Origin: an uncultured bacterium
GTDB taxonomy: Bacteria; Chloroflexota; UBA5177; JANWHV01
Direction of reading: 5' to 3'
DNA: 64,000 bases
NCBI GenBank assembly: GCA_963827235.1
Contig: CAWHAE010000007.1
Span: forward strand, 11,726-75,725
Below the pieces are notes generated by a model. It was not told the origin of the DNA, made no database searches, and was given only the letters and a program-made list of their open reading frames with translations. This document shows positions 1 through 64,000 of the stretch, one piece after another. Numbering within the stretch: the first letter of the stretch is position 1; each line of letters starts with the position of its first letter. The position numbers and the translations under genes are program-made.

Positions 1-1
1 C

Positions 2-823
2 TGGGCGGAAGGCCCGGCGTACTTCCCGGCCGGCCGCTACCTGGTATGGAGCGACATCCCCAACGATCGCATGCTCCGGTACGATGACGCCACCGGCACG
101 GTCGGCGTATTCCGGCACCCCGCCGGCTACACTAACGGCAACACCGTGGATCGCACCGGTCGCCTGGTGACCTGCGAGCACGGTAATCGCCGTGTCACGC
201 GTACGGAGTACGACGGCACGATCACCGTGATCGCGGATCGCTACGACGGCAAGCGCTTCAACAGCCCGAACGACGTGGTCGTGAAGTCCGACGGATCGAT
301 CTGGTTCAGCGACCCACCCTACGGCATCGAGACCGACTACGAGGGCCACCGGGCCCCGAGCGAGATCGGCGCCAACCACGTCTATCGCGTCGATCCGCAC
401 AGCGGCGCCTGCCGCATCGCCGTGGACGATTTCGACCGTCCCAACGGCCTGGCCTTCTCGCCGGATGAGCGCCGCCTTTACGTGTCGGATACAGGTTGCA
501 CGCACACCCCCGGCGGCCCGCGCCACATCCGCGTCTTCGACGTGAAGGATGACGGCACCCTTTCCGGCGGCACCGCGTTCGCCGTCTGTACCGCCGGTCT
601 GTTCGACGGCTTCCGGCTGGACGAGGCGGGACGGATCTGGGCGAGCGCGGAGGACGGCGTCCACTGCTACGACGCTGACGGCACCCTGCTGGGCAAGATC
701 CACGTACCCGAGCCGGTAGCCAACGTGGTGTTCGGCTGGCCGAAGCGCAACCGCCTCTTCATCTGCGGCACCACGTCGATCTACGCCGTGCTGCTGCCCG
801 TCAACGGGGCACGCACGTTCTGA
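2..823 (+). CDS. SMP-30/gluconolactonase/LRE family protein (5'-partial)
   Basis: Frame is open from base 2 (WAEGPAYFPAGRYLVWSDIPNDRM...). Family motifs FNSPNDVVV, PNGLAFSPD and FDGFRLDEAGRIW are present. Confidence 0.9.
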   Translation, partial: WAEGPAYFPAGRYLVWSDIPNDRMLRYDDATGTVGVFRHPAGYTNGNTVDRTGRLVTCEHGNRRVTRTEYDGTITVIADRYDGKRFNSPNDVVVKSDGSIWFSDPPYGIETDYEGHRAPSEIGANHVYRVDPHSGACRIAVDDFDRPNGLAFSPDERRLYVSDTGCTHTPGGPRHIRVFDVKDDGTLSGGTAFAVCTAGLFDGFRLDEAGRIWASAEDGVHCYDADGTLLGKIHVPEPVANVVFGWPKRNRLFICGTTSIYAVLLPVNGARTF

Positions 824-905
824 GTCCGGCTCTGCCCGATTGTGGGCTCGTTGCAGGCTGCATAGCCGGCGGGCGCACACTCGGTCGGGCCGAACGACGA
901 CCCAT

Positions 906-1265
906 TCACGCAAATGCCTTGGCCCAGGACAGCAGGTGAATGCCCTCCCGTGCGATCAGGGTTTGCAGGGTAGGGCTGGCGAGCACCTGCCACTCGCGCT
1001 CGCGCGGTTCCGTCAAAGGGTCCAGGTGACGCAATTCGTCGTCGATGTGGCCAGGATGTGCCACGAGCTCCGTGACCCCAACGGACAGGGCGCGCAGGAA
1101 CATACCGAGGGGGCGTTGGTCGCGTAGCCGGCCCATCGCCGTGAGCACGCTGAAGCGCTTTGACTGCAGTACACTTGCCGGTCCGCTGGTGCGTTGCCGA
1201 AGCGGAACGCGTGGCACGCGCACAATGGGCAGCCAGGCCTAGGTCATCCGCGTTGATGATCAAGC
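906..1265 (-). pseudogene. ChbG/HpnK (YdjC) deacetylase remnant, internally deleted and frameshifted
   Basis: N-terminal motif LIINADDLGL (~1262-1233) lies in one frame and C-terminal ELVAHPG...REREWQVLASP in another. About 120 codons in total, roughly half the normal length. Confidence 0.6.
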
Positions 1266-1375
1266 CGTCGTTCGAGCCCGCGCATTGTCCCTCTGTCGCC
1301 AAGATAGAGCACATGGCAATCGCCGACCACCGGCCGCTGCCATAATGACTGCAGCCCATTCCCCGAGGAACCGAT

Positions 1376-2248
1376 CTACGCGCCGTGGCCGCGTTTGCGC
1401 TTCAGCCACGTTTCCATGCCCATGACGCCGGGATAGATCTTCCGTACGGCCTCTACGTCGGCGTCAAATGTGTTGCGACTCAGCCAGTACCACATAGCCA
1501 GCAGGTCCTTGCTCACCATGCGGCCGAACAGGCCGGCCGGCATGGGCAAGCCGAACGGCGCCCTGCCGTTCACTCGTTTGAAGATCGATCGAGCCTCGGC
1601 GATCGATTGCGTGTCACCGGACAGCACCAGTCTTTGGCCAATGTAGACCTCCGGCTTGGCAAACACCGCCGCGGCGACGGCGCCGATATCGTCCACCGCG
1701 ATCCAATCCACGGGTTGGCGCAAGCCGATGGTTTTCGGCATCATGCCCCACCCGATAATGGGAAAATACTTCATCTCCGTCAGGTCTTCCATGAAGATCG
1801 TGGGCCGGAGGATGGTAGCCGGCAACCCAAGTTGTGCGATATGCTGCTCTATCTGCCATTTGGAATCGAAATGCGGCACCCCCGTTTGTCGATCCGCTGC
1901 CGCCACTGAGGCGAATACGAGGTGCTTCACGCCGGCGCTGCTGGAGACGTCCGCGATGAGCTTCCCGTGCACGATCTCCGCGTCTATGCCGTTGCGGAGG
2001 AAATCGGTGACCGCATACACGCCGTATACGCCGTCGAGCGCGCGCTCGAGCGCTTCGCGGTCCCCCATGTTCCCGTCGCAAAGCTCCACCCCGGTCTTGG
2101 CCAGCGCTTGTGCTCGTTTGCTGTTGGGATTGCGGGTGAGGCCGCGCACCCGCCAACCGGTTTGGAGCAGGTGGCGCGTCGTGGCACCGCCTTGGCTCCC
2201 GGTTGCAGCCGTCACGAGGATCGTCTTGATGTCCGTAGTGTTGCCCAC
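1376..2248 (-). CDS. NmrA/HSCARG family NAD(P)-binding protein
   Basis: ILVTAATGSQGG Rossmann motif, GVPHFDSKWQIE, TILRPTIFMED; 290 aa. Confidence 0.9.
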   Translation of the reverse strand: MGNTTDIKTILVTAATGSQGGATTRHLLQTGWRVRGLTRNPNSKRAQALAKTGVELCDGNMGDREALERALDGVYGVYAVTDFLRNGIDAEIVHGKLIADVSSSAGVKHLVFASVAAADRQTGVPHFDSKWQIEQHIAQLGLPATILRPTIFMEDLTEMKYFPIIGWGMMPKTIGLRQPVDWIAVDDIGAVAAAVFAKPEVYIGQRLVLSGDTQSIAEARSIFKRVNGRAPFGLPMPAGLFGRMVSKDLLAMWYWLSRNTFDADVEAVRKIYPGVMGMETWLKRKRGHGA

Positions 2249-2312
2249 TGCGCCGCCTCCCTACTCTTCCATCTCAATCTATATGACGGCGGCAGCCCGC
2301 GAAACTCGCCGG

Positions 2313-3314
2313 TCAAGAAATTGGCGTGAGATGAAATCGGGCAATGAGGCGCTCGTCGGGGTCCAGGAAGCCGTGGAGCGAGACGATACGATCGCCGGAG
2401 ATGGTCAGGACCTGAAGGGCTGCCAGCCGGTATATGCCGTCGGGGCCGCGAGAATAGGCGGCATATGCCGGGCAGCCGTTGGCCCGTGTTGGCGTCAGAC
2501 GGAATGGACGCGGCACGACACTCGTAAAGAGATGTGCCTGCAGGAACCCGCGGATGGCCTCGCGTCCCTGGTACCAGGCGGGCACCGGCGGCATGGTCAT
2601 CACCGCATCGTCACGCAGCAGGGCGACCAGTCGATGCACATCCGCTTCCTCCCAGGCCTGTACATATTCGGTCAGCAGCGCCGCGATCTGGGCGTCGGGC
2701 ACAGACGTCGGCGCATCCATCCGATACGTGCTGGGCAGCGACTGCATAGTCGCCCGCGCGCGTCGCAGGGCGCTGTTCACCGCGGTGACCGTCATGTCCA
2801 GTAGCCCAGCGACCTCGTCGGCTCGCCAGGCGAGCACGTCGCGCAGGATCAACACGGCACGCTGGCGCGCCGGGAGATGCTGCAGCGCGGCAAGGAAGGC
2901 GAGAGCCACGCTCTCACGCAGATCGTATCGTCCTTCCGGACCGACGCTCTCGCTTGGCAGGAAAGCGTCAGGGAGCGGTTCCAGCCAGATTGGCTCCATC
3001 TGGGGCGGCGGCAATGGCTCGAGGGGGTCGGCGGGTGCATGCGAATGCATGGGCAGAGATCGACGGCGCCTGTCTCGGGCGTCCAGGGCGGCATGCGTAG
3101 CAATCTTGTAGCACCAAGCGCGAAACGGGGCGCGTCCCTCGAATGACGCCAGCTTGCGCCAGGCACGCAAGAACGTCTCCTGCAGCACGTCCTCGGCGTC
3201 GTCAAGCGAGCCAAGCATGCGGTAGGAGTGGACCAGCAGCTCACGGCGATAGGGCTCGATCAGCCGCGCGAAGGCAGTCTCATCCCCTGCACGAGCGGCG
3301 TCGATATCGGACAT
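2313..3314 (-). CDS. ECF sigma-70 factor with C-terminal SnoaL-like domain (SigG-like)
   Basis: DAEDVLQETFLRAW (region 2), LPARQRAVLILRDVLAW (region 4) and a SnoaL tail with TRANGCPA. Start placed at ATG 3314 after GGAGAT. Confidence 0.9.
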   Translation of the reverse strand: MSDIDAARAGDETAFARLIEPYRRELLVHSYRMLGSLDDAEDVLQETFLRAWRKLASFEGRAPFRAWCYKIATHAALDARDRRRRSLPMHSHAPADPLEPLPPPQMEPIWLEPLPDAFLPSESVGPEGRYDLRESVALAFLAALQHLPARQRAVLILRDVLAWRADEVAGLLDMTVTAVNSALRRARATMQSLPSTYRMDAPTSVPDAQIAALLTEYVQAWEEADVHRLVALLRDDAVMTMPPVPAWYQGREAIRGFLQAHLFTSVVPRPFRLTPTRANGCPAYAAYSRGPDGIYRLAALQVLTISGDRIVSLHGFLDPDERLIARFHLTPIS

Positions 3315-3535
3315 ATCTCCCGTGTACATGCTCCCGGCATTCCTGTTCCACACGTAGCGGGGCCTGGCTGGGTGGCCTATCGGTGAAGGTACCAGCCCCA
3401 GCCTGCTCCTTGGCCGGCCTGGAGCGTCCGTGGGTGCAGCACGCCGTGTGCCGCGTCAGGCAATGTCTCTCGCCGATGACGTTGAGGGCTGCGCATGACC
3501 TACCGCCCGGCCACGGAAGGCTGCATCCGTGCCGC

Positions 3536-4294
3536 TCACTTGGTGGAAGATACGGTCATGCCACCGTCGACGACGAAGGGCGTGCCGAGAATGAACGAGG
3601 CGTCGTCGGTAGCCAGGAACACGGCTGCATTGGCGATGTCGCCGGCAGTGCCCAGGCGACCCACGGGATGGAGACGGGCTGCCTTCTCCTTCTCCTCGGG
3701 CTTGCCCCCGAAGTAGAGATCGTTGATCGGCGTATCGATCCAGCCCGGGCAGATGCAATTGAGCCGGATGCCGGCCTTCGCGTAGTCGAGGGCAGCGGCC
3801 CGGCTCATGGCGATGATCCCGCCCTTGGTGGCGGCGTAGGCGGCGTTTTCCGGTGCGCCAAACAGGCCGTCGATCGATCCCGTGGTGAGGATGACGCCGC
3901 CCGGCCGCCGGACCAGTGGCCCGCCGTACTTGATGGTCAGGAACATGCCTCGGAGGTTGACCCCGTGCATGCGGTCCCACTCCTCCTCCGAGGTGTCTTC
4001 CAGCGTCTTGCAGATCATGACGCCCGCATTGGCCACCAGGATGTCCAGCTCGCCGTCCTCTTCCCGTACGCTGCCCATCAGCGCGCGCACGGCCGCCGCA
4101 TCGGCCACGTCGACCACCGCCAAGCGCGCCCTTCCACCCGCGGTGGAGATCTCGGCGACCACCGCGCGCCCTCTCACCGCGTCACGATCGACCGCGATCA
4201 CGCGGGCACCTTCGCGCGCGAAGGCGGCAGCGATGGCGCGACCGATACCGCTGGCGGCGCCGGTGACCAGTGCAACTTTGTCCTGCAATCTCAT
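3536..4294 (-). CDS. SDR family oxidoreductase
   Basis: VALVTGAASGIG, NAG, YAATK (YxxxK), CPGWIDT. Start MRLQDK at 4294. Confidence 0.92.
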   Translation of the reverse strand: MRLQDKVALVTGAASGIGRAIAAAFAREGARVIAVDRDAVRGRAVVAEISTAGGRARLAVVDVADAAAVRALMGSVREEDGELDILVANAGVMICKTLEDTSEEEWDRMHGVNLRGMFLTIKYGGPLVRRPGGVILTTGSIDGLFGAPENAAYAATKGGIIAMSRAAALDYAKAGIRLNCICPGWIDTPINDLYFGGKPEEKEKAARLHPVGRLGTAGDIANAAVFLATDDASFILGTPFVVDGGMTVSSTK

Positions 4295-4592
4295 GTATCT
4301 GAGCCCCCAAGCGGGTAAACAGTTCATCCGGTACATGCACGCGAGACCTGAAACCCCGCCGTTCACGCCGCCTTCGCCGCTGGATGCCCCGGCGCTTCAG
4401 CGCGGAGCATCGAGTCCGCGGCAGAAGCAGGATTAGCCGCATTTCCTCCTTAACCGGACGGTATTGGACGAAAGCCCAGCATCGGGCGACGGCGCGAAGA
4501 CACGGTCCTCTGCTAGTCGCCGATGGCAGCAGAGGGTGCCCGGCTTCCCTGCCTGGACGCCGCGCCCGGGCGCGGCGTCCAGGCAGGCACCA

Positions 4593-6098
4593 CTACCAGT
4601 TCCAGCTTCCGTACTGGTTCCGCAGTCGCTGCTCGTCTGCCAGCACCAGACGTTGCACCTGCGCCAGCGCGGCGGCAGGCGTCTGCTGACCGTAGAGCAC
4701 GCGGACCGTTGCCTTGTCGAGCTGGTCTATATAGTAGACCTCAACCGGGTTGATCGGCAGGTAGGCCTGGCTGTTCCGCGCCAGGTTGGGCTGCATCTCC
4801 ACTCCCGGCAGTCCGGCCATGGGATTGCCGGACAGACCGCTCTTCTGCCGGATGGTCGCTTCACCGTCGAGCAAGGCCGTGAGCCAGCGCTTCTGATCAG
4901 CTGCCACCGGGGAGCCGTTTGTCGACGGGCCGAGCAGATAACCGTTGTCCCAGGCGATGAACTTGGCAGCCGCGAAGGCTGCCGCGGGATGGGCGGCGCC
5001 GGGCGGAATGACGATCACCTGCTGTGTGCTGGGGTAGTTCGCCGCTTCCGGCATCACGCCGTGGATCGTGGGCGGCAGCCAGGTAAGCTGATATTGCAGC
5101 CCGCCCTTGGCGCCGAACGTGAAGGAATCGAACGGCGTGAGGCTCCAGTACGAATTCGCGGACGGCGTGATCAGCGCCTTACCGGAGGCCATGTAGTCCT
5201 TGGCACTGCCGTTCCAGATGTCGGGGTCGCCCGCCAGGAATTTGGTCAGCTTGTCGTAGCCGCCGTAGAGGTCCACCAGCTGTTTCAGATAGGTGAGATA
5301 CTCCACGTTGCAGGGATCGGTGGCCGTCGGCTGGTTGCGCGCGTCGTACATGCCGTGGCCCACGGCGCACATACCGCGCGCCATGGTTTCCCAGGTGTAG
5401 CCTGCCGGTGCTCCGGTGCTGAACGGCCAGTAGCCGATCCGCGTCAGATTGCCCGAGGAGTCGAAGCGCACCGCCTTCTTGGACATGTTGTAGAGGTCGG
5501 CGAAGGTCTTCAGGTTAGCGTTGCTGAAGCCCAGGGGCGTCATGTACTTCGGCAGATAGACCAGCTGGCCCAGCAGCGGACCGCTTACCGCCGGTATGCC
5601 CCACCAGTGACCGCCGAAGTGCGCCCATTTGGCCATGCCGGGCAAGAAGTAGCTGTCGGAGACGTGGTACTGGGCGAAGTACTTGTCCAACGGCTGTGCC
5701 AGCTTGCGCAGAACCGAGAAGCCCAGGTAGCCGCCCTGAATGAACACCATGTCCGGCGGATTGCCGGAGTTGACGGCCAGGGTCAGCTTGGTCTCGAGCG
5801 TCGCCTCGTCGTTGATCGCGGTCTCTTTCCATTGCAGGTTGGGGAAGGCCTTGGCCAACCGGCTATGGAAGATGTTGTTGATGGAAAAGACATTACCAGG
5901 ACTGCTGTCGTTGAAGCCCTGCAGTGAGCCGCAGCATGTATAGACGGAGAGGGTGACGTTCATGTCGACCGATGGACCGGCGTCGGTTGCCGGCAGTCGC
6001 GCGCCGAGAAGGCTGGCCACGAGCACGGTCGCCGCCAGCACGGATAGACAGGCGCGGCGTGGCGCGATGGGCACGGGAAGACTCCTTTCCGCTTGCAT
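4593..6098 (-). CDS. Sugar ABC transporter extracellular solute-binding protein
   Basis: Hydrophobic signal peptide and the SBP_bac_1-like motif LTLAVNSGNPPDMV; lies directly downstream of two permeases. Confidence 0.8.
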   Translation of the reverse strand: MQAERSLPVPIAPRRACLSVLAATVLVASLLGARLPATDAGPSVDMNVTLSVYTCCGSLQGFNDSSPGNVFSINNIFHSRLAKAFPNLQWKETAINDEATLETKLTLAVNSGNPPDMVFIQGGYLGFSVLRKLAQPLDKYFAQYHVSDSYFLPGMAKWAHFGGHWWGIPAVSGPLLGQLVYLPKYMTPLGFSNANLKTFADLYNMSKKAVRFDSSGNLTRIGYWPFSTGAPAGYTWETMARGMCAVGHGMYDARNQPTATDPCNVEYLTYLKQLVDLYGGYDKLTKFLAGDPDIWNGSAKDYMASGKALITPSANSYWSLTPFDSFTFGAKGGLQYQLTWLPPTIHGVMPEAANYPSTQQVIVIPPGAAHPAAAFAAAKFIAWDNGYLLGPSTNGSPVAADQKRWLTALLDGEATIRQKSGLSGNPMAGLPGVEMQPNLARNSQAYLPINPVEVYYIDQLDKATVRVLYGQQTPAAALAQVQRLVLADEQRLRNQYGSWNW

Positions 6099-6176
6099 AG
6101 TGTGGGTGTGACTGGTCCTGCTACCTCTTTCTGGGCGCGATGGTCGAGATAGGCGAGTTTCGGCCCCCCTCCTTTC

Positions 6177-7097
6177 TCACATCTTGAGGCCGGTCATGGT
6201 GATGCCGCGGATCATGGTGCGCTGCGTAAAGAAGAAGAGCAGCACCGGCGGCCCGGTCAGAATGAGCGAATACGCCATGATGGCGCCGATATTGACGACG
6301 CCGTGGTTGACCACGAACTGGTACACGCCGAGAGAGAGCGTGTAGTTGCTGGGGTCGTTGAGGAAGATCAGGGGGTTAAAGAAGTCGTTGTATGTCCACA
6401 GGAAGGTGAACAGGGCGGTCGTGGCCAGCGCCGGCTTGATCAGCGGCACGATGATGTGCCAGAAGATGCGGTAGTCCGAACAGCCGTCGATGCGCGCCGA
6501 GTCCGAGAGATCGTAGGGAATGGTCATCATGAACTGGCGCAGCAAGAAGATGAAGAACGAGTTGCCGGTCAGCGCCGGCCAGGTTAGCGGGCGAAGAGTT
6601 CCCAGCCAGCCGATCCACTTATAGAGGTAGTAGGTGGGGATCAAGGTTGTCCACGGCGGCAGGATCAACGTGACCAGGACCAGGATGAACAACGCTTCGC
6701 GTCCGGGAAACCGCAGGCGGGCGAACGGGTAGGCAATGATCGCGCTCGATGCGACGGTGGCGACGACGTTGAAGGCGGTGATATAGGCCGTGTTGCGCAC
6801 GTAGTCCCAGAAGCCGGACACTCCGACCGCACTCTGCATGCCGGCGAGGGTCCAGGGATGCGGCCACATCGTAGGCGGCAGCGACGTCAGGTCGCCGTTG
6901 GTCTTGAAGGCGCTGATCACCAGCCAGTAGAACGGGATGAGGAAGGGAATGGCCGCTACCAGGAGCAGGAGATGCCGGATCGCGGCCATCCGCCGCTTGC
7001 GGCCGTAAGGACGGGTGCCCTGTCGCGTGGCGGCGCGCCGCTCGCCGTCGCGCACGTCGATCGCTGCCAGCCTGCCGCGCTCGCTGCTAACTGCCAT
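6177..7097 (-). CDS. Carbohydrate ABC transporter permease (MalG-like)
   Basis: EAA-type loop DLSDSARIDGCS, AYPFARLRFPGRE, multiple TM segments. Confidence 0.92.
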   Translation of the reverse strand: MAVSSERGRLAAIDVRDGERRAATRQGTRPYGRKRRMAAIRHLLLLVAAIPFLIPFYWLVISAFKTNGDLTSLPPTMWPHPWTLAGMQSAVGVSGFWDYVRNTAYITAFNVVATVASSAIIAYPFARLRFPGREALFILVLVTLILPPWTTLIPTYYLYKWIGWLGTLRPLTWPALTGNSFFIFLLRQFMMTIPYDLSDSARIDGCSDYRIFWHIIVPLIKPALATTALFTFLWTYNDFFNPLIFLNDPSNYTLSLGVYQFVVNHGVVNIGAIMAYSLILTGPPVLLFFFTQRTMIRGITMTGLKM

Positions 7098-8043
7098 AGT
7101 GCACCCACCTTCCCGAGGTCCGCACCAGCACCAGGGTAATCGCGACCACGACGATGGTCAGAATCCAGGCCATGGCCGAGGAGTAGCCGACGTTGCCCTG
7201 CTGGAATGCCTGGTCGTAGATGTGCAGGGAGAAGAAAAGAGTGGATCCGTCCGGCCCACCCACGTCGCCGCCGCTTCCCGTCGCCCCTGCCGTGGCGACC
7301 GTCGAGACGACGAACGCCTGTGCGAAGTACTGGAAGGAGTTGATCATGCCGAGGATCAGGTTGAAGAAGACCGTGGGCGTGATCAGCGGCAGTGTGACGT
7401 GCCAGAAACGGGCCGCGCCGCCGGCTCCGTCCAGCGAGGCAGCCTCGTAGAGCTCTTCCGGCACCCCCTGCAGGCCAGCCAGAAAGATGATGATCGTGGC
7501 ACCGGCGCCCCAGACGTTCTGCAGCAGCAGACCGGGCTTGGACCAGTTTGGATCGGTGAACCAGCCGGGCTGCGAAAGGTGCAGGCCACCGAGCACGGCG
7601 TTGACCAACCCCGTCTGAGGGTTGAGCAGCCAGAGGAAGAGCAGCGAGCTGCCGACGAAGGGCACGAGCGAAGGCAGGAAGAAAATGGTGCGGTAGATGG
7701 CGATGCCGCGCACCTTCGAGTTCAGCAGCAAGGCCACGAACAAGCCGGTCACGAGGGTGACGGGGACGCTGACGAATACCCACCACGCCGTCACGCTCAG
7801 CGTGGTGGGGAAGTCGGGATCTGTGCCGTCCCACATGGCGCGGAAATTGTCCAGGCCGATCCAGTGCGGCGGCCAGACAGCGCCCGTATAGTCCGTGAAC
7901 GAGAAATACAGGGAAAGGACGGTAGGTATCAGCCAGAGACCCAGCATGCCCACGATCCAGGGCGAGAGGAACACCAGGGCGACACGCAGCGTACGCCGCG
8001 AGTGCGGCGAAGAGCGGAACGGCCGCGCGGCAACCGCAGCCAC
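7087..8043 (-). CDS. Carbohydrate ABC transporter permease (MalF-like)
   Basis: LAGLQGVPEELYEAASLDGA EAA motif and TM segments; overlaps its neighbours as in an operon. Confidence 0.92.
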   Translation of the reverse strand: MAAVAARPFRSSPHSRRTLRVALVFLSPWIVGMLGLWLIPTVLSLYFSFTDYTGAVWPPHWIGLDNFRAMWDGTDPDFPTTLSVTAWWVFVSVPVTLVTGLFVALLLNSKVRGIAIYRTIFFLPSLVPFVGSSLLFLWLLNPQTGLVNAVLGGLHLSQPGWFTDPNWSKPGLLLQNVWGAGATIIIFLAGLQGVPEELYEAASLDGAGGAARFWHVTLPLITPTVFFNLILGMINSFQYFAQAFVVSTVATAGATGSGGDVGGPDGSTLFFSLHIYDQAFQQGNVGYSSAMAWILTIVVVAITLVLVRTSGRWVHYGS

Positions 8044-9446
8044 TAGACGACCGCCGCTTCTTCGCGCAGACTGTCGGTGAAGACGTCGAACAGCAGGTCT
8101 GCCTCGTGCTGGGTGATCGTCAAGGGCGGCGCCAGGGCAATCCAGTCCGGGTCGGCGCGCAGCAAGAGCCCCTTGGCCTGGGCGCGCTTGGCGACCTTCT
8201 GTCCAAACCGCCTATCGGCGGCGAAGGGTATGCCGGCCGCGGCGTCGCGCGCCAGGCCGATGCCGATCAGCAAGCCTCTGCCGCGCACATCCGTGATCAC
8301 GTTGAGGTCGTCGAGCTCGGCCAGGCGGCCTCGCAAGTACTCGCCCTGGCGGCGCGCATTGGCACACAGGTCGCGGTCCAGGATCTCCTGCACGCAGGCC
8401 AGGCCGGCGGCACTGGAAAGCGGATTGCCGCCGAAGGTGTTGCCGTGGGAAAACTCCACGTGATCGGCATCCTCTCCCCAGAACGCGGCTGCCACGTGAT
8501 CGCGGTAGGCGATGGCGGCCAATGGACCGTAGCCGCCTCCCAGACCCTTGCCCATGCAGAGCACGTCGGGCAGCACGTCGAAGGTCTGCGCGGCAAACAT
8601 GTTCCCGGTGCGTGCAAATCCGGTGATCACTTCGTCGAAGATCAGGAGCACGTTGTGCCGGTCGCAGATCTGCCGCAAGCGCGGCAGATAGTCGGGAGGA
8701 GGCGTGGTAATGCCGCCGGTGTTGCTGATCGGCTCGACGATCACGGCGGCGACGCTCTCGGGCCCTTCCAGATCGATCAGCCGCTCGATCTGATCCACAC
8801 AGGTTACGCCGCACCCTGGGTAGTGAAGACCGAAGGGGCAGGCTTGGCAGGTGGGCGGCATAGCCTTCAGGAAGCCGGCCAGCGTGGGCTCGAAAACCGT
8901 CTTTCGCTTGGCCAGTCCGCTGGCCGACAGGGCGCCCATGGTGCCGCCGTGGTAGGCGCGATAGAGGCTCACGATCTTGAACTTGTGGGGATTGCCCGTT
9001 TGGCGATGATACTGGCGTGCGAGCTTCATCGCCGCTTCGGTCGTCTCGGAGCCAGTGGAGAACAGTTTCACGGTATTGAGATCGCCGGGTGTGATCGAGG
9101 CGATCAGATTGGCAAGCTGAACGGCCGGCACGTTCGTGCCGTGCAGCGGCGGAGCAAAGCACATGCGATCGATCTGGGCGTGCAGCGCCGCCAGCACGCG
9201 CGGGTTGGCGTGCCCGACGTTGGCGACGAAGATGCCGGAGCACCCGTCCATGTAGCGCTTGCCGTACACGTCCCAGTACCACACGCCCTCGGCCCGCGCC
9301 ATCACCAGCGGCTCGTCCAGGAAGCTCTTCATCTGTCGCAGGTCGAGGACGATATGCCGGAGCAGATCGGGCGAGGCGTAGCGGGCAAGATCGTTGCCTG
9401 TCCCGGCAGTGTCGCCGAGCCTCACGGGGTCCTGTTCTTCAATCAT
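8043..9446 (-). CDS. Class III PLP-dependent aminotransferase
   Basis: LIFDEVITGFARTG, PDVLCMGKGLGGG (PLP Lys), HGNTFGGNP. Confidence 0.93.
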   Translation of the reverse strand: MIEEQDPVRLGDTAGTGNDLARYASPDLLRHIVLDLRQMKSFLDEPLVMARAEGVWYWDVYGKRYMDGCSGIFVANVGHANPRVLAALHAQIDRMCFAPPLHGTNVPAVQLANLIASITPGDLNTVKLFSTGSETTEAAMKLARQYHRQTGNPHKFKIVSLYRAYHGGTMGALSASGLAKRKTVFEPTLAGFLKAMPPTCQACPFGLHYPGCGVTCVDQIERLIDLEGPESVAAVIVEPISNTGGITTPPPDYLPRLRQICDRHNVLLIFDEVITGFARTGNMFAAQTFDVLPDVLCMGKGLGGGYGPLAAIAYRDHVAAAFWGEDADHVEFSHGNTFGGNPLSSAAGLACVQEILDRDLCANARRQGEYLRGRLAELDDLNVITDVRGRGLLIGIGLARDAAAGIPFAADRRFGQKVAKRAQAKGLLLRADPDWIALAPPLTITQHEADLLFDVFTDSLREEAAVV

Positions 9447-10813
9447 GCGTGCTCCTTGCCAGCGGCGATTCGTCGATCCAGAACCGGCAACCGATCTCTG
9501 CCGGAGAGAAGCATAGAGATGCGTGCCACCGCGTCGCGGCTATTCCTGGCCGGGGCCTCGCTTCCGCCGGCCGCGGGCGCAGGCCGTCCCAGCAGGCGCT
9601 CGGCGGGCGCGGCGAACAGCCAGTCGATGGCCTGCAGGCTCACGCCGCGGGCGGCGGCGTCGTTGCCCAGGGCGCCTGGCACCAGGGTGCGCGTGGCGGG
9701 CAACATGGGAAGGACGTGCAGCCGGATCATGCGTTGCGCTGCCTCCAGGACCAGCGGGCTACAGTGAGCCAGGGCGCCGCCAAGCACCACGAGGTCGACG
9801 CCCAGCAGGTTGAGGGCCATGCTGATCGCGATGCCCAGGCGCTCGCCGGCTTCGGTCAGCAGCCCCAGTGCCAGCTTGTCACCGCTTCCTGCCGCCGCTG
9901 CCAGGTCCGCCAGTGAAAGGCTCTCCACCTGCTCGGCCAGGCTGGAGAAGACGCCCCGTTGGAGCAGGTCCCGGGCGCGCGCAAGAATGGCGCGCACCGA
10001 GCTGGTAGCCTGCAGGCAGCCTCGATTGCCGCACTGGCAGAGGTCCCCACCCGGCTCGACCGTGACGTGGCCCAGCTCTCCAGCCAGCCCATGAGCGCCG
10101 CCGAACGGCCGGCCGTCGATCATGAGGCTGGCGCCGATCGACGCGCCGGCGTCGACGAAGAGGAACGATCGTCCCGGAGCGGCGCCGCCGCGGGCCGCTC
10201 CCAGGCGCAGCTCGGCAACCGATTTCGCGCGCGCGGCTTCTTCGATGATCACGGGCAGGCTCAGAGCGGAGCCCAAGAGAGCGGCAATGGGAAAGTCGCC
10301 CCAGCCGGGCGTATTGCTGCGCGCCAAGCAGCGGCCCCGCTCCCCGTCGATGATGCCGGTCACGGAGACGCCGGCGACGGCGACGGCCTGCCAGGATATA
10401 CCTGCCTCGGAGACGACGTCACGAACGAGCCCGGCAAGCCTGGCCACGATCTGCGGCTGGGTAGCTCCGGCCAGTAGCTCGCTGGATGCCTCCCGGTAGG
10501 TGAGCGGCATGCCCTGAAGGTCCGAGACGAGCACGTGCAGCATCTCCGTGCCGATATCCACGCCGATCACGTAGGCCGCATGCGGCTGAAGCTCGAGCAG
10601 CAGCGCGTGCCGGCCGGGTCCGGCGACCTCGTGCCAGCCGGCCTCGCGGATCAGGCCTACCTCTTGAAGAGAGGCGACAATGCGGGCGGTCATGGCCGTG
10701 CTGAGGTCGACCGCCGCGGCCACGTCGGCGCGGGTTGCCTGCCCGCGCGCACGAACCGCCTCGAGCACCGCGACCTGGCTCCGCGTGAGCACTGTTGCCG
10801 CCCTCTCGGACAT
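9443..10813 (-). CDS. ROK family transcriptional regulator
   Basis: N-terminal HTH (TRADVAAAVDLS), GVDIG, and the Zn motif GELGHVTV...CQCGNRGCL. Likely start MSERAA at 10813. Confidence 0.9.
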   Translation of the reverse strand: MSERAATVLTRSQVAVLEAVRARGQATRADVAAAVDLSTAMTARIVASLQEVGLIREAGWHEVAGPGRHALLLELQPHAAYVIGVDIGTEMLHVLVSDLQGMPLTYREASSELLAGATQPQIVARLAGLVRDVVSEAGISWQAVAVAGVSVTGIIDGERGRCLARSNTPGWGDFPIAALLGSALSLPVIIEEAARAKSVAELRLGAARGGAAPGRSFLFVDAGASIGASLMIDGRPFGGAHGLAGELGHVTVEPGGDLCQCGNRGCLQATSSVRAILARARDLLQRGVFSSLAEQVESLSLADLAAAAGSGDKLALGLLTEAGERLGIAISMALNLLGVDLVVLGGALAHCSPLVLEAAQRMIRLHVLPMLPATRTLVPGALGNDAAARGVSLQAIDWLFAAPAERLLGRPAPAAGGSEAPARNSRDAVARISMLLSGRDRLPVLDRRIAAGKEHA

Positions 10814-10858
10814 AGCAGCCTCGACTTCCCAGCATGGCGATCTCAAGCAATGCTGCCT

Positions 10859-10887
10859 ATCCTAATGGTCCCCACGATAACGTTCAA
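10859..10887 (-). promoter_or_regulatory. Putative sigma-70 promoter of the ROK operon
   Basis: Minus strand TTGAAC-N17-TAGGAT, about 45 bp upstream of the ROK start. Confidence 0.5.
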
Positions 10888-11169
10888 CATCCGATCGGCT
10901 ATTTCATCTCATGGGTGGACTATCCGACCCGGATACGCCCCGGAACGTCGCGCCTGGCCCCAGCCCGTGCGAAGAATCGCGGCGCGCTTCAGACCACGAG
11001 CCGCCGGCGTGGGAACCGCGGAAGGCAGCCGGGCGCGTGATGTGCGGCACGCTCGGCGTCGAGCCGCCGCCCGGGCGGGTTCTGCCCGGGCGGCGGACTT
11101 CGGCCAAAGAGTAGTCAAATCGCAGGCGCGGCGCGCTCGCTCGCGAGCAGCCAGAGCGCTACGCGGCGA

Positions 11170-11904
11170 TCAGGATCGCCTGGTCGGCACCAGCACGATC
11201 TCCTCGATGGTCGCCCGCAGTGGCAGGGAGACTGCCGTCGCCACGCAAGCCGCCACGTCCTCCGGCAGCAGCATCAGGGCCCGCGCCCGGGGACCCGGCG
11301 GACTCGGACGGTGGTCCAGAATCGCGGTGTCGGTATCACCCAGCGTGATCACCGTGCTGCGAATGCCGTGCCGGCCCTCCTCCGCGTTGATCGTGGCGCT
11401 GAGCGCCGCCAGCCCGGCCTTGGCGGCGATATAGGCCGCGCCGGCAAGCGGGCCCGGCCGCCGCGCGGATATGGAGCCGATGTGCACGATCGTGCCCCCG
11501 CCCTGCCGGCGCATGGCGGGCAAGACGGCGTGCACGAAGCGGTAGCAGCCGTGGAGATTCACGTCAATCAACCGTTCCCACTCATCTTCCCGTAGCTCCG
11601 CGAGCGAGCGCTGCGAAATGTTGGCACCGGCCGCGTTCACCAGCACGTCGACCCGGCCCCATTCCGCGAGCACGTGCTGAGCCAGCTCGGTCACGGCGGC
11701 TGAGCTGCCGGCATCGCAGGGAGCAACGCGCGGCGGTGCGCCTCCGGCCGCCTCGATACCTGCCGCCGTCTCCTCGAGCGCGGCGACCCTGCGCCCGGTG
11801 AGCACGATCGCGAGCCCGTGCCGCGCGAGGGCCAAGGCACAGGCGCGTCCGATGCCGCTTCCCGCGCCCGTCACCACTGCCACCGGCCTTCCGTCTGCCA
11901 GCAT
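11170..11904 (-). CDS. SDR family oxidoreductase
   Basis: VVTGAGSGIG, LVNAAG, YIAAK. ATG at 11904 preceded by AGGAGAG. Confidence 0.9.
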   Translation of the reverse strand: MLADGRPVAVVTGAGSGIGRACALALARHGLAIVLTGRRVAALEETAAGIEAAGGAPPRVAPCDAGSSAAVTELAQHVLAEWGRVDVLVNAAGANISQRSLAELREDEWERLIDVNLHGCYRFVHAVLPAMRRQGGGTIVHIGSISARRPGPLAGAAYIAAKAGLAALSATINAEEGRHGIRSTVITLGDTDTAILDHRPSPPGPRARALMLLPEDVAACVATAVSLPLRATIEEIVLVPTRRS

Positions 11905-12256
11905 TGTCTCTCCTCGTTCACCCGGGGCGCCGCGCATCCTGCCGGTCACGCACCGTGCGGGTAGCTGTATGGTGCCGCATCCAGCGCTATCGGTCTGCCA
12001 AGGTCATGGATCGGCGCCTCACCACTTCGCCAAGATGTGGCATTCCGCCTTCCTCGCCCGGGCCGGCGTGAGGCAGACTTGCCGGATGCACCTGCCGACC
12101 TCTGATCGGCAGGCATGTCTCGCGTGACTCGACGCTTGGGAGGAAGGGTATGCTAGCTCTTGTCCTGCTCTGCGCCCGGATCGGCTGCCGGAGCGGTCCG
12201 AGAAGCGAGAGACCGGCGAAGAATCTCACCCATGTACGGTCAGGAGGAGTGTACAA

Positions 12257-12814
12257 ATGATCGACGAAACGACCTGGAAGGCAGGCTATTGGCGTAACGA
12301 GCCGCACCGGTGGCACAGGGAGCCCGACGGCACCGTGATCGTGGAGGCAGATCCGCATACCGACTTCTGGCGTCTGACCCATGACGGCGGGATCCGCCAC
12401 TCGGGCCACCACTTCGGCGTGCAGGTGGCCGGCGACTTCACGATGACAGTGTCCGCGGGCGGCGCGTATAAGAGCTTGTACGATCAGGCCGGTGTGATGG
12501 CGTGCGCGGACGACACTCGGTGGCTCAAGGCCGGAGTCGAGTTTTTCGAGGGTGTTCCGCGCCTGAGCTGCGTGGTGACGCGAGATACTTCCGACTGGTC
12601 TCTTGGCGAGCGGGCAGGGGACACCGTGTGGATCCGCTTGCAGCGCGCGGGTGCAGAGCTCATGCTGTCGTTCTCCGCCGACGGCAAGACGTTCGCGCTG
12701 GCGCGCCAGTGCACGCTGGCGGACGGCCCGATGCACGTCGGCCTCCAGTGCTGCGCCCCCGGCGATAACAGCTTCACCGCTACGTTCTCCCACTTTGCCA
12801 TTGCCGTGCCCTGA
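12257..12814 (+). CDS. DUF1349 domain protein (concanavalin-like)
   Basis: TDFWRLTHDG...YDQAGVM...WLKAGVE...SDWS; RBS AGGAGGAG. Confidence 0.85.
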   Translation: MIDETTWKAGYWRNEPHRWHREPDGTVIVEADPHTDFWRLTHDGGIRHSGHHFGVQVAGDFTMTVSAGGAYKSLYDQAGVMACADDTRWLKAGVEFFEGVPRLSCVVTRDTSDWSLGERAGDTVWIRLQRAGAELMLSFSADGKTFALARQCTLADGPMHVGLQCCAPGDNSFTATFSHFAIAVP

Positions 12815-12956
12815 CGTCCGCCCGGCCCCATCGAAGTGAGGCACCGATTATCAAGACGGCTGCAGCAGTGTGTGGTCAACACTCCGGCCCCCTGGCGGCT
12901 GAACGAGCGGTACAGGTGGGGAGCAAGCGTCTTCCTGGGCATACTGCTCGCGATGC

Positions 12957-14444
12957 CTACCGATAATCGAGCATGAGCACGCTCGCCGAGTGAGGAGGCA
13001 GGTCGAGCACGCAGGAATCGCCGGACGCGGCAACCTCCCTGCTCTCGGCACGCACATCGTCGGGGTGACCCAGATCGTTGAAGGAAGCGACCGCCGGGCC
13101 GCCGACCGTGTACAGAGTGGCTGCCCGATCCCGCAGGGTGGTGCCGGGCAGCCACACCGTGCAGGTGACCACGTCGTCGGGGTGGAGATTGGCGATGGCG
13201 ACCGCGATGCGCTGGGCCGACCGGTCCATGGTGGCGGCGACATCGCAGTACGGCACGGCAGCTGCGGTCCCGTCCTCGCTCCTCGCCTCGAAAGTGGGCG
13301 CGGCACAATGAGCGTCGAGCACCTCGGCGAGCGTGTGATTGGCGTAGAGCTCGCACACGTGATAGGTGGGCCGGAGGATCAGCCCGCCGGCATGGGTGTA
13401 GATGGCACCACGGGCGTTGACCAGGGGCGAGAAGTTCGTCATGGCGACGCTGCGGCAATGGCGGAGAGCGGCGTTGAGGAAACAGGCGTGCAGTACCGCA
13501 TCGGCCATGGTGTAGGTGGCGTTTTCGTCGTTCAGGTCGCGCTCGTCGAGCCGCGGATCGGCGTCCAGGAAGCTTGGGTGGTGCCAGAAACGCGGGTTCC
13601 ACTCGTCGAAGGCAATGCGCACGCGCCCGGCCATGTCGGTAGCGGCAAGGATGTGCTCCATGCGCGTGATGTGCTCTTCGATCAACCGTGCTTGCGCCAT
13701 GCAGGCGGGATAGGCCGTGGTCTGACGAGCCAGATAGGCATGGATGGAGATCAGGTCCAGGTAGCGCCCGGCGCGCTGGAGCAGCCTGAGATTCCAGTCC
13801 AGGTCGGCAGTGCTGGCAGCCGACAGGACGATCGAACCGTCGACGCGCCGCATCATCTTGGCCGTCTCGGCGACGTAGCGGCTCCACTCGTCGGCCTCCT
13901 TGGCGCCCAGTTCCCAATGCCCGTAGTTCTCGTTGCCGACGCTCCAGTAGCGGACACGGTGCGGCTCCGGGTAACCGTTGGCCGCGCGTAGTCGCGCCCA
14001 ACGCCCCTGCGCGGACAGGTTGCAATACTCGAGCCAATCGGCGGCTTCCTCCGGAGGGGCCGTGCCCGCGTTCGTGCAAATATAGGGCTCGGCGCCCGTG
14101 GCGCGGCAGAATGCGATGAACTCGTCGGTGCCGAAGTTGTTCGACTCCTCGACGCGCCATGCCTTGTCGTACGCCGGCTGCCGCCGCGGTCCGACGCCGT
14201 CCTGCCAGTGGTAGGCCGAGACGAAACAGCCGCCGGGCCAGCGAATGACGGATGGCTTGAGACGCCGGATCGCCTCGATCACGTCAGTGCGGAAGCCCTG
14301 CTCGTCTGCCAGTGGTGAGCCGGGATCGTAGATGCCCCCGTAGATCTGCCGGTGGAAATGCTCGATGAAATGCCCGAACATGAGCGGATCGCGCGAGCCA
14401 AGGAGGCGATCGCGATCGACGTGAACACGGACCCGCGGGTTCAT
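12957..14444 (-). CDS. Alpha-L-arabinofuranosidase (GH51)
   Basis: FGHFIEH, RWPGGCF, FGTDEF, YWSVGNE (acid/base), AFDEWN (nucleophile). Confidence 0.92.
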   Translation of the reverse strand: MNPRVRVHVDRDRLLGSRDPLMFGHFIEHFHRQIYGGIYDPGSPLADEQGFRTDVIEAIRRLKPSVIRWPGGCFVSAYHWQDGVGPRRQPAYDKAWRVEESNNFGTDEFIAFCRATGAEPYICTNAGTAPPEEAADWLEYCNLSAQGRWARLRAANGYPEPHRVRYWSVGNENYGHWELGAKEADEWSRYVAETAKMMRRVDGSIVLSAASTADLDWNLRLLQRAGRYLDLISIHAYLARQTTAYPACMAQARLIEEHITRMEHILAATDMAGRVRIAFDEWNPRFWHHPSFLDADPRLDERDLNDENATYTMADAVLHACFLNAALRHCRSVAMTNFSPLVNARGAIYTHAGGLILRPTYHVCELYANHTLAEVLDAHCAAPTFEARSEDGTAAAVPYCDVAATMDRSAQRIAVAIANLHPDDVVTCTVWLPGTTLRDRAATLYTVGGPAVASFNDLGHPDDVRAESREVAASGDSCVLDLPPHSASVLMLDYR

Positions 14445-14734
14445 CCGGTACCCCCTCCTGCCGTACGCTCTGCTGCGCGTACGTGGCCAGTGTAGCAGCG
14501 GGAAGCGCCGGCGCAGGACTGTTCCTATGCCGGGGTGACCTGGTGCCTGACCGTCGCTTGCCCCGCCGGGATCGGCCCGCCGTGCCGCGGGCTACCGCCT
14601 GCTCGTTCCACGCACGGCCTGGCGCGGATACCGGGGTGGCAGCCCGTGCCCTGGGCCGATGCTCAACCTGGGTGGCAGCTAGAGCGTTCGGGCGGCAGGC
14701 CAGGCGACGCCGCAATTCCAGGAGGAGCGACTAG

Positions 14735-14866
14735 GGCAGCCTGCTGCAACACCTGCTGCGCGTGGGCGGAGCAGACAAGGTGCGGGCACTCACCGACCTC
14801 AGCAGTTATGAGAAGAGCAACAATCCTGACGGCAAGGAGATCAACAGCGATCCGTGTGCACTGGCG
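14735..14866 (+). pseudogene. Possible ScyD/ScyE-family fragment
   Basis: Intergenic frame reads ...VRALTDLSSYEKSNNPDGKEINSDPCALA, resembling the recalled D-L-x-x-Y/F-E-x-x-NNPDG...S-N/D-P motif. No start codon or remainder of the gene. Confidence 0.35.
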
Positions 14867-15066
14867 GGCGCGCACCTTTGCCTGCAGACCAGCCAGCCTA
14901 TGCACTGCACTCCTCGCAAACCGTGAGCCTACCCGACTTCCTTAGCCCCCAGCCACACGTCTTCAGGCGGGCGGCGAGCGTGATCAGTCAGGCCGGGGGC
15001 CCGCTCCCAAACCGGCAGATCGTCTGTGAAGCTCCGATTACCCTTGGGTTATCGGTCAAAGCCGCC

Positions 15067-15867
15067 TCAGGCGAGCACCCTGCCGAGGAACGCAAGCATC
15101 TCGCTGTTGAATTGCTCCGGCCTCTGGAGCGGGGCGAAATGGCTCACGCCGGCGAGGATCCGGAGCTCCGCGCCGGGAATGCTCTTCGCCAAATACTCGG
15201 CGTGTTCGCGTTTGATGAATTCATCGTGCTCGCTTTGTACGACTGTAACTGGGACGCGGACGCGCGCCAAATCATCGGCCGAGTAGTTGGGCTGTGTCCT
15301 CTGCATCAGTCCGACCGCAGCGCAAAACGCATCGAACTGGTCCGGCGTGGTCGACAGAAGGGCATAGTCCTTGGCGTGACGGCCGAAACACCGGTCCAGG
15401 ATCGGACTGGGCGCGATGTCCTTCGTGCCGCTGGGATCCATGTTGCAGCCAAAGAAGAACACACCCGCAATCCGCGCTGGGGCGTTCGCTCCGAGGATCA
15501 AGGCGATGCAGGCCCCGTCACTCCAGCCGACCACGGCCGCTTTGTCCAGACCTACGATACCCATGACGGCGAGAACGTCGGACGCCATCAGCTCATAGGA
15601 AAACGGCCGCCCGTCGCGCGTGCTGCGGCCGTGGCCACGGCTATCGATGAGCACGACACGATAGCCGGAGCGGATCAGCGCCGGGACCTGATAGCCCCAG
15701 TTGCCGCTGTGGCCGAGGCCGCCGTGCAGCAGGATGACGGGCTGGCCAGACCCGTATGCTGCATACCAAATCCGAGCTCCATCGTGCTCGACATGGCCTT
15801 CCTCCGTTGTGACCGGTAAGGGTGCGGCACCGGTCGCGGCGAACGTGGTGAGGTCGTCGTCTTGCAT
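15067..15867 (-). CDS. Alpha/beta fold hydrolase
   Basis: LLHGGLG, DSRGHGRS, GWSDG nucleophile elbow, catalytic His in SHFAP. Confidence 0.9.
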   Translation of the reverse strand: MQDDDLTTFAATGAAPLPVTTEEGHVEHDGARIWYAAYGSGQPVILLHGGLGHSGNWGYQVPALIRSGYRVVLIDSRGHGRSTRDGRPFSYELMASDVLAVMGIVGLDKAAVVGWSDGACIALILGANAPARIAGVFFFGCNMDPSGTKDIAPSPILDRCFGRHAKDYALLSTTPDQFDAFCAAVGLMQRTQPNYSADDLARVRVPVTVVQSEHDEFIKREHAEYLAKSIPGAELRILAGVSHFAPLQRPEQFNSEMLAFLGRVLA

Positions 15868-15880
15868 GTCTCTTATGGCC

Positions 15881-16819
15881 TCACACCTGCTGGACCTCGC
15901 CCACCATGTTCGCCCGCAGATGCTCGATGTCCCGTGCCGGCGAGGTCCCGAAGTGCTTCTTGTAATCGCGGCTGAAGTGGGACGCGTCGTGGTACCCGAC
16001 CTTGAACCCGGCGCTGGTGGCGTCCAAGTGCTCGCCCAGCATCAGCCGCCTTGCCTCGCGCAGTCGCAGCTCTTTCTGGAACTGTAGCGGGCTCATGTCG
16101 GTAATTGCCTTGAAGTGGTCGTGGAAGCCCGACGAGCTCATGCCCAGATCGCGCGCGATGTTCTCGATGCGCAACGGCCGGTCGAAGTCCTGCCGCAGCC
16201 GCTCGACGGCCTGGGCGATGCGGTGCGAGTGGCCGCCGAGCAACGGCAGGTGCTGCAAGCGACTGCCCTGCTCGCCCAGCAGGAGCCGGAAAACGATCTC
16301 GCGCTTGACGAGCGGGGCGAGCACCCGCGCCTGGGCGGGGGAGTCGATCAGCCGCACGAGCCGCAGGGTGGCGTCGAGCAGCTCGGTATCGAGGGCGCTG
16401 ACGACGAGGGCCTTGGCGTCGCTCTGGCTGCGCGGCGCCGGCAGCCCCGCCTCGACCATTACCGAGCCGACCAGGGTGGGATCGAGATCCAGGCGCAGGC
16501 TCAGGTAGGGACGTTCCGTGGAGGCCTCGACGATGCACGAGGTGATAGGGAGCTCGACCGTCGCGAGCAGATAGTGCTCCACGTCGTAGCAGTAGCAACG
16601 CTCTCCGAGGTAGATCCTCTTGAGCCCCTGGGCAATGACGCAGAACGACGGCTCGGAGAGCCCATGGACCCGCTCGGTCGGCTGCGACATTCGGTTCAGG
16701 TGCAGTCCCGCAATCGGCTCCGCGGCGCCATCCACGCGATTGGCGTCCGCGATACGCGTGACCAATTCTTCTCGGTTCGCTCTGTCCCGCAGCTCGGTGC
16801 GTTCCTGCCCTGATCCCAT
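15881..16819 (-). CDS. AraC family regulator (AraC_N + HTH, YqhC-like)
   Basis: EPSFCVIAQGLK, MSPLQFQKELRLREAR, VGYHDASHFSRDYKK. Start uncertain (16819 or 16903). Confidence 0.9.
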   Translation of the reverse strand: MGSGQERTELRDRANREELVTRIADANRVDGAAEPIAGLHLNRMSQPTERVHGLSEPSFCVIAQGLKRIYLGERCYCYDVEHYLLATVELPITSCIVEASTERPYLSLRLDLDPTLVGSVMVEAGLPAPRSQSDAKALVVSALDTELLDATLRLVRLIDSPAQARVLAPLVKREIVFRLLLGEQGSRLQHLPLLGGHSHRIAQAVERLRQDFDRPLRIENIARDLGMSSSGFHDHFKAITDMSPLQFQKELRLREARRLMLGEHLDATSAGFKVGYHDASHFSRDYKKHFGTSPARDIEHLRANMVGEVQQV

Positions 16820-17089
16820 TGCGACCACCGGTGCCTGTTCTTGTGGACGAATCGCAGTTTTGGAGGATGATACAAGGTTCTTGGAAGAACGTCCATCCAG
16901 CACAATGCCCGAGACGCCTAGAATGAAGAGCTAACCGGGGGGAAACGGCCGGCGCAGGCACGGTCCCAGTCTGGACCTTTGTCTCAGGCAAGGCGATCGC
17001 CGCCTCTCGCGCAGGGACCCCGGCGACGACGCTCGGCAGGGTGGAGCGACGCCTCAAACCGTCTCGCAGCCTTCGAGCAAAGCACCAGC

Positions 17090-17262
17090 CGAGTACTTTA
17101 CCAGCACGGTACGTATTGATCCCCTGTTCCAGGTCACCGCGCCGGCGCGCGGCCGGCGCCAGTGTCACGCTCGAGCCCGGCGCGCACACCGCGTGGCACA
17201 CCCACCCGCTGGGCCAGGCCCTGATCGTGACGGCTGGCTGCGGCCATGCGCCTATGCGATGA
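17090..17262 (+). pseudogene. Cupin-domain gene remnant
   Basis: [20 protein letters not shown], then a frameshift to [33 protein letters not shown]-terminal half is missing. Divergent from AraC. Confidence 0.65.
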
Positions 17263-17274
17263 TCAGACCCGCCG

Positions 17275-17740
17275 CTAACGCCATGCCGACATCGTGCCCA
17301 GTCGCTTGCCAACCACGTCGAGGAAGATGGCGACCAACAGGATCGCGCCTTTCACGGCCGGGATCAGATAGGGATCCGTGGCCTGCAGGATGAGCCCGCT
17401 GTCGAGACTGGCAATCACCAGGAAGCCGAGCAGGACGGACCAGACGGAGCCCTTGCCACCGGTAAGGCTCACACCGCCGATTACGGCGATGGAGATAACG
17501 TCCAGCAGCAGGTCGGACGACACCAAGGTGGTCGAGGCAGTAGGCTGGTATCCAAGCAGCAGCACGCCAGCGACACCGGCCATGCAGCCGGAGATGGCAA
17601 AGCAGGACCACTTGATGAAGGTCGTGTTGATGCCTGCACGGCGCGCTGCCTCCATGTTGCCGCCGACGGCGTAGATGTGCCGGCCATAGGGCATGCGCGT
17701 GGTCATGAACCAGAACAAGGCCACGAACGCGCACAGGATC
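17275..17740 (-). pseudogene. 3' fragment of a monosaccharide ABC permease (RbsC/XylH-like)
   Basis: YGRHIYAVGGNMEAARRAGIN and AVIGGVSLTGGKG; N-terminal TM segments absent. Confidence 0.75.
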
Positions 17741-17744
17741 GGGA

Positions 17745-18272
17745 CTCGTATCCTTGATCACAAATCGCGCGACACATCGTCCCAGCCGCATGACGCTCGC
17801 CTTATCGGCCACTTCGAAGACGTTCTGCATATTGTGCGTGATGATGACGACCGCAAGACCCTGGTCGCGCAGCCGCAGGACGAGATTGAGCACCTGCCGC
17901 GTCTGGGTCACGCCGAGCGCGGCGGTCGGCTCGTCCAGGATCACCACTTTTGGTGACCAGAGCACGGCTTTGGCCACGGCAATGGACTGGCGTTGGCCGC
18001 CCGAGAGCTGTGCGACGAGGCTACGGACCGAGGGAATGTTGATGCGCAGCAACGACAGCGCCTCACGGGCGTGCCGTTCCATGGGCTCCTCGTGAATGGC
18101 ACGCAGGAAGACACCTCGCGTGCGCTCCCGGCCCAGAAAGAGATTGGCCACGACGTCGAGGTTGTGGCAGAGCGCCAAGTCCTGATAGACCGTCTCCACT
18201 CCTGCTCGAGTGGCGTCGCTCGGCGTTCGAAAGTGCTGGAGCTGCCCGTCGAGCCAGACCTGGCCGGCGTCG
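17745..18272 (-). pseudogene. Monosaccharide ABC ATP-binding fragment lacking Walker A
   Basis: GVETVYQDLAL, LSGGQRQ signature, ILDEPT Walker B, ITHN. No GxxGxGKS upstream. Confidence 0.75.
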
Positions 18273-19048
18273 TGCGCCGCGCCGACGGCTTCGTCCACCT
18301 TGCGCCGAACCTGGGCTGGCACGACGTGCCTCTGGGCTCCATCCTGCGACAGCGCCTCGCCCTGCCAGTGCCGCTGACGATAGCCAACGATGCGGACCTC
18401 GGAGGACTGGCCGAACACGCACGGGGCGCTGGACGCGGCACGAATGACATGGTGTAGCTTCAGTGTGAAGTAGGCATCGGGGCAGGTATCATCGCCGGTG
18501 GCCGGCCCCTGGAGGGAACGGCTGGGTGCGCCGGCGAGGTTGGTCACTTACTGGTGAATCCAAGCGGACTTCCCTGTCACTGTGGCGCGACTGGCTGTAG
18601 GGAAACGGAGGCCGGCGAGATCGCGTTGCTGCGGCACGCCGGACGCAGCGGAGGGTCGTCACGACGCGAGAGCGTGAGCCAGGTGCTGGCCGACGCGGAA
18701 CGGGGCGATACGGCCGCGAGCGCCGCCGTTCAGGCTATCGGGCAATGGCTGGGTCTCGGCTGTGCCAGCCTCGTGAACATCTTCAATCCGGAGCTCGTCG
18801 TCCTTGGTGGATTCTTCTGTAAGCTCTACCCGCTCGTGGAGATGGCCCTGCGCGAACAGATCCGGACCCGCGCGGTGGCGCCGGCGCGCAACTTCGTCAA
18901 CATTGTCCCGGCCATGCTGGGGCCGGACGCGGCGGTTCTTGGTGCGGCCGAACTGGCGCTAGAGCCGATCCTGACCGATCCCACGATAGTTCCTGCACGT
19001 CCGGAAGCGCTCAGTCGGACGGAGCAGCACGGGAAGTCACGTACATAA
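18263..19048 (+). pseudogene. ROK family regulator remnant (5'-truncated, one in-frame stop)
   Basis: APNLGW...NDADLGGLAE...*...GIGAGII...GEVGH...CHCGATGC...FNPELVVLGG in a single frame with TAG at 18455-18457. Confidence 0.75.
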
Positions 19049-19058
19049 GGATAGGGCC

Positions 19059-19757
19059 ATGGACATGTTCAACAGACTCCGCGGGCCGGAGGGCAGTGCC
19101 ATTCGGCACCAGCAAAAAAGCCGGGAGCTGGAACAGTCAGGCCTCGTCCATCTGCAGAACGGCAGCCTGTTTCAGGCCAAGACTGACCTGCAAAGGGCCG
19201 TCGGTCTCGATCCCCAAAGCGCGGCTCTGCGCGGTCATCTCGCGCAGGTGCTGGCCGGCCTCGATCTGCTGAAGGACGCCGATAGGGAATTCCGCACCGC
19301 TATTACGCTCAGCCCGTTCGATCAAGAGCTGCGCTTCGCGCACGCCCAGCTGCTGGAGACAATGGAATACCTGGACGACGCCGCAGAGGAGTACGGCTTC
19401 GCATCGACCCTCGACCCGCATCCCAGCCGCAGCTTGATCGCGTTAGCGTTCCTGGAAGCCGGGCGCGGCAACATTCGGAAAGCGGAAGGCAGCATTCTCA
19501 ACGCGCTCGAACGCGGCGAGAGTAATCTTCAGGTTTGGGCATCCTTGTGTGATATCCGCCAGGACATGCTGCTCGAGGAGCAGCGAAACCTCAATCGATC
19601 GATCGGCCTGCTCGCCTGGGGCTACGATAGGGCACATGGCGACCGGAGAATCCAGACAGCCATCGACGGCAAGAAGGCGAGACGGCGCAAGGTGACGCGC
19701 ACCGGCTCCGTCCGCAGTTCCTCCGCAGTGCGACGCAGTCTATCGGGCTCAACGTAA
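19059..19757 (+). CDS. Tetratricopeptide repeat protein
   Basis: Repeated ~34-aa helical pattern (RAVGLDP, TAITLSP, ASTLDP); RBS AAGGA. Confidence 0.65.
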   Translation: MDMFNRLRGPEGSAIRHQQKSRELEQSGLVHLQNGSLFQAKTDLQRAVGLDPQSAALRGHLAQVLAGLDLLKDADREFRTAITLSPFDQELRFAHAQLLETMEYLDDAAEEYGFASTLDPHPSRSLIALAFLEAGRGNIRKAEGSILNALERGESNLQVWASLCDIRQDMLLEEQRNLNRSIGLLAWGYDRAHGDRRIQTAIDGKKARRRKVTRTGSVRSSSAVRRSLSGST

Positions 19758-19820
19758 GGGTCCGGTTAGGCGCCCGGCGGAGAACTCGGTATTCTCAAGT
19801 GTCACTGTTGAGCCCGATCC

Positions 19821-21437
19821 ATGCGAGGTACCTCGGAGCAAATGCACATGACGACAGCCGACCCGCCTCGTCCGAGCCCGACCCGGTGGCTCGCCATGGC
19901 CATGATCGGCTTGGGTGTCTCGATGATTATCATCGACGCTACAATCGTGAACGTTGCTCTACCCGTGATCATCCGGGCACTGCCCTTGACCTTCAACGAG
20001 GCGGAGTGGGTCAACAGCATCTACGCCGTGGTCTTCGCTGCTCTGCTCATCCCTCTCGGCCGGCTCGGTGACACGCACGGGCGAAAGCGTCTCTACCTGC
20101 TGGGCTTAGCCTGCTTTGTGTTCGCCAGCTTGTGTGCCGGCGTGGCACAGAACAGTGGAGAACTGCTGGCCGCCAGAGTGCTGCAGGGCGTGGGCGCCGC
20201 GGCTATCCTTCCTGCCACGCTGTCCACGCTGAACGCCACGTTCCGTGGCAGGGAGCGGATTCTGGCCTTCGCCTTCTGGGGCTCGATCATCGGTGGTATG
20301 GCGGCGCTCGGGCCGCTGGCCGGTGGCTGGCTGACCACCAGCTTCAGCTGGCGCTGGGCCTTCCTCGTCAACCTGCCTGTCGCCGTGGTCGTGGTCGCCG
20401 GCACGATCCTGTGGGTGCCGGAAAGCAAGGACGATGCCGCACCGCGCGGCCGCGACCTGCCGGGTACGCTCACACTGAGCCTGTCCATGACCGCGCTGGT
20501 GTTTACCCTGATTGAGGGTCAGCATTACGGCTGGTGGTCGCCCGACCAGCCATTCGCCGTGGGCGGCTGGCACTGGCCGATTGGCGGACTCTCGGTCATC
20601 CCTTTCACCGGCACCCTGGCGGTGGTCTGTTTCGGTCTCTTCCTCCTGGTTGAGCGTAACAAAGCCCGCAAGGGCCAGGTCCTGCTGGTGGACTTCCGCC
20701 TGTTCGTCTATCGATCCTATGCCTTCGGCAATCTGGTGGGGCTGGTGATCAGCTTGGGCGAGTATGGCATCATTTTCGTGCTGCCGCTCTTCCTGCAAGG
20801 CGTCCTCGGCTTCAGTGCCTTCCAGACCGGCGGGCTCTTCCTCTCCTTGGCGCTCGGCTCTTTCCTGGCCGGCGGTCTCGCGACACCACTGACGCACTGG
20901 CTGGGCGCTCGGCGCGTAGTCAGTCTCGGCGTGGGCAGCGAAGTGGTCGGCATCTGCGGCACGGCTGCACTGCTCGCCCAGGCGATGCAAGCCCTGACGC
21001 TGGTCCCCTTCCTCTTCGTCTACGGCATCGGCGTCGGCCTCGCCTCTGCAAGGCTGACCAGCGTCATCCTCTCCGAGATTCCACCGGCGCAATCGGGCCA
21101 GGCGTCCGGCATGCAGAGTACCTTCCGCCAGGTCGGCTCGGCGCTGGGTATCGCTATCCTGGGCACGGTTGTCTCCGTCGTACTCGACCGGCAGACCATG
21201 AGCCAGTTGGCTCGCATCCCCGGATTCCCGCTGCAGGCGCGCACCGCACTGGCCGCGACGGTGCGAGAGACAGGAGGGCAAGTCCTTGCCACGCTACGGA
21301 CGCAATCCGATCACGCCGTCGTCGTCGCAGTGAGCAATGCCGTCACCGACGCTGCACGCTGGGCTGCATGCGTGGCCGCCGCCCTCGTGGCCTGCGCGTT
21401 CGTCCTCACGTGGTGGCTGCCAGAAGACCAGGCATGA
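19821..21437 (+). CDS. MFS transporter, DHA2/EmrB-QacA type
   Basis: IIDATIVNVALP, GRLGDTHGRKR motif A, WRWAFLVNLP, many TM segments. True start may be 19842 or 19848. Confidence 0.92.
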   Translation: MRGTSEQMHMTTADPPRPSPTRWLAMAMIGLGVSMIIIDATIVNVALPVIIRALPLTFNEAEWVNSIYAVVFAALLIPLGRLGDTHGRKRLYLLGLACFVFASLCAGVAQNSGELLAARVLQGVGAAAILPATLSTLNATFRGRERILAFAFWGSIIGGMAALGPLAGGWLTTSFSWRWAFLVNLPVAVVVVAGTILWVPESKDDAAPRGRDLPGTLTLSLSMTALVFTLIEGQHYGWWSPDQPFAVGGWHWPIGGLSVIPFTGTLAVVCFGLFLLVERNKARKGQVLLVDFRLFVYRSYAFGNLVGLVISLGEYGIIFVLPLFLQGVLGFSAFQTGGLFLSLALGSFLAGGLATPLTHWLGARRVVSLGVGSEVVGICGTAALLAQAMQALTLVPFLFVYGIGVGLASARLTSVILSEIPPAQSGQASGMQSTFRQVGSALGIAILGTVVSVVLDRQTMSQLARIPGFPLQARTALAATVRETGGQVLATLRTQSDHAVVVAVSNAVTDAARWAACVAAALVACAFVLTWWLPEDQA

Positions 21438-21767
21438 GGGCCCTCCAGGACGCCTGCCGGCGGTCGTGCCTGGAACCCCACGCTATCTCGAATCGTTCCG
21501 CGGGACCGTTACCATACCGGCCTCGCGAGGAGTCCTGCCGCATGCAGCGGTGCCTTCTCGATCCGGCCGCCGGTCTATCCGCCTGAGATACCGCGCGGCA
21601 CCGGCTGCCAGGCAGGACATCTTTCCTATCACCAATCGAGACACGGGGCATCGATCCGTGCTACGATCAGCGCGCAAGCGGACAGTGCCGTCACGCTTAG
21701 GCAGTAGAGTGCAGCCGGGGCACTGGCTCATTGGTGAGCAACGATCCCGGAAAAGGAAACACAACGC

Positions 21768-22118
21768 ATGTGTCCCTCAATCGCGGCAGCGAAGAAGCTG
21801 CTCAGGGCCGAGCTCAACCGTCTGCAGCTCCCGTACTCGTGCCTCACCGTTCGCACCACCGGCGTCCTGGATCTGCCGGAGAACGTCCACCTTTCCGTCA
21901 CCGTCCACGGCTGGCAGGCCAACGCGGCGGCGTGGGCAACCGTGCAGCACTTCGCACAGGCACGCGGCTTCCGTGTGCAGCGGAGCCTTGCCTTGACAAC
22001 CTGTGCCGACATCGCGCCCAGGGCTGCTCGCCGGCTGCGAGCCCGAATGCAACCGGCAATGGCGACACCGGCGCAAGCAAACGCACAGCACCACGCTCCG
22101 GTACCCGCGTTCGCCTAG
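21768..22118 (+). CDS. Hypothetical protein
   Basis: 116-aa ORF with AAAGGAAA upstream; no recognisable motif. Confidence 0.4.
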   Translation: MCPSIAAAKKLLRAELNRLQLPYSCLTVRTTGVLDLPENVHLSVTVHGWQANAAAWATVQHFAQARGFRVQRSLALTTCADIAPRAARRLRARMQPAMATPAQANAQHHAPVPAFA

Positions 22119-22608
22119 AGCACAGGCACCGCGAAGGACGGCCTGAGTCCCGGGCGCCCTACTGATATCCGCCGGGCGCTGCACGTGGATCCCGATGCCG
22201 CGCGACGGCGGCAGACGGGGCGGATACACATGGATACTCTGGCCATGGCGCTGGTCCACGCCCGCGCTCGTACCCGGACCGTTCCGACCCGGCACGCGAC
22301 AGCCGGCTTCATGTCGCCGTGAGCACGGTGGCCCGGAGATCCCGCCGGTCGACGCGCCTCGTGGCGCCCGGCCGGACTCCATCGCCGGATGTTACTCCCC
22401 GGCTGTCCGCGCGGCGCGGGCGTCATGCACTACAATCTTCACGGCAACGCCTTCGCGACGAGTCCTTGCATGGAGCATGACGAGACGCTGCGAGCCCTCG
22501 CCCGCATTTCCAGGTGCGACGGGCAACGGTTCTTCGCGGCAAGCCGGTCGCACTGATCGGCAGTGGGCAGCCGCACTGAAGGCATGGCTCCAGAGAGGGA
22601 GGCGAGAT

Positions 22609-24996
22609 ATGCGCGTGATAACGGACGGCAATCCGTTCGATCTCGGCGCGGGCGATGGGTGCCGTTGGCTCGCCGCGGCGGCAGCCGTGCCGCCCTGCGC
22701 GATGGCCTATCGGTGCCGGTTTGACGCCGATGGCGGCGCGGCGATGCGCGTACACGTGAGCGCCGACGAACGCTATGAGCTGTTCCTCGACGGCCGTCGC
22801 ATTGGTCGCGGTCCGGAGCGCGGCGACGCCTTGCACTGGTACTTCGAGACCTATGACCTGCCGCTGGCGGCCGGCTCGCACACCCTTGTCGCCCGCGTCT
22901 GGTCGCTGGGCCACCTGGCTCCCATGGCGCAGCACAGCGCCGGTCACGGCCTGATCGTCAGTGCCGAGCGGCCGTTCCACACGGCGGTGAGCACCGGCCT
23001 TGGGCCGTGGGAGGCGAGGAGGCTGGAGGGATATCGCATCGTCGATCCGATCCTGTACCTCGACGAGGGCTGGGCCCGTTACACCGGTTCCGATCTCACC
23101 GTCGACGCGGCGCACACGCCCTGGGACTGCGAGGACGGCGGCGGCAGTGGCTGGTCCGCGCGCGACCTGCTGCATGCCGACGCGGCGATGAACGAGTGCG
23201 GTGAGTTGCCGGCTCACCTCCTGGTGCCGGGCAGTCTGCCCGCCATGCTGGATCAGTTGCGCCGGGTCGGCGTGGTGCGCCACGTGTGTGCCGGAGTGCG
23301 TGGCGACCGAGCCGTCACGGTACGTCCCGCGGAGCATCTGGAGCACGAGGCCGAGGAGTGGCAGGCGCTCGTCGACGGGTGCGCTCACGTGCAGGTGCCT
23401 CCGCAGAGCGTGCGGCACGCCGTGATCGATCTCCAGAGCTACTACTGTCTCTATCCACGGCTGGTCGCTTCCGGCGGCCGCGGCGCGCAGGTGAGCCTCG
23501 CCTGGGCCGAGGCACCGTACCTCGGTGCCCAGTCTCGCATCAAGGGCCGGCGAGACCAGCTGGAGAGCGCCTGCTTCCTGAGCGAGCACCCGGACACCCT
23601 GCTCCTCGACGGCGGGGCCGGCCGCGTGCTGGAAAGCGCCTGGTGGCGCGCCGGACGTTATCTCATCCTCACCGCCGAGACGGCGCAGGAGCCGCTCACG
23701 ATCGACGGGCTCGACCTCCGCGAGACGCGCTATCCGCTGGAGATGGAAAGCACCTTCGCCTGCGAGGACGAGCGCGTGGGCCGGGTGATTCCGATCGCGC
23801 TGCGCGCCTTGCAGATGTGCGCGCACGAGACCTACATGGACTGTCCCTACTACGAGCAGCTCATGTATGCCGGGGACACGCGCCTGCAGGCACTGGTGAC
23901 CTACACCCTGGGACGCGACGACCGCTTGCCGCGCAAGGCACTCTCGCTCTTTGCCGCCTCGCGCCTGCCGGGCGGGTTGACGCAGTCTCGCTACCCTAGT
24001 CGCCGCCCGCAGGTGATCCCGCCGTTTGCCCTCTGGTGGGTGGACATGGTGCATGACTACGCCCTCTGGCGTGGCGATCGTGACCTGGTAGCATCGCTGC
24101 TTCCAGCCATCCGCGGCGTGCTCGACGCCTTTCTGGATGCGGCCGCTGCCGGAGGCGGCGCCGGCGTGCTGCCCGGCTGGAACTTCGTGGACTGGGTACC
24201 GGCGTGGGCCAACGGGGTGCCGCCGGGCAGCGCGGAGGGCGCCAACGGCTGTGTCGGGTGGCAGCTCGTGCTGACGCTCGACCTGGCGGCGGAGCTGGAG
24301 CAATGGGCAGGGCAGCTCGAGCTGGCCCAGCGCTTCCGCCGGCACGCCGGCGCGCTCGTGCAGCGACTGCAGCCGCTGTTCTGGGATGACGCGCGAGGTA
24401 TGTTCGCGGACGATCCGGCCAGGCAGAGCTTCTCCGAGCACGCGCAGGCGCTGGCGCTCTTGAGCGGCCGGCTGGATCCGGCTCAGCAGCAGCGCGTCGC
24501 CGCCGGCCTGCTGGGCGATTCGACGCTGTCCCGGTGCACGATCTACTTCTCGCACTATCTGTTCGAGGCTTACCGGCTGCTCGGCCGTGTCGACGCCCTG
24601 TACCAGCGCCTGGGCTTCTGGTTCGACCTGGCGCCGCACGGCTTCGTGACCACGCCGGAGACCTCGGATCTCGCCTCCACGCGGTCGGATTGCCATGCCT
24701 GGGGCGCGCATCCGCTCTACCATCTCTACGCGTCGATCCTGGGCGTTCGTCCGGCCTCGTTCGGCTTCCAGACGGTTGAGGTTGCTCCTCAGCTCGGACC
24801 GCTGCGCTGGGCTCGCGGCCGGCTCGTGCATCCTGCCGGCGCGATCGAGGTGGATTTGCTGCGCACGGAGATGGCGCTAGCCGGCTCGATCACGCTTCCG
24901 CGGGCCGTCTCGGGCGTGCTGCGCCTGGAGGGGACGACACAGCCACTTCATCCTGGGCGCCAGGAGGTGAATGTGGCTATCGTCCCTACACGGTGA
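22609..24996 (+). CDS. Alpha-L-rhamnosidase (GH78)
   Basis: HVSADERYEL, ETYMDCPYYEQLMYAGD, RSDCHAWGAHP. Start placed at ATG 22609 after GGGAGG. Confidence 0.88.
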   Translation: MRVITDGNPFDLGAGDGCRWLAAAAAVPPCAMAYRCRFDADGGAAMRVHVSADERYELFLDGRRIGRGPERGDALHWYFETYDLPLAAGSHTLVARVWSLGHLAPMAQHSAGHGLIVSAERPFHTAVSTGLGPWEARRLEGYRIVDPILYLDEGWARYTGSDLTVDAAHTPWDCEDGGGSGWSARDLLHADAAMNECGELPAHLLVPGSLPAMLDQLRRVGVVRHVCAGVRGDRAVTVRPAEHLEHEAEEWQALVDGCAHVQVPPQSVRHAVIDLQSYYCLYPRLVASGGRGAQVSLAWAEAPYLGAQSRIKGRRDQLESACFLSEHPDTLLLDGGAGRVLESAWWRAGRYLILTAETAQEPLTIDGLDLRETRYPLEMESTFACEDERVGRVIPIALRALQMCAHETYMDCPYYEQLMYAGDTRLQALVTYTLGRDDRLPRKALSLFAASRLPGGLTQSRYPSRRPQVIPPFALWWVDMVHDYALWRGDRDLVASLLPAIRGVLDAFLDAAAAGGGAGVLPGWNFVDWVPAWANGVPPGSAEGANGCVGWQLVLTLDLAAELEQWAGQLELAQRFRRHAGALVQRLQPLFWDDARGMFADDPARQSFSEHAQALALLSGRLDPAQQQRVAAGLLGDSTLSRCTIYFSHYLFEAYRLLGRVDALYQRLGFWFDLAPHGFVTTPETSDLASTRSDCHAWGAHPLYHLYASILGVRPASFGFQTVEVAPQLGPLRWARGRLVHPAGAIEVDLLRTEMALAGSITLPRAVSGVLRLEGTTQPLHPGRQEVNVAIVPTR

Positions 24997-25254
24997 CTCC
25001 CTGCCGCGCGGGCAGGTGAGCCAGGCTTCGGCTGCCGGAGCCGGCGCGAATACGAGGCAAGACTGACTGCCACTCCAAGCGAATATTGGCTAGCGGAACT
25101 GGTCGGCTTCTCCGGTTGGCACCGCTGCTCGCCCGCAGCTGTGCCCGCCGAAACTGGCATTTCATGGCCACGAGTGACGAAACAGGCTTCCGAATGGCCA
25201 CGGGGAACGGCTGAAGCGCGATACTACCCTGACCGTGTGTGCAAGGTCATGCTC

Positions 25255-26130
25255 CAAGGGCACCCGTACCTGGACGGCCGCCCAGCGGGCAGGCTGGGTG
25301 GCCAAGGAGTACGGCGTCCGCCTGAGCGCCGACCGGTTGCGCCGCCATCTGCGGCGGGAGCGCATCACCTGGCAGCGCACCAGCCGCAGCCTGCGGTACA
25401 AACAGAACCCCGAGGAGGTAGCAGAGCGCGAGGCCGTACTGACGGACCTCGCAAGGAAGGGGATGCTGGACTAATCGACCTCTGCCATCTGGACGAAGCG
25501 GGCTTTGCCTTGACGTTGCTGCCGACCACCTACAGCTGGGGTGTCCAGGGTGAGCGGTTGCGCGTGCCGTATCAGGCACCGCAAGGCCGCCGGGTGAACG
25601 TGATCGGGGTGTATGTCACGCACGGGCCGGCGGCGGGTCGCCTGCTGTATCGGAGCTGGGCCGTCCTGCCCAAGAGCCGGGCCAAGCAGCCACGCACCAC
25701 CCCGGAGGAGCGGGCTGCTGCCCACGGTTTGACGGTCGAGGCGGTTGGGCCCATCGACGCCGAGCGCTTGGTGGCCTTTCTCTGGCAGGTTGCGGGCCGG
25801 CCCGCCGACGCGGCGCCGACCTGGCGGCGGGTACGGCCGCTGGTGATCGCCCTGGACAACTACTCGGTCCACACCAATCAGACGGTTATCGCGGCGCAGC
25901 CCGCCTTGGCTGCCGCCAACGGCGAGCTGGTCTATCTGGCCCGCTACTGCCCCGAGCAGTCGGACATCGAACCGGTTTGGAACGACGTGAAACAGCATCA
26001 TATCCCGGTGCGCAGTTTCCCGCAGGTGGCCGAGCTCAAAGACGCGGTCGACGATGCGCTGGCCTGCAAAGCCACGCAACTGCAGCAAGCCCAAGACAAA
26101 CCTACGAACATCCGCCGCTGGGCCGCTTAG
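25255..26130 (+). mobile_element. IS630-family transposase, 5'-truncated (HTH and DDE in two frames)
   Basis: HTH part RTWTAAQ...WQRTSRSL (to 25474), then DDE motifs LDEAGF / LDNYSVH / YCPEQSDIEPVW. Ends ...GCCGCTTAG. No matching left end found. Confidence 0.8.
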
Positions 26131-27632
26131 CCATCAAGTCCCGTGCGCACAACCGCCAAACCGGGAGCGGGCACCACGAGTCGAACGCTACCCGCCTCCG
26201 TCACAGCTGCCTCCGTACACCTGGGCACTACATGTCGCGGATCTTCCCAACTGTTGGTGGCCTGGAGGTTCACGCCGCCCAGTACCGTGACGTCAGCACG
26301 CGCCGCGAACTGCCGGTTCGTCACCGTCACGTCAACCGCCAGCTCGTGCTGCTGGTCGCGATTGAGCAGGAACGTGCAAATCGTCCCGCGCTCAGCGTCG
26401 TAGCTGGCCGCAGCGTCGAGCACCGGGACCTCGCCGCGGTCGCCTGCCTGATAGACAGGGCAGGCGACCGCCGGGGTGAGCGCCAGCCCCGTAGCGTGCT
26501 GGGCGTAGAGCTCGAACGGGTAGTAGATGGTCTGCAGCAACACACCATCGGGCCTGGTGACGACAGGAGCGATCACGTTGACTGCTTGGGCCAGGCACGC
26601 CATCTTCACGACGTCCGCGTGACGCACGAAGGTGGATAGGTACTGCGCGACCACCAACGCATCTTCGAAATTGTAGACCTCCTCGAGCAGGTGCGGCGCC
26701 TGGCTCCAGCCGCCGTCGGCGTGGAGCCCGGCTCGCGCACGGTACCAGACGTTCCATTCGTCGAAGGAGAGATAGACCTGCTTCTGGCTCTTCTTCACGC
26801 CCCGCACGTAGGCAAGCAAGCCGGCGTAGTCGTCGATGATGCGATCGATCTCCACGCCCTCGGCCAGGTAGCAGGCACTATTTTGGCTGGCATTACTGCT
26901 GTAGCGATGCGCTGAGATGTAGTCGACGTCCTCCCAGCAGTATTCGAGCACTACGCGGTCCCAGTCCAGATAGGTCGGCATCTCCCTGCCTGAGGAGCCG
27001 CAGGCGACCACCTGGATACTCGGATCCAGACCCCGCAGCACCACCGCTGCCTGTGCGGCGCGTTGAGCATAGACGGTGGCCGGCACGTGACCTGCCTGCC
27101 AGGGGCCGTCCATCTCGTTCCCCAGACACCACAGCTTCACGCCGTACGGCTCGACGTTGCCGTTCCGCACACGCTGGTCGGCCCAGTGGCTCCCGCACGG
27201 CAGATTGCAGTACTCGAGCAACTGGGCGGCCTCCGTGGTGCCGGCGGTGCCGAGGTTTACCGCCAGCATCGGCGCAGCGCCAAGAACCTTGAGCCACGCC
27301 ATGAATTCGTCGGTGCCGAACTGATTGCTCTCCACGCTCCGCCATGCGTAGTCCGGCCGTGCGGGTCGCGCCTCGCGTGGTCCGATGCCGTCTTTCCAGT
27401 CGTAGCAACTGACAAAGTTGCCACCGGGATAGCGCACGACAGGGATATGGAGCGCGCGAAGGGCATCAAGCACATCGCGGCGGAAACCCTGCTCATCGCT
27501 ACGCGGATTGCCGGGGTCATAGATACCGTCGTAAATCGCCCGGCCCAGGTGCTCAAGAAAGCCGCCAAAGATCCGCCGGTCGATAGCGCCGACGTGGTGA
27601 TCGGTATCCAGACGTACCGTCGCTCGATTCAT
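26127..27632 (-). CDS. Alpha-L-arabinofuranosidase (GH51), second copy
   Basis: FGGFLEHLGRAIY, RYPGGNF, WCLGNEMDGPWQ, SFDEWN. Start MNRATV at 27632. Confidence 0.92.
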   Translation of the reverse strand: MNRATVRLDTDHHVGAIDRRIFGGFLEHLGRAIYDGIYDPGNPRSDEQGFRRDVLDALRALHIPVVRYPGGNFVSCYDWKDGIGPREARPARPDYAWRSVESNQFGTDEFMAWLKVLGAAPMLAVNLGTAGTTEAAQLLEYCNLPCGSHWADQRVRNGNVEPYGVKLWCLGNEMDGPWQAGHVPATVYAQRAAQAAVVLRGLDPSIQVVACGSSGREMPTYLDWDRVVLEYCWEDVDYISAHRYSSNASQNSACYLAEGVEIDRIIDDYAGLLAYVRGVKKSQKQVYLSFDEWNVWYRARAGLHADGGWSQAPHLLEEVYNFEDALVVAQYLSTFVRHADVVKMACLAQAVNVIAPVVTRPDGVLLQTIYYPFELYAQHATGLALTPAVACPVYQAGDRGEVPVLDAAASYDAERGTICTFLLNRDQQHELAVDVTVTNRQFAARADVTVLGGVNLQATNSWEDPRHVVPRCTEAAVTEAGSVRLVVPAPGLAVVRTGLDG

Positions 27633-27937
27633 ACTGACCTCACCAATCCGACAGACTCTGCCGTTCCTTAGCGGCACCGCCCCAGATGCCGGCCAAGGAC
27701 TGCCGCTCTACGGCCAGGAAGATATTGGGTCCGGGGATATACCGGCAAGCAGCCTGCTAAGCTCGCTCCGTGGTGCGATCCAAGACCGGCTCCCCAGTCT
27801 GTCCGGCCAGCCGCTGCTCACGTCACCCTTCAATGCCGTCAAGATTCGAGGCAAACCCGAACTTCGCCGCCTCCCAGGCTGGGATTACCCGGTCATCGAA
27901 CGCATCGTTGTCGCTGTTCGCTGAACGACCTCGGGAC

Positions 27938-29956
27938 CTAGCCGGCAATCGGCACCTGCGCGCCCTCGCGCAGGTATACGGGAATGCGCGCGAGAGGCGC
28001 TTCCGCTGTCATATGTTGCCCTCCGGGGCATTCCTTGCCAGTCCAAGCCTCAGTCCACGTAGTCCCTGCGGGTAGATAGACATCCCGGCTGCGAGCACCG
28101 GCATACAGCACTGGAGCGACCAGGATATCAGGACCGAATAGGAACTGATCGTCGACGGCCACACATGCCGCGTCGTCAGGGTAGTCGAAGAACAACGGCC
28201 GCATCGGCGGGGTTCCCAAGTGCTGGGCAAGCTTCATTTGGGCCATCACGTACGGGCGGAGTCGCTCTCGCAGGAACAGTTGCTCTCTGATGATCGCGTA
28301 GGCCTCCTCGCCGAACGACCACACCTCATTCGGGCCACCCGTGAACATCGCTCCCATGGCGCCAGGAGCGTCGGGATCGGCTGAGCGATGGCCGTGGAGG
28401 CGAAACAGCGGGCAGAACACGCCGTATTGGAACCAGCGGATAAGGAGCTCGCGGAACGCGGGTGAGTCTGGATCGCCGCCATGAAAACCGCCGATGTCCG
28501 TCGTCCACCAGGGGATGCCGCTGAGGCCGATGTTCAGGCCCGAGCGAACTTGCGCCCGCAGCGCTTCGAACGTGCTGCCGATGTCGCCCGACCATACGGC
28601 TGCGCCATACCGTTGGCTACCCGCCCAGGCAGATCGGCAGAGGTTCAGAATGCCAGTCTGCCCGGCCCGGCGCATGCCCTCGAAGAAGCTTCGTGCATGC
28701 AGCATCGGGTAGGCGTTCGCGACGGCCAAGCCCGCTCCGGCGTGGAAGCGCACATTCTCCACATCCATGGGGTGCATCTCGGGCTCGCACGCGTCGAGCC
28801 AGAAGACGCGAATCCCAAGTTCGTAGTAATGCGCGCGAACTCTATCCCATATGAACTGTCTTGCTTCGGGGTTCGTCGCGTCGTAGTAGTAGATGCCTAC
28901 GGGGCCCTCCGGACGGTTGTCGCGGAAGTTCATGAGCACCGGAATGCCCCGGTCGGTGCGCAGCAGCAGGCCGGCGCGCTGCATGGGTTCGAAGTTCTCG
29001 CTCAGGGGATTGACCGAGGGCCACACCGAGACCATCAGCTTGACGCCCATGCTCTGCAGCTCGCGCACCATTCCGGCCGGGTCGGGCCAAAGGGCGGGAT
29101 CGAACTGCCAGTCACCCTGCAAGGTCCAATGGAAGAAATCGGCGACGATCACCGACAATGGCAGTCCGCGCTGCATATGTTCTCTGGCCACCGTCAACAG
29201 CTCTTCCTGGCTGTAGTAGCGAAGCTTGGACTGCCAGAAGCCGGCAGCCCAGTCAGGAAAGTCGGGCGTGTGGCCAGTTGCCTGCGCGTAGTGCTCCATG
29301 ATCGCGGCAAGCGATTCGCCGGTCGTGATCCAGTAGTCGAGCTGCGGCGTCGCTTCTGCCACCCAGCGTGTCTCGCTCGCTACGAGCTCCACGCGCCCTA
29401 CGGCGGGATTGTTCCAGAGGAGCCCGTACATGCGGCTCGAGAGAAGCCAGGGTATGGTCACTTCCGTGTTGCGCTGGATCAGCTCGATGGTGGCACCCTT
29501 CTGATCGAGCAATCCGTGCTGATGCTGGCCGAGGCCGAAGAAACGCTCACCCTTGTTGGCCGCGAAGCGCGCTTCGAGATGGTAGAGCTCCCCGCTCAGC
29601 GGCTTGAACGCGCGCGGCGGAATACGCGTTGCCCGCTCAGGCCGCTGTTCCCTCAGAAGATCGGTGCCGGTCACGGCATGCACGAACCGCAGGCAACCGT
29701 TGGCGTCGATTTCAGCCAGTATCACGCCGTTGCGGACTGTGGCGGAGGAGCCCGCGATGACGATCTCCGCGGTCTCCGGTTCTGGAGGGAGAAGCGCGCC
29801 AGTAAGGTCGTCTCGAATCTCGGCGTTCATAGTCGCCCGAACACGCAGACTATCCGTACCCCAGGGTTCTATTCGCACCGTCTCGTGGTTCTGCCGCCAG
29901 ACCAGGCCACCGTTCTCCTGATAGCAGACCATCTTTCCTAACACTCCCACGCTCAT
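27938..29956 (-). CDS. GH31 glycoside hydrolase (alpha-xylosidase-like)
   Basis: GFWQSKLRY, FWLDACEPE (nucleophile), WSGDI, WTTDIGGF, FRLHG. Confidence 0.9.
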   Translation of the reverse strand: MSVGVLGKMVCYQENGGLVWRQNHETVRIEPWGTDSLRVRATMNAEIRDDLTGALLPPEPETAEIVIAGSSATVRNGVILAEIDANGCLRFVHAVTGTDLLREQRPERATRIPPRAFKPLSGELYHLEARFAANKGERFFGLGQHQHGLLDQKGATIELIQRNTEVTIPWLLSSRMYGLLWNNPAVGRVELVASETRWVAEATPQLDYWITTGESLAAIMEHYAQATGHTPDFPDWAAGFWQSKLRYYSQEELLTVAREHMQRGLPLSVIVADFFHWTLQGDWQFDPALWPDPAGMVRELQSMGVKLMVSVWPSVNPLSENFEPMQRAGLLLRTDRGIPVLMNFRDNRPEGPVGIYYYDATNPEARQFIWDRVRAHYYELGIRVFWLDACEPEMHPMDVENVRFHAGAGLAVANAYPMLHARSFFEGMRRAGQTGILNLCRSAWAGSQRYGAAVWSGDIGSTFEALRAQVRSGLNIGLSGIPWWTTDIGGFHGGDPDSPAFRELLIRWFQYGVFCPLFRLHGHRSADPDAPGAMGAMFTGGPNEVWSFGEEAYAIIREQLFLRERLRPYVMAQMKLAQHLGTPPMRPLFFDYPDDAACVAVDDQFLFGPDILVAPVLYAGARSRDVYLPAGTTWTEAWTGKECPGGQHMTAEAPLARIPVYLREGAQVPIAG

Positions 29957-30033
29957 TTGTCAGAGAAGCCGTACGCACTCGCTGCACGCCCCACGCTGTT
30001 CATGACGGCGCGCGCCGTCTGACCTCGCCTCCC

Positions 30034-31820
30034 TCACGGTTGGCCCCCGCGCACCGGAAAGTAGACGGCGTAGCGCTGGTCGACGACGTCGTGCAGCGGA
30101 ACAAAGCGCAGATTCTCTCGCTGGTTGACGGTCCGATATCCAGACTTCCATTCGGCCCACTCACGCTCATTGTGGGTGGCGAGCATAGTCGACGGATTGT
30201 CTGGGTCGCCGCACAGCACCTGTTCTCCATCGCAGAGCCCAGCCAGCACAGCCGGACCATCCATGAATGCCACCAGCGACGGGTTGTCGGGTAGCGGCTC
30301 GCAGCTAAGCTTCTGCGGGCAGGTTCACCGACACCCGATCCTCGTGCGAGACGCGCCGTATTTCGGCATAGCCGGATGGCGTTTGGCCCGTGCTGACGCG
30401 CTCCCCGTCTACGGTGATCACTGGCTCACCGTCCACCCACCAGGGCAGCCGGACCTTGAGAGCGAAATCCGCCGGTCGCTCGCAGTGCACGGCCAGCTCT
30501 ACCGCCGTCGAGCGCGGCCGGTGTGCTTCAGCCAGTTGCGGATCGGCGGTCTGCCGGATGCTCACGGCGACGCCATCACGGCTCCACGTCAGCTCTGCCG
30601 GAACGAGTTGGCTGACGACCAGGCCGGCGTCATCCGCGAAGAAGAGGCTACGCTCGTTGACTGTATGGGCTTCGAGTAGCGTGCCGTGACAGCACCAAAA
30701 ATCGGCTGTAGGCGTGCCCCAGCGCTTGTGCGCGCCTGCCTGGAGCGGCAAGAAGTAGGCGACGATGCCGTTCTGGTCGTGCTGCTGCGCGAGGATTCCG
30801 TTCCAGAGGTTGCGCTCCCAGTAGTCCGCGAAGCGAGCCTCGCCGGTCCAGCGCAGGAGCCAGTCGGCCAGGCGCATCATATTGTAGACGACGCAGTGCT
30901 CCTGCGTCTTGTCGCCCAGGCGCGCGCCGAGCTCCTGCGGCGGTGACCAGATCTCCCCGTTCGTCTGGCCACCCGTGCAGTAGTAGCCGCGCCTCTCCAC
31001 TGCACGACTCCCAATACGCCTCTACGATCCTGCGCCAGCGATCGTCGCCCGTCACCTCCCACGCCCGCGCGGCACCGTGTGCCTCGGGCACGGTTGTGTT
31101 GGCGTGCTTGTTCGTGAGCGGGTCATCGCCCGCCAGCAATCGGTCGAACAGCCGCGGCCGGTCGTAGCGGTGCAGGAGGTCGAGGTGCTCTTGCTTTCCC
31201 GTGACCCCATAGACGTTAGCCCATACTTCCAGCATGCCACCCGTCTCGACGTCGAGGATGTCATCCATCTGTTCGCGCGAGAACCGATTCGTCCAGCGAT
31301 GAAACCACTGCGCCCAGGCCTTGACGATGTCCAGGGCCTGCTCGTTCCCCGCTAGGGCATACATCTCGAAGAGTCCCATCAACGTCTTGTGGATGGTATA
31401 GTGCGGCGCCCATACCTCCTTGCCGCGCGCCACCCAGTCGAGGTACTGCGTGGGGATAGACCCTGCCCACTCGCCACCATTCTCGTGCTGGCAGCGAGCC
31501 AGCTCGGCCACGATGTGATCGGCCTTACCCTTGAGCTCGCTGTCGCCGGTGGCAGCGTACCGTTTGGCCGCCGCGGAGAGCCAGTGCCCGAGGAAGTGCC
31601 CGCGCAGCTGGCAGGTCGGCGACTCCCAGCCCCAGTGACAGTCCCGAGGGTGAGTGCGGGGGCTCCATAGGCCGGCCTCCAGGTAGTAGTTCTGCAACAG
31701 GTTTTCAGTCTTCAGGTCGATCATGTAGGCGCGACCAAGATCGTCTCTTCGCTGGAGCTCACCTGGCAAGAGCCGTACGCTGCCCCACGCCATGGGACGA
31801 AAGGTATCCTGCCTCATCAC
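30034..31820 (-). CDS. GH127/GH146 beta-L-arabinofuranosidase-like protein (frameshifts near 31000 and 30315)
   Basis: GWESPTCQLRGHFLGHWLS, ETGGM, HANT, EHCVVYNM, FWCCHGT and AFMDGPAVLAG are spread over three consecutive frames. Confidence 0.8.
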
Positions 31821-31836
31821 AAACTCCTCTTACAGC

Positions 31837-32732
31837 TCAACCTTTGAGCGAGCCTGCGGTCAAACCCTGCACAATGAGTCGCTGGAAGATCAGCACGAGC
31901 GCCACAATGGGCAGCGATGTCACCTCCGATGCAGCGGTCAATTCGCCCCACGGCACGGTGTGGACACCGCCAAAGAAGTAGATGGCCACGGGCACGGTGA
32001 ACATGCTGGACTGGTCCATGAAGGTGTAGGCGAACAGGAACTCGTTCCAGGCGCCGATGAAGGTCAGCAACCCGGCGGTGACGAGCGCCGGCGCCGAGAG
32101 CGGCAGGATGATCCGCACGAGCGACTGTACCGGCGTGAACCGTCCACCTCGGCCTGCTCGGACAGCTCGGCCGGGATATCGCGGAAGAAGTTGGTCAGCA
32201 CCCAGATGGCGAAAGGCAGGGAGAAGGTGACGTAGGGCACGAAGTAGCCCAGATAGGTGTTGGTGAGGCCGAGGTCGCGTTCGAAGACAAACAGGGAGCT
32301 GACCAGCGCGATAGCTGGGAACGTCACCATCACGATCACCAGCACCAGGATGGTGCGTTTGGCTGGCAGCGGCAGTCGCGCGAGCGCGTAGGCAGCAAGC
32401 GTGCCCAGGAGCATGGCGATGGCCGTGGAGACGGTGGCCACGATCACGCTGTTCATGATCGCCTGCCCGTAGGCGTAGGGTTGCTGGAAGATGTTGTAGT
32501 AGTGGCTGAAATCGAGGTGGCTCGGCGCCCACATAATGGGGAGATGGTCAATCTCGAGATCCGACTTCAGCGAGGTCACCGTCTGCCAGTAGAGCGGGAA
32601 CAGGTAGAAAACCAGAAGCAGCACACTGAGCACCCAGAGCAGTGTGCCCTCCAACACCTTGCGCACTCGAATGCGCGAGTGGGCTGAACCGAAGCCCGAG
32701 CTGTCCACTGTTCGTCCGGCCAGCACCGCCAT
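31837..32732 (-). CDS. Carbohydrate ABC permease (frameshift near 32140)
   Basis: AAYALARL and DIPAELSEQAEVDG, continuing in the next frame as IILPLSAP...AWNEFLFA...GLTAGSLKG. Confidence 0.82.
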
Positions 32733-32746
32733 TTCCCCGCCTCCCT

Positions 32747-33719
32747 CTAGACTTCTTCCAAGGTCAGCTGGCGCGCCATCACCGCAGCCAGGACGATGCA
32801 GATCACGGCAAGGACCAAAGACATCGCGCTGCCCAGGCCGAAGTTGATGTAGGAGAATAGCTCGCGATAGGCGTGCAGCGAGAGGACTTCCGTGTCGGTG
32901 CCAGGGCCGCCCGAGGTCAACACGTAGGGAAGGTCAAACGTTTGGAAGGCGGCGACGGTGCGGAAGAGCAGGGCGATGACGATGCTTCCCCGCAGCAGTG
33001 GCAACGTGATCTGCAGGAAGCGCTGGACGGCATTCGCCCCATCGACGCGCGCCGACTCGTAGAGATCATCGGGAATGCTCTGCAAGCCCGCCAGGAGGAG
33101 CAGGGCCACGAACGGCGTGTTCTTCCAGACGTCGGCGAAGATAACCGCCGGCATCGCCCACGTGTTGCTGCTCAGGATATCGAAGCGGGGAGCTTACCAC
33201 ATGCAGATCCTGGAGCACAGCCGAGATCGGACCGTAGTCCGCGTTGTACATGAACTGAAACAAGCGCGCCGTGAGGACCACGGGGATGGCCCAGGGCACC
33301 AGCATCGCCGCGCGCATCAGGCCGCGCCCGCGGAACTGCCGGTTGACGACGAGCGCCGTGATCATGCCGAGCAAGAGCTCCGACACGACCGCACCCACGG
33401 TGAAGTAGGCGGACATCTCCAGCGAGTTCCAGAAGTCCTGCTCCTGACCCAAGAGGTGGTAGTTCCTGAGGCCGGTGAACGGCTGCCCGAGCCACGGCAT
33501 GTCGAGGCGGTCCGTGGTCATGCTGGTGTAGACCGTGCGCCCGGCCGGGTAGGCCACAACGAAGATCAGCACGGCCACGGACGGCAGGAACAGCAGCCAG
33601 CCGAGCTGGCGGCGGCTGAGTCCGTACGTGCGGGTGTGTTTCCACCACCCGAGACGGGTGCTACGCACCCCAGGGTGTGCGTCCGGCAGACCGGCCGCCG
33701 GTTCTTGGATGTCGGCCAC
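32747..33719 (-). CDS. Carbohydrate ABC permease (frameshift near 33180)
   Basis: FRGRGLMRAAMLVPWAIP, then DVWKNTPF...LQSIPDDLYESARVDGA. GTG start at 33719 after AGGAGGAG. Confidence 0.82.
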
Positions 33720-33742
33720 GCGCTCCTCCTCAGGCCACACCG

Positions 33743-33793
33743 ATCCCCGCCCTCGGGCGGGGATGCCGGCTGCCTGCCACCATCCCCGCCCTC
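33743..33793 (-). promoter_or_regulatory. Intercistronic stem-loop with a duplicated arm between SBP and permease genes
   Basis: ATCCCCGCCC-TC-GGGCGGGGAT hairpin at 33743-33764, plus a second ATCCCCGCCCTC at 33782-33793. Confidence 0.55.
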
Positions 33794-33834
33794 AGGCCGC
33801 GAGCTGACTGCCGCGAGCGGCCAGCGTCACCCAC

Positions 33835-35150
33835 TCACGCGCCGGCCAGGATGGACTCGATCTTGCCCTGGGCATCCTTGAGTGCTTGCTCGGGCGTCTT
33901 CTTGCCAGTCATGCCGTTGACCAGCTCGGACTCGGCGATCGTGGACATCTCCGTCCAGAACGGCGTCTTGGGCCGCGACTTCTCGATCCTGGCCTGCTTG
34001 ATCAGGAGCGGGTACGAGGGGTACTTGCTGATGATCGCGGGGTCGGTGTTGGCGGCGATGTACGCGGGATTCCAGGAGGTGTGGAGCGTCTTGAAGACCT
34101 CCATTTTCTCGGTGCCCAGGAACAGGGCCAGGTCCGTAACCTCCTTGACGTGGTTGCTGAAGGGGTTGATCACGTACTGCCAGCCGCCGGTACAGCTATA
34201 GGAGCTGCCGCCGGCGAAGTGCGGCGGGTCTGTCACGCCGATCTTGCCGGTCAGCTTGGGATTCGCCTCCGCCTGGATGTAGGCGTAGTTCCAGTTGCGG
34301 TGGTAAATGGCGTTGCCGGTGATGAAGAGCGACAGTGAGATGCTGAGGTCCGCGCTGATGACGCTCGGGAACACCAGCTTGTCCTTGATGTAGCTGGTCA
34401 TCATCTCCAAGGACTTGAGGTTTGCCGGGCTGTCGAAGATGACAGCACCCGTCTTGGGGTCGAGGAAATCGCCGCCCGCGCTCCAGGAGTACTCCATGAA
34501 GTTGCAGATGAGCTGCTGGCCGGGATTGTAGCACGGCGCGAACGGCGTCATCTTGGGGTACTTCTTCGCGAGCATGACGCCTGGTCGTGCAGCTCCTCGA
34601 GGTTTGGGCCGGCTTGAGCCCGTTCGCGTCCAGGATGTCCTTGCGGTAGAACAGGTGCCCGCAGTCGAACATCCACGGCATGGCGTAGATATGACCGTTG
34701 ACGGTGTCGGCCTGGATATTGCCCGGGGTGTAGTTCTTCCACTGCGAGGGCGGGAAGACGCTGTCGAGCGGCAGCGCCCAGCCGGCGGGCGCCCACTGCG
34801 CTTGCCAGATGACGTCCGAGTCGAAGATGTCGATGCTCCCGTCGTGGGCGGAGAGCACGGTGACGAGCTTGTCATGGTACGCGTTCGCCGACGCGGAGGG
34901 CGCCGGAGTGTACTTGATCGTGACGTTGGGATGAGACGCGGTGTACTGGGCCAGGGTTTCTCTGGCCGTGGGCGAACGGAGCAGGGTTGTTACCCAAGCC
35001 CATGTAGTTGAGCGTGATACCGCCAGCCGCCTCACTCTTGTTCGCGGTCAGGTCAAGGCCCGCGCTTGCCAGCGCCAGTCCCGCACCTATCTTCGCACCC
35101 GTGCCAAGGAAATCACGCCGCGACATTCCGCGGGTTTGATGCCTCTTCAT
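33835..35150 (-). CDS. Tat-signal sugar ABC solute-binding protein (several frameshifts)
   Basis: SRRDFL twin-arginine motif; DIFDSDVIW, YAMPWMFDCGHLFYRKD and GKKTPEQALKDA in successive frames. Confidence 0.8.
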
Positions 35151-35388
35151 CGTGTTGTTCTCCAGCCTTCAGCGCGTCGAACGTCCGAATGTTCCACCGA
35201 TTCAACCAGAGATGCACATCGCGTACCACCGTGTCTTCGCTTGCTCTACCAGCCTGAGATGCAGCTCGGTGCACCTCCACGCCATCTTCCCTAGGCACTC
35301 TCTGCGATCACCTCCTCTCGGTCGCTTTGCGCTAGGCACGGCAGGAGCGCACCCATCCTGGTCCGCGACCCCAACTCGCTCCTATGTC

Positions 35389-35433
35389 CTATAACGTTGG
35401 AGCTACTCTAGCACTGCCCTCCTGCCTTGTCAA
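35389..35433 (-). promoter_or_regulatory. Sigma-70 promoter with an overlapping LacI-type operator
   Basis: Minus strand TTGACA (35433-35428)-N17-TAGAGT (35410-35405). Near-palindrome CTATAACGTTGGAG at 35389-35402 covers the predicted +1. Confidence 0.65.
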
Positions 35434-35686
35434 GGAAGCGTCCTCGGTTCGCAGGGTCTGAAAATGGTCAGGCAAAATGCGGGCTTGGGCGTAAGGCTTC
35501 CAGGCGCCCCTGTCACAAGTGCGGGGCCTGCCCAGAGGCAATCCGACCTTCGCCAATGACCAACCTACTGGCAGCAACAGCCCTATTTGTAAGAATTTTC
35601 AGACCGTGCCTCGGTCCGTCATCAGAGGAAGTGAGACGTGATGCGGCGCCATAGCTTGAAGCATTTTCCAATTGGCGGTATTATGC

Positions 35687-35700
35687 CTACAACGTTTTCG
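35687..35700. promoter_or_regulatory. Second candidate LacI operator
   Basis: CTACAACGTTTTCG shares the CTAYAACGTT core with the site at 35389; about 100 bp upstream of the LacI gene. Confidence 0.45.
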
Positions 35701-35797
35701 TTCTCCACCGGACGTGCTCGCGTGTGGGTAAGGCGAGCGTGGAGCTATACTGGCAGGTAGTGCGGCGCGCGGATGCTTGGGAAGGGATCGCTCCGAC

Positions 35798-36835
35798 ATG
35801 TCAAGGAATGGGCGGGCCGACAACGGTGTAACGCTCAAGGACGTCGCGGCGCACGCCGGCGTGTCCTTTTCGACTGTCTCGCACGTCATCAACAATCGTT
35901 TCTCGGACGTAGGGCCGAAGACGCGCGAGCGCGTCCATGCCTCGATCCGTGCACTCAATTACCGACCGAACATCGCAGCACGACGCCTGCGCAAGGCCCG
36001 GACCGGCGTACTCGCTCTCACCATTCCGGAAGTCGCCAATCCGTACTTCTCCACGATGATCGGATCGATGTCAGCGCAGCCAAGGCACAGGGCCGGAGCA
36101 TGTTGGTCGATATTACGGGCGGCGAACGCGCGGAAGAGCTCGTGGTGGTCCGAGGCATGAGCCCGCACCTGATCGACGGTGTGATTCTGTATTCGATTGG
36201 GTTGACCGCGGCGGACTGGAGCCCGAGCGCGTGGCCGTGCCGCTCGTGCTCTTCTCGGAGAGGCTGGATCCGGTCTATTGCGACGTGGTGGAGCTCGACC
36301 ACGTGGGAGCCGCCCGTTTGGCCACCGAACACCTGCTCCGCATCGGTCGGCGGCGCATCGGATTCGTCGGGGCCTCAGACATCCGCGCGTCGTGAGCGCA
36401 GGCAGGCGTCTCCAGGGCTATCGGGCCGCCCTGGAGGCGGCTGGGCTGGCGGCGGATCCACGTCTCGTGGCGCGGTCGCCCACCGCATCGTTTTCACGCA
36501 TGGACGGCATTGCCTGCATGCAAAGGTTGCTCGCCGTGACGCCCCTTCCGGACGCGGTGGTCTGCTACAGCGACATCGTGGCACTGGGGGCAATGAAGGC
36601 CATTCGCGACGCCGGGCATAGGATCCCTGACGAGATTGCCGTGGTGGGTTTCGACGATATCGAGGAAGGTCGCTTCTCCACGCCGGCCCTCACGACGGTC
36701 GCGCCGGACAAGGCGGAGTTTGGCAGGCTCCTGGTGAGCCTCCTGATCGCACGCATCGATGGCTCCCGTACGGGCGCCGGAGAACGCTTCGAACCGCCAT
36801 TCCAGCTCGTCGTGCGGCGTAGCACGGCCGGCTAG
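35798..36835 (+). CDS. LacI family transcriptional regulator (multiple frameshifts)
   Basis: TLKDVAAHAGVSFSTVSHVIN HTH, YRPNIAARRL hinge, C-terminal IPDEIAVVGFDD...PALTTV...LVVRRST. Confidence 0.85.
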
Positions 36836-37149
36836 GGACGTAGACCAGATTTGGTAGACGGGACATTTCAACCTCTGGTCGTACAGGACACTACTCTGCA
36901 TGGATTCTCGTCGAGACTCTGCGCACCGTGACGCGCTGGACGCCATCCATCGCAGCGTTGAACCGACCTCGAGCGCGAGACTTGCTACTACTGTGACACG
37001 TAGCTCTGCACCCGCTGGGGCCGTGTCACCAAAGGGAGGCGTGGTGTCCGCTGTCTCCAGAGGCAGCCATGAAGCCGAAACCGGAAGTGTCGCTGCAGTA
37101 GTATGCCCGCTGCCGACATCCAAGAGAGTCCCGGGCTGGAGGCCACGCA

Positions 37150-37760
37150 AGATGCCCAGGGCGCGCAGCGCAAGCGCCTGCTCCAGCGTATTGCGGGCCT
37201 CGTGGGCAACCGTGGGGCTCGGGTCGTCATGAGGGTCTGGACTGCCTGTCAGTCTACCGGTGGCAACTCCGCAACTGCAGCCAGCGCCGCAGTGCGAAGG
37301 CTCGCATCCGGATCGCCCAAGAAGATGCGGACCGCGTTGCCGCTGTCGGCCAGCCTGAACTTCGCTACCACATCAGCAGCCGTGGCGCATGCGAGTGCGC
37401 TGCTGTCGCCCAAGCATGCATGGATTACCTGGGCGGTGTCGGCACTCAGCCGCGCTAGCCGCACCATGGAATCGAGGGAACTGGCTCGCCTGCCGGCACT
37501 GGCTGCCTGATCTTGCAACTCTGTGCACAACTCCTCCTCGACGCCCGGCTCGTATGGTCCGAACAGGTGCATGTCGTAGCCAGCAAGATACACATCAAGC
37601 CACCGCTCACACCAGCCCAGAAAGTCGACGCCGTCGACGGAGTAGAGCGGGCGCCCATCGTCCGCGTATAGCACATGGCCCCGCGCCGCCCCGCTGACCA
37701 CCAACACCGCGTAGACAGTGCAGCCCTGATGGCAAACCGCCAGCGTCCTGTGCAGCAGTC
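37150..37760 (-). pseudogene. SMI1/KNR4 (SUKH)-like C-terminus plus HEAT-repeat remnant
   Basis: TLAVCHQGCTVYAVLVVSGAARGHV...FLGWCERWLD, followed by HEAT-like LGDSSALA and LGDPDASLRTAAL. Stop at 37249; no N-terminus. Confidence 0.55.
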
Positions 37761-37773
37761 TGTCCCGGGAGGC

Positions 37774-37972
37774 CTAACGCGGCTGCCAACTGGCGCCGCC
37801 GTCACTGCTGGCCTGGATGGTACTGCCGCCTTCCTGCACGACGACCAGGCAGGTGCGGCTGGAGTGACAGGCGATGCCATTGACGTAGGTCCAGGTGCCC
37901 GAGCCGTGCGCCTGCCAGGTGGCGCCGCTGGTCCGCACGGTGCCGTCGTCGCCAACCGCCAGGCAGGTGCTG
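37774..37972 (-). pseudogene. C-terminal fragment of a BNR/YCF48-like beta-propeller protein
   Basis: Reads STCLAVGDDGTVRTSGATW...VNGIACHSSRTCLVV...SSDGGASWQPR*, which contains an SxDGGxSW Asp-box. Confidence 0.5.
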
Positions 37973-37980
37973 GTGTGCTG

Positions 37981-38046
37981 TTGACACCGCGCTCCAGCTC
38001 ACTGAGACCACGCACGCTCAGTCTGGCTCGCTCAGCCAATACCTCT
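37981..38046 (-). pseudogene. XRE-HTH fragment paralogous to the regulator at 51485
   Basis: EVLAERARLSVRGLSELERGVN versus EVLAERAGLSVRGLSDLERGVN (~51340-51405). Confidence 0.75.
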
Positions 38047-38081
38047 GTAGTGCCGCTGGGAGTGACCCTGAAGCAACCGTG

Positions 38082-38202
38082 TGCAGGCGCAATTATGTGG
38101 GTCAGAAGTGTGGGTGCTGCCTGGTGCGTGCCTCCACGAAGCGCTATCGTAGGAGCGATGGGACCCAGGAGTGGCCATGCCCGCGAGGAGAAGCAGGTCA
38201 TG
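38082..38202 (+). repeat. Copy 1 of a ~120-bp promoter/RBS block
   Basis: GCGCAATT..GTGGGTCAGAAGTGTGGGTGCTGCCTG...CTCCAC...CTATCGT.GGAGCG-N29-GGAGAAG.AGGTC-ATG; colinear with 51587-51707. Confidence 0.85.
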
Positions 38203-38409
38203 AGACGGGTGCACACATGGCGGAGTGTGCCGGTCCTCTTGTCAGTGCTGGCCCTGGCGGGCGTGAGCGCCCTCAGAGTCTCCGTACGGCAGGGGTGCCC
38301 GACCGCCGGCGCGAGCACGCTCAGACAAAGCCACGCGTTTTGTTCCGGCCGCCGCACAGGCAGGGACGGCGGCACTCTCGCGGCTGGAGGAGACGGCGGG
38401 CGCAGCTGA
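38200..38409 (+). pseudogene. Short signal-peptide ORF, probably a truncated secreted-protein gene
   Basis: MRRVHTWRSVPVLLSVLALAGVSA... with RBS GAGGAG; stops after about 69 codons. Confidence 0.4.
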
Positions 38410-38642
38410 CAATGCTTACGGCAACCGCACGCGCGCAGGATGTGACCGCTGGAAGCGATGGCCCAAATCACATCGACCTGCATATGGCCGATTGCCGGAA
38501 CCGGCTAGGGAAAAAGGTCGTGCTGGTAAGGAGAGTGGAGCGGCGCCAGTACGCCTAGTGGCCGGCCAGCTGCAGTGCATCGCGGATTCATAGGAATCGG
38601 CACAACGCTCAGGCGAAGGGGTAGCAGGGTAGGGGGAAGACT

Positions 38643-41600
38643 ATGAACGTGAGTCGAGTACGTCGAATGGCGCTTTGCGCGCTAGCAATCTGCATGGCAT
38701 TCCCGGCCTACAGGTCTCACGGTGCCTCGCGCGCCGTCGCCGCCGCCCCCACGCCGGTCGCCGCGCCGGCCGGCTGGCTCTCCGTCCTGGCGGTCGGGAC
38801 CACTCCTCCTGACGTCCTGCCCCAAGCATATGTGGCGTCCGTCGCGGCATGGCGCACCCTTCCGCTGCAGATCGCCGAGCAAGCCGCCCCGGCCTTCCGG
38901 GACGCGGCGGGCGGCGGCGGCGCCGCAACTGCCCTGCTCGCGCAGACCCTGCTTGGACAGGCCACCGTCACGCCTGACCCGCGAGCGCTGGCGCAGAGTC
39001 GCCTCGGCGCCGTCCTGGGCCCGCTGGCGCAGACCCTGGGCGTGGTGTCCGCCACACAGGCTGCCCCCAGCGCGCAGGAGCTCGCCTCCAGCCTGGTCGA
39101 TCCGGCTACCGGCGTCCTGCACGTCATCTACCAGGACCTCTCAGTTCCCGCGCGCGGCCAGCCGCTGGCGCTGCAGCGTACCTTCGTCTCCGGCAGCACT
39201 ACCGCCAGTGCCATGGGCAACGGCTGGGCCTTCACGTACGGCACCCACCTGGCCTACGATGCCAGCGGCAATCCGCTCATCGAGGAAGCGACCGGAGCTG
39301 TCACGCACTTCGCCCTCTGGCAGACGCCCTCCCTCTATCTGGCGCTGGACGCTGCGGCATGGGAGATCCTCTCGCTCGACCGAAGGGGCGGCGCTACCCG
39401 CCTGCTGGCCGACGGCAGCAGCGAGCAGTTCGACGCACTTGGGAGGCTGGTGCGGCTCCAGGATCGCGACGGCATTGGGCTGACCATCAACTACACGGGC
39501 GCCAATCTGGCGTCCGTCGTCGATGCGGCAGGCCGCGGCCTCCGCTTCACCGAAAGCAAGGCGGGCCTGATCAGCACGGTCACCGATCCCGCTGGAGCGG
39601 TTATTCACTACGGGCACGACGGCGCCGGCAATCTGACCAGCGTGACCACTACTGCCGGAGCCACCACCAGGTTCACGTACAGTACGCCGGCGATAGACTC
39701 CTACGACACCACGCGCCTCACCGGCATCACCCTCCCTCGCGGCAGCACAATCCGCTTCAGCTACGACGCCGGGGCGCGCGTATCGCATGTCTCAGGGCCG
39801 GGTGCCATGAGCACCAGCATCACCTACACGGGCGGCGCCGAGCCCGGAGCTGTGCGTACCGACCTCGTCGACGCGACCGGCGCGCACACCGAGATCGACT
39901 CGTTCACCACCGTGCCCCTGGCCGGCAGTGCGCAGCTGCCGATGGTCACACGCACTGTAGACGCCAGCGGCAAGACCATGACCGTCACCAGTGGACCGTC
40001 AGGCACGGCTGTCGAAGACGGCGACGGCAGGCTGACGCGGATCACCGGCAACGCGGCAGGTCCGGCCAGTGCTGTCCAGCCGCCAGAAACCGGCGCCGCC
40101 CGCCTGGGCTACGATGATGCCACTTCCACGCTCTCCATGCTGACCGGCGTGTCCGGAAACGCTACCACGCTGGTGTACGATGCGGCAGGCCATCTGGCCG
40201 GCATCCGTGACGGTACCGGCGCGCTGACCAGGATCGAGCCGATCGCCCCGAACACGTTCCGCGAGGTTGGCCCCGATGGTGGTGCCGCCGTCGTGCAGTT
40301 CGACGCGGCAGGAAACGTCATCGCGCTGACCGACGCCATGGGTCGCAAGACCACGTTCAACTGGGATGCTGACGGCCGGCTCACCCGTATCTCGGATCCA
40401 GCCCACGGCAGCTTGACGTATCGGTACGGGCCGGGCGGCGCTCTGCTGGCCCGCACGGACGCGCTCGGAGCGGTGACCAGTTACGGCTACGACGCCGATG
40501 GTAATCTCACCTCGATGCGGGATGCACTGGGTAACACCTGGCGCTTCGCCTATGACGCCTGCGACCTGCCGGTGAGTGTAATCGATCCGCTTGGCGACAC
40601 GGCTCGCCTCAGTTACGACGACGCCGGCCGGTTGACGATGGTCACCGACCCGCTTGGGCACGTCACGCGGGCGACCTATGACGGCGCCGGCCGCGTGGTG
40701 TCCGTCACCGATCCGCTCGGCCATGCCACGCGCTATCGCTATGGACCGGCCGGTGAGCTCATCGCCGCGACCAGTCCTGCCGGGCGTACCACCCGGTATA
40801 GCTACGATGCCGCCGGCCAGCCGGTCGCCGTGACGCGCGCGGATGGCAGCAGCACGACGCTCGTGTACGACGCTTCTGGACGGCTGACCGGCAATCGTGC
40901 GGGCGCCGGTCCCACAACCGAGTACCGGTACGACGGAGCGGGACGGCTGACCCAGCGCACCGTGCCCGATGAGTCGGGCTCCTCGTACACCTACGACGCC
41001 GCGGGCCACCTGGTGAGCGCCGGCAACGGGAGCGGCACGATCCGCGACGCGTACGACGCGGCCGGCGATCTCACCGCGACGGTGGACACGAGCGGCCACA
41101 CGGTCCGCTACACCTACGATGCGGCAGGCCGGCGAGCGTCTATGACCTCTGCCACGGGTGCGGTTACTCGCTACGCGTACGACGCGGCAGGCCACGTCAC
41201 CGCGATAGACGATCCCCTGGGCAATTCGACCTTCCGCTACGACGCGCTGGGCGAGCGCATTGGCGCGACGCTGCCGGGCGGCATCGCCGTCGCCTATGGC
41301 TACGACAAGGTGGGCCGGCTCACCGATCTCACCTATACTCGGGGAACGGCCGTCATCGCCCGTTTCGTCTACGGCTACGACCGCGACGGCAATGTGGTGC
41401 TGGAGCAGTCGCTGGGCGACACTCTGCACTACCGGTACGATGCGGCAAGCCGGCTCACCGCCGTACAGGGCAGCGCTCGGGGTGACGACGCCAGCTACGC
41501 CTTTGACGCCGATGGCAATCTCCTCTCCTCGCCCACGGGGGGCGCCCTGCGCTACGACGCGGCCGGACGGCTGCTCACGGCCGGGAGCGCGAGCATGGCC

Positions 41601-44600
41601 TACGACGCGGCCGGCAGGGCGATGACCGGCCTGTCAGGTGCCGTCTATGGCTATGACCAGAGCGGCAATCTGCTGGCTGCCCACACCGGTGGTGCCGACG
41701 TCATGTACAGCGAGGATGCGCTGGGCAGGACCGTCACGCGCTTGGAGGCCGGCAACATCACTGCGACGGTCTTTGACGGCAGTGACCCGGTCGCCGAATT
41801 CGGCCCGGTCCCGTCGGCGGTCGCCCGCACCGTCTATGGCTCCTGGATCGACGAGCCGCTCGCCTTTTCGGCGAACGGAGAGACGTACACCTACGTCGTG
41901 GATCGGCTTGGCTCCGTGCGCATGGTGCTGGACGGCGCGGGCAAGCTGGTCGCCACGCTAAGCTACGACGCATACGGCAGGCTGACCGGTAAGACGGGGT
42001 CCGCGCCGACGACGCTCGGCTTTGCCGGCCGCCCCTACGACCCGGCTACGGGCCTAATCGATCTGCGCAACCGCCTCTACGATCCGGCGCTTGCCCGCTT
42101 CCTCTCCCCCGACCCGCTGGCCCAGCCTGGGGCGGCGACGTACCCCTACGCCGGAGACAATCCCGCGACGCAGAGCGATCCGCTTGGCCTGTGCGCGGAG
42201 CCACCGAACGGGCCCGAGACCGCTTGGGCGGCCGCGTCGCATGGACTCCCTCCCCTGATGGAGGAGGTTTTCGGGAAGGCGGGCGGTACCTTCTTCGAGG
42301 GCTTCGAGCTTTGGGAGGCTTCCAAGCAATTTAACGCGGCGAGCGAGGCATTTGGTGGCGGGGAGGGTGAAGGAGGCAACGGCTGCGGCGTGAACAACGC
42401 GGATCCCACCTTCATCAATGGCGCCGGCGTTGCCGCCACAGGCCCCGGCAGCGCAGCGGGCCACTCGACGCTGACGCTCACCAGGGACGCGTCGGGCGGA
42501 TCCGTCGAAGCGCTGTTCCCCGTTGCAGCAGCCGGCACCGTGACCGTCGACGTGTACGACCTGCACGGCCGCCTCACGCGTGCGCTGGCGGCGCGGCCGG
42601 CCTCAGCGCCTGTCCTGGATATCACCTGGGACGGACGCGACGTTGCCGGGCGCGAGGTTGCCGACGGCACCTACTATATGCTCGAGACTGAACAACCCGC
42701 TGCCGTGGGCGCGCAGGCGACGCATGCACTGCGCACCATCGCGGTGACGACGGGCGCTTCCTGGTCCGTCGCCATGCCCGCGCCGCCAAGCCCGCCCGCT
42801 GCCGCAGGCGTCGCGGCGCAGATTGTCACGCCTTCCAGCGGCAGCCTGCTGCGCGGCGTAGTGCCGATCGACGGCGTGGCCTCAGGGCCAGACTTCGACC
42901 ACTATCAGCTCGACTACGGCCCGGGCACCAGTCCCACGCACTGGACCGGCATCCTGGACACAAGCTCGGGCACGCCTGCCGTGCCCGACCAGGGCCCGGT
43001 GACGCTCGCCCGCCTGCACACCCTCTCGGGCAACCTGGGCACACTGGATACCGGGCTCTCAGACTACTTCTACTATCGTTCGAGCGGCGCCCAGGGCCTC
43101 AGCGGACTCTACACCATTCGCCTGCGTGTCTACGGCCGGCACGGCGAGGAGGCCCAGGCCTTCACCTGGATCGTGGTAGGGCGGGTCGCCACCTACGTGC
43201 AGGACGCGACCATCGCCAGCCCGGATGGGCAGGCGAACCTTGCCGTACCCAGCCTTGCCCTCCACGACATCGCCCAGGTATTTGCCGTCGAGCCCACCAC
43301 CTCGACAGTGCCGGTTCCCACGTACCTGCGGAAACTTTCGTCGGTCTACGCGCTCTATCCCTCCGGCTACGTCTTCGGCAGTCCGGCGACGTTGCGCATG
43401 CACGTCGCCGCGGTCGCGCCCGGCGTGCAGATCTATGCGTGGGACGCCGGCTCCGCCACCTGGCAGCCGCTGCCGAGCACGGTAGCACGCGAGCGGCACG
43501 GAGCCACGCTCACTACGCCGGTCGCGCGCCTCGGCCCGGCGCCGGCCCTCTACGCCGTGCTGGCACCTGCTGCCACTCCTGCTGCGCCCGTGATCTTTCC
43601 ACCCGCTGCCACGACGACGAGTGCTGGCACCCTGACGCTCGCCGTCGCGACCCGGCCGGGCCTGGCGGTGCAGATTCTGGCCGGCGCGCGACCGAGCGGG
43701 CTGCGTGCCGTCGCCGGTGCCGATGGCCTGGCCGTAATTGCGGGTATCGAGCTCCGTCCGGGACAGAACCGCTTCACGGCTGTAGCTCAGGATAGCGCCG
43801 GCCATACCAGCGCTCCCTCACAAGTGGTCACCACTACATATGCGCCAACGGCTCGGAAGCTCCCGGGTTCCGCTGCACTACTGCCGGATGTTGCCGGAAG
43901 CAGCGCCGCAAGCTCGGGTGCCGGTTCGGCCGGCCCGCCTCCGCCGGTCGTGGACTCTCCCACCTTGCACGCCGTGCTGGCTTCCGACTTCCAGCGGCCG
44001 CAAGACCTCTGGCCGGGCAGAATAGCGCCGCTCGGCGCCACCACCAGCGTGGTGACCGACGGCGGCTACACCCCGCTCAAGGTCACAGCGGGCCGCACGG
44101 GCGATCTCACCACGTTCCTGCCCGTCTCTTCCTTCAATCTCGCCACCCACCCGCTGATCACCTTCTCCTACAAGGTGCCTGCCGGCGTGTACGTCGATCT
44201 CGCGGTACACGCCAACGGTACCTGGTGGGTCGTGCCGTTGAGCGACAACCCGCCCAGTGCCAACGACCATGAGCGCACCTACTTCGCGCCGCTCGAAGGC
44301 GGCCCGGGGCTGCACTTCCAGCGCGACAACCACTGGCACCAGCTCACCATCAATCTCTACCAGCTGATCCGCAACGAGCTGCCCACCGGGTCAATCGAGG
44401 TGGACCGCATGGCGTTTGGCGACTGGGAGCCGAGCGGGTGGATGGGCGTACGGCCCGCCGAGATGAACGTGCCCGGCTCCAGCTTCCTGCTCGCCGGCAT
44501 GGCAATGCCGGCCGTCAGCAGGCGGAACGCCGCCTCCTTCTCGTGGTCCGAGCCCGGTACCGCGGGCATCACGGCCTACAGCTACGTGCTCGACCAGCAG

Positions 44601-47315
44601 CCTGCAACGCTACCACCCGCGCGGGCGTCCGGCACGACTACCGCGACGACGGTTGGGCCGTTGGCCAGCGGCAGTTACTGGCTGCACGTGCGGGCTCGTG
44701 GCCGTGCAGGCACGTGGGGTCCTGCCGCCAACTATCCCTTCATGATCGACACCCTGCCGCTGCGGGTCGGTGCGCCGGATCCTGGTCCGGGCGCCACGGG
44801 CGAGGCCTATGTGACCATTCCCATTGAAGACCCCGGCGCGAGCGGCGTCGATGTCTCCACCATCCGTTTCCAGGTGTTCGGCAAGACATATGGGGCCGGC
44901 AGCAACGTCGTTTCCTATGATCTGACCCACGGCGTGGCCGCGCTCAATGTCGGCTGGATAGACCCGGCGCCGCCCCAATTGTTCCCCGGCGGGAAGGTGC
45001 CTGTGACCTTGCTGGCCGCTGCCGACGCGGCGGGGAACCAGCTGGTCGAGCCCCTGTCCTGGACGTACACCCTGGATATTCCCAACGGGTTGCCCGGTGG
45101 AGCACAACTCTTGACTACCAGGGGCGGCGATGCACCGACCTTCTCACCCGACGGCACGAGGGTCGCTTTCATCTCGAGCCGGTCAGGTGCGGCGCACCTG
45201 TGGACCATCGACGCTGGAGATCTGGCCGAACGGCAGCACACCGCGCGCCAGATCGTGGCCGGGCCGGGTGCCGACGCCGACCCGGCGTGGTCGCCGACCG
45301 GAGACCTCATCGCCTTCGACTCCACCCGCGACGGCAGCCGCCATCTCTACCTTGTCCATCCAGACGGCAGCGGCCTGCAGCGCATCACCAGCGGAGCGTC
45401 GGGCGACATGCAGCCCACCTGGTCTCCGGACGGCAAGCAGATCGCCTTCGTGAACGACGGGAACCTGCTGGTGGTGAACCGCGACGGCACCGACCTGCAC
45501 ACCGTCATCGCCGACGGCGAGCACGCGGTCCACGATCCCACCTGGTCGCCGGATGGCAGGACCATTGCCTACCGTCACAGCCTCTACGTCGACCAGATCT
45601 GGACCGTGCGACTCGACGGCACGCATGACGGCATCTTGACGACGCTGGCGAGCGGCGAGGCACAATCCTCGCCGGCCTGGCTGGCCGACGGCCGCGTGGC
45701 CTACGTCTCGCTGCGTGACAAGGTGTCCGCTCTGTACGCCGTCGAGCCCGACGGTACCGAGCAGAGTGCCCTGGTCGGACAGCCGCCAGCTCTGCTGTTC
45801 ACGCCGGCAGCCTCGCGCGATGGCTCGACCATCGCCTTCGTCTCGACCCGGGCCGGCGGGCACAATATCTACGTCAGCCGCCAGTTCCGCATCGACCCAC
45901 TGGACGTGAGCGCTGCGAGCTTCGACGCGTCTGCCGGCCACACGGTGTCCATCCGCTACGGCCTCACCTCCTCGGCCACTGTCTCCATCGGCATCAGCGA
46001 CAGCGGCGGGCGCGCCGTGCGCACGCTCATCGTGCACAAGATGCTTCCCGCCGGCGTGCGGCAACTGACCTGGGACGGCAGGGACGATCACGGCCGTCTG
46101 CTGGGCGAGGATGTCTACTCCATCCAGGTGACGGCGCAGGCACCGGGCCTGCCTGTACTCAGGCGCGGGTTGGGCGTGAGCATCGACGACGTGAGCCGTC
46201 ATGGCAGCCTGCGCATACACGTACTGCACGCCGGCCAACTAGTGGCGGGCGCTAACCTGACCGTGTCGCGAGCCACTTCGCAGGCGTATGTGCTCGATAC
46301 CACGACGGACAAGACCGGCGCGAGCACAATCAGCCTGAGCCCGGGCACGTACGACGTATTGGCACAGGCCGGCGACGGCCTGCAAGGCAGCGCGCAGGGT
46401 CTGCTCGTGCGCGCGCACACGACGCTGGATCGGACGATCGCGCTGGCTGTGCCGGCGGTTCGGCAGCCGGGCGCACCAGGCGTGGCGACCACGCCGAGCC
46501 CCGTAGCAGCCGCCTCGGCAACTGCGCCGGCGACGCCGGTCGCTGCGGTCACGGTCACTGCGACGCCGTCGACCGGCGGCGCGACGAAGGGAACGCTGGT
46601 GGTGACCGTGCTGACGTCGTCCGGCCAGCCGGCAAGCGGCGCAGGAGTTGACATCTACCAGGGGAACAAGCTGGTCGCTTACTCCGGCACGGACAGCAGC
46701 GGTTCGGCCAGCTTCAGCCTCGCCGCTGGCACCTACAGCGTGCAGGTCGGCCTGGGTAGTGCGAAGGCCACGTTCAGCGGCGTGAAGGTCTCCGCTTGCA
46801 CTACGACCAGGCAGACGGTGCGCCTCGGGGCTGGCACGCTGGTAGTGCATGTGGACCTGGTGCCGGGCCAACCGGCCGCCGGCGCCGAGGTGGACATCTA
46901 CCAGGGGAACAACCTTGTCAGCTACTCTGAGACCGACAGCAGCGGTGCGGTCACCTTCACCCTCAACGCGGGTACATACACGCTGTCTACCAAGTATCGT
47001 CTTGCGACCGGGCCAATGATCTCCGCGACAGTCACGGGTGGTGCATCGACCTCGAGCACGATCGTGCTGAACGCTGGTCAACTGGTGGTGAGCGTGCGCA
47101 CGAAGTCGGGAGCGCCGGCGGTCGGCGCCGAAGTGGACCTCTCTCTGAAGGGCGCCTTGCTCGCATACCCCAGCACCGACAGCACTGGGTCGGTGACGTT
47201 CACCGTGAGCGCGGGGACCTACGCCGTGCAGGCCAGTCAGGGTGGCGTCACGTCGCCCATGGTCTCTGTCACAGCGGTGGCCGGTGCCGTGGTCAGGAGC
47301 ACGATCGTGCTGTGA
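38643..47315 (+). CDS. Exported RHS/YD-repeat protein with DUF6531, RHS core, FlgD-Ig, Ig/FN3-like, TolB-like PD40 propeller and C-terminal prealbumin-like repeats
   Basis: Sec-type N-terminus; VDPATG...LQRTF...MGNGW (DUF6531); many YDAAGRL repeats; core RLYDPALARFLSPDP...NPATQSDPLG; WDGRD FlgD motifs twice; PxWSPDG repeats; C-terminal GA.VDIY...TDSSG...L.AGTY repeats. Confidence 0.9.
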   Translation: MNVSRVRRMALCALAICMAFPAYRSHGASRAVAAAPTPVAAPAGWLSVLAVGTTPPDVLPQAYVASVAAWRTLPLQIAEQAAPAFRDAAGGGGAATALLAQTLLGQATVTPDPRALAQSRLGAVLGPLAQTLGVVSATQAAPSAQELASSLVDPATGVLHVIYQDLSVPARGQPLALQRTFVSGSTTASAMGNGWAFTYGTHLAYDASGNPLIEEATGAVTHFALWQTPSLYLALDAAAWEILSLDRRGGATRLLADGSSEQFDALGRLVRLQDRDGIGLTINYTGANLASVVDAAGRGLRFTESKAGLISTVTDPAGAVIHYGHDGAGNLTSVTTTAGATTRFTYSTPAIDSYDTTRLTGITLPRGSTIRFSYDAGARVSHVSGPGAMSTSITYTGGAEPGAVRTDLVDATGAHTEIDSFTTVPLAGSAQLPMVTRTVDASGKTMTVTSGPSGTAVEDGDGRLTRITGNAAGPASAVQPPETGAARLGYDDATSTLSMLTGVSGNATTLVYDAAGHLAGIRDGTGALTRIEPIAPNTFREVGPDGGAAVVQFDAAGNVIALTDAMGRKTTFNWDADGRLTRISDPAHGSLTYRYGPGGALLARTDALGAVTSYGYDADGNLTSMRDALGNTWRFAYDACDLPVSVIDPLGDTARLSYDDAGRLTMVTDPLGHVTRATYDGAGRVVSVTDPLGHATRYRYGPAGELIAATSPAGRTTRYSYDAAGQPVAVTRADGSSTTLVYDASGRLTGNRAGAGPTTEYRYDGAGRLTQRTVPDESGSSYTYDAAGHLVSAGNGSGTIRDAYDAAGDLTATVDTSGHTVRYTYDAAGRRASMTSATGAVTRYAYDAAGHVTAIDDPLGNSTFRYDALGERIGATLPGGIAVAYGYDKVGRLTDLTYTRGTAVIARFVYGYDRDGNVVLEQSLGDTLHYRYDAASRLTAVQGSARGDDASYAFDADGNLLSSPTGGALRYDAAGRLLTAGSASMAYDAAGRAMTGLSGAVYGYDQSGNLLAAHTGGADVMYSEDALGRTVTRLEAGNITATVFDGSDPVAEFGPVPSAVARTVYGSWIDEPLAFSANGETYTYVVDRLGSVRMVLDGAGKLVATLSYDAYGRLTGKTGSAPTTLGFAGRPYDPATGLIDLRNRLYDPALARFLSPDPLAQPGAATYPYAGDNPATQSDPLGLCAEPPNGPETAWAAASHGLPPLMEEVFGKAGGTFFEGFELWEASKQFNAASEAFGGGEGEGGNGCGVNNADPTFINGAGVAATGPGSAAGHSTLTLTRDASGGSVEALFPVAAAGTVTVDVYDLHGRLTRALAARPASAPVLDITWDGRDVAGREVADGTYYMLETEQPAAVGAQATHALRTIAVTTGASWSVAMPAPPSPPAAAGVAAQIVTPSSGSLLRGVVPIDGVASGPDFDHYQLDYGPGTSPTHWTGILDTSSGTPAVPDQGPVTLARLHTLSGNLGTLDTGLSDYFYYRSSGAQGLSGLYTIRLRVYGRHGEEAQAFTWIVVGRVATYVQDATIASPDGQANLAVPSLALHDIAQVFAVEPTTSTVPVPTYLRKLSSVYALYPSGYVFGSPATLRMHVAAVAPGVQIYAWDAGSATWQPLPSTVARERHGATLTTPVARLGPAPALYAVLAPAATPAAPVIFPPAATTTSAGTLTLAVATRPGLAVQILAGARPSGLRAVAGADGLAVIAGIELRPGQNRFTAVAQDSAGHTSAPSQVVTTTYAPTARKLPGSAALLPDVAGSSAASSGAGSAGPPPPVVDSPTLHAVLASDFQRPQDLWPGRIAPLGATTSVVTDGGYTPLKVTAGRTGDLTTFLPVSSFNLATHPLITFSYKVPAGVYVDLAVHANGTWWVVPLSDNPPSANDHERTYFAPLEGGPGLHFQRDNHWHQLTINLYQLIRNELPTGSIEVDRMAFGDWEPSGWMGVRPAEMNVPGSSFLLAGMAMPAVSRRNAASFSWSEPGTAGITAYSYVLDQQPATLPPARASGTTTATTVGPLASGSYWLHVRARGRAGTWGPAANYPFMIDTLPLRVGAPDPGPGATGEAYVTIPIEDPGASGVDVSTIRFQVFGKTYGAGSNVVSYDLTHGVAALNVGWIDPAPPQLFPGGKVPVTLLAAADAAGNQLVEPLSWTYTLDIPNGLPGGAQLLTTRGGDAPTFSPDGTRVAFISSRSGAAHLWTIDAGDLAERQHTARQIVAGPGADADPAWSPTGDLIAFDSTRDGSRHLYLVHPDGSGLQRITSGASGDMQPTWSPDGKQIAFVNDGNLLVVNRDGTDLHTVIADGEHAVHDPTWSPDGRTIAYRHSLYVDQIWTVRLDGTHDGILTTLASGEAQSSPAWLADGRVAYVSLRDKVSALYAVEPDGTEQSALVGQPPALLFTPAASRDGSTIAFVSTRAGGHNIYVSRQFRIDPLDVSAASFDASAGHTVSIRYGLTSSATVSIGISDSGGRAVRTLIVHKMLPAGVRQLTWDGRDDHGRLLGEDVYSIQVTAQAPGLPVLRRGLGVSIDDVSRHGSLRIHVLHAGQLVAGANLTVSRATSQAYVLDTTTDKTGASTISLSPGTYDVLAQAGDGLQGSAQGLLVRAHTTLDRTIALAVPAVRQPGAPGVATTPSPVAAASATAPATPVAAVTVTATPSTGGATKGTLVVTVLTSSGQPASGAGVDIYQGNKLVAYSGTDSSGSASFSLAAGTYSVQVGLGSAKATFSGVKVSACTTTRQTVRLGAGTLVVHVDLVPGQPAAGAEVDIYQGNNLVSYSETDSSGAVTFTLNAGTYTLSTKYRLATGPMISATVTGGASTSSTIVLNAGQLVVSVRTKSGAPAVGAEVDLSLKGALLAYPSTDSTGSVTFTVSAGTYAVQASQGGVTSPMVSVTAVAGAVVRSTIVL

Positions 47316-47495
47316 GCTGCGGCCGGGCCCGCGGCGGAGAGATGATTTGAGCCAGAAGGAGACAAGGAGGCGCAAGATGACTTGAGCCAGGAGCAGGCGC
47401 CCGACCACAATCCTTGTACTGAGGATCCCCGGTGAACACCAGTCCCATCTGATCACACTGCATGTAATAGCCGCCGACTGGAAAGGAAGACGTCC

Positions 47496-47801
47496 ATGAA
47501 CGGCCTGAAGGGCACCATGAAGACGCTCATCGGCGGGGCTTCCGTGGTGTCGTACCGCGGCGCCGTCACCTGTTGTGTGATCGGCGCCGCCTGCCCGTGC
47601 CCACATGGCATCTGCCCGGCCGGGAGCTTCGTCGTGAAGAGGATCACCCAGAAGCAGGACCCATGCGTCGTGGGCGGCTTTAGGCAACTCGAAGTAGAAG
47701 CATTGGCGGCGACGAACACCTTCACCCCGCTGCTCAAGATTCTCGCCACGGACCGGGCGACGGTGCGGTGCGTGACGCTGCTCCCCGTCGTCATGAACTG
47801 A
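47496..47801 (+). CDS. Small Cys-rich hypothetical protein (possibly degraded)
   Basis: RBS GGAAAGGAAG; 101 aa; directly downstream of the RHS gene; no recognisable family. Confidence 0.3.
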   Translation: MNGLKGTMKTLIGGASVVSYRGAVTCCVIGAACPCPHGICPAGSFVVKRITQKQDPCVVGGFRQLEVEALAATNTFTPLLKILATDRATVRCVTLLPVVMN

Positions 47802-48269
47802 CCTGATCGATCTTCTCAATCCGTGCAACTCTTCGTGCAGACGGCCGACTTCGCGCACTCGCCCTGGAATGACGCCAGATTGGAAGGAGTGGTGCCCTTT
47901 GCCGCCTGAAATGCGCAGCATACCTCGTGGGGCCCTGCTGCCCGGCGGTACAACGCTCCGACCAATCTGGCGGCCTGAGACTGGCCCGGCGGCAGCAGCG
48001 ATTGGTGGCGGCAGCGGCGCGCCCGCCGCTATGCCTACCAGCACCATCATATTCCCGGTTAGGACCCGCCGGCAGGCTGGCCCCGGCAGCCCGTCTCTCT
48101 TGACCACGATGGTCCAGGCCTGGACTTGCCGGTGACCACCAGGCGGCGGCGTACTCCACCTGCATAATGCTCCAGTGGTAGTCGCTGCCAAACTGCGCCG
48201 CCACTGTGTCCAGCAGAATGTGACCTCACCCTTCAGCCAGCTGCGGCATGGCAAGTGCGTCATGCCCAC

Positions 48270-48622
48270 GCGACCGCGCTTGCAGCCAGACAGCCCGCGC
48301 GCGGTGGTCGTGGAGACGCTGGCCACGCAGGTCCCAGCCGGGGCCCGGCAGCGCTACCGTATCTTGGAGGGCGCCAAGGGACCCTTGCTGGCCGACTTTG
48401 CCGACCTGCGCGTGGTCGCCGTGCGCGACCGGCTGCCTGGACCCACGGTCTGGCTGCTCATCCGGCGCAGCGTGCCCCAGCCAGGGGACGAGCCTGTCAC
48501 CAAGTTCTATCTCTCCAACGCTGGACCGACCTGCCGCTCCTGGCCCTCGTCTGGGCCAGCGGCATGCGCTGGCCGATCGGGCGCTGCTTCACCGAGGGCA
48601 GAGACGAGTTGGGTTTGCAATA
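48270..48622 (+). mobile_element. IS701-family transposase internal remnant
   Basis: EGAKGPLLADFA.LRV...WLLIRRS...KFYLSNA, then a frameshift to GMRWPIGRCFTEGRDELGL, which matches the IS701 RWxIExxFxExKxELGL region. Confidence 0.7.
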
Positions 48623-48968
48623 CTCACGCATTCGCGCGAGCGGCCCAACGGCCTGCGGCCCGAAATCGCAGTCAGAATGGATCGTCTGCCACGCCGTGGA
48701 CGTCGGGCCACGATACGTGGAGCACGGTGCTCGGGAGCGCGACATGCTGGCTGGCGCCATGGCACGACTGGATGGCGTGATCGCGCACGCCCTGGCGTGG
48801 GCACAGCCAACAGTCGACTAAAGCGTGTGACAGCATCGCCTGAAGGCGCTCGACCCAGCCGCACAACCCCTGACCATGGCACTCCGGACTGGCGCATGCT
48901 ATTCCCTCGCCAGGCTGCGCGTCCATGCTCCCGAGGATCTGGCCGGCCTGGGCGACCGCTACAACGGC

Positions 48969-51485
48969 CTACCTACCGTACCGATGTGCCAGAGCACTGG
49001 CCTCGTCGATCGCAGCTGCGAGCGGCATCGATCGGCCGGACCTCAGGGCATTCTCGACGGTCTCGCCGAGCAGATGCCGCAACCTGGCGTCTATCGCACG
49101 GTAGCTGGCACTCTCCGCCGGTGACACCGGAGCACAGACCGCATCGCGCAGTGCGGCTGCGGCGCCGAACAGCCTGCCACCTGTCTCCGCGGCGCCGAGC
49201 TCAGCTGCTGTCGCCGCGAGTGCCTCCAGGCACTGGGCGACGTTCCTCTTGTTGCCGATCTCGCGCTCGAGCGCTAGGCTCGCGCCAAAGAGTCCCGCTG
49301 CCCGAGCGTGTCCACCCTGCGCCTGGAGCACGAGTCCCAAGTTGTAGGTTCCCATGGCGATGCTGGACCGGTCTCCCAGACCCACTGCGAGCGCTTTGTG
49401 TTCGGTGAGAAGCGCCGTCGCGCGATCAAGGTGCCCGAGCATGCGCTCGGCATCCGCGAGATTGAGCAACGCGATGCACGTGCCGCGGGTGTTGCCCCGC
49501 TGCCGGGTGAGCGCCAGGCCCTCCTCCAGCACCGGCATCGCCTGCTCGGGCCGCCCCAGTTCAATGAGCAGCGCCCCATGGTTCGTGAGCACCGTCGCCA
49601 GCAGCGCATCATCGACGAGAGTGCGAGCCAGCCGCGTTGCCTCCTCGTAGCAGGCCTCTGCCCGAACGTAATCGCCTTGATACTTGAGGGCACTCCCCTG
49701 GTTGACAAGGACCACCGTGGCACCGCGGGCGTCGGCCGCTTGACCGAACAACTCGACCGCCTCCTCATAGGCGGTCAGAGTCAGCGCGAGGTCGCCCTGC
49801 TCATTGGCGAAATTGCCGAGCGCGTTGAGTGCGCGGGCCCGAAGCCCCGCTGGTGCCTGGGGGCTCGCGGCAAGCATGCGCTCAAGCCAGCCGCGGCCTT
49901 CACTCAGGTAGCCGCGGACAAGCCAGAAGCGATACACAGCTACCGCTAGGCGGAGCCCCAGTTCCCCGCGGTCTGGTGATTGCAGACTCCAGTCAAACGC
50001 GGCGCGGATGTTGCCATGCTCGCGCTCAAGCCTGTCGACCCACTCCGCTTGTGCAGCGCCCTGGAGTCCAGGCCAGGCTTGTTCCGCCAGAGCCAGGTAG
50101 TAAGCTGCATGGCGATCGCTGACGCCGCGGGCCTCGCCTGCTGTCGCGAGACACTCCAGGCCATACTCGCGGATGGTGTCCAACATGCCAAAGCGCGCTT
50201 CTGGAGACGGACCCGGCATGCGCACCATGAGGTTCTTGTCGACCAGCGCGAGCAGCCATCCCAGCATGTCATCTTGCAGACCTCCCGTCATCTGGCACAC
50301 GGTCTCGGCAGCTTCCAGGGTGAAGCCACCGGCAAAAACGGCCAGCCGCCGAAACAGTGTCTGCTCTCCCACATGCAACAGGTTGTAGCTCCAGGCAAAC
50401 GCGCTGCGGAGCGTCTGCTGTCGTTCCGGCAGGTCGGAAGCGCCTCTGGTCAACAACTGCAGGCGTTTCTCCAGCCGGGACAACAACGCCTGGGGCGGCA
50501 GGAGCTTGACCCAGACCGCGGTCAGCTCAATGGCGAGGGGCAGTCCGTCTAGGCGGCGGCAGATGGCCGCGATCGCAGCCGCCGTCGCGGGCGTGAGTCT
50601 GGTTTCCGGCTCGATTGCTTGAGCGCGCTGCATGAAGAGCGTCACAGATGCTACCCGGGCCAGCTCATCCATGGAACACTCGCCCCGATCGACCCAGTCC
50701 ATGTCGGGCAGTGCGAGTGGCCGCACAGGGAATTCGTGCTCGCCTCGCACATGCACGGCAACGCGGCTTGTCACCAGCACCTTCAGCCGGGCACAAGCCG
50801 CGGTGAGATCCGCTAGCAGGAGTGCGGCTTTCGCCACGTGCTCGAAGTTGTCGAGTACCAAGAGCACGTGTGTGCCAGCCAAGTCTGCCGCAAGGGCCTC
50901 GCTCAGGGGTTGTCCGCTCTGCTCGCGGATGTTCAGTGCTTGAGCAATGGCAGAGGCGACGAGGGAGGCGTCACGCAGCGGTGCGAGCGAGACGAACACG
51001 GCCCCACCCGCGAAGTGCTTGGAGAGATCGGCGGCGACGGCGATGGCCAGGCTGGTCTTGCCAACGCCGGCAGGTCCGGTGAGGGTGGCCAGACGAACAT
51101 CGTCGCGGCGAAGGAGGTGGGCGACTCCCTGGACGTCGTGCTCGCGGCCGACGAGTGGTGCCGGCAACGCGGGTAGCGTCGAGCCAGCCGGGAGGGCCAG
51201 TGAGCCAGACTGTGAGGCTGCAACTCCTCGGCCCGGACCACGCGTGCGCACTACCGGGGCATCGAGCGCAGTCTGTTCCGCTGCCGAGAGTCCCAGGGCA
51301 CGGGCCAAGCGCGCGACCGTATCGGCATGGGGCACCAGGTTCACGCCGCGCTCCAGGTCGCTGAGGCCACGCACACTCAGCCCGGCTCGCTCGGCTAAGA
51401 CCTCTTGGGACAGTCCGGCGGCCAGGCGATAGCGCCGCAACAACTCCCGGAAGGATCCCCGAGCGCCGGGCTCCGTCTTGTCCAT
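48969..51485 (-). CDS. XRE-HTH / STAND ATPase (NB-ARC-like) / TPR regulator
   Basis: FRELLRRYRLAAGLSQE HTH, GPAGVGKT Walker A, LLVLDNFEH Walker B, LDGLPLAIEL, C-terminal TPRs. Start MDKTEP at 51485. Confidence 0.9.
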   Translation of the reverse strand: MDKTEPGARGSFRELLRRYRLAAGLSQEVLAERAGLSVRGLSDLERGVNLVPHADTVARLARALGLSAAEQTALDAPVVRTRGPGRGVAASQSGSLALPAGSTLPALPAPLVGREHDVQGVAHLLRRDDVRLATLTGPAGVGKTSLAIAVAADLSKHFAGGAVFVSLAPLRDASLVASAIAQALNIREQSGQPLSEALAADLAGTHVLLVLDNFEHVAKAALLLADLTAACARLKVLVTSRVAVHVRGEHEFPVRPLALPDMDWVDRGECSMDELARVASVTLFMQRAQAIEPETRLTPATAAAIAAICRRLDGLPLAIELTAVWVKLLPPQALLSRLEKRLQLLTRGASDLPERQQTLRSAFAWSYNLLHVGEQTLFRRLAVFAGGFTLEAAETVCQMTGGLQDDMLGWLLALVDKNLMVRMPGPSPEARFGMLDTIREYGLECLATAGEARGVSDRHAAYYLALAEQAWPGLQGAAQAEWVDRLEREHGNIRAAFDWSLQSPDRGELGLRLAVAVYRFWLVRGYLSEGRGWLERMLAASPQAPAGLRARALNALGNFANEQGDLALTLTAYEEAVELFGQAADARGATVVLVNQGSALKYQGDYVRAEACYEEATRLARTLVDDALLATVLTNHGALLIELGRPEQAMPVLEEGLALTRQRGNTRGTCIALLNLADAERMLGHLDRATALLTEHKALAVGLGDRSSIAMGTYNLGLVLQAQGGHARAAGLFGASLALEREIGNKRNVAQCLEALAATAAELGAAETGGRLFGAAAALRDAVCAPVSPAESASYRAIDARLRHLLGETVENALRSGRSMPLAAAIDEASALAHRYGR

Positions 51486-51586
51486 GATGAGCCGCCTGCT
51501 GGCAATACTCGGTCCGCTGCTGGCTTCGCCTCGCCGTCTATTATGCCGCACACGGGGTAACGCTGGGTATGGAATTGCAGAATGCT

Positions 51587-51707
51587 TGCAAGCGCAATTG
51601 CGTGGGTCAGAAGTGTGGGTGCTGCCTGTTGCCCGCTCCACCGGCACACTATCGTGGGAGCGGCCGAGCCTGGGGCGTATCGTGTACACGTGGAGAAGAA
51701 GGTCGTG
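51587..51707 (+). repeat. Copy 2 of the ~120-bp promoter/RBS block
   Basis: Same blocks and same overall length as 38082-38202, ending GGAGAAGAAGGTC-GTG; divergent from the intact XRE-STAND gene. Confidence 0.85.
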
Positions 51708-52245
51708 AAGCGGGGCAAGCGTTGTTGCCGCCGCGGCGAGACGGCCCGCCATGGCTGCGGTCGAGCGCTACAAGCACGAGCGTGGCGTTGCCGGTCGATG
51801 GCTGCTTGCTCGCCCAGTAGCACCGAGAGCCACCCTGCAGGAGCATCGCCCGGTACATTCGTTGGTCTCACTCGCTTGCAGATCTTTTCTGTTCTGTGCA
51901 TCACGAGACTTGACGCTCAGTGATTACGGCGCCGACGCGTGGCAAGTGACTGTGCGCCGGCTCCGGCAGCACGGCATTTGAACCGCATGTCTACTCGGTC
52001 AGGCTAAACCGGCACTGCCGCCGAGAATGAGCCCGCCATCGTACTCGGTGTGATCACCACGCCGATGCCCTACATTTGTAGGGGCGGCATTGCCGAGGCT
52101 GAACATCGGCAGGGACCCGCGCGTGGAACAGCTCAACGCTCGCATCGGGTGAGGTTGCAGCACACACGGTTCAGCGCGGATCTCATCCGCCGCGGTGGCG
52201 CGTGCACCATGAGCATCTTGCGCATGCTGAAAGGGAGTGTGCATC

Positions 52246-54315
52246 GTGTCTAAACACATCGATACCTTGCCGACGGCTCCGCGATGGCGTTTCCGCCAGG
52301 TACATCAGGACTTCCACACGTCGCCCCTTATCCCAGCCGTGGCCGAGGAGTTCGACGCCGACTCCTGGGCACGCCAGCTTCGCGACGCGCACGTCGATTC
52401 CATTACCTGTTTTGCGGTGTGCCATCACGGCATGTGCTACTATCCGACCAAGGTCGGCCTCATGCACCCTCACCTCCGGCGTGATCTGCTGGGCGAGCAA
52501 ATCGAGGCGGCCCATCGCTACGGCATCAACGTTCCGGTGTACATCACCGTCGTGTGGAACGAGCAGCAGGCCGAAGCACACCCCGAGTGGCTGCAACTGC
52601 ATCGGGACGGACGGCGGGTCGGACGCGCGCCCGTGGGCCCGCTGCCTGAGAACACGTGGCAGTGGCTCTGCATGAACAGTCCCTATGCCGAGCATGTCTC
52701 GGCCGTGACCGATGAAGTGCTCTCCAACTATGCTGCGGACGGCCTGTTCTTCGATATCGTGAAGAGCGTGCAGCCGGGCTGCTGCTGCACGTACTGCCTG
52801 AGAGGCATGGCCGCCGAAGGCGTGAATCCGGAGGACGATGCCGCCTTGCATGCCTACACGCTCGCGGCCGAGCGCCGGTTCATGGAGCGGGTCAGCCGGG
52901 AGACGTGGGCGAAACGTCCCGGGTTGCCGATCTTCTTCAATGCGCGGCTGCGCCTGAACGGCAACCCACAGGAAGCCAGCCGTCCCGAGGCGCCGTACTA
53001 CACGCACTGGGAAATCGAGTCGCTCCCCACGGGTGGCTGGGGGTACGCGCACTTTGCCCTCTACAACCGCTTCTTCCAGACCCTGGGCAAGCCGGCGCTG
53101 GGCATGACGGCGGCGTTCCACCGGTCGTGGGCCGATTTCGGCACGGTGAAGAGCCAGGCGGCGCTCGACTACGAGTGCTTCCGTGCGCTCGCGGGTGGCG
53201 CGGGCTGCTCGATCGGGGACCAGTTGCATCCCCGCGGGCTGCTCGAGAAGGAGACCTACACGCGCATTGGAAGAACCTACGCGTCGGTGCAAGCCAAGGA
53301 GCCATGGTGCCGGGATGTCGAGCCACTGGTGGACGTGGCCATTCTGCTGCCGCCAGACAGCGGCACCGGCAACCTGCTAGTGGGGCTGGAGAGTGAGCAG
53401 GGCGCTTTGCACATGCTGCTGGAGCTGGGCGCACAGACCGCGGTGATCGACCAAGCAGGGGATTTCCGAGCCTACCGTGTGATCATTGCGCCCGATCACG
53501 TCCGCCTTGCCGCCGACCTCGAGGCGAAGCTGCGTGACTACGTGGCCGGGGGAGGGGCCGTGCTGTTCAGCCACGAGTCCGGTTTGCGCCCCGACGGATC
53601 CGCCTTTGCCCTGCAGGATCTGATGGGGGTCGAATACCACGGTGCTGGCCGCGACGACGTGGAGTACCTCCGGCCGACCGATGCCCTTGCAGAGGCGATT
53701 CCGGCGATGGATCATGCGCTCTACGACCGCGGCAGCGCTGTGCGCGCGGTAGACGGGACCGAGGTACTGGCGGAGATAGTCTCCCCGTACTTCTCGCGCA
53801 GCTGGGCGCACTTCTCCTCGCACGCGCAGACGCCGCCCGATCCGACCAGCGTGCCGGGCCTAGCCGCCGCCACGTTGCGCGGACGGGTGGCCTACCTGTC
53901 CCACCCACTCTTCAGGTCCTACCAGGCCAGGGGCTATCCAGTCTACCGGCAGATCGTCGGTGCCCTGCTGTGGCGGTTGCTCCCCGATCCGACCGTGCGT
54001 GCCACAGTGCCGACCACCGTTGAGGTCAGCGTGCTGCGCCAGCCCGCGGCTGCCGACCGCGATTCGCCAGAGCGCCTTGTCTGCCACCTGTTGCACTACG
54101 TGCCGCAGCGACGCACGCCGGACCTCGACCTCGTGGAAGATGTGATCCCGCTGCGCGACGTGCCCATGGCCGTGCGCACTGGCTGGAAGCCGAACGTGGC
54201 TTACCTTGCCCCGAGTCGCTTGACGCTCGACACCACGATGCATGGTGAGTACGCCCGCGTGATCGTGCCGGAAGTCGACGGCCACGCGATGGTCGTGTTC
54301 GAGCGGGGCCGATGA
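52246..54315 (+). CDS. GH151-like alpha-L-fucosidase / GHL6 hydrolase with beta-galactosidase trimerisation domain
   Basis: FRQVHQDFHTS, SITCFAVCHHG, DGLFFDI, EIESLPTGGWGY, FHRSWADFG, SIGDQLHP. Confidence 0.8.
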   Translation: MSKHIDTLPTAPRWRFRQVHQDFHTSPLIPAVAEEFDADSWARQLRDAHVDSITCFAVCHHGMCYYPTKVGLMHPHLRRDLLGEQIEAAHRYGINVPVYITVVWNEQQAEAHPEWLQLHRDGRRVGRAPVGPLPENTWQWLCMNSPYAEHVSAVTDEVLSNYAADGLFFDIVKSVQPGCCCTYCLRGMAAEGVNPEDDAALHAYTLAAERRFMERVSRETWAKRPGLPIFFNARLRLNGNPQEASRPEAPYYTHWEIESLPTGGWGYAHFALYNRFFQTLGKPALGMTAAFHRSWADFGTVKSQAALDYECFRALAGGAGCSIGDQLHPRGLLEKETYTRIGRTYASVQAKEPWCRDVEPLVDVAILLPPDSGTGNLLVGLESEQGALHMLLELGAQTAVIDQAGDFRAYRVIIAPDHVRLAADLEAKLRDYVAGGGAVLFSHESGLRPDGSAFALQDLMGVEYHGAGRDDVEYLRPTDALAEAIPAMDHALYDRGSAVRAVDGTEVLAEIVSPYFSRSWAHFSSHAQTPPDPTSVPGLAAATLRGRVAYLSHPLFRSYQARGYPVYRQIVGALLWRLLPDPTVRATVPTTVEVSVLRQPAAADRDSPERLVCHLLHYVPQRRTPDLDLVEDVIPLRDVPMAVRTGWKPNVAYLAPSRLTLDTTMHGEYARVIVPEVDGHAMVVFERGR

Positions 54316-54647
54316 AGCCGGTGCCACAAGCAGCGCCTCCACAGACGGGGAGCCTGCGGCTAGGCGCGTCGTCGCTCAAGATCTGCGCTCAGGGCACGTG
54401 CGTCCCGGTAAATAGTCCTGTCACCCGAAGCCAGCTAGCGCACGCCACGCGGTCGAGCGGCCCCACGCATGATCATGCAGAATCGCCTAGCGCAGCAAGG
54501 TCCTCCGCCGCGTCGGCCCGCATCGCGAAACCACTCAGATCGACACGAGCCTCCACCCGGCGGTCGTGACAGACCGTGACTGCCGGTAGTGGTCCGGTCC
54601 AGCGGTGGCGGCAGGCAGCATCCAGCCCTCCGCGCCGCGATCCGGCA

Positions 54648-55505
54648 CTATGCCGTCGGCACCTGCCCAGCGTCTGCAAGCCGCCGCTTGGCGTCAGCGT
54701 AGACATCGGCAGGTAGCGGGCCGGACTCAGCCGCCCGCAGGTTGTCCGCCAGGTGCTCGGGTCGCACGGTGCCCGCAATGGTCGTGTGCAGGTCGGGGTG
54801 ACTCAACGTGAAGCGCAGCAAGAACGCTGTGCGGCTCTCACCCGGCGCGCGCAGGTCGTCCAGCCCAGCTCGCTCCCAGACGGCCCAGCGCTCCTCGCTT
54901 CCCAGCCCCTCCTCGCCCGGCGCCCCCCGCGCCACCCCGCCGCGGATGATCGTGCCCGCGCCGGCCCGCGCCGCCGCGCTAATTGCCTCCTCGTGCTCGC
55001 GCTCGAGCGCTGAGTAGGGGATTTGGAAAGCGTCGAAGACGCCCCAGTCGATGAAGTGTGGCAGGTGCGGCAAGGTCGAGGAGCAGCCGATGAAGCGCGC
55101 TTTGCCCGCGGACTTGATGTCTTGCAGCACCGTCACGAGGTCGCCCTGCTCCACCTGCTCGACGGACGGGTTATGCAGCTGCAGCAGGTCGACATAGTCG
55201 GTGCGCAGCCGCCGCAAGCTCTCTTCGATGTTACGGAGCAGGTTCTCCCGCGTCCAGACATGTGGTGTCTCGTCGTGGTCGCCGGCAGGGACCACGGTAC
55301 AGCCGCACTTGGAGGCCAAGAAGTATTCGCCACGGCGGTTCGCGATGAAGCGTCCAATATACTCCTCGCTGCGCCCGTAGTCGTAGGCAGTATCAATAAG
55401 GTTGATGCCGGCATCAAGGACCGCATTGAGGATGCGCTCCGCCTGCGCGTCTCCAACCGGCCGCCCGTTCCAGATGCGGGAGCCACGGATCTCCATGGCG
55501 CCGAA
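54648..55505 (-). CDS. Aldo/keto reductase, apparently missing its N-terminal residues
   Basis: FGAMEIRG, GINLIDTAYDYGRSEE, SLRRLRTDYVDLLQLH. The usual RxLGxTG start is absent, so it may be a pseudogene. Confidence 0.75.
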   Translation of the reverse strand, partial: FGAMEIRGSRIWNGRPVGDAQAERILNAVLDAGINLIDTAYDYGRSEEYIGRFIANRRGEYFLASKCGCTVVPAGDHDETPHVWTRENLLRNIEESLRRLRTDYVDLLQLHNPSVEQVEQGDLVTVLQDIKSAGKARFIGCSSTLPHLPHFIDWGVFDAFQIPYSALEREHEEAISAAARAGAGTIIRGGVARGAPGEEGLGSEERWAVWERAGLDDLRAPGESRTAFLLRFTLSHPDLHTTIAGTVRPEHLADNLRAAESGPLPADVYADAKRRLADAGQVPTA

Positions 55506-56012
55506 GTCCTGCGCGCAAAGACCACAGTAGCGAATCCTGGCGGATTCTGCTTCGTTTCAGCCTCATCGGCGCATCACGGGCAGATCGCCGCGGCATCCGC
55601 TGAGCGCCAAGACGCTTGCCCGGCATGCTTCGGGGGCCGGCGCGTTCGACTTCACAGGGCTCGAGAACACGAGCAGCGCTGCGGATCCGTCGGATCGCTC
55701 ATGCTGCCGATAGGCCTGCGGCAGTCGCCGCCCAGAGCGTCAGTCAGGAAACACAGACATTCTGATTCGCGCGCGTTCGTGCTAGCGACGGTGCGCAGGG
55801 CTTGCGCCGAAATGGCTGCCGCTCGTGCTGCCAGGCAGCCATTGAAGAGGCGCATCCGGCGATGCCATCACGTAACGGCGATGGTCTGCGCCGGCGGTCT
55901 GGGAACGCCAACGCAGGAGTGAGCGTGGCAGGCGCGTAACGGCCGGCGTGCCGCCCACGGGCGTGTCTAGCTCCGGCCAATCGGTCCGCAGCGGGGTCGG
56001 TGGCGCGCCGCT

Positions 56013-56182
56013 CTTGTGCGCGTTTCAGGCACCGTCCTTACACAAGATGCTACGACGACCAGAGGATCGCTCGCGCACGGCCAGGGGACGCTCGCGGAAT
56101 GCGCCGGTCCTATGCTGGGACAGTGCCCCGTCATCGGATCCGCCCACCGTGAGCGGAAATGGGGCCGGGAAGGAAGAAGATA
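56013..56182 (+). promoter_or_regulatory. Conserved operator/promoter/leader element, copy B
   Basis: CTTGTG-N22-CACAAG, CCAGAGGA, GACGCT-N18-TATGCT, GTGCCCCG, CCGCCCAC-N5-GCGGAAA, then RBS; colinear with 61058-60886 on the minus strand. Confidence 0.8.
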
Positions 56183-56827
56183 ATGGCACGAAACCATACC
56201 GTTAGTCCGCACGGAGCCCTGTTGCGCATAGCCGCCATAGCGTTGCCGGCCGCCCTGGTGATGGCGGTGAGCGGCGCGCCTCGCGCTGGGCAAGCAGCGC
56301 CCGATAGATCCCTGCGCATGCGAACGTGTTTCATGTGCCGCTTGCAAAGGCCCACCATCTCGGTCAGCAATCTGGTGAGCGATCCAAACGGAACGGCTGA
56401 CACTGGCTACTTGCAGGTCGATCCGTCCTCGGCCAGCGTCGACGTCGCCGGCGCCCGCTTCACGCCCGGCGACCCGGTGCACGTCGAGCTTATCTCGGAG
56501 TCTCCCGACGCCGGGCCGCTGATGGCCGAGGGCAATACGACGGCCAGCTATGCGCTGACCATCCCGTTGGGCGACGGCCAGTATGTACACATACCTGGCG
56601 GCAGTTTCACGATCGCTCTCACCCCCGATCCGAGCTCGGCAGTGGCGTGCAACTGGCAGCAGATGAATGCATTCATCGTAGCCACCGATACGAGCAGCGG
56701 GGCCCGAGCCTCTACGGCTCCGCTGGCCATCGGAGCCTGGTGGGAAAACAATGAGGTCTTGCCTCGGGCATGCCCGACGGACACGCCCGAGACTACGGCT
56801 ACGGTCACGCCGGGACCTAGCATGTGA
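56183..56827 (+). CDS. Secreted hypothetical protein
   Basis: Signal peptide (LLRIAAIALPAALVMAVSG), beta-rich mature part, Pro/Thr tail; RBS GGAAGGAAG. Confidence 0.7.
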   Translation: MARNHTVSPHGALLRIAAIALPAALVMAVSGAPRAGQAAPDRSLRMRTCFMCRLQRPTISVSNLVSDPNGTADTGYLQVDPSSASVDVAGARFTPGDPVHVELISESPDAGPLMAEGNTTASYALTIPLGDGQYVHIPGGSFTIALTPDPSSAVACNWQQMNAFIVATDTSSGARASTAPLAIGAWWENNEVLPRACPTDTPETTATVTPGPSM

Positions 56828-56926
56828 GCCTGGGGAGCGCCATTGTCGATTCCCGCTACCCGCGGCGGGATTATGCAGCGCTTCGAGCGCAACGAAGCGG
56901 TGACAAACCAAGAAAGGGAGTGCGAG

Positions 56927-59065
56927 ATGACAGGCATGAGACTGGTAAGGATCTTGATAGCCCCGGTTGTGCTATGCGCGGCGATCATGCACGGAGACGG
57001 CGCCGCGCGAGCCGACGATAACAATCCAGGCGGCTTTCCAGCCGCAGCACAGCAAGCGACGGGAATGCCCAGTGACGGGATGTATGGCACCGGCGCGGAC
57101 ATCGATCCGTCGGGCGACGCGCTGCACACGACGATCACCGTGCAGACACACATCTCGTCGGTTGGGGTGCCTCCGCTGACCGGCGACCAACTGCCCGGGA
57201 GAGCCGACCTCTCCGCGTACAATCCGCCTGTGGGGGCGCAAGGTGGGGTTGGCTCTTGCGCTTCGTGGGCGATCGGCTATTACCTGGCCGGCTGGTGGGC
57301 CAGGGCGGGCGGTTACTACCCGGCAGCCGTTGCAGCCGGCCCCGGCGGTTTTGCTCCGATGTACCTCTACAGCCAGATTAGCGCCACCAAGAGCCATGGC
57401 CAGGACAACGGATCTACTCTCGACGATAACCTCTCCCTCCTGCAGCAACAGGGCATTGACGCCGAATCCGATTACACGCAGGGCACGCAGGACTTCACGG
57501 ACCTGCCAACGACCAGCGAGGGCGCCAACGCCTCGCAGTACAAGGTCGCATCGTACCAGACGGTGCTGAAGGATCAACTGGATCACGCCCACATGTCGGT
57601 GGAAGACTATGTTCGTACCAACATTGCCAATGGCAGCCCGGTGGTCATTGCGATGAAGGTCGACCAGCCCTTTATCAACAATGGCAACGCCAGCTACTCC
57701 TACTTCGACAGCATGGGCGGCGCCAATCCGCAGGGACATGCAATGTTCGCCAGCGCCTACGACGAGAATGGGCTCTGGGTCGAGAACTCGTGGGGCACGG
57801 GTTGGGGCCATAATGGCTACGCGGAGCTGAGCTGGAACTTGGTTAACAGCGCGGTGCTCGAGATCGGCACGCTACTTCCTGGTACGGCTCGCAACGCGAT
57901 CCCGGCGCCCGCGGGCGCGCAGGTTGCGCTGGTTGCGCGCAACAGCCAGCAGGAGGATGCGTTCTTCGCCGGCAGCAACGGCGCGCTGTTCACCACCTAC
58001 GAGGTCAACGACGGCGCCTGGAGTGCGCCAATCGCGCTGACAGCAGCTGGTGTGGCCCCGGCGGGTGCACCGGTCGCGGCGTCCGTGCGCAACGATCACC
58101 AGGAGGATGTCTTCTATGTGGGCAACGACGGCAAACTGTATACCCTGTTCGAGGCGAACGACGGACCCTGGAGCGCACCGATAGCCCTCACCACCGCGTT
58201 CAGAGTGCGAACGTCGCTCCCAGGGCGAGCGCTGCAATTCCGCAGTCTAGGCGTCGTCTCGCCCGGAGCCGACATCGCCGTAGCGGTGCGCAACGACCAG
58301 CAGGAGGACGTGTTCTTCATAGGTGGCAACGGCGTGCTTTACACGCTGTTCGAGGCGAACGACGGTGCTTGGAGTGATCCGATCGCACTGACAGCGGCAG
58401 GCGCGGCGCCGGCGAATGCCCCAATCGCAGCGGCCGTGCGTAACGATCATCAGGAAGACGTCTTCTACGCCGGCAGTGACGGTGCGCTCTACACCATCTA
58501 CGAGGTGAGCGGCGGCGCCTGGAGCGCACCACTCCAGATCACTAACATCAATATCGCTCGGCCCTTCACCAATTTCGGGCGGTACTTGCCCGGGCGCGCC
58601 CCAAGCGTGAACGTGGCGCCGGCCGGCGCCCATCTAGCGGCCGTGGTACGTAACGACCATCAAGAGGACGTCTTCTTTGCGGCCAACAACGGCGCTCTGT
58701 ACACGAACTATGAGGTCAACGATGGCGCCTGGAGCACGCCGATAGCGCTTACCGCGGCGAACGTACTCCCGGCCGGTGGCATGGTGGCCGGAGTTGTACG
58801 CAATGACCATCAGGAGGATGTGTTCTTTGTCGGCCAGGATGGTGCGTTGTACACGACCTTTGAGGCTCAAGATGGTCCCTGGAGCGATGCGATTGCGTTG
58901 AGCCAAGCCGGACTAGCTCCTGCCGGCGCCGCACTGGCCGCAGCCAGACGCAACGACCACCAGGAAGACGTGTTCCTCGCCAGTGCCGGCGGTGCGTTGG
59001 CCACCGCGGACGAGGTGCGTGATGGAGGCTGGGTGCTGATCTCGCCACTCCTCGGCTTCAGCTGA
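56927..59065 (+). CDS. Secreted C1A (papain-family) cysteine protease with a 7-repeat lectin-like beta-propeller
   Basis: Signal peptide; QGGVGSCASWA (Gln/Cys), GHAM (His), ENSWG (Asn); seven RN(D/S)xQED(V/A)F...G.L...E..(D/G)G.W repeats. Confidence 0.88.
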   Translation: MTGMRLVRILIAPVVLCAAIMHGDGAARADDNNPGGFPAAAQQATGMPSDGMYGTGADIDPSGDALHTTITVQTHISSVGVPPLTGDQLPGRADLSAYNPPVGAQGGVGSCASWAIGYYLAGWWARAGGYYPAAVAAGPGGFAPMYLYSQISATKSHGQDNGSTLDDNLSLLQQQGIDAESDYTQGTQDFTDLPTTSEGANASQYKVASYQTVLKDQLDHAHMSVEDYVRTNIANGSPVVIAMKVDQPFINNGNASYSYFDSMGGANPQGHAMFASAYDENGLWVENSWGTGWGHNGYAELSWNLVNSAVLEIGTLLPGTARNAIPAPAGAQVALVARNSQQEDAFFAGSNGALFTTYEVNDGAWSAPIALTAAGVAPAGAPVAASVRNDHQEDVFYVGNDGKLYTLFEANDGPWSAPIALTTAFRVRTSLPGRALQFRSLGVVSPGADIAVAVRNDQQEDVFFIGGNGVLYTLFEANDGAWSDPIALTAAGAAPANAPIAAAVRNDHQEDVFYAGSDGALYTIYEVSGGAWSAPLQITNINIARPFTNFGRYLPGRAPSVNVAPAGAHLAAVVRNDHQEDVFFAANNGALYTNYEVNDGAWSTPIALTAANVLPAGGMVAGVVRNDHQEDVFFVGQDGALYTTFEAQDGPWSDAIALSQAGLAPAGAALAAARRNDHQEDVFLASAGGALATADEVRDGGWVLISPLLGFS

Positions 59066-59099
59066 GCGGACTGCTCGTTCAATCCTGCCCATGCAAACC

Positions 59100-59137
59100 T
59101 GGCCCGGCCGAGTGGCGGATTCACTTCGGCCGGGCCA
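59100..59137 (+). terminator. GC-rich hairpin after the protease gene
   Basis: TGGCCCGGCCGAGTG-loop-CACTTCGGCCGGGCCA, 35 bp after the stop codon; no clear U-tract on the plus strand. Confidence 0.6.
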
Positions 59138-59811
59138 AATCGTTCGTGAGCGACGGGCTCTGCCCCAGCGCAGCCGAGGAAACCTGTGGCTGTCCGTGTC
59201 TTCACGAGGCACGGCCATGGCACCGCCGTCAACCTGGGCATCGGGTCGAACACCAACACGTGCACGGCCGCGAGAGGGGCAAGAACAGCAGTTGATTGCC
59301 GGCCACGCAGGTGCGCCGTGCAAGAGGGTGCGGGTCGGCCAGTCAGGTAATCGACCACTCGGCTCGGCCAAGGCGCATTGGCCGTAGGCCCAGAGACTCA
59401 GGGGGCCGGTAGTCGTCCCGCTGTCGGCAACGGCCCGGACGGCGGTGGGGCCGTGGACCACCCCGTTGTCCAGAAAACTGCAAGGCAGCAGCCTGGATCC
59501 CAGAGGTCCAGGACCCGCACGACCTGGTGGTGGCGGGCCAACTGGCTCACTCCTGGGTCCAGGTCACGCCGGCCGTTCTGTCTCGACTGCACGTCGCGGC
59601 GGCTGCCTTCGGTGGCCCGGCGACGCCGATAGCTGTAGACGGCCGACCTCACCTGCCTTGGCGGCCAGGGATAGGCCAGCACCTGCCAGGCGCCATCACC
59701 GATCAGGTAGTGGGCAGCCGAGTGTGATGCTGCGGGACTGCCTTGCCCAGGCACAGCATGGCCGCCGCGACAATCCCGCCGCGGCGGCCGTGCTGTGCCG
59801 GAGAACCGGAC

Positions 59812-60885
59812 TCAGAGGGGAGTGACCGGCTCCGGGCTGCGCAGGAACACGTGTGTGAAGACTTCCCAGCCGTATCGCACCATGTTCGGCCCCTCCCAAT
59901 CGCTAGGAGCCGCCACGCAGGTGCCCAGCGCGATGCAGATGTGGCTGTTGGCGTCAATCTTGTTCTTGCTCACCGGGCTCACGTCGATCATGCCGTCGCC
60001 CGTCTGGTAGCCGTCATGCTTGAGCCAGAGGAGGTCACCGGCCTTGTTGACGGCGTAGATGACGCCATGTGGGCCGGCCATCACCTGTGTGTAGTCTCCG
60101 AAACCGCGGCCCACCACCTTGGGACCTTCCCAGCTGAAGTCGCCCGTCTGGTAGCCATCGTGCTTGTACCACAGCAGCTCGCCAGCCGTGTTGATGGCGT
60201 AGATGACCCCGTCGCTGCCCGCGAATATGTGAGTGAAGTCTCCCCAACCGTAGCCCACCACGTGTGGACCCTCCCAATTGAAGTCGCCCGTGGCGTAGCC
60301 ATCGTGCCGGTACCAGAGTAGCTCGCCGGAGCTGTCCACGGCGTAGATCACTCCGCCGAGTCCGATGCCGTAGTTGACGGTCATGCCGAACACCTGGGTG
60401 AAATCGCCCCACCCGGTCCCCACCTGGTTTGGGCCCTCCCAGTTGCCGACGGTGTGATCGTCGCAGGTGACGAAGCCGTCATGCTTGTACCACATCAGGT
60501 TGCCGTTCTGGTCGATGCCGTAGATGGCCCCGGCGACAGAGAAGACCTTGGCATACGCGTCCCACCCGCCGAGACTCACGGGACCACCAAACTGCCACGC
60601 GCCGGGCGTATACACCGATTGGCCCGACGCGTAGCCGTTGTGCCGGAAGCAATACAGGTTGCCGTCCTGACCGACACCGTAGAGAAAGTACGCGTCCCAT
60701 GGATCGGTGTTGGTCGCGTGGGCGACGCTCTGGCGCACCCCCGCTCCCACCGTTGCCGCAGCCGTGGTGCCGAGGAATACCACGCCGGCCAGCAGCAGTC
60801 GCCCGGCCAGCTCCCGTAGCCGCCCGCGCTTGACCGGCGTCTCAGTTGCCTGTGAGATCGGTTGCCCTGTTGCCGTATCTACCAT
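59812..60885 (-). CDS. Secreted tachylectin-2-like repeat (beta-propeller) protein
   Basis: Signal peptide ending AHA; five repeats of IYA/G...G.L.WY.HDG...WEGP..VG.GW..(F/Y)T.VF; RBS GGAGGAG before ATG 60885. Confidence 0.82.
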   Translation of the reverse strand: MVDTATGQPISQATETPVKRGRLRELAGRLLLAGVVFLGTTAAATVGAGVRQSVAHATNTDPWDAYFLYGVGQDGNLYCFRHNGYASGQSVYTPGAWQFGGPVSLGGWDAYAKVFSVAGAIYGIDQNGNLMWYKHDGFVTCDDHTVGNWEGPNQVGTGWGDFTQVFGMTVNYGIGLGGVIYAVDSSGELLWYRHDGYATGDFNWEGPHVVGYGWGDFTHIFAGSDGVIYAINTAGELLWYKHDGYQTGDFSWEGPKVVGRGFGDYTQVMAGPHGVIYAVNKAGDLLWLKHDGYQTGDGMIDVSPVSKNKIDANSHICIALGTCVAAPSDWEGPNMVRYGWEVFTHVFLRSPEPVTPL

Positions 60886-61058
60886 TGACCCTTCTCCTCC
60901 GCGTGTCCCCTGTTTCCGCCTCGCGTGGGCGGGACTCTGTTCGGAGCACGTCACCAGCCTACGCCGCTGCAGTCTCGTCAGCGTCATCGATGCAGTGCCA
61001 CGGCGTCCTCTGGCGACGGGGTTGCTTGTGTAAGGCCACGGGTCATATCTTGCACAAG
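60886..61058 (-). promoter_or_regulatory. Conserved operator/promoter/leader element, copy A
   Basis: Minus strand: CTTGTG-N22-CACAAG, CCAGAGGA, GACGCT-N18-TAGGCT, GTGCTCCG, CCGCCCAC-N5-GCGGAAA, GGAGGAG. Confidence 0.8.
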
Positions 61059-61317
61059 CGTGGGTAGCAGATATCGATCAGATTCCTATACTGGAGGTAG
61101 TGTCGTCTCAGCGCGCTTGTGTTGAAATTAACCGTCTCCAATTCAGATGAAATTGGCCTCCAGTCCGCGTACTCACACAGTGGGTCCGTGGATGGCGGCC
61201 AACCCGCTGCGGAGACTGCCCCGGGCTAGTGTGGTGGCGCGACAGCAGTTGATCCCGTGAGTTCATCCGCTGAGGAGGCTGCGCCCGCAGCCGCCGTCAT
61301 GCAGGAGCGCAGGTCTT

Positions 61318-64000
61318 ATGTCCCTTCCCACCGCCGCCGGACCAACAATCCGCTATTCGCAGCAGTATCGCCGCTGCGGCAAGCGGGGCTGTCCCACGTG
61401 CACTCCACCCGCTCGTGGCCATGGCCCGTACTGGTACGCCTACTGGTGGGAGGGCGGCCGAGTGCGCTGCCGCTATCTGGGCAAGCAGCCGCCGTCCCTC
61501 GAACCGCCGCCGGCACCGATACGCGCCGCGCCGGCATCCGCGATTGCCCTGCGCGTGCAGACTCTGGGCGGCTTCGCCGTATGGCGGGCCGGGGAGTTGG
61601 TGCCGGCGGGCACATGGGGCCGAAAGAAGGTGGCTGCGCTCTTCAAGTGCCTGCTGAGTGCCCCCGGCCACCGCCTGCATCGAGAGCAGCTCCTGGATTC
61701 TGCTCTTCCCGGATGCCGAACCGGCCGAGGCCGCCAAGCGCCTCCGCGCCACGGTCTACCTGCTGCGAAAGCTGCTCGACATGCCCGAGGCCCCGGCCAG
61801 CCACCTACAGAGCCAGGGCAATCTGCTGGCTCTGCTACCCGCGCCGGCCGGGGAGCCGGACCCTGACTGGCTCGATGCCACCGCCTTCCTGCGCGCCGCC
61901 ACCGCGGCGCTGGCAGGCTCGGACCCGACGGCCTGCCGGACGGCTCTGGCCCTCTACGGAGGCGAGTACCTGCCCGAGGACCGCTACGAGGAGTGGGCCG
62001 AACGTCGCCGTGACGAGCTGCGCGAGCGGCACGTGGCTGTTCTCATGCACCTGGCGGACCTGTTCGCCGCCGCGGGGGAGATAGAGGAGGCACTGGGCTG
62101 CCTCCGCGCGGTGCTCACCCTCGACCGCTGTCACGAAGATGCCGCGCGCCAACTGATGGCCGTGTTAGCGGGTGCTGGCCGGCGCAGCGAGGCCCTGGAA
62201 GTCTACCGCGCCCTGGCAACCGCACTGGAGGAGGAGGTGGGGGAGCCGCCCGCGCGCGAGACACGCGCGCTACGGGCTCGGCTGCTGGCCGAGGCGCCGC
62301 TGGCCGTGCTGCCCGCAACCCCCCACACCAATCTGCCGTCGCCCCTTACCAGTTTCGTGGGCAGAGACTGGGAGCGTACCGAGCTGGCCGGGCTCTTGCG
62401 CCAGGAGGCGGGGGGCTGCCGGCTACTTACCCTGCTCGGGGCCGGCGGCTGCGGGAAGACCCGCCTGGCGGTGGAGACGGCGCGTGGACTCCTCGACGAG
62501 TACCCCGATGGCGTGTTCCTCGTGGAGTTGGGGGCGCTGACAGACCCGGCCCTGCTGGCCCAGACCGTGGCGTCGACCTTCGGCCTGAGCGAGGAGCCGG
62601 GTCGATCCAGCGTCGACCAGCTCACGGCCCATCTGGCGCCACGGCGGCTGCTCCTGGTACTGGACAACTGCGAGCACCTGGTCAAGGGTTGCGCCGGCCT
62701 GGCCACCCGACTGCTGCAGGCAGCGGCGCGGCTGCAGATCCTTGCTACCAGCCAAGCAGCACTCGGCGTACTGGGCGAGCAGCTCTGGCGGGTGCCCTCC
62801 CTGGCACTGCCCGAGCGGGGTGACCTGGAGGCGGCCGACCTGGCGGCCTATGAGGCGGTACAGCTCTTCGTCGAGCGGGCCCAGGCTGCCCGGCCCCGCT
62901 TTGTTCTCGCCGAGCGGAACGCGGCCGCCGTGCTGCACATCTGCCGGCAGCTGGACGGCATCCCGCTCGCCATCGAACTTGCCGCGGCACGGATGGCAGT
63001 GCTCTCCGCGGAGGGGCTGGCATCGCGCCTGGACGACCGCTTCGCGTTGCTCACGAGCGGGAACCAATCCGCCTCGCCCCGGCAGCAGACGCTGCGGGCT
63101 ACCGTGGAGTGGAGCGTGGGACTGCTGAGCAGCGCCGAGCGGCTCCTCCTGCCGCGGCTCTCGGTCTTCGTGGGCGGCTGGACGCTGGAGGCCGCGGAGG
63201 CGGTGTGTGCGGGGCCGGGGCTGCTCAAGCACCACGTGCTGGAGCAGCTGGACGGGTTAGTGGCCAAGTCGCTGGTGCAGGTGGACGAGCCAAAAGAGGA
63301 GCAGCGCTACCGGCTGCTGGAGTCGGTACGCGCCTTCGCGCAAGAGCTGGGCGAGGCCGCAGGTGAGCTGGATACCGCACGGGAGCGGCACTTTGCCTGG
63401 GCCATAGAGCTGGCAGAGGCGACTGCGCCGAAGCTGCAGGGGCAGGAGCAGGCAAAGTGGCTGGCAATCCTGGAAACCGAGCACGGTAACCTTCGCGCCG
63501 CATACAGCCACCCACGCGCTTCAGGCGGCGAGCACCCGGCGCAGCTCCGGTTGGTGGCCGCCTTGTGGCCCTTCTGGGAAATGCGCGGCCACCTGAGCGA
63601 GGGCAGAAGATTGGCCGAGGGTGCGCTTCAGCGCGCGAGCCGGCCGTCGTCACTGCGCGCGGAAACGTTGCTTGCGGCCGGCGTGTTGGCAACCCGCCAG
63701 GGCGACTATGCGGTGGCCGAGACACGTCTGAACGAGAGCCTTGCGGTCTTTGAAGGGCTTGGCGAGAAGTTGGGCGCGGCGCGCGCGCGAATGAGCCTGG
63801 GTCATCTCGGTGTCTTCAAGGGAGAAGATACGGCGTCGACGTTGGTCGAGCAGGCTCTTGCCGTCTTCCGTGCCCACGGAGATCACTTCAATGCCGCCAA
63901 GGCGCTGAGCAGCCTTGGTGTGGCCGCCATGTATCGAGGAGACTACCGGCAAGCCGCTGCGTTGCTTCGCGAGTGCATGGGCTTACAATGTGACTTTGCT
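61318..64000 (+). CDS. DUF6788 / SARP-BTAD / STAND ATPase / TPR regulator (frameshift near 61699; 3'-partial)
   Basis: YRRCGKRGCPTC...HGPYWY (DUF6788-like), LRVQTLGGF wHTH; after a one-base shift: ALYGGEYLPEDRYEEW (BTAD), NLPSPLTSFVGR, GAGGCGKT, LVLDNCEH, LDGIPLAIEL, TPRs. Confidence 0.85.

Follow-up and report, generated by a model that had tools for sequence, protein, structure and literature searches.

A shared upstream control region most likely marks the target genes of a lineage-restricted AfsR-like regulator in Chloroflexota

Genes and upstream regions at the locus

The window (the whole stretch of 64,000 nucleotides analysed here) carries towards its end two convergent transcription units followed by the gene for a large regulator (Table 1). 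The first gene of unit 1, whose 214-aa product matched 0 Pfam families, likely forms one operon with the next gene, which encodes a predicted peptidase. The Peptidase_C1 profile matches this protein at 35 bits (cut-off 20.7) and papain chains at E 2.5e-5, and the stretches GSCASWA, GHAMFA and ENSWG were recognized by eye as the catalytic Cys/His/Asn context. Its C-terminal propeller matches the BP39L lectin (6gxr_A, E 4.8e-41) over four stretches and, by this sequence match, is of the BP39L type; a paralog of the peptidase is present at the locus G000:C12. Unit 2 encodes a predicted lectin of the Tachylectin family (PF14517, E 1.5e-35, 123.5 bits versus a cut-off of 29.8), the L167 orthologue of which stands behind the same type of promoter. 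The coding sequences of the two units are unrelated (a protein without Pfam family and a Peptidase_C1 protein in one, a Tachylectin protein in the other) and the targets include lectin and propeller proteins with predicted export, both as claimed in a sequence-only reading of this DNA. The role in defence or antagonism put forward in that reading has nothing in its favour but the kind of proteins encoded: PADLOC, run on seven proteins, matched the regulator to its generic 'TPR' model only and assigned the six targets to 0 families. The hairpin located between the units gave spurious miRNA-like rows in Rfam.

Table 1. Features of the locus, with positions numbered along the window
Feature	Position	Strand	Description
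W1 inverted repeat	56013..56046	+	Distal arm CTTGTGC 56013-56019, N16, proximal arm CCTTACACAAG 56036-56046
W1 box CCAGAGGA	56059-56066	+	N12 after repeat, exactly N44 before -10
W1 candidate SARP-type heptamers	56085..56102	+	GGGACGC and GGAATGC, 11 bp apart; 3' copy ends 8 bp before -10
W1 -10 hexamer	56111-56116	+	TATGCT, then GG; predicted start near 56123; no usable -35
W1 leader	56123..56182	+	GTGCCCCG 56123-56130, N9, CCGCCCAC 56140-56147, N5, GCGGAAA 56153-56159
214-aa protein gene	56183..56827	+	N-terminal hydrophobic signal-like segment (by eye)
Peptidase-propeller gene	56843..59065	+	Papain-type peptidase fused to BP39L-type lectin beta-propeller, putatively exported
Hairpin	59750..59799		Terminator-like, 20-nt arms, 95% complementary; just past tachylectin stop, between the convergent units
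Tachylectin-family gene	59812..60885	-	357 aa, N-terminal hydrophobic segment
W2 promoter and leader	60886..61058	-	Same block series as W1, from 61058 down to ATG at 60885
W2 -10 hexamer	60961-60956	-	TAGGCT; predicted start near 60949; next block GTGCTCCG
W2 candidate heptamers	60987-60981, 60976-60970	-	
W2 box CCAGAGGA	61013-61006	-	
W2 inverted repeat	61058-61025	-	First spacer after repeat N11 (N12 in W1)
Weaker repeat	61116..61149	+	CTTGTG-N22-CAGATG; no box-N44-(-10) geometry (spacing counted by eye)
Regulator gene	61318..64000	+	Zn module (DUF6788-like), Pro/Ala linker, wHTH, BTAD, NB-ARC, TPR

Upstream regions of about 170 bp (W1 and W2) precede the two units, in front of otherwise unrelated genes, and every block and spacer that the sequence-only reading had listed was found in both of them, base for base; the weaker repeat was likewise found where it had been placed, ahead of the regulator gene. 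The inverted repeat of W1 extends from about -110 to -77 relative to the predicted start and its proximal arm is identical to the proximal arms at the C12 paralog locus. Beyond the box, W1 continues with N20, GACGCT, N18, TATGCT, GG, N4 and GTGCCCCG, and a purine-rich ribosome-binding site following GCGGAAA leads to the ATG at 56183. The start codons were corrected to 56183 (unit 1) and 60885 (unit 2), setting aside the longest-ORF starts. A search of 55800-61400 for sigma-70 consensus promoters gave none. The geometry of the W1 heptamers, which are weak in this clade (5/7 identical), agrees with the SARP rule given in PMC10936776, namely direct repeats with a period of 11 or 22 bp, the 3' one lying 8 bp from the -10.

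Within the wHTH, near 61697-61701, the regulator gene loses its reading frame, and the contig stops before the 3' end of the gene; this copy may be non-functional, or the frame break may be an assembly error. An intact paralog (G000:C12:304245, 1151 aa, 60% identical to the window copy) has the same operator. The architecture proposed for the regulator was recovered with profiles for BTAD (PF03704; E 2.4e-18 in the window copy, 6.1e-14 in the C12 paralog and 1.5e-19 in L167), NB-ARC/AAA (NB-ARC, 30.3 bits in the G002 orthologue, cut-off 23.5) and TPR (TPR_12, E 7.4e-54 in the C12 paralog; TPR_MalT in the latter and in the G002 orthologue). Moreover, the full-length C12 paralog is colinear with AfsR, its residues 78-1060 aligning end to end with 8k60_I/8jke_I (E 5.9e-18). 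The Trans_reg_C matches (E 5.5e-4 in the G002 orthologue, 2.1e-3 in L167) are both below the Pfam cut-off; an AF2 model of the wHTH (pLDDT 81.8) matches the OmpR-type structures of CovR, KdpE and AfsR (8hvr_I) with probabilities of 0.95-1.0, the value for AfsR being 0.95. The regulator represents a real, lineage-restricted form of AfsR-like large SARP. At the N-terminus, a CCCH Zn module of about 50 residues is carried on a flexible linker. The profile of DUF6788 (PF20586), the earlier name for this module, exceeds the Pfam gathering threshold of 27.2 bits in the L167 orthologue (28.0 bits) and stays below it elsewhere, with 21.5 bits for the window copy and 25.4 bits for both the G002 orthologue and the C12 paralog; the match spans only profile positions 27-70 of 103. 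Among database homologues of the first 75 residues, 36/36 have a precomputed PF20586 match. Structure comparison of the Zn module revealed no relative that would indicate DNA binding.

A promoter layout common to several genomes and its link to the regulator

Ten promoters were compared, drawn from this genome, from a congener and from three metagenome contigs; their consensus is CTTGTG(Y)A(R)GG-N9-13-CCYTRCACAAG, N11/12, CCAGAG(G/A)A, N44 and a TAnnnT -10, with no usable -35 and a predicted start near GTGC. The CACAAG-type half-sites are inverted, 22 bp centre to centre. Eight of the promoters have a spacer of 11-12 nt between repeat and box and one of exactly 44 nt between box and TAnnnT; the other two (C12pep and C12b) are degenerate. 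Seven different genes for putatively exported proteins (lectin, propeller, protease) lie behind the ten promoters, which represent about seven independent cases, since G2b, M155 and M159 are orthologous to each other, as are W2 and M167r (the promoter of the L167 tachylectin gene).

The four loci of sufficient length have a single neighbour in common, a gene of the regulator clade, which is never more than about 5 kb from the promoter. This gene is 260 bp from W2 in the window, 93 bp from the repeat at C12 and 1.1 kb from that at L167; on G002 contig C44, which has two repeats, the distances are 294 bp and 1.2 kb. The cis element accompanies regulator orthologues and paralogues at 4/4 informative loci. 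At L167 a single palindrome is flanked on both sides by a box-N44-(-10) module; the Tachylectin gene lies on one side, and on the other come an NHL-propeller gene and then the regulator. The box-N44 grammar is absent, by eye, from the regulators' own promoters. On sequence grounds, the control region most likely marks the AfsR-like regulator's own set of target genes.

The scan for spaced CTTGTG/CACAAG suggested by the sequence-only reading was run as a pattern count over the whole 8.0-Mb genome, where the exact form CTTGTG-N20-24-CACAAG occurs five times versus none for a backwards control. The 11-mer CCTTACACAAG has seven occurrences in the genome, all but one within these inverted repeats. 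A degenerate version of the palindrome matches 13 contigs among 185,579 species genomes, the only related one belonging to the congener, and 17 metagenome loci, 3 of them related. The composite pattern gives seven matches genome-wide (two for the control), four beside family regulators and two remote ones ahead of secreted BNR propellers.

Regulator paralogs number about ten per genome, and the view that the motif is specific to this regulator was contradicted by their promoters: 17 of these from across the family, representing at least six clades with different -35-proximal repeats, also contain CACAAG half-sites and the CCAGAG box. In an alignment of these promoters, which had been located by their box, TAnnnT follows 42-45 nt after the box in 17/17 and a CACAAG-type half-site lies at most 14 nt upstream of it in 16/17 (read off the alignment). 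Before the -10, lag 11 gives the best direct-repeat score (mean 3.94, versus 2.47-3.35 for the remaining lags). The lag-11 repeats are perfect (7/7) in the sister clades L173 and L188, with a gap of 8 bp between the 3' repeat and the -10 in L188. Across the eight promoters of the window's clade, lag 11 scores 0.38 versus 0.40 at lag 16, and the heptamers reach 5/7 at best. What confers specificity is probably the heptamers adjoining the -35 position, not the CACAAG or CCAGAGGA elements.

The spread over clades would also suit a separate family-wide factor reading CACAAG and CCAGAG (another transcription factor, the small 'YVLRFW' protein or the RNA polymerase alpha-CTD), with the adjacent STAND-SARP providing only the -35-proximal contact or nothing. 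A conserved small protein encoded divergently at 9/26 family loci is in line with such a factor, and so is the centring of the box near -60, the zone of alpha-CTD and class I activators according to general knowledge and PMC10936776. However, no small ORF of that family was found at the window, C12, G002 or L167 loci (E <= 1e-3), the small number of composite matches and their position beside family regulators argue against a general UP-like element, and the Zn module of the regulator is the sole invariant part of a protein co-occurring with the invariant DNA elements. We consider a separate factor unlikely.

Shared descent, repression and leader RNA as alternatives

The pairwise alignment of W1 and W2, also proposed beforehand, showed them to be colinear, with spacer lengths kept, spacer sequence diverged and 50/94 aligned positions identical. 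Identity amounts to 29/36 at columns invariant in three promoters from other genomes and to 21/58 elsewhere (Fisher p = 2.4e-5), a concentration that points to selection beyond shared descent alone. This result, the constant spacer lengths and the presence of the grammar ahead of seven unrelated genes in several genomes make it very unlikely that the likeness of W1 and W2 is just the trace of a copied promoter cassette, devoid of present co-regulation. Some copying is indicated by the blocks CCGCCCAC and GCGGAAA, whose restriction to W1, W2 and M167r suggests that W1 derives from a tachylectin-type cassette, and by the paralogous peptidase and regulator genes, which show duplication of the locus.

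Palindromes are typical of repressor sites, and at C12 the regulator gene has, by eye, a good -10 (TAGAAT) 47 nt downstream of the palindrome, as expected if the regulator were a repressor and the palindrome an operator blocking a constitutive promoter. Such a role is highly improbable: with 64 nt between it and the -10 downstream, the repeat falls outside the polymerase footprint, a -35 is missing from the core promoters, and PMC10936776 describes every characterised SARP as an activator. It is hardly credible that the shared control element is instead a cis-acting RNA (riboswitch or protein-binding hairpin) formed by the blocks downstream of the -10: GTGCYCCG (GTGCCCCG in W1, GTGCTCCG in W2), CCGCCCAC and GCGGAAA are conserved in the W1, W2 and M167r leaders and a 5-bp CCGCC/GGCGG stem is possible, but the blocks are missing from the G2a, G2b and M167f leaders, folding energies are no better than those of shuffles (z = -0.04 for W1, +1.18 and +0.67 for the others), 0/13 predicted pairs covary, and the 12 Rfam rows obtained for 55500-61700 at E <= 10 include none at gathering score and none inside either leader.

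Regulatory model and comparison with known systems

The preferred reading, which we hold to be probable, is that both 170-bp regions are activator-dependent promoters in a cluster-situated regulon of a Zn-module AfsR-like large SARP. The regulator would act as a STAND switch, its TPR-NOD part sensing a signal, and once switched on would bind the promoters and recruit RNA polymerase to a core lacking a -35, as AfsR does. As to which domain would read which element, we infer from the sequences that a wHTH pair probably sits on the two weak heptamers, 11 bp apart and ending 8 bp before the -10, the classical SARP position, and that, further upstream, either the Zn module, itself constant across the family, or additional protomers of the oligomer probably recognize CACAAG and CCAGAG, the elements that do not vary within the family. 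A palindromic upstream site could serve two divergent promoters, as in L167. The window copy of the regulator looks broken, and the intact C12 paralog, with its identical operator, may be the working regulator that drives both loci.

A bolder extension can only be put forward tentatively and is rather doubtful: the CCCH Zn module would be a new DNA-binding domain for CACAAG/CCAGAG and the variable wHTH would recognize the clade heptamers at -35, together giving the NLR-like switch a two-part DNA address, and the paralogs of each genome would constitute an intracellular sensor repertoire, each releasing its own secreted lectin/propeller/protease set (or small protein) through one shared grammar. 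The analysis provides a sequence-level, testable promoter grammar (predicted starts, boxes, spacings and candidate targets) for an unstudied, expanded Chloroflexota branch that carries an uncharacterised zinc module and whose apparent targets are exported sugar-binding propellers and a protease, not secondary metabolism. If confirmed, this grammar would give a DUF6788-like module its first function, reveal how STAND switches can be wired to promoters via distant upstream sites and render the regulons of many paralogs predictable from sequence alone.

In Streptomyces, large SARPs are known from work on antibiotic regulation. AfsR from Streptomyces coelicolor (SARP-NOD-TPR) presents the same wHTH-BTAD-NB-ARC-TPR order, and the AfsR/afsS promoter shares with those described here a poor -35 and a long spacer. 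Sister clades in the family here have 11-bp direct repeats, with the 3' copy about 8 bp before the -10, following the rule in PMC10936776, where AfsR is also paired with afsS; many of the present paralogs similarly face a small ORF. In contrast, AfsR has no counterpart of the N-terminal 50-residue CCCH zinc module on its flexible linker, and the afs box covers -40 to -19, whereas here extra CACAAG half-sites (inverted or direct) and the CCAGAG box reach to about -110. AfsR belongs to Streptomyces and acts on antibiotic pathways; the host phylum here is Chloroflexota, with some ten paralogs per genome, and the targets are putatively exported lectin, propeller and protease proteins.

ActII-ORF4, RedD and DnrI are examples of small cluster-situated SARPs. 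The same logic applies to them, with the regulator gene beside its targets and heptamers at 11- or 22-bp periodicity, the rule given in PMC10936776. These proteins have neither a NOD-TPR sensor nor a Zn module, and biosynthetic clusters are what they act on. The STAND activators MalT and GutR combine in the same way a signal-gated NTPase, a DNA-binding domain and a TPR or SUPR sensor, and a TPR_MalT match was found here. In MalT and GutR the DNA-binding domain is C-terminal and of the LuxR type, whereas the present regulator has an N-terminal OmpR-type wHTH together with a BTAD.

Gene content and promoter layout of the locus

The window occupies the end of contig C7 (11726-75725) in an 8.0-Mb assembly of 21 contigs with 65% G+C, and the nearest relatives of the source genome are Chloroflexota MAGs. 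In the peptidase encoded by the first of the two convergent units, the C-terminal repeats align with the BP39L lectin propeller of known structure (6gxr_A) with an E value of 4.8e-41. PADLOC, run on seven proteins, gave no specific match and no defence assignment for the secreted proteins or the regulator. Between the convergent units, the approximately 600 bp at 59140-59750 hold no Pfam-matching ORF, with hairpins at ~59100-59135 and 59750-59799. Nine kb upstream of the finding, a 2890-aa ORF (38643-47315, +) encodes a giant RHS/YD-shell protein with 14 RHS repeats, DUF6531, PD40 propeller repeats, FlgD-Ig and MG3-like domains, and the window encodes one further STAND regulator, of a different type (HTH_XRE, NB-ARC and TPR; 927 aa), at 48969-51752 (-).

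Features of the locus and small ORFs of the paralogue family
Feature	Position	Strand	Remarks
214-aa protein gene	56183-56827	+	signal-like N-terminus; no Pfam matches
Papain-type peptidase gene	56843-59065	+	Peptidase_C1, 35 bits (cut-off 20.7)
Tachylectin-family gene	59812-60885	-	E 1.5e-35
Regulator gene	from 61318	+	runs off contig end
-10-like hexamer, W1	56111-56116	+	TATGCT
-10-like hexamer, W2	60961-60956	-	TAGGCT
Box in W1 and W2			CCAGAGGA
Small ORF, locus L137	8083-8307		
Small ORF, locus L140	5219-5374	-	
Small ORFs, source genome	C9:1032976, C20:61985, C16:946881, C10:1059855, C12:293541, C18:28757, C20:176093		C, contig

The sequence-only reading had proposed one cis element shared by the two units, and all blocks and spacers of its pattern were found in both upstream regions, W1 (before the 214-aa gene) and W2 (before the Tachylectin gene), the actual start codons being ATG at 56183 and at 60885. 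Ten anchored promoters define the layout: a repeat, N11/12, CCAGAG(G/A)A, N44, TAnG(C/A)T, N6 and GTGCCC. The N44 spacer is exact in eight of them and both promoters on contig C12 are degenerate, in rows that are partly non-independent (G2b, from congener G002, is orthologous with the metagenomic M155 and M159, and W2 with M167r of metagenome contig L167). A start assumed 7 nt past the -10 hexamer, near 56123 (+) in W1 and 60949 (-) in W2, would put the box roughly at -64 to -57, with the repeat further upstream, roughly from -110 to -77. A sigma-70 consensus scan of 55800-61400 returned no promoters and no -35 consensus. Closer to the -10 hexamer, two weak heptamers, G(G/C)(A/C)ACGC and G(T/G)GA(T/C)GC, stand 11 bp apart, the second ending 8 bp before the -10, which is the position given for SARP repeats in PMC10936776; the lag-11 signal was indistinct in the autocorrelation of the eight promoters of the clade (the window regulator and its close orthologues and paralogues) alone. 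A near-match to the grammar, CACAAG-N12-CCAGAGGC-N44-TATTTG, whose -10-like hexamer ends in G and not T, is also seen at 35514-35595 (+), in front of an ORF of 282 aa (35773-36621; no Pfam matches) at a distance of some 180 nt.

Distribution and descent of the element

In the source genome the exact repeat CTTGTG-N20-24-CACAAG occurs five times, versus none for the backwards control, and six of the seven copies of the 11-mer CCTTACACAAG lie inside such repeats. The solo half-site at C9:779018, whose partner arm is absent, was taken as chance, since by our own estimate chance alone would yield about 1.7 such 11-mers, and the exact repeat at C12:1501324, which has no extended arms, was likewise discarded. 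A more perfect repeat, CTTGTGTAAGG-N12-CCTTACACAAG, is placed on C12 between paralogues of the regulator and of the peptidase-propeller gene, with a second one 2.2 kb beyond the stop codon of the regulator paralogue. Downstream of this second palindrome, an open frame resembling by eye the tail of a TPR regulator (C12:309901-310290; 10901-11290 of extracted locus L001) may be the remnant of a further regulator copy.

The composite pattern, scanned across the source genome, gave seven matches versus two for the reversed control; four of the seven have a family regulator at a distance of between 161 bp and 5.3 kb. Two others, at C17:38211(-) and C12:347830(-), show the full grammar with no family regulator nearby; they stand before genes for secreted BNR/YCF48-like beta-propeller proteins of 329 and 842 aa, and their -35-proximal repeats are of the TGCAAGA type, as at the C9:1032542 paralogue. 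The match at C12:816162 overlies coding ORFs and, with a control count of two, is probably due to chance.

Beyond the source genome, two such repeats precede the orthologous regulator of congener G002 (contig JAQBPC010000447.1), each standing before a gene whose product, anchored or exported, belongs to no known family. A degenerate form of the palindrome was found on 13 contigs of the genome collection, only that of G002 being related, and at 17 metagenome loci, three of them related (contigs L155, L159 and L167). In L167 one palindrome carries the same downstream module on either side, leading to a Tachylectin gene in one direction and in the other to an NHL-propeller gene followed by a regulator orthologue (61% identical; DUF6788 28.0 bits). 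The NHL-propeller gene (L167:4179-4977) is seemingly split in two frames, with an apparent break near 4340-4380: the frame with the signal peptide comes to a stop near 4384, the NHL frame having opened at 4327. In congeners G001, G003 and G004 (87-92% complete) the inverted repeat was not found, and the 11-mer half-site was unpaired and at or below the control count.

W1 and W2 are identical at 50 of 94 positions, and this agreement is concentrated at the columns invariant in G2a and G2b (both from G002) and M167f (from L167), with 29/36 versus 21/58 in the remaining columns (Fisher p = 2.4e-5). Beyond W1 and W2, the tachylectin orthologue has the only leader that shares the blocks CCGCCCAC and GCGGAAA. 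W1 was thus probably copied from a tachylectin-type cassette and afterwards held under constraint. A reading of the leaders as RNA elements was dropped: leader folding and alifold performed no better than shuffles, none of 13 pairs covaries, and an Rfam scan of 55500-61700 (E <= 10) gave no hit at the family gathering score and none within the leaders.

The regulator and its N-terminal module

Codon-position G+C and translation indicate a single regulator gene with an apparent frame shift near 61697-61701, inside the winged helix, where the translation passes from ...LHREQLLD in one frame to LLFPDAEPAEA... in the following one. The sequencing runs listed for this sequence are two metagenomes (0.06-0.07 of sampled words) and none of RNA; in them no contig of this organism spans the break, and the pieces at 61660-61697 show five other letters and then a continuation unlike the window. 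Two apparent joints in this comparison, which derive from such foreign contigs, were given no weight, and none of 36 tblastn matches for the missing 3' end lay at a contig edge. The intact paralogue on C12 (304245-307700; 1151 aa, 60% identical to the window regulator) bears out BTAD, NB-ARC/AAA and TPR in the STAND DUF6788-SARP architecture claimed from sequence alone; its DUF6788 match is weak.

In the N-terminal DUF6788-like addition (Zn module), C13, C18, C21 and H28 are invariant across 21 family members, as is a GHGPY...A.W core; the Pro/Ala linker behind it differs widely in length. A confident AlphaFold model of the module (pLDDT 90.6) predicts a sheet of three strands and a zinc knuckle. 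Fold searches with the module alone (Foldseek E > 1; best VIA Z 3.1) offered no informative structural relative. Each of the 36 proteins retrieved from databases with the N-terminal 75 residues has PF20586 together with BTAD, under the source names 'predicted ATPase/DNA-binding SARP family transcriptional activator' or 'DUF6788 family protein'. DUF6788 is unmentioned in the literature searched, which omits most subscription journals; among the matches listed, Chloroflexi is unmentioned for SARP with Chloroflexi, 'SARP family' in a second search (best 12 of 945), and tachylectin for tachylectin with STAND (best 10 of 17,187).

The paralogue family and comparison with AfsR

About ten regulator paralogues occur in the source genome and many more across the genus, in a tally that includes the unpublished genome G018, on which no claim rests. 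A conserved small protein (YVLRFW...W.GR) is encoded divergently from the regulator in 9 of 26 loci examined, and its ORF is absent from the window, C12, G002 and L167 loci. These ORFs of ~50-75 codons, without annotation, carry the motif YVLRFW...W.GR...F..L..L, and further copies are found elsewhere in the source genome.

In all nine small-ORF promoters the box, located allowing up to four mismatches and of varying quality, stands N42-45 from TAnnnT, with exact CCAGAG in four; most show CACAAG-type half-sites just upstream of the box, in direct and not inverted order. Within the 28 nt that precede the -10 of all 17 promoters, direct repeats score highest at lag 11 (mean 3.94 vs 2.47-3.35). 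Perfect lag-11 repeats are seen in L173 (TGCAAGA twice) and L188 (CTGAAACGA twice, the second copy ending 8 bp from the -10), and the orthologous paralogues L172 and L181 have their own common repeat, CTTAG(G/A/C)GAAGA, 21 bp apart. The recognition-helix region of the wHTH varies between clades and the Zn module hardly varies, so that the invariant DNA elements would pair with the Zn module and the variable repeats with the helix, a correlation drawn from sequence comparison.

Residues 78-1060 of the C12 paralogue align with the chains 8k60_I/8jke_I of AfsR, the large SARP of Streptomyces (E 5.9e-18), and the domain following the N-terminal addition matches OmpR-type wHTH domains, that of AfsR among them. 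A NOD 'latch' mutant is reported for AfsR in bioRxiv 10.64898/2026.09.02.748808. Since the alignment begins at residue 78, the first 77 residues represent an extra part placed ahead of the AfsR plan. The small ORF divergent from the regulator recalls AfsR with afsS.
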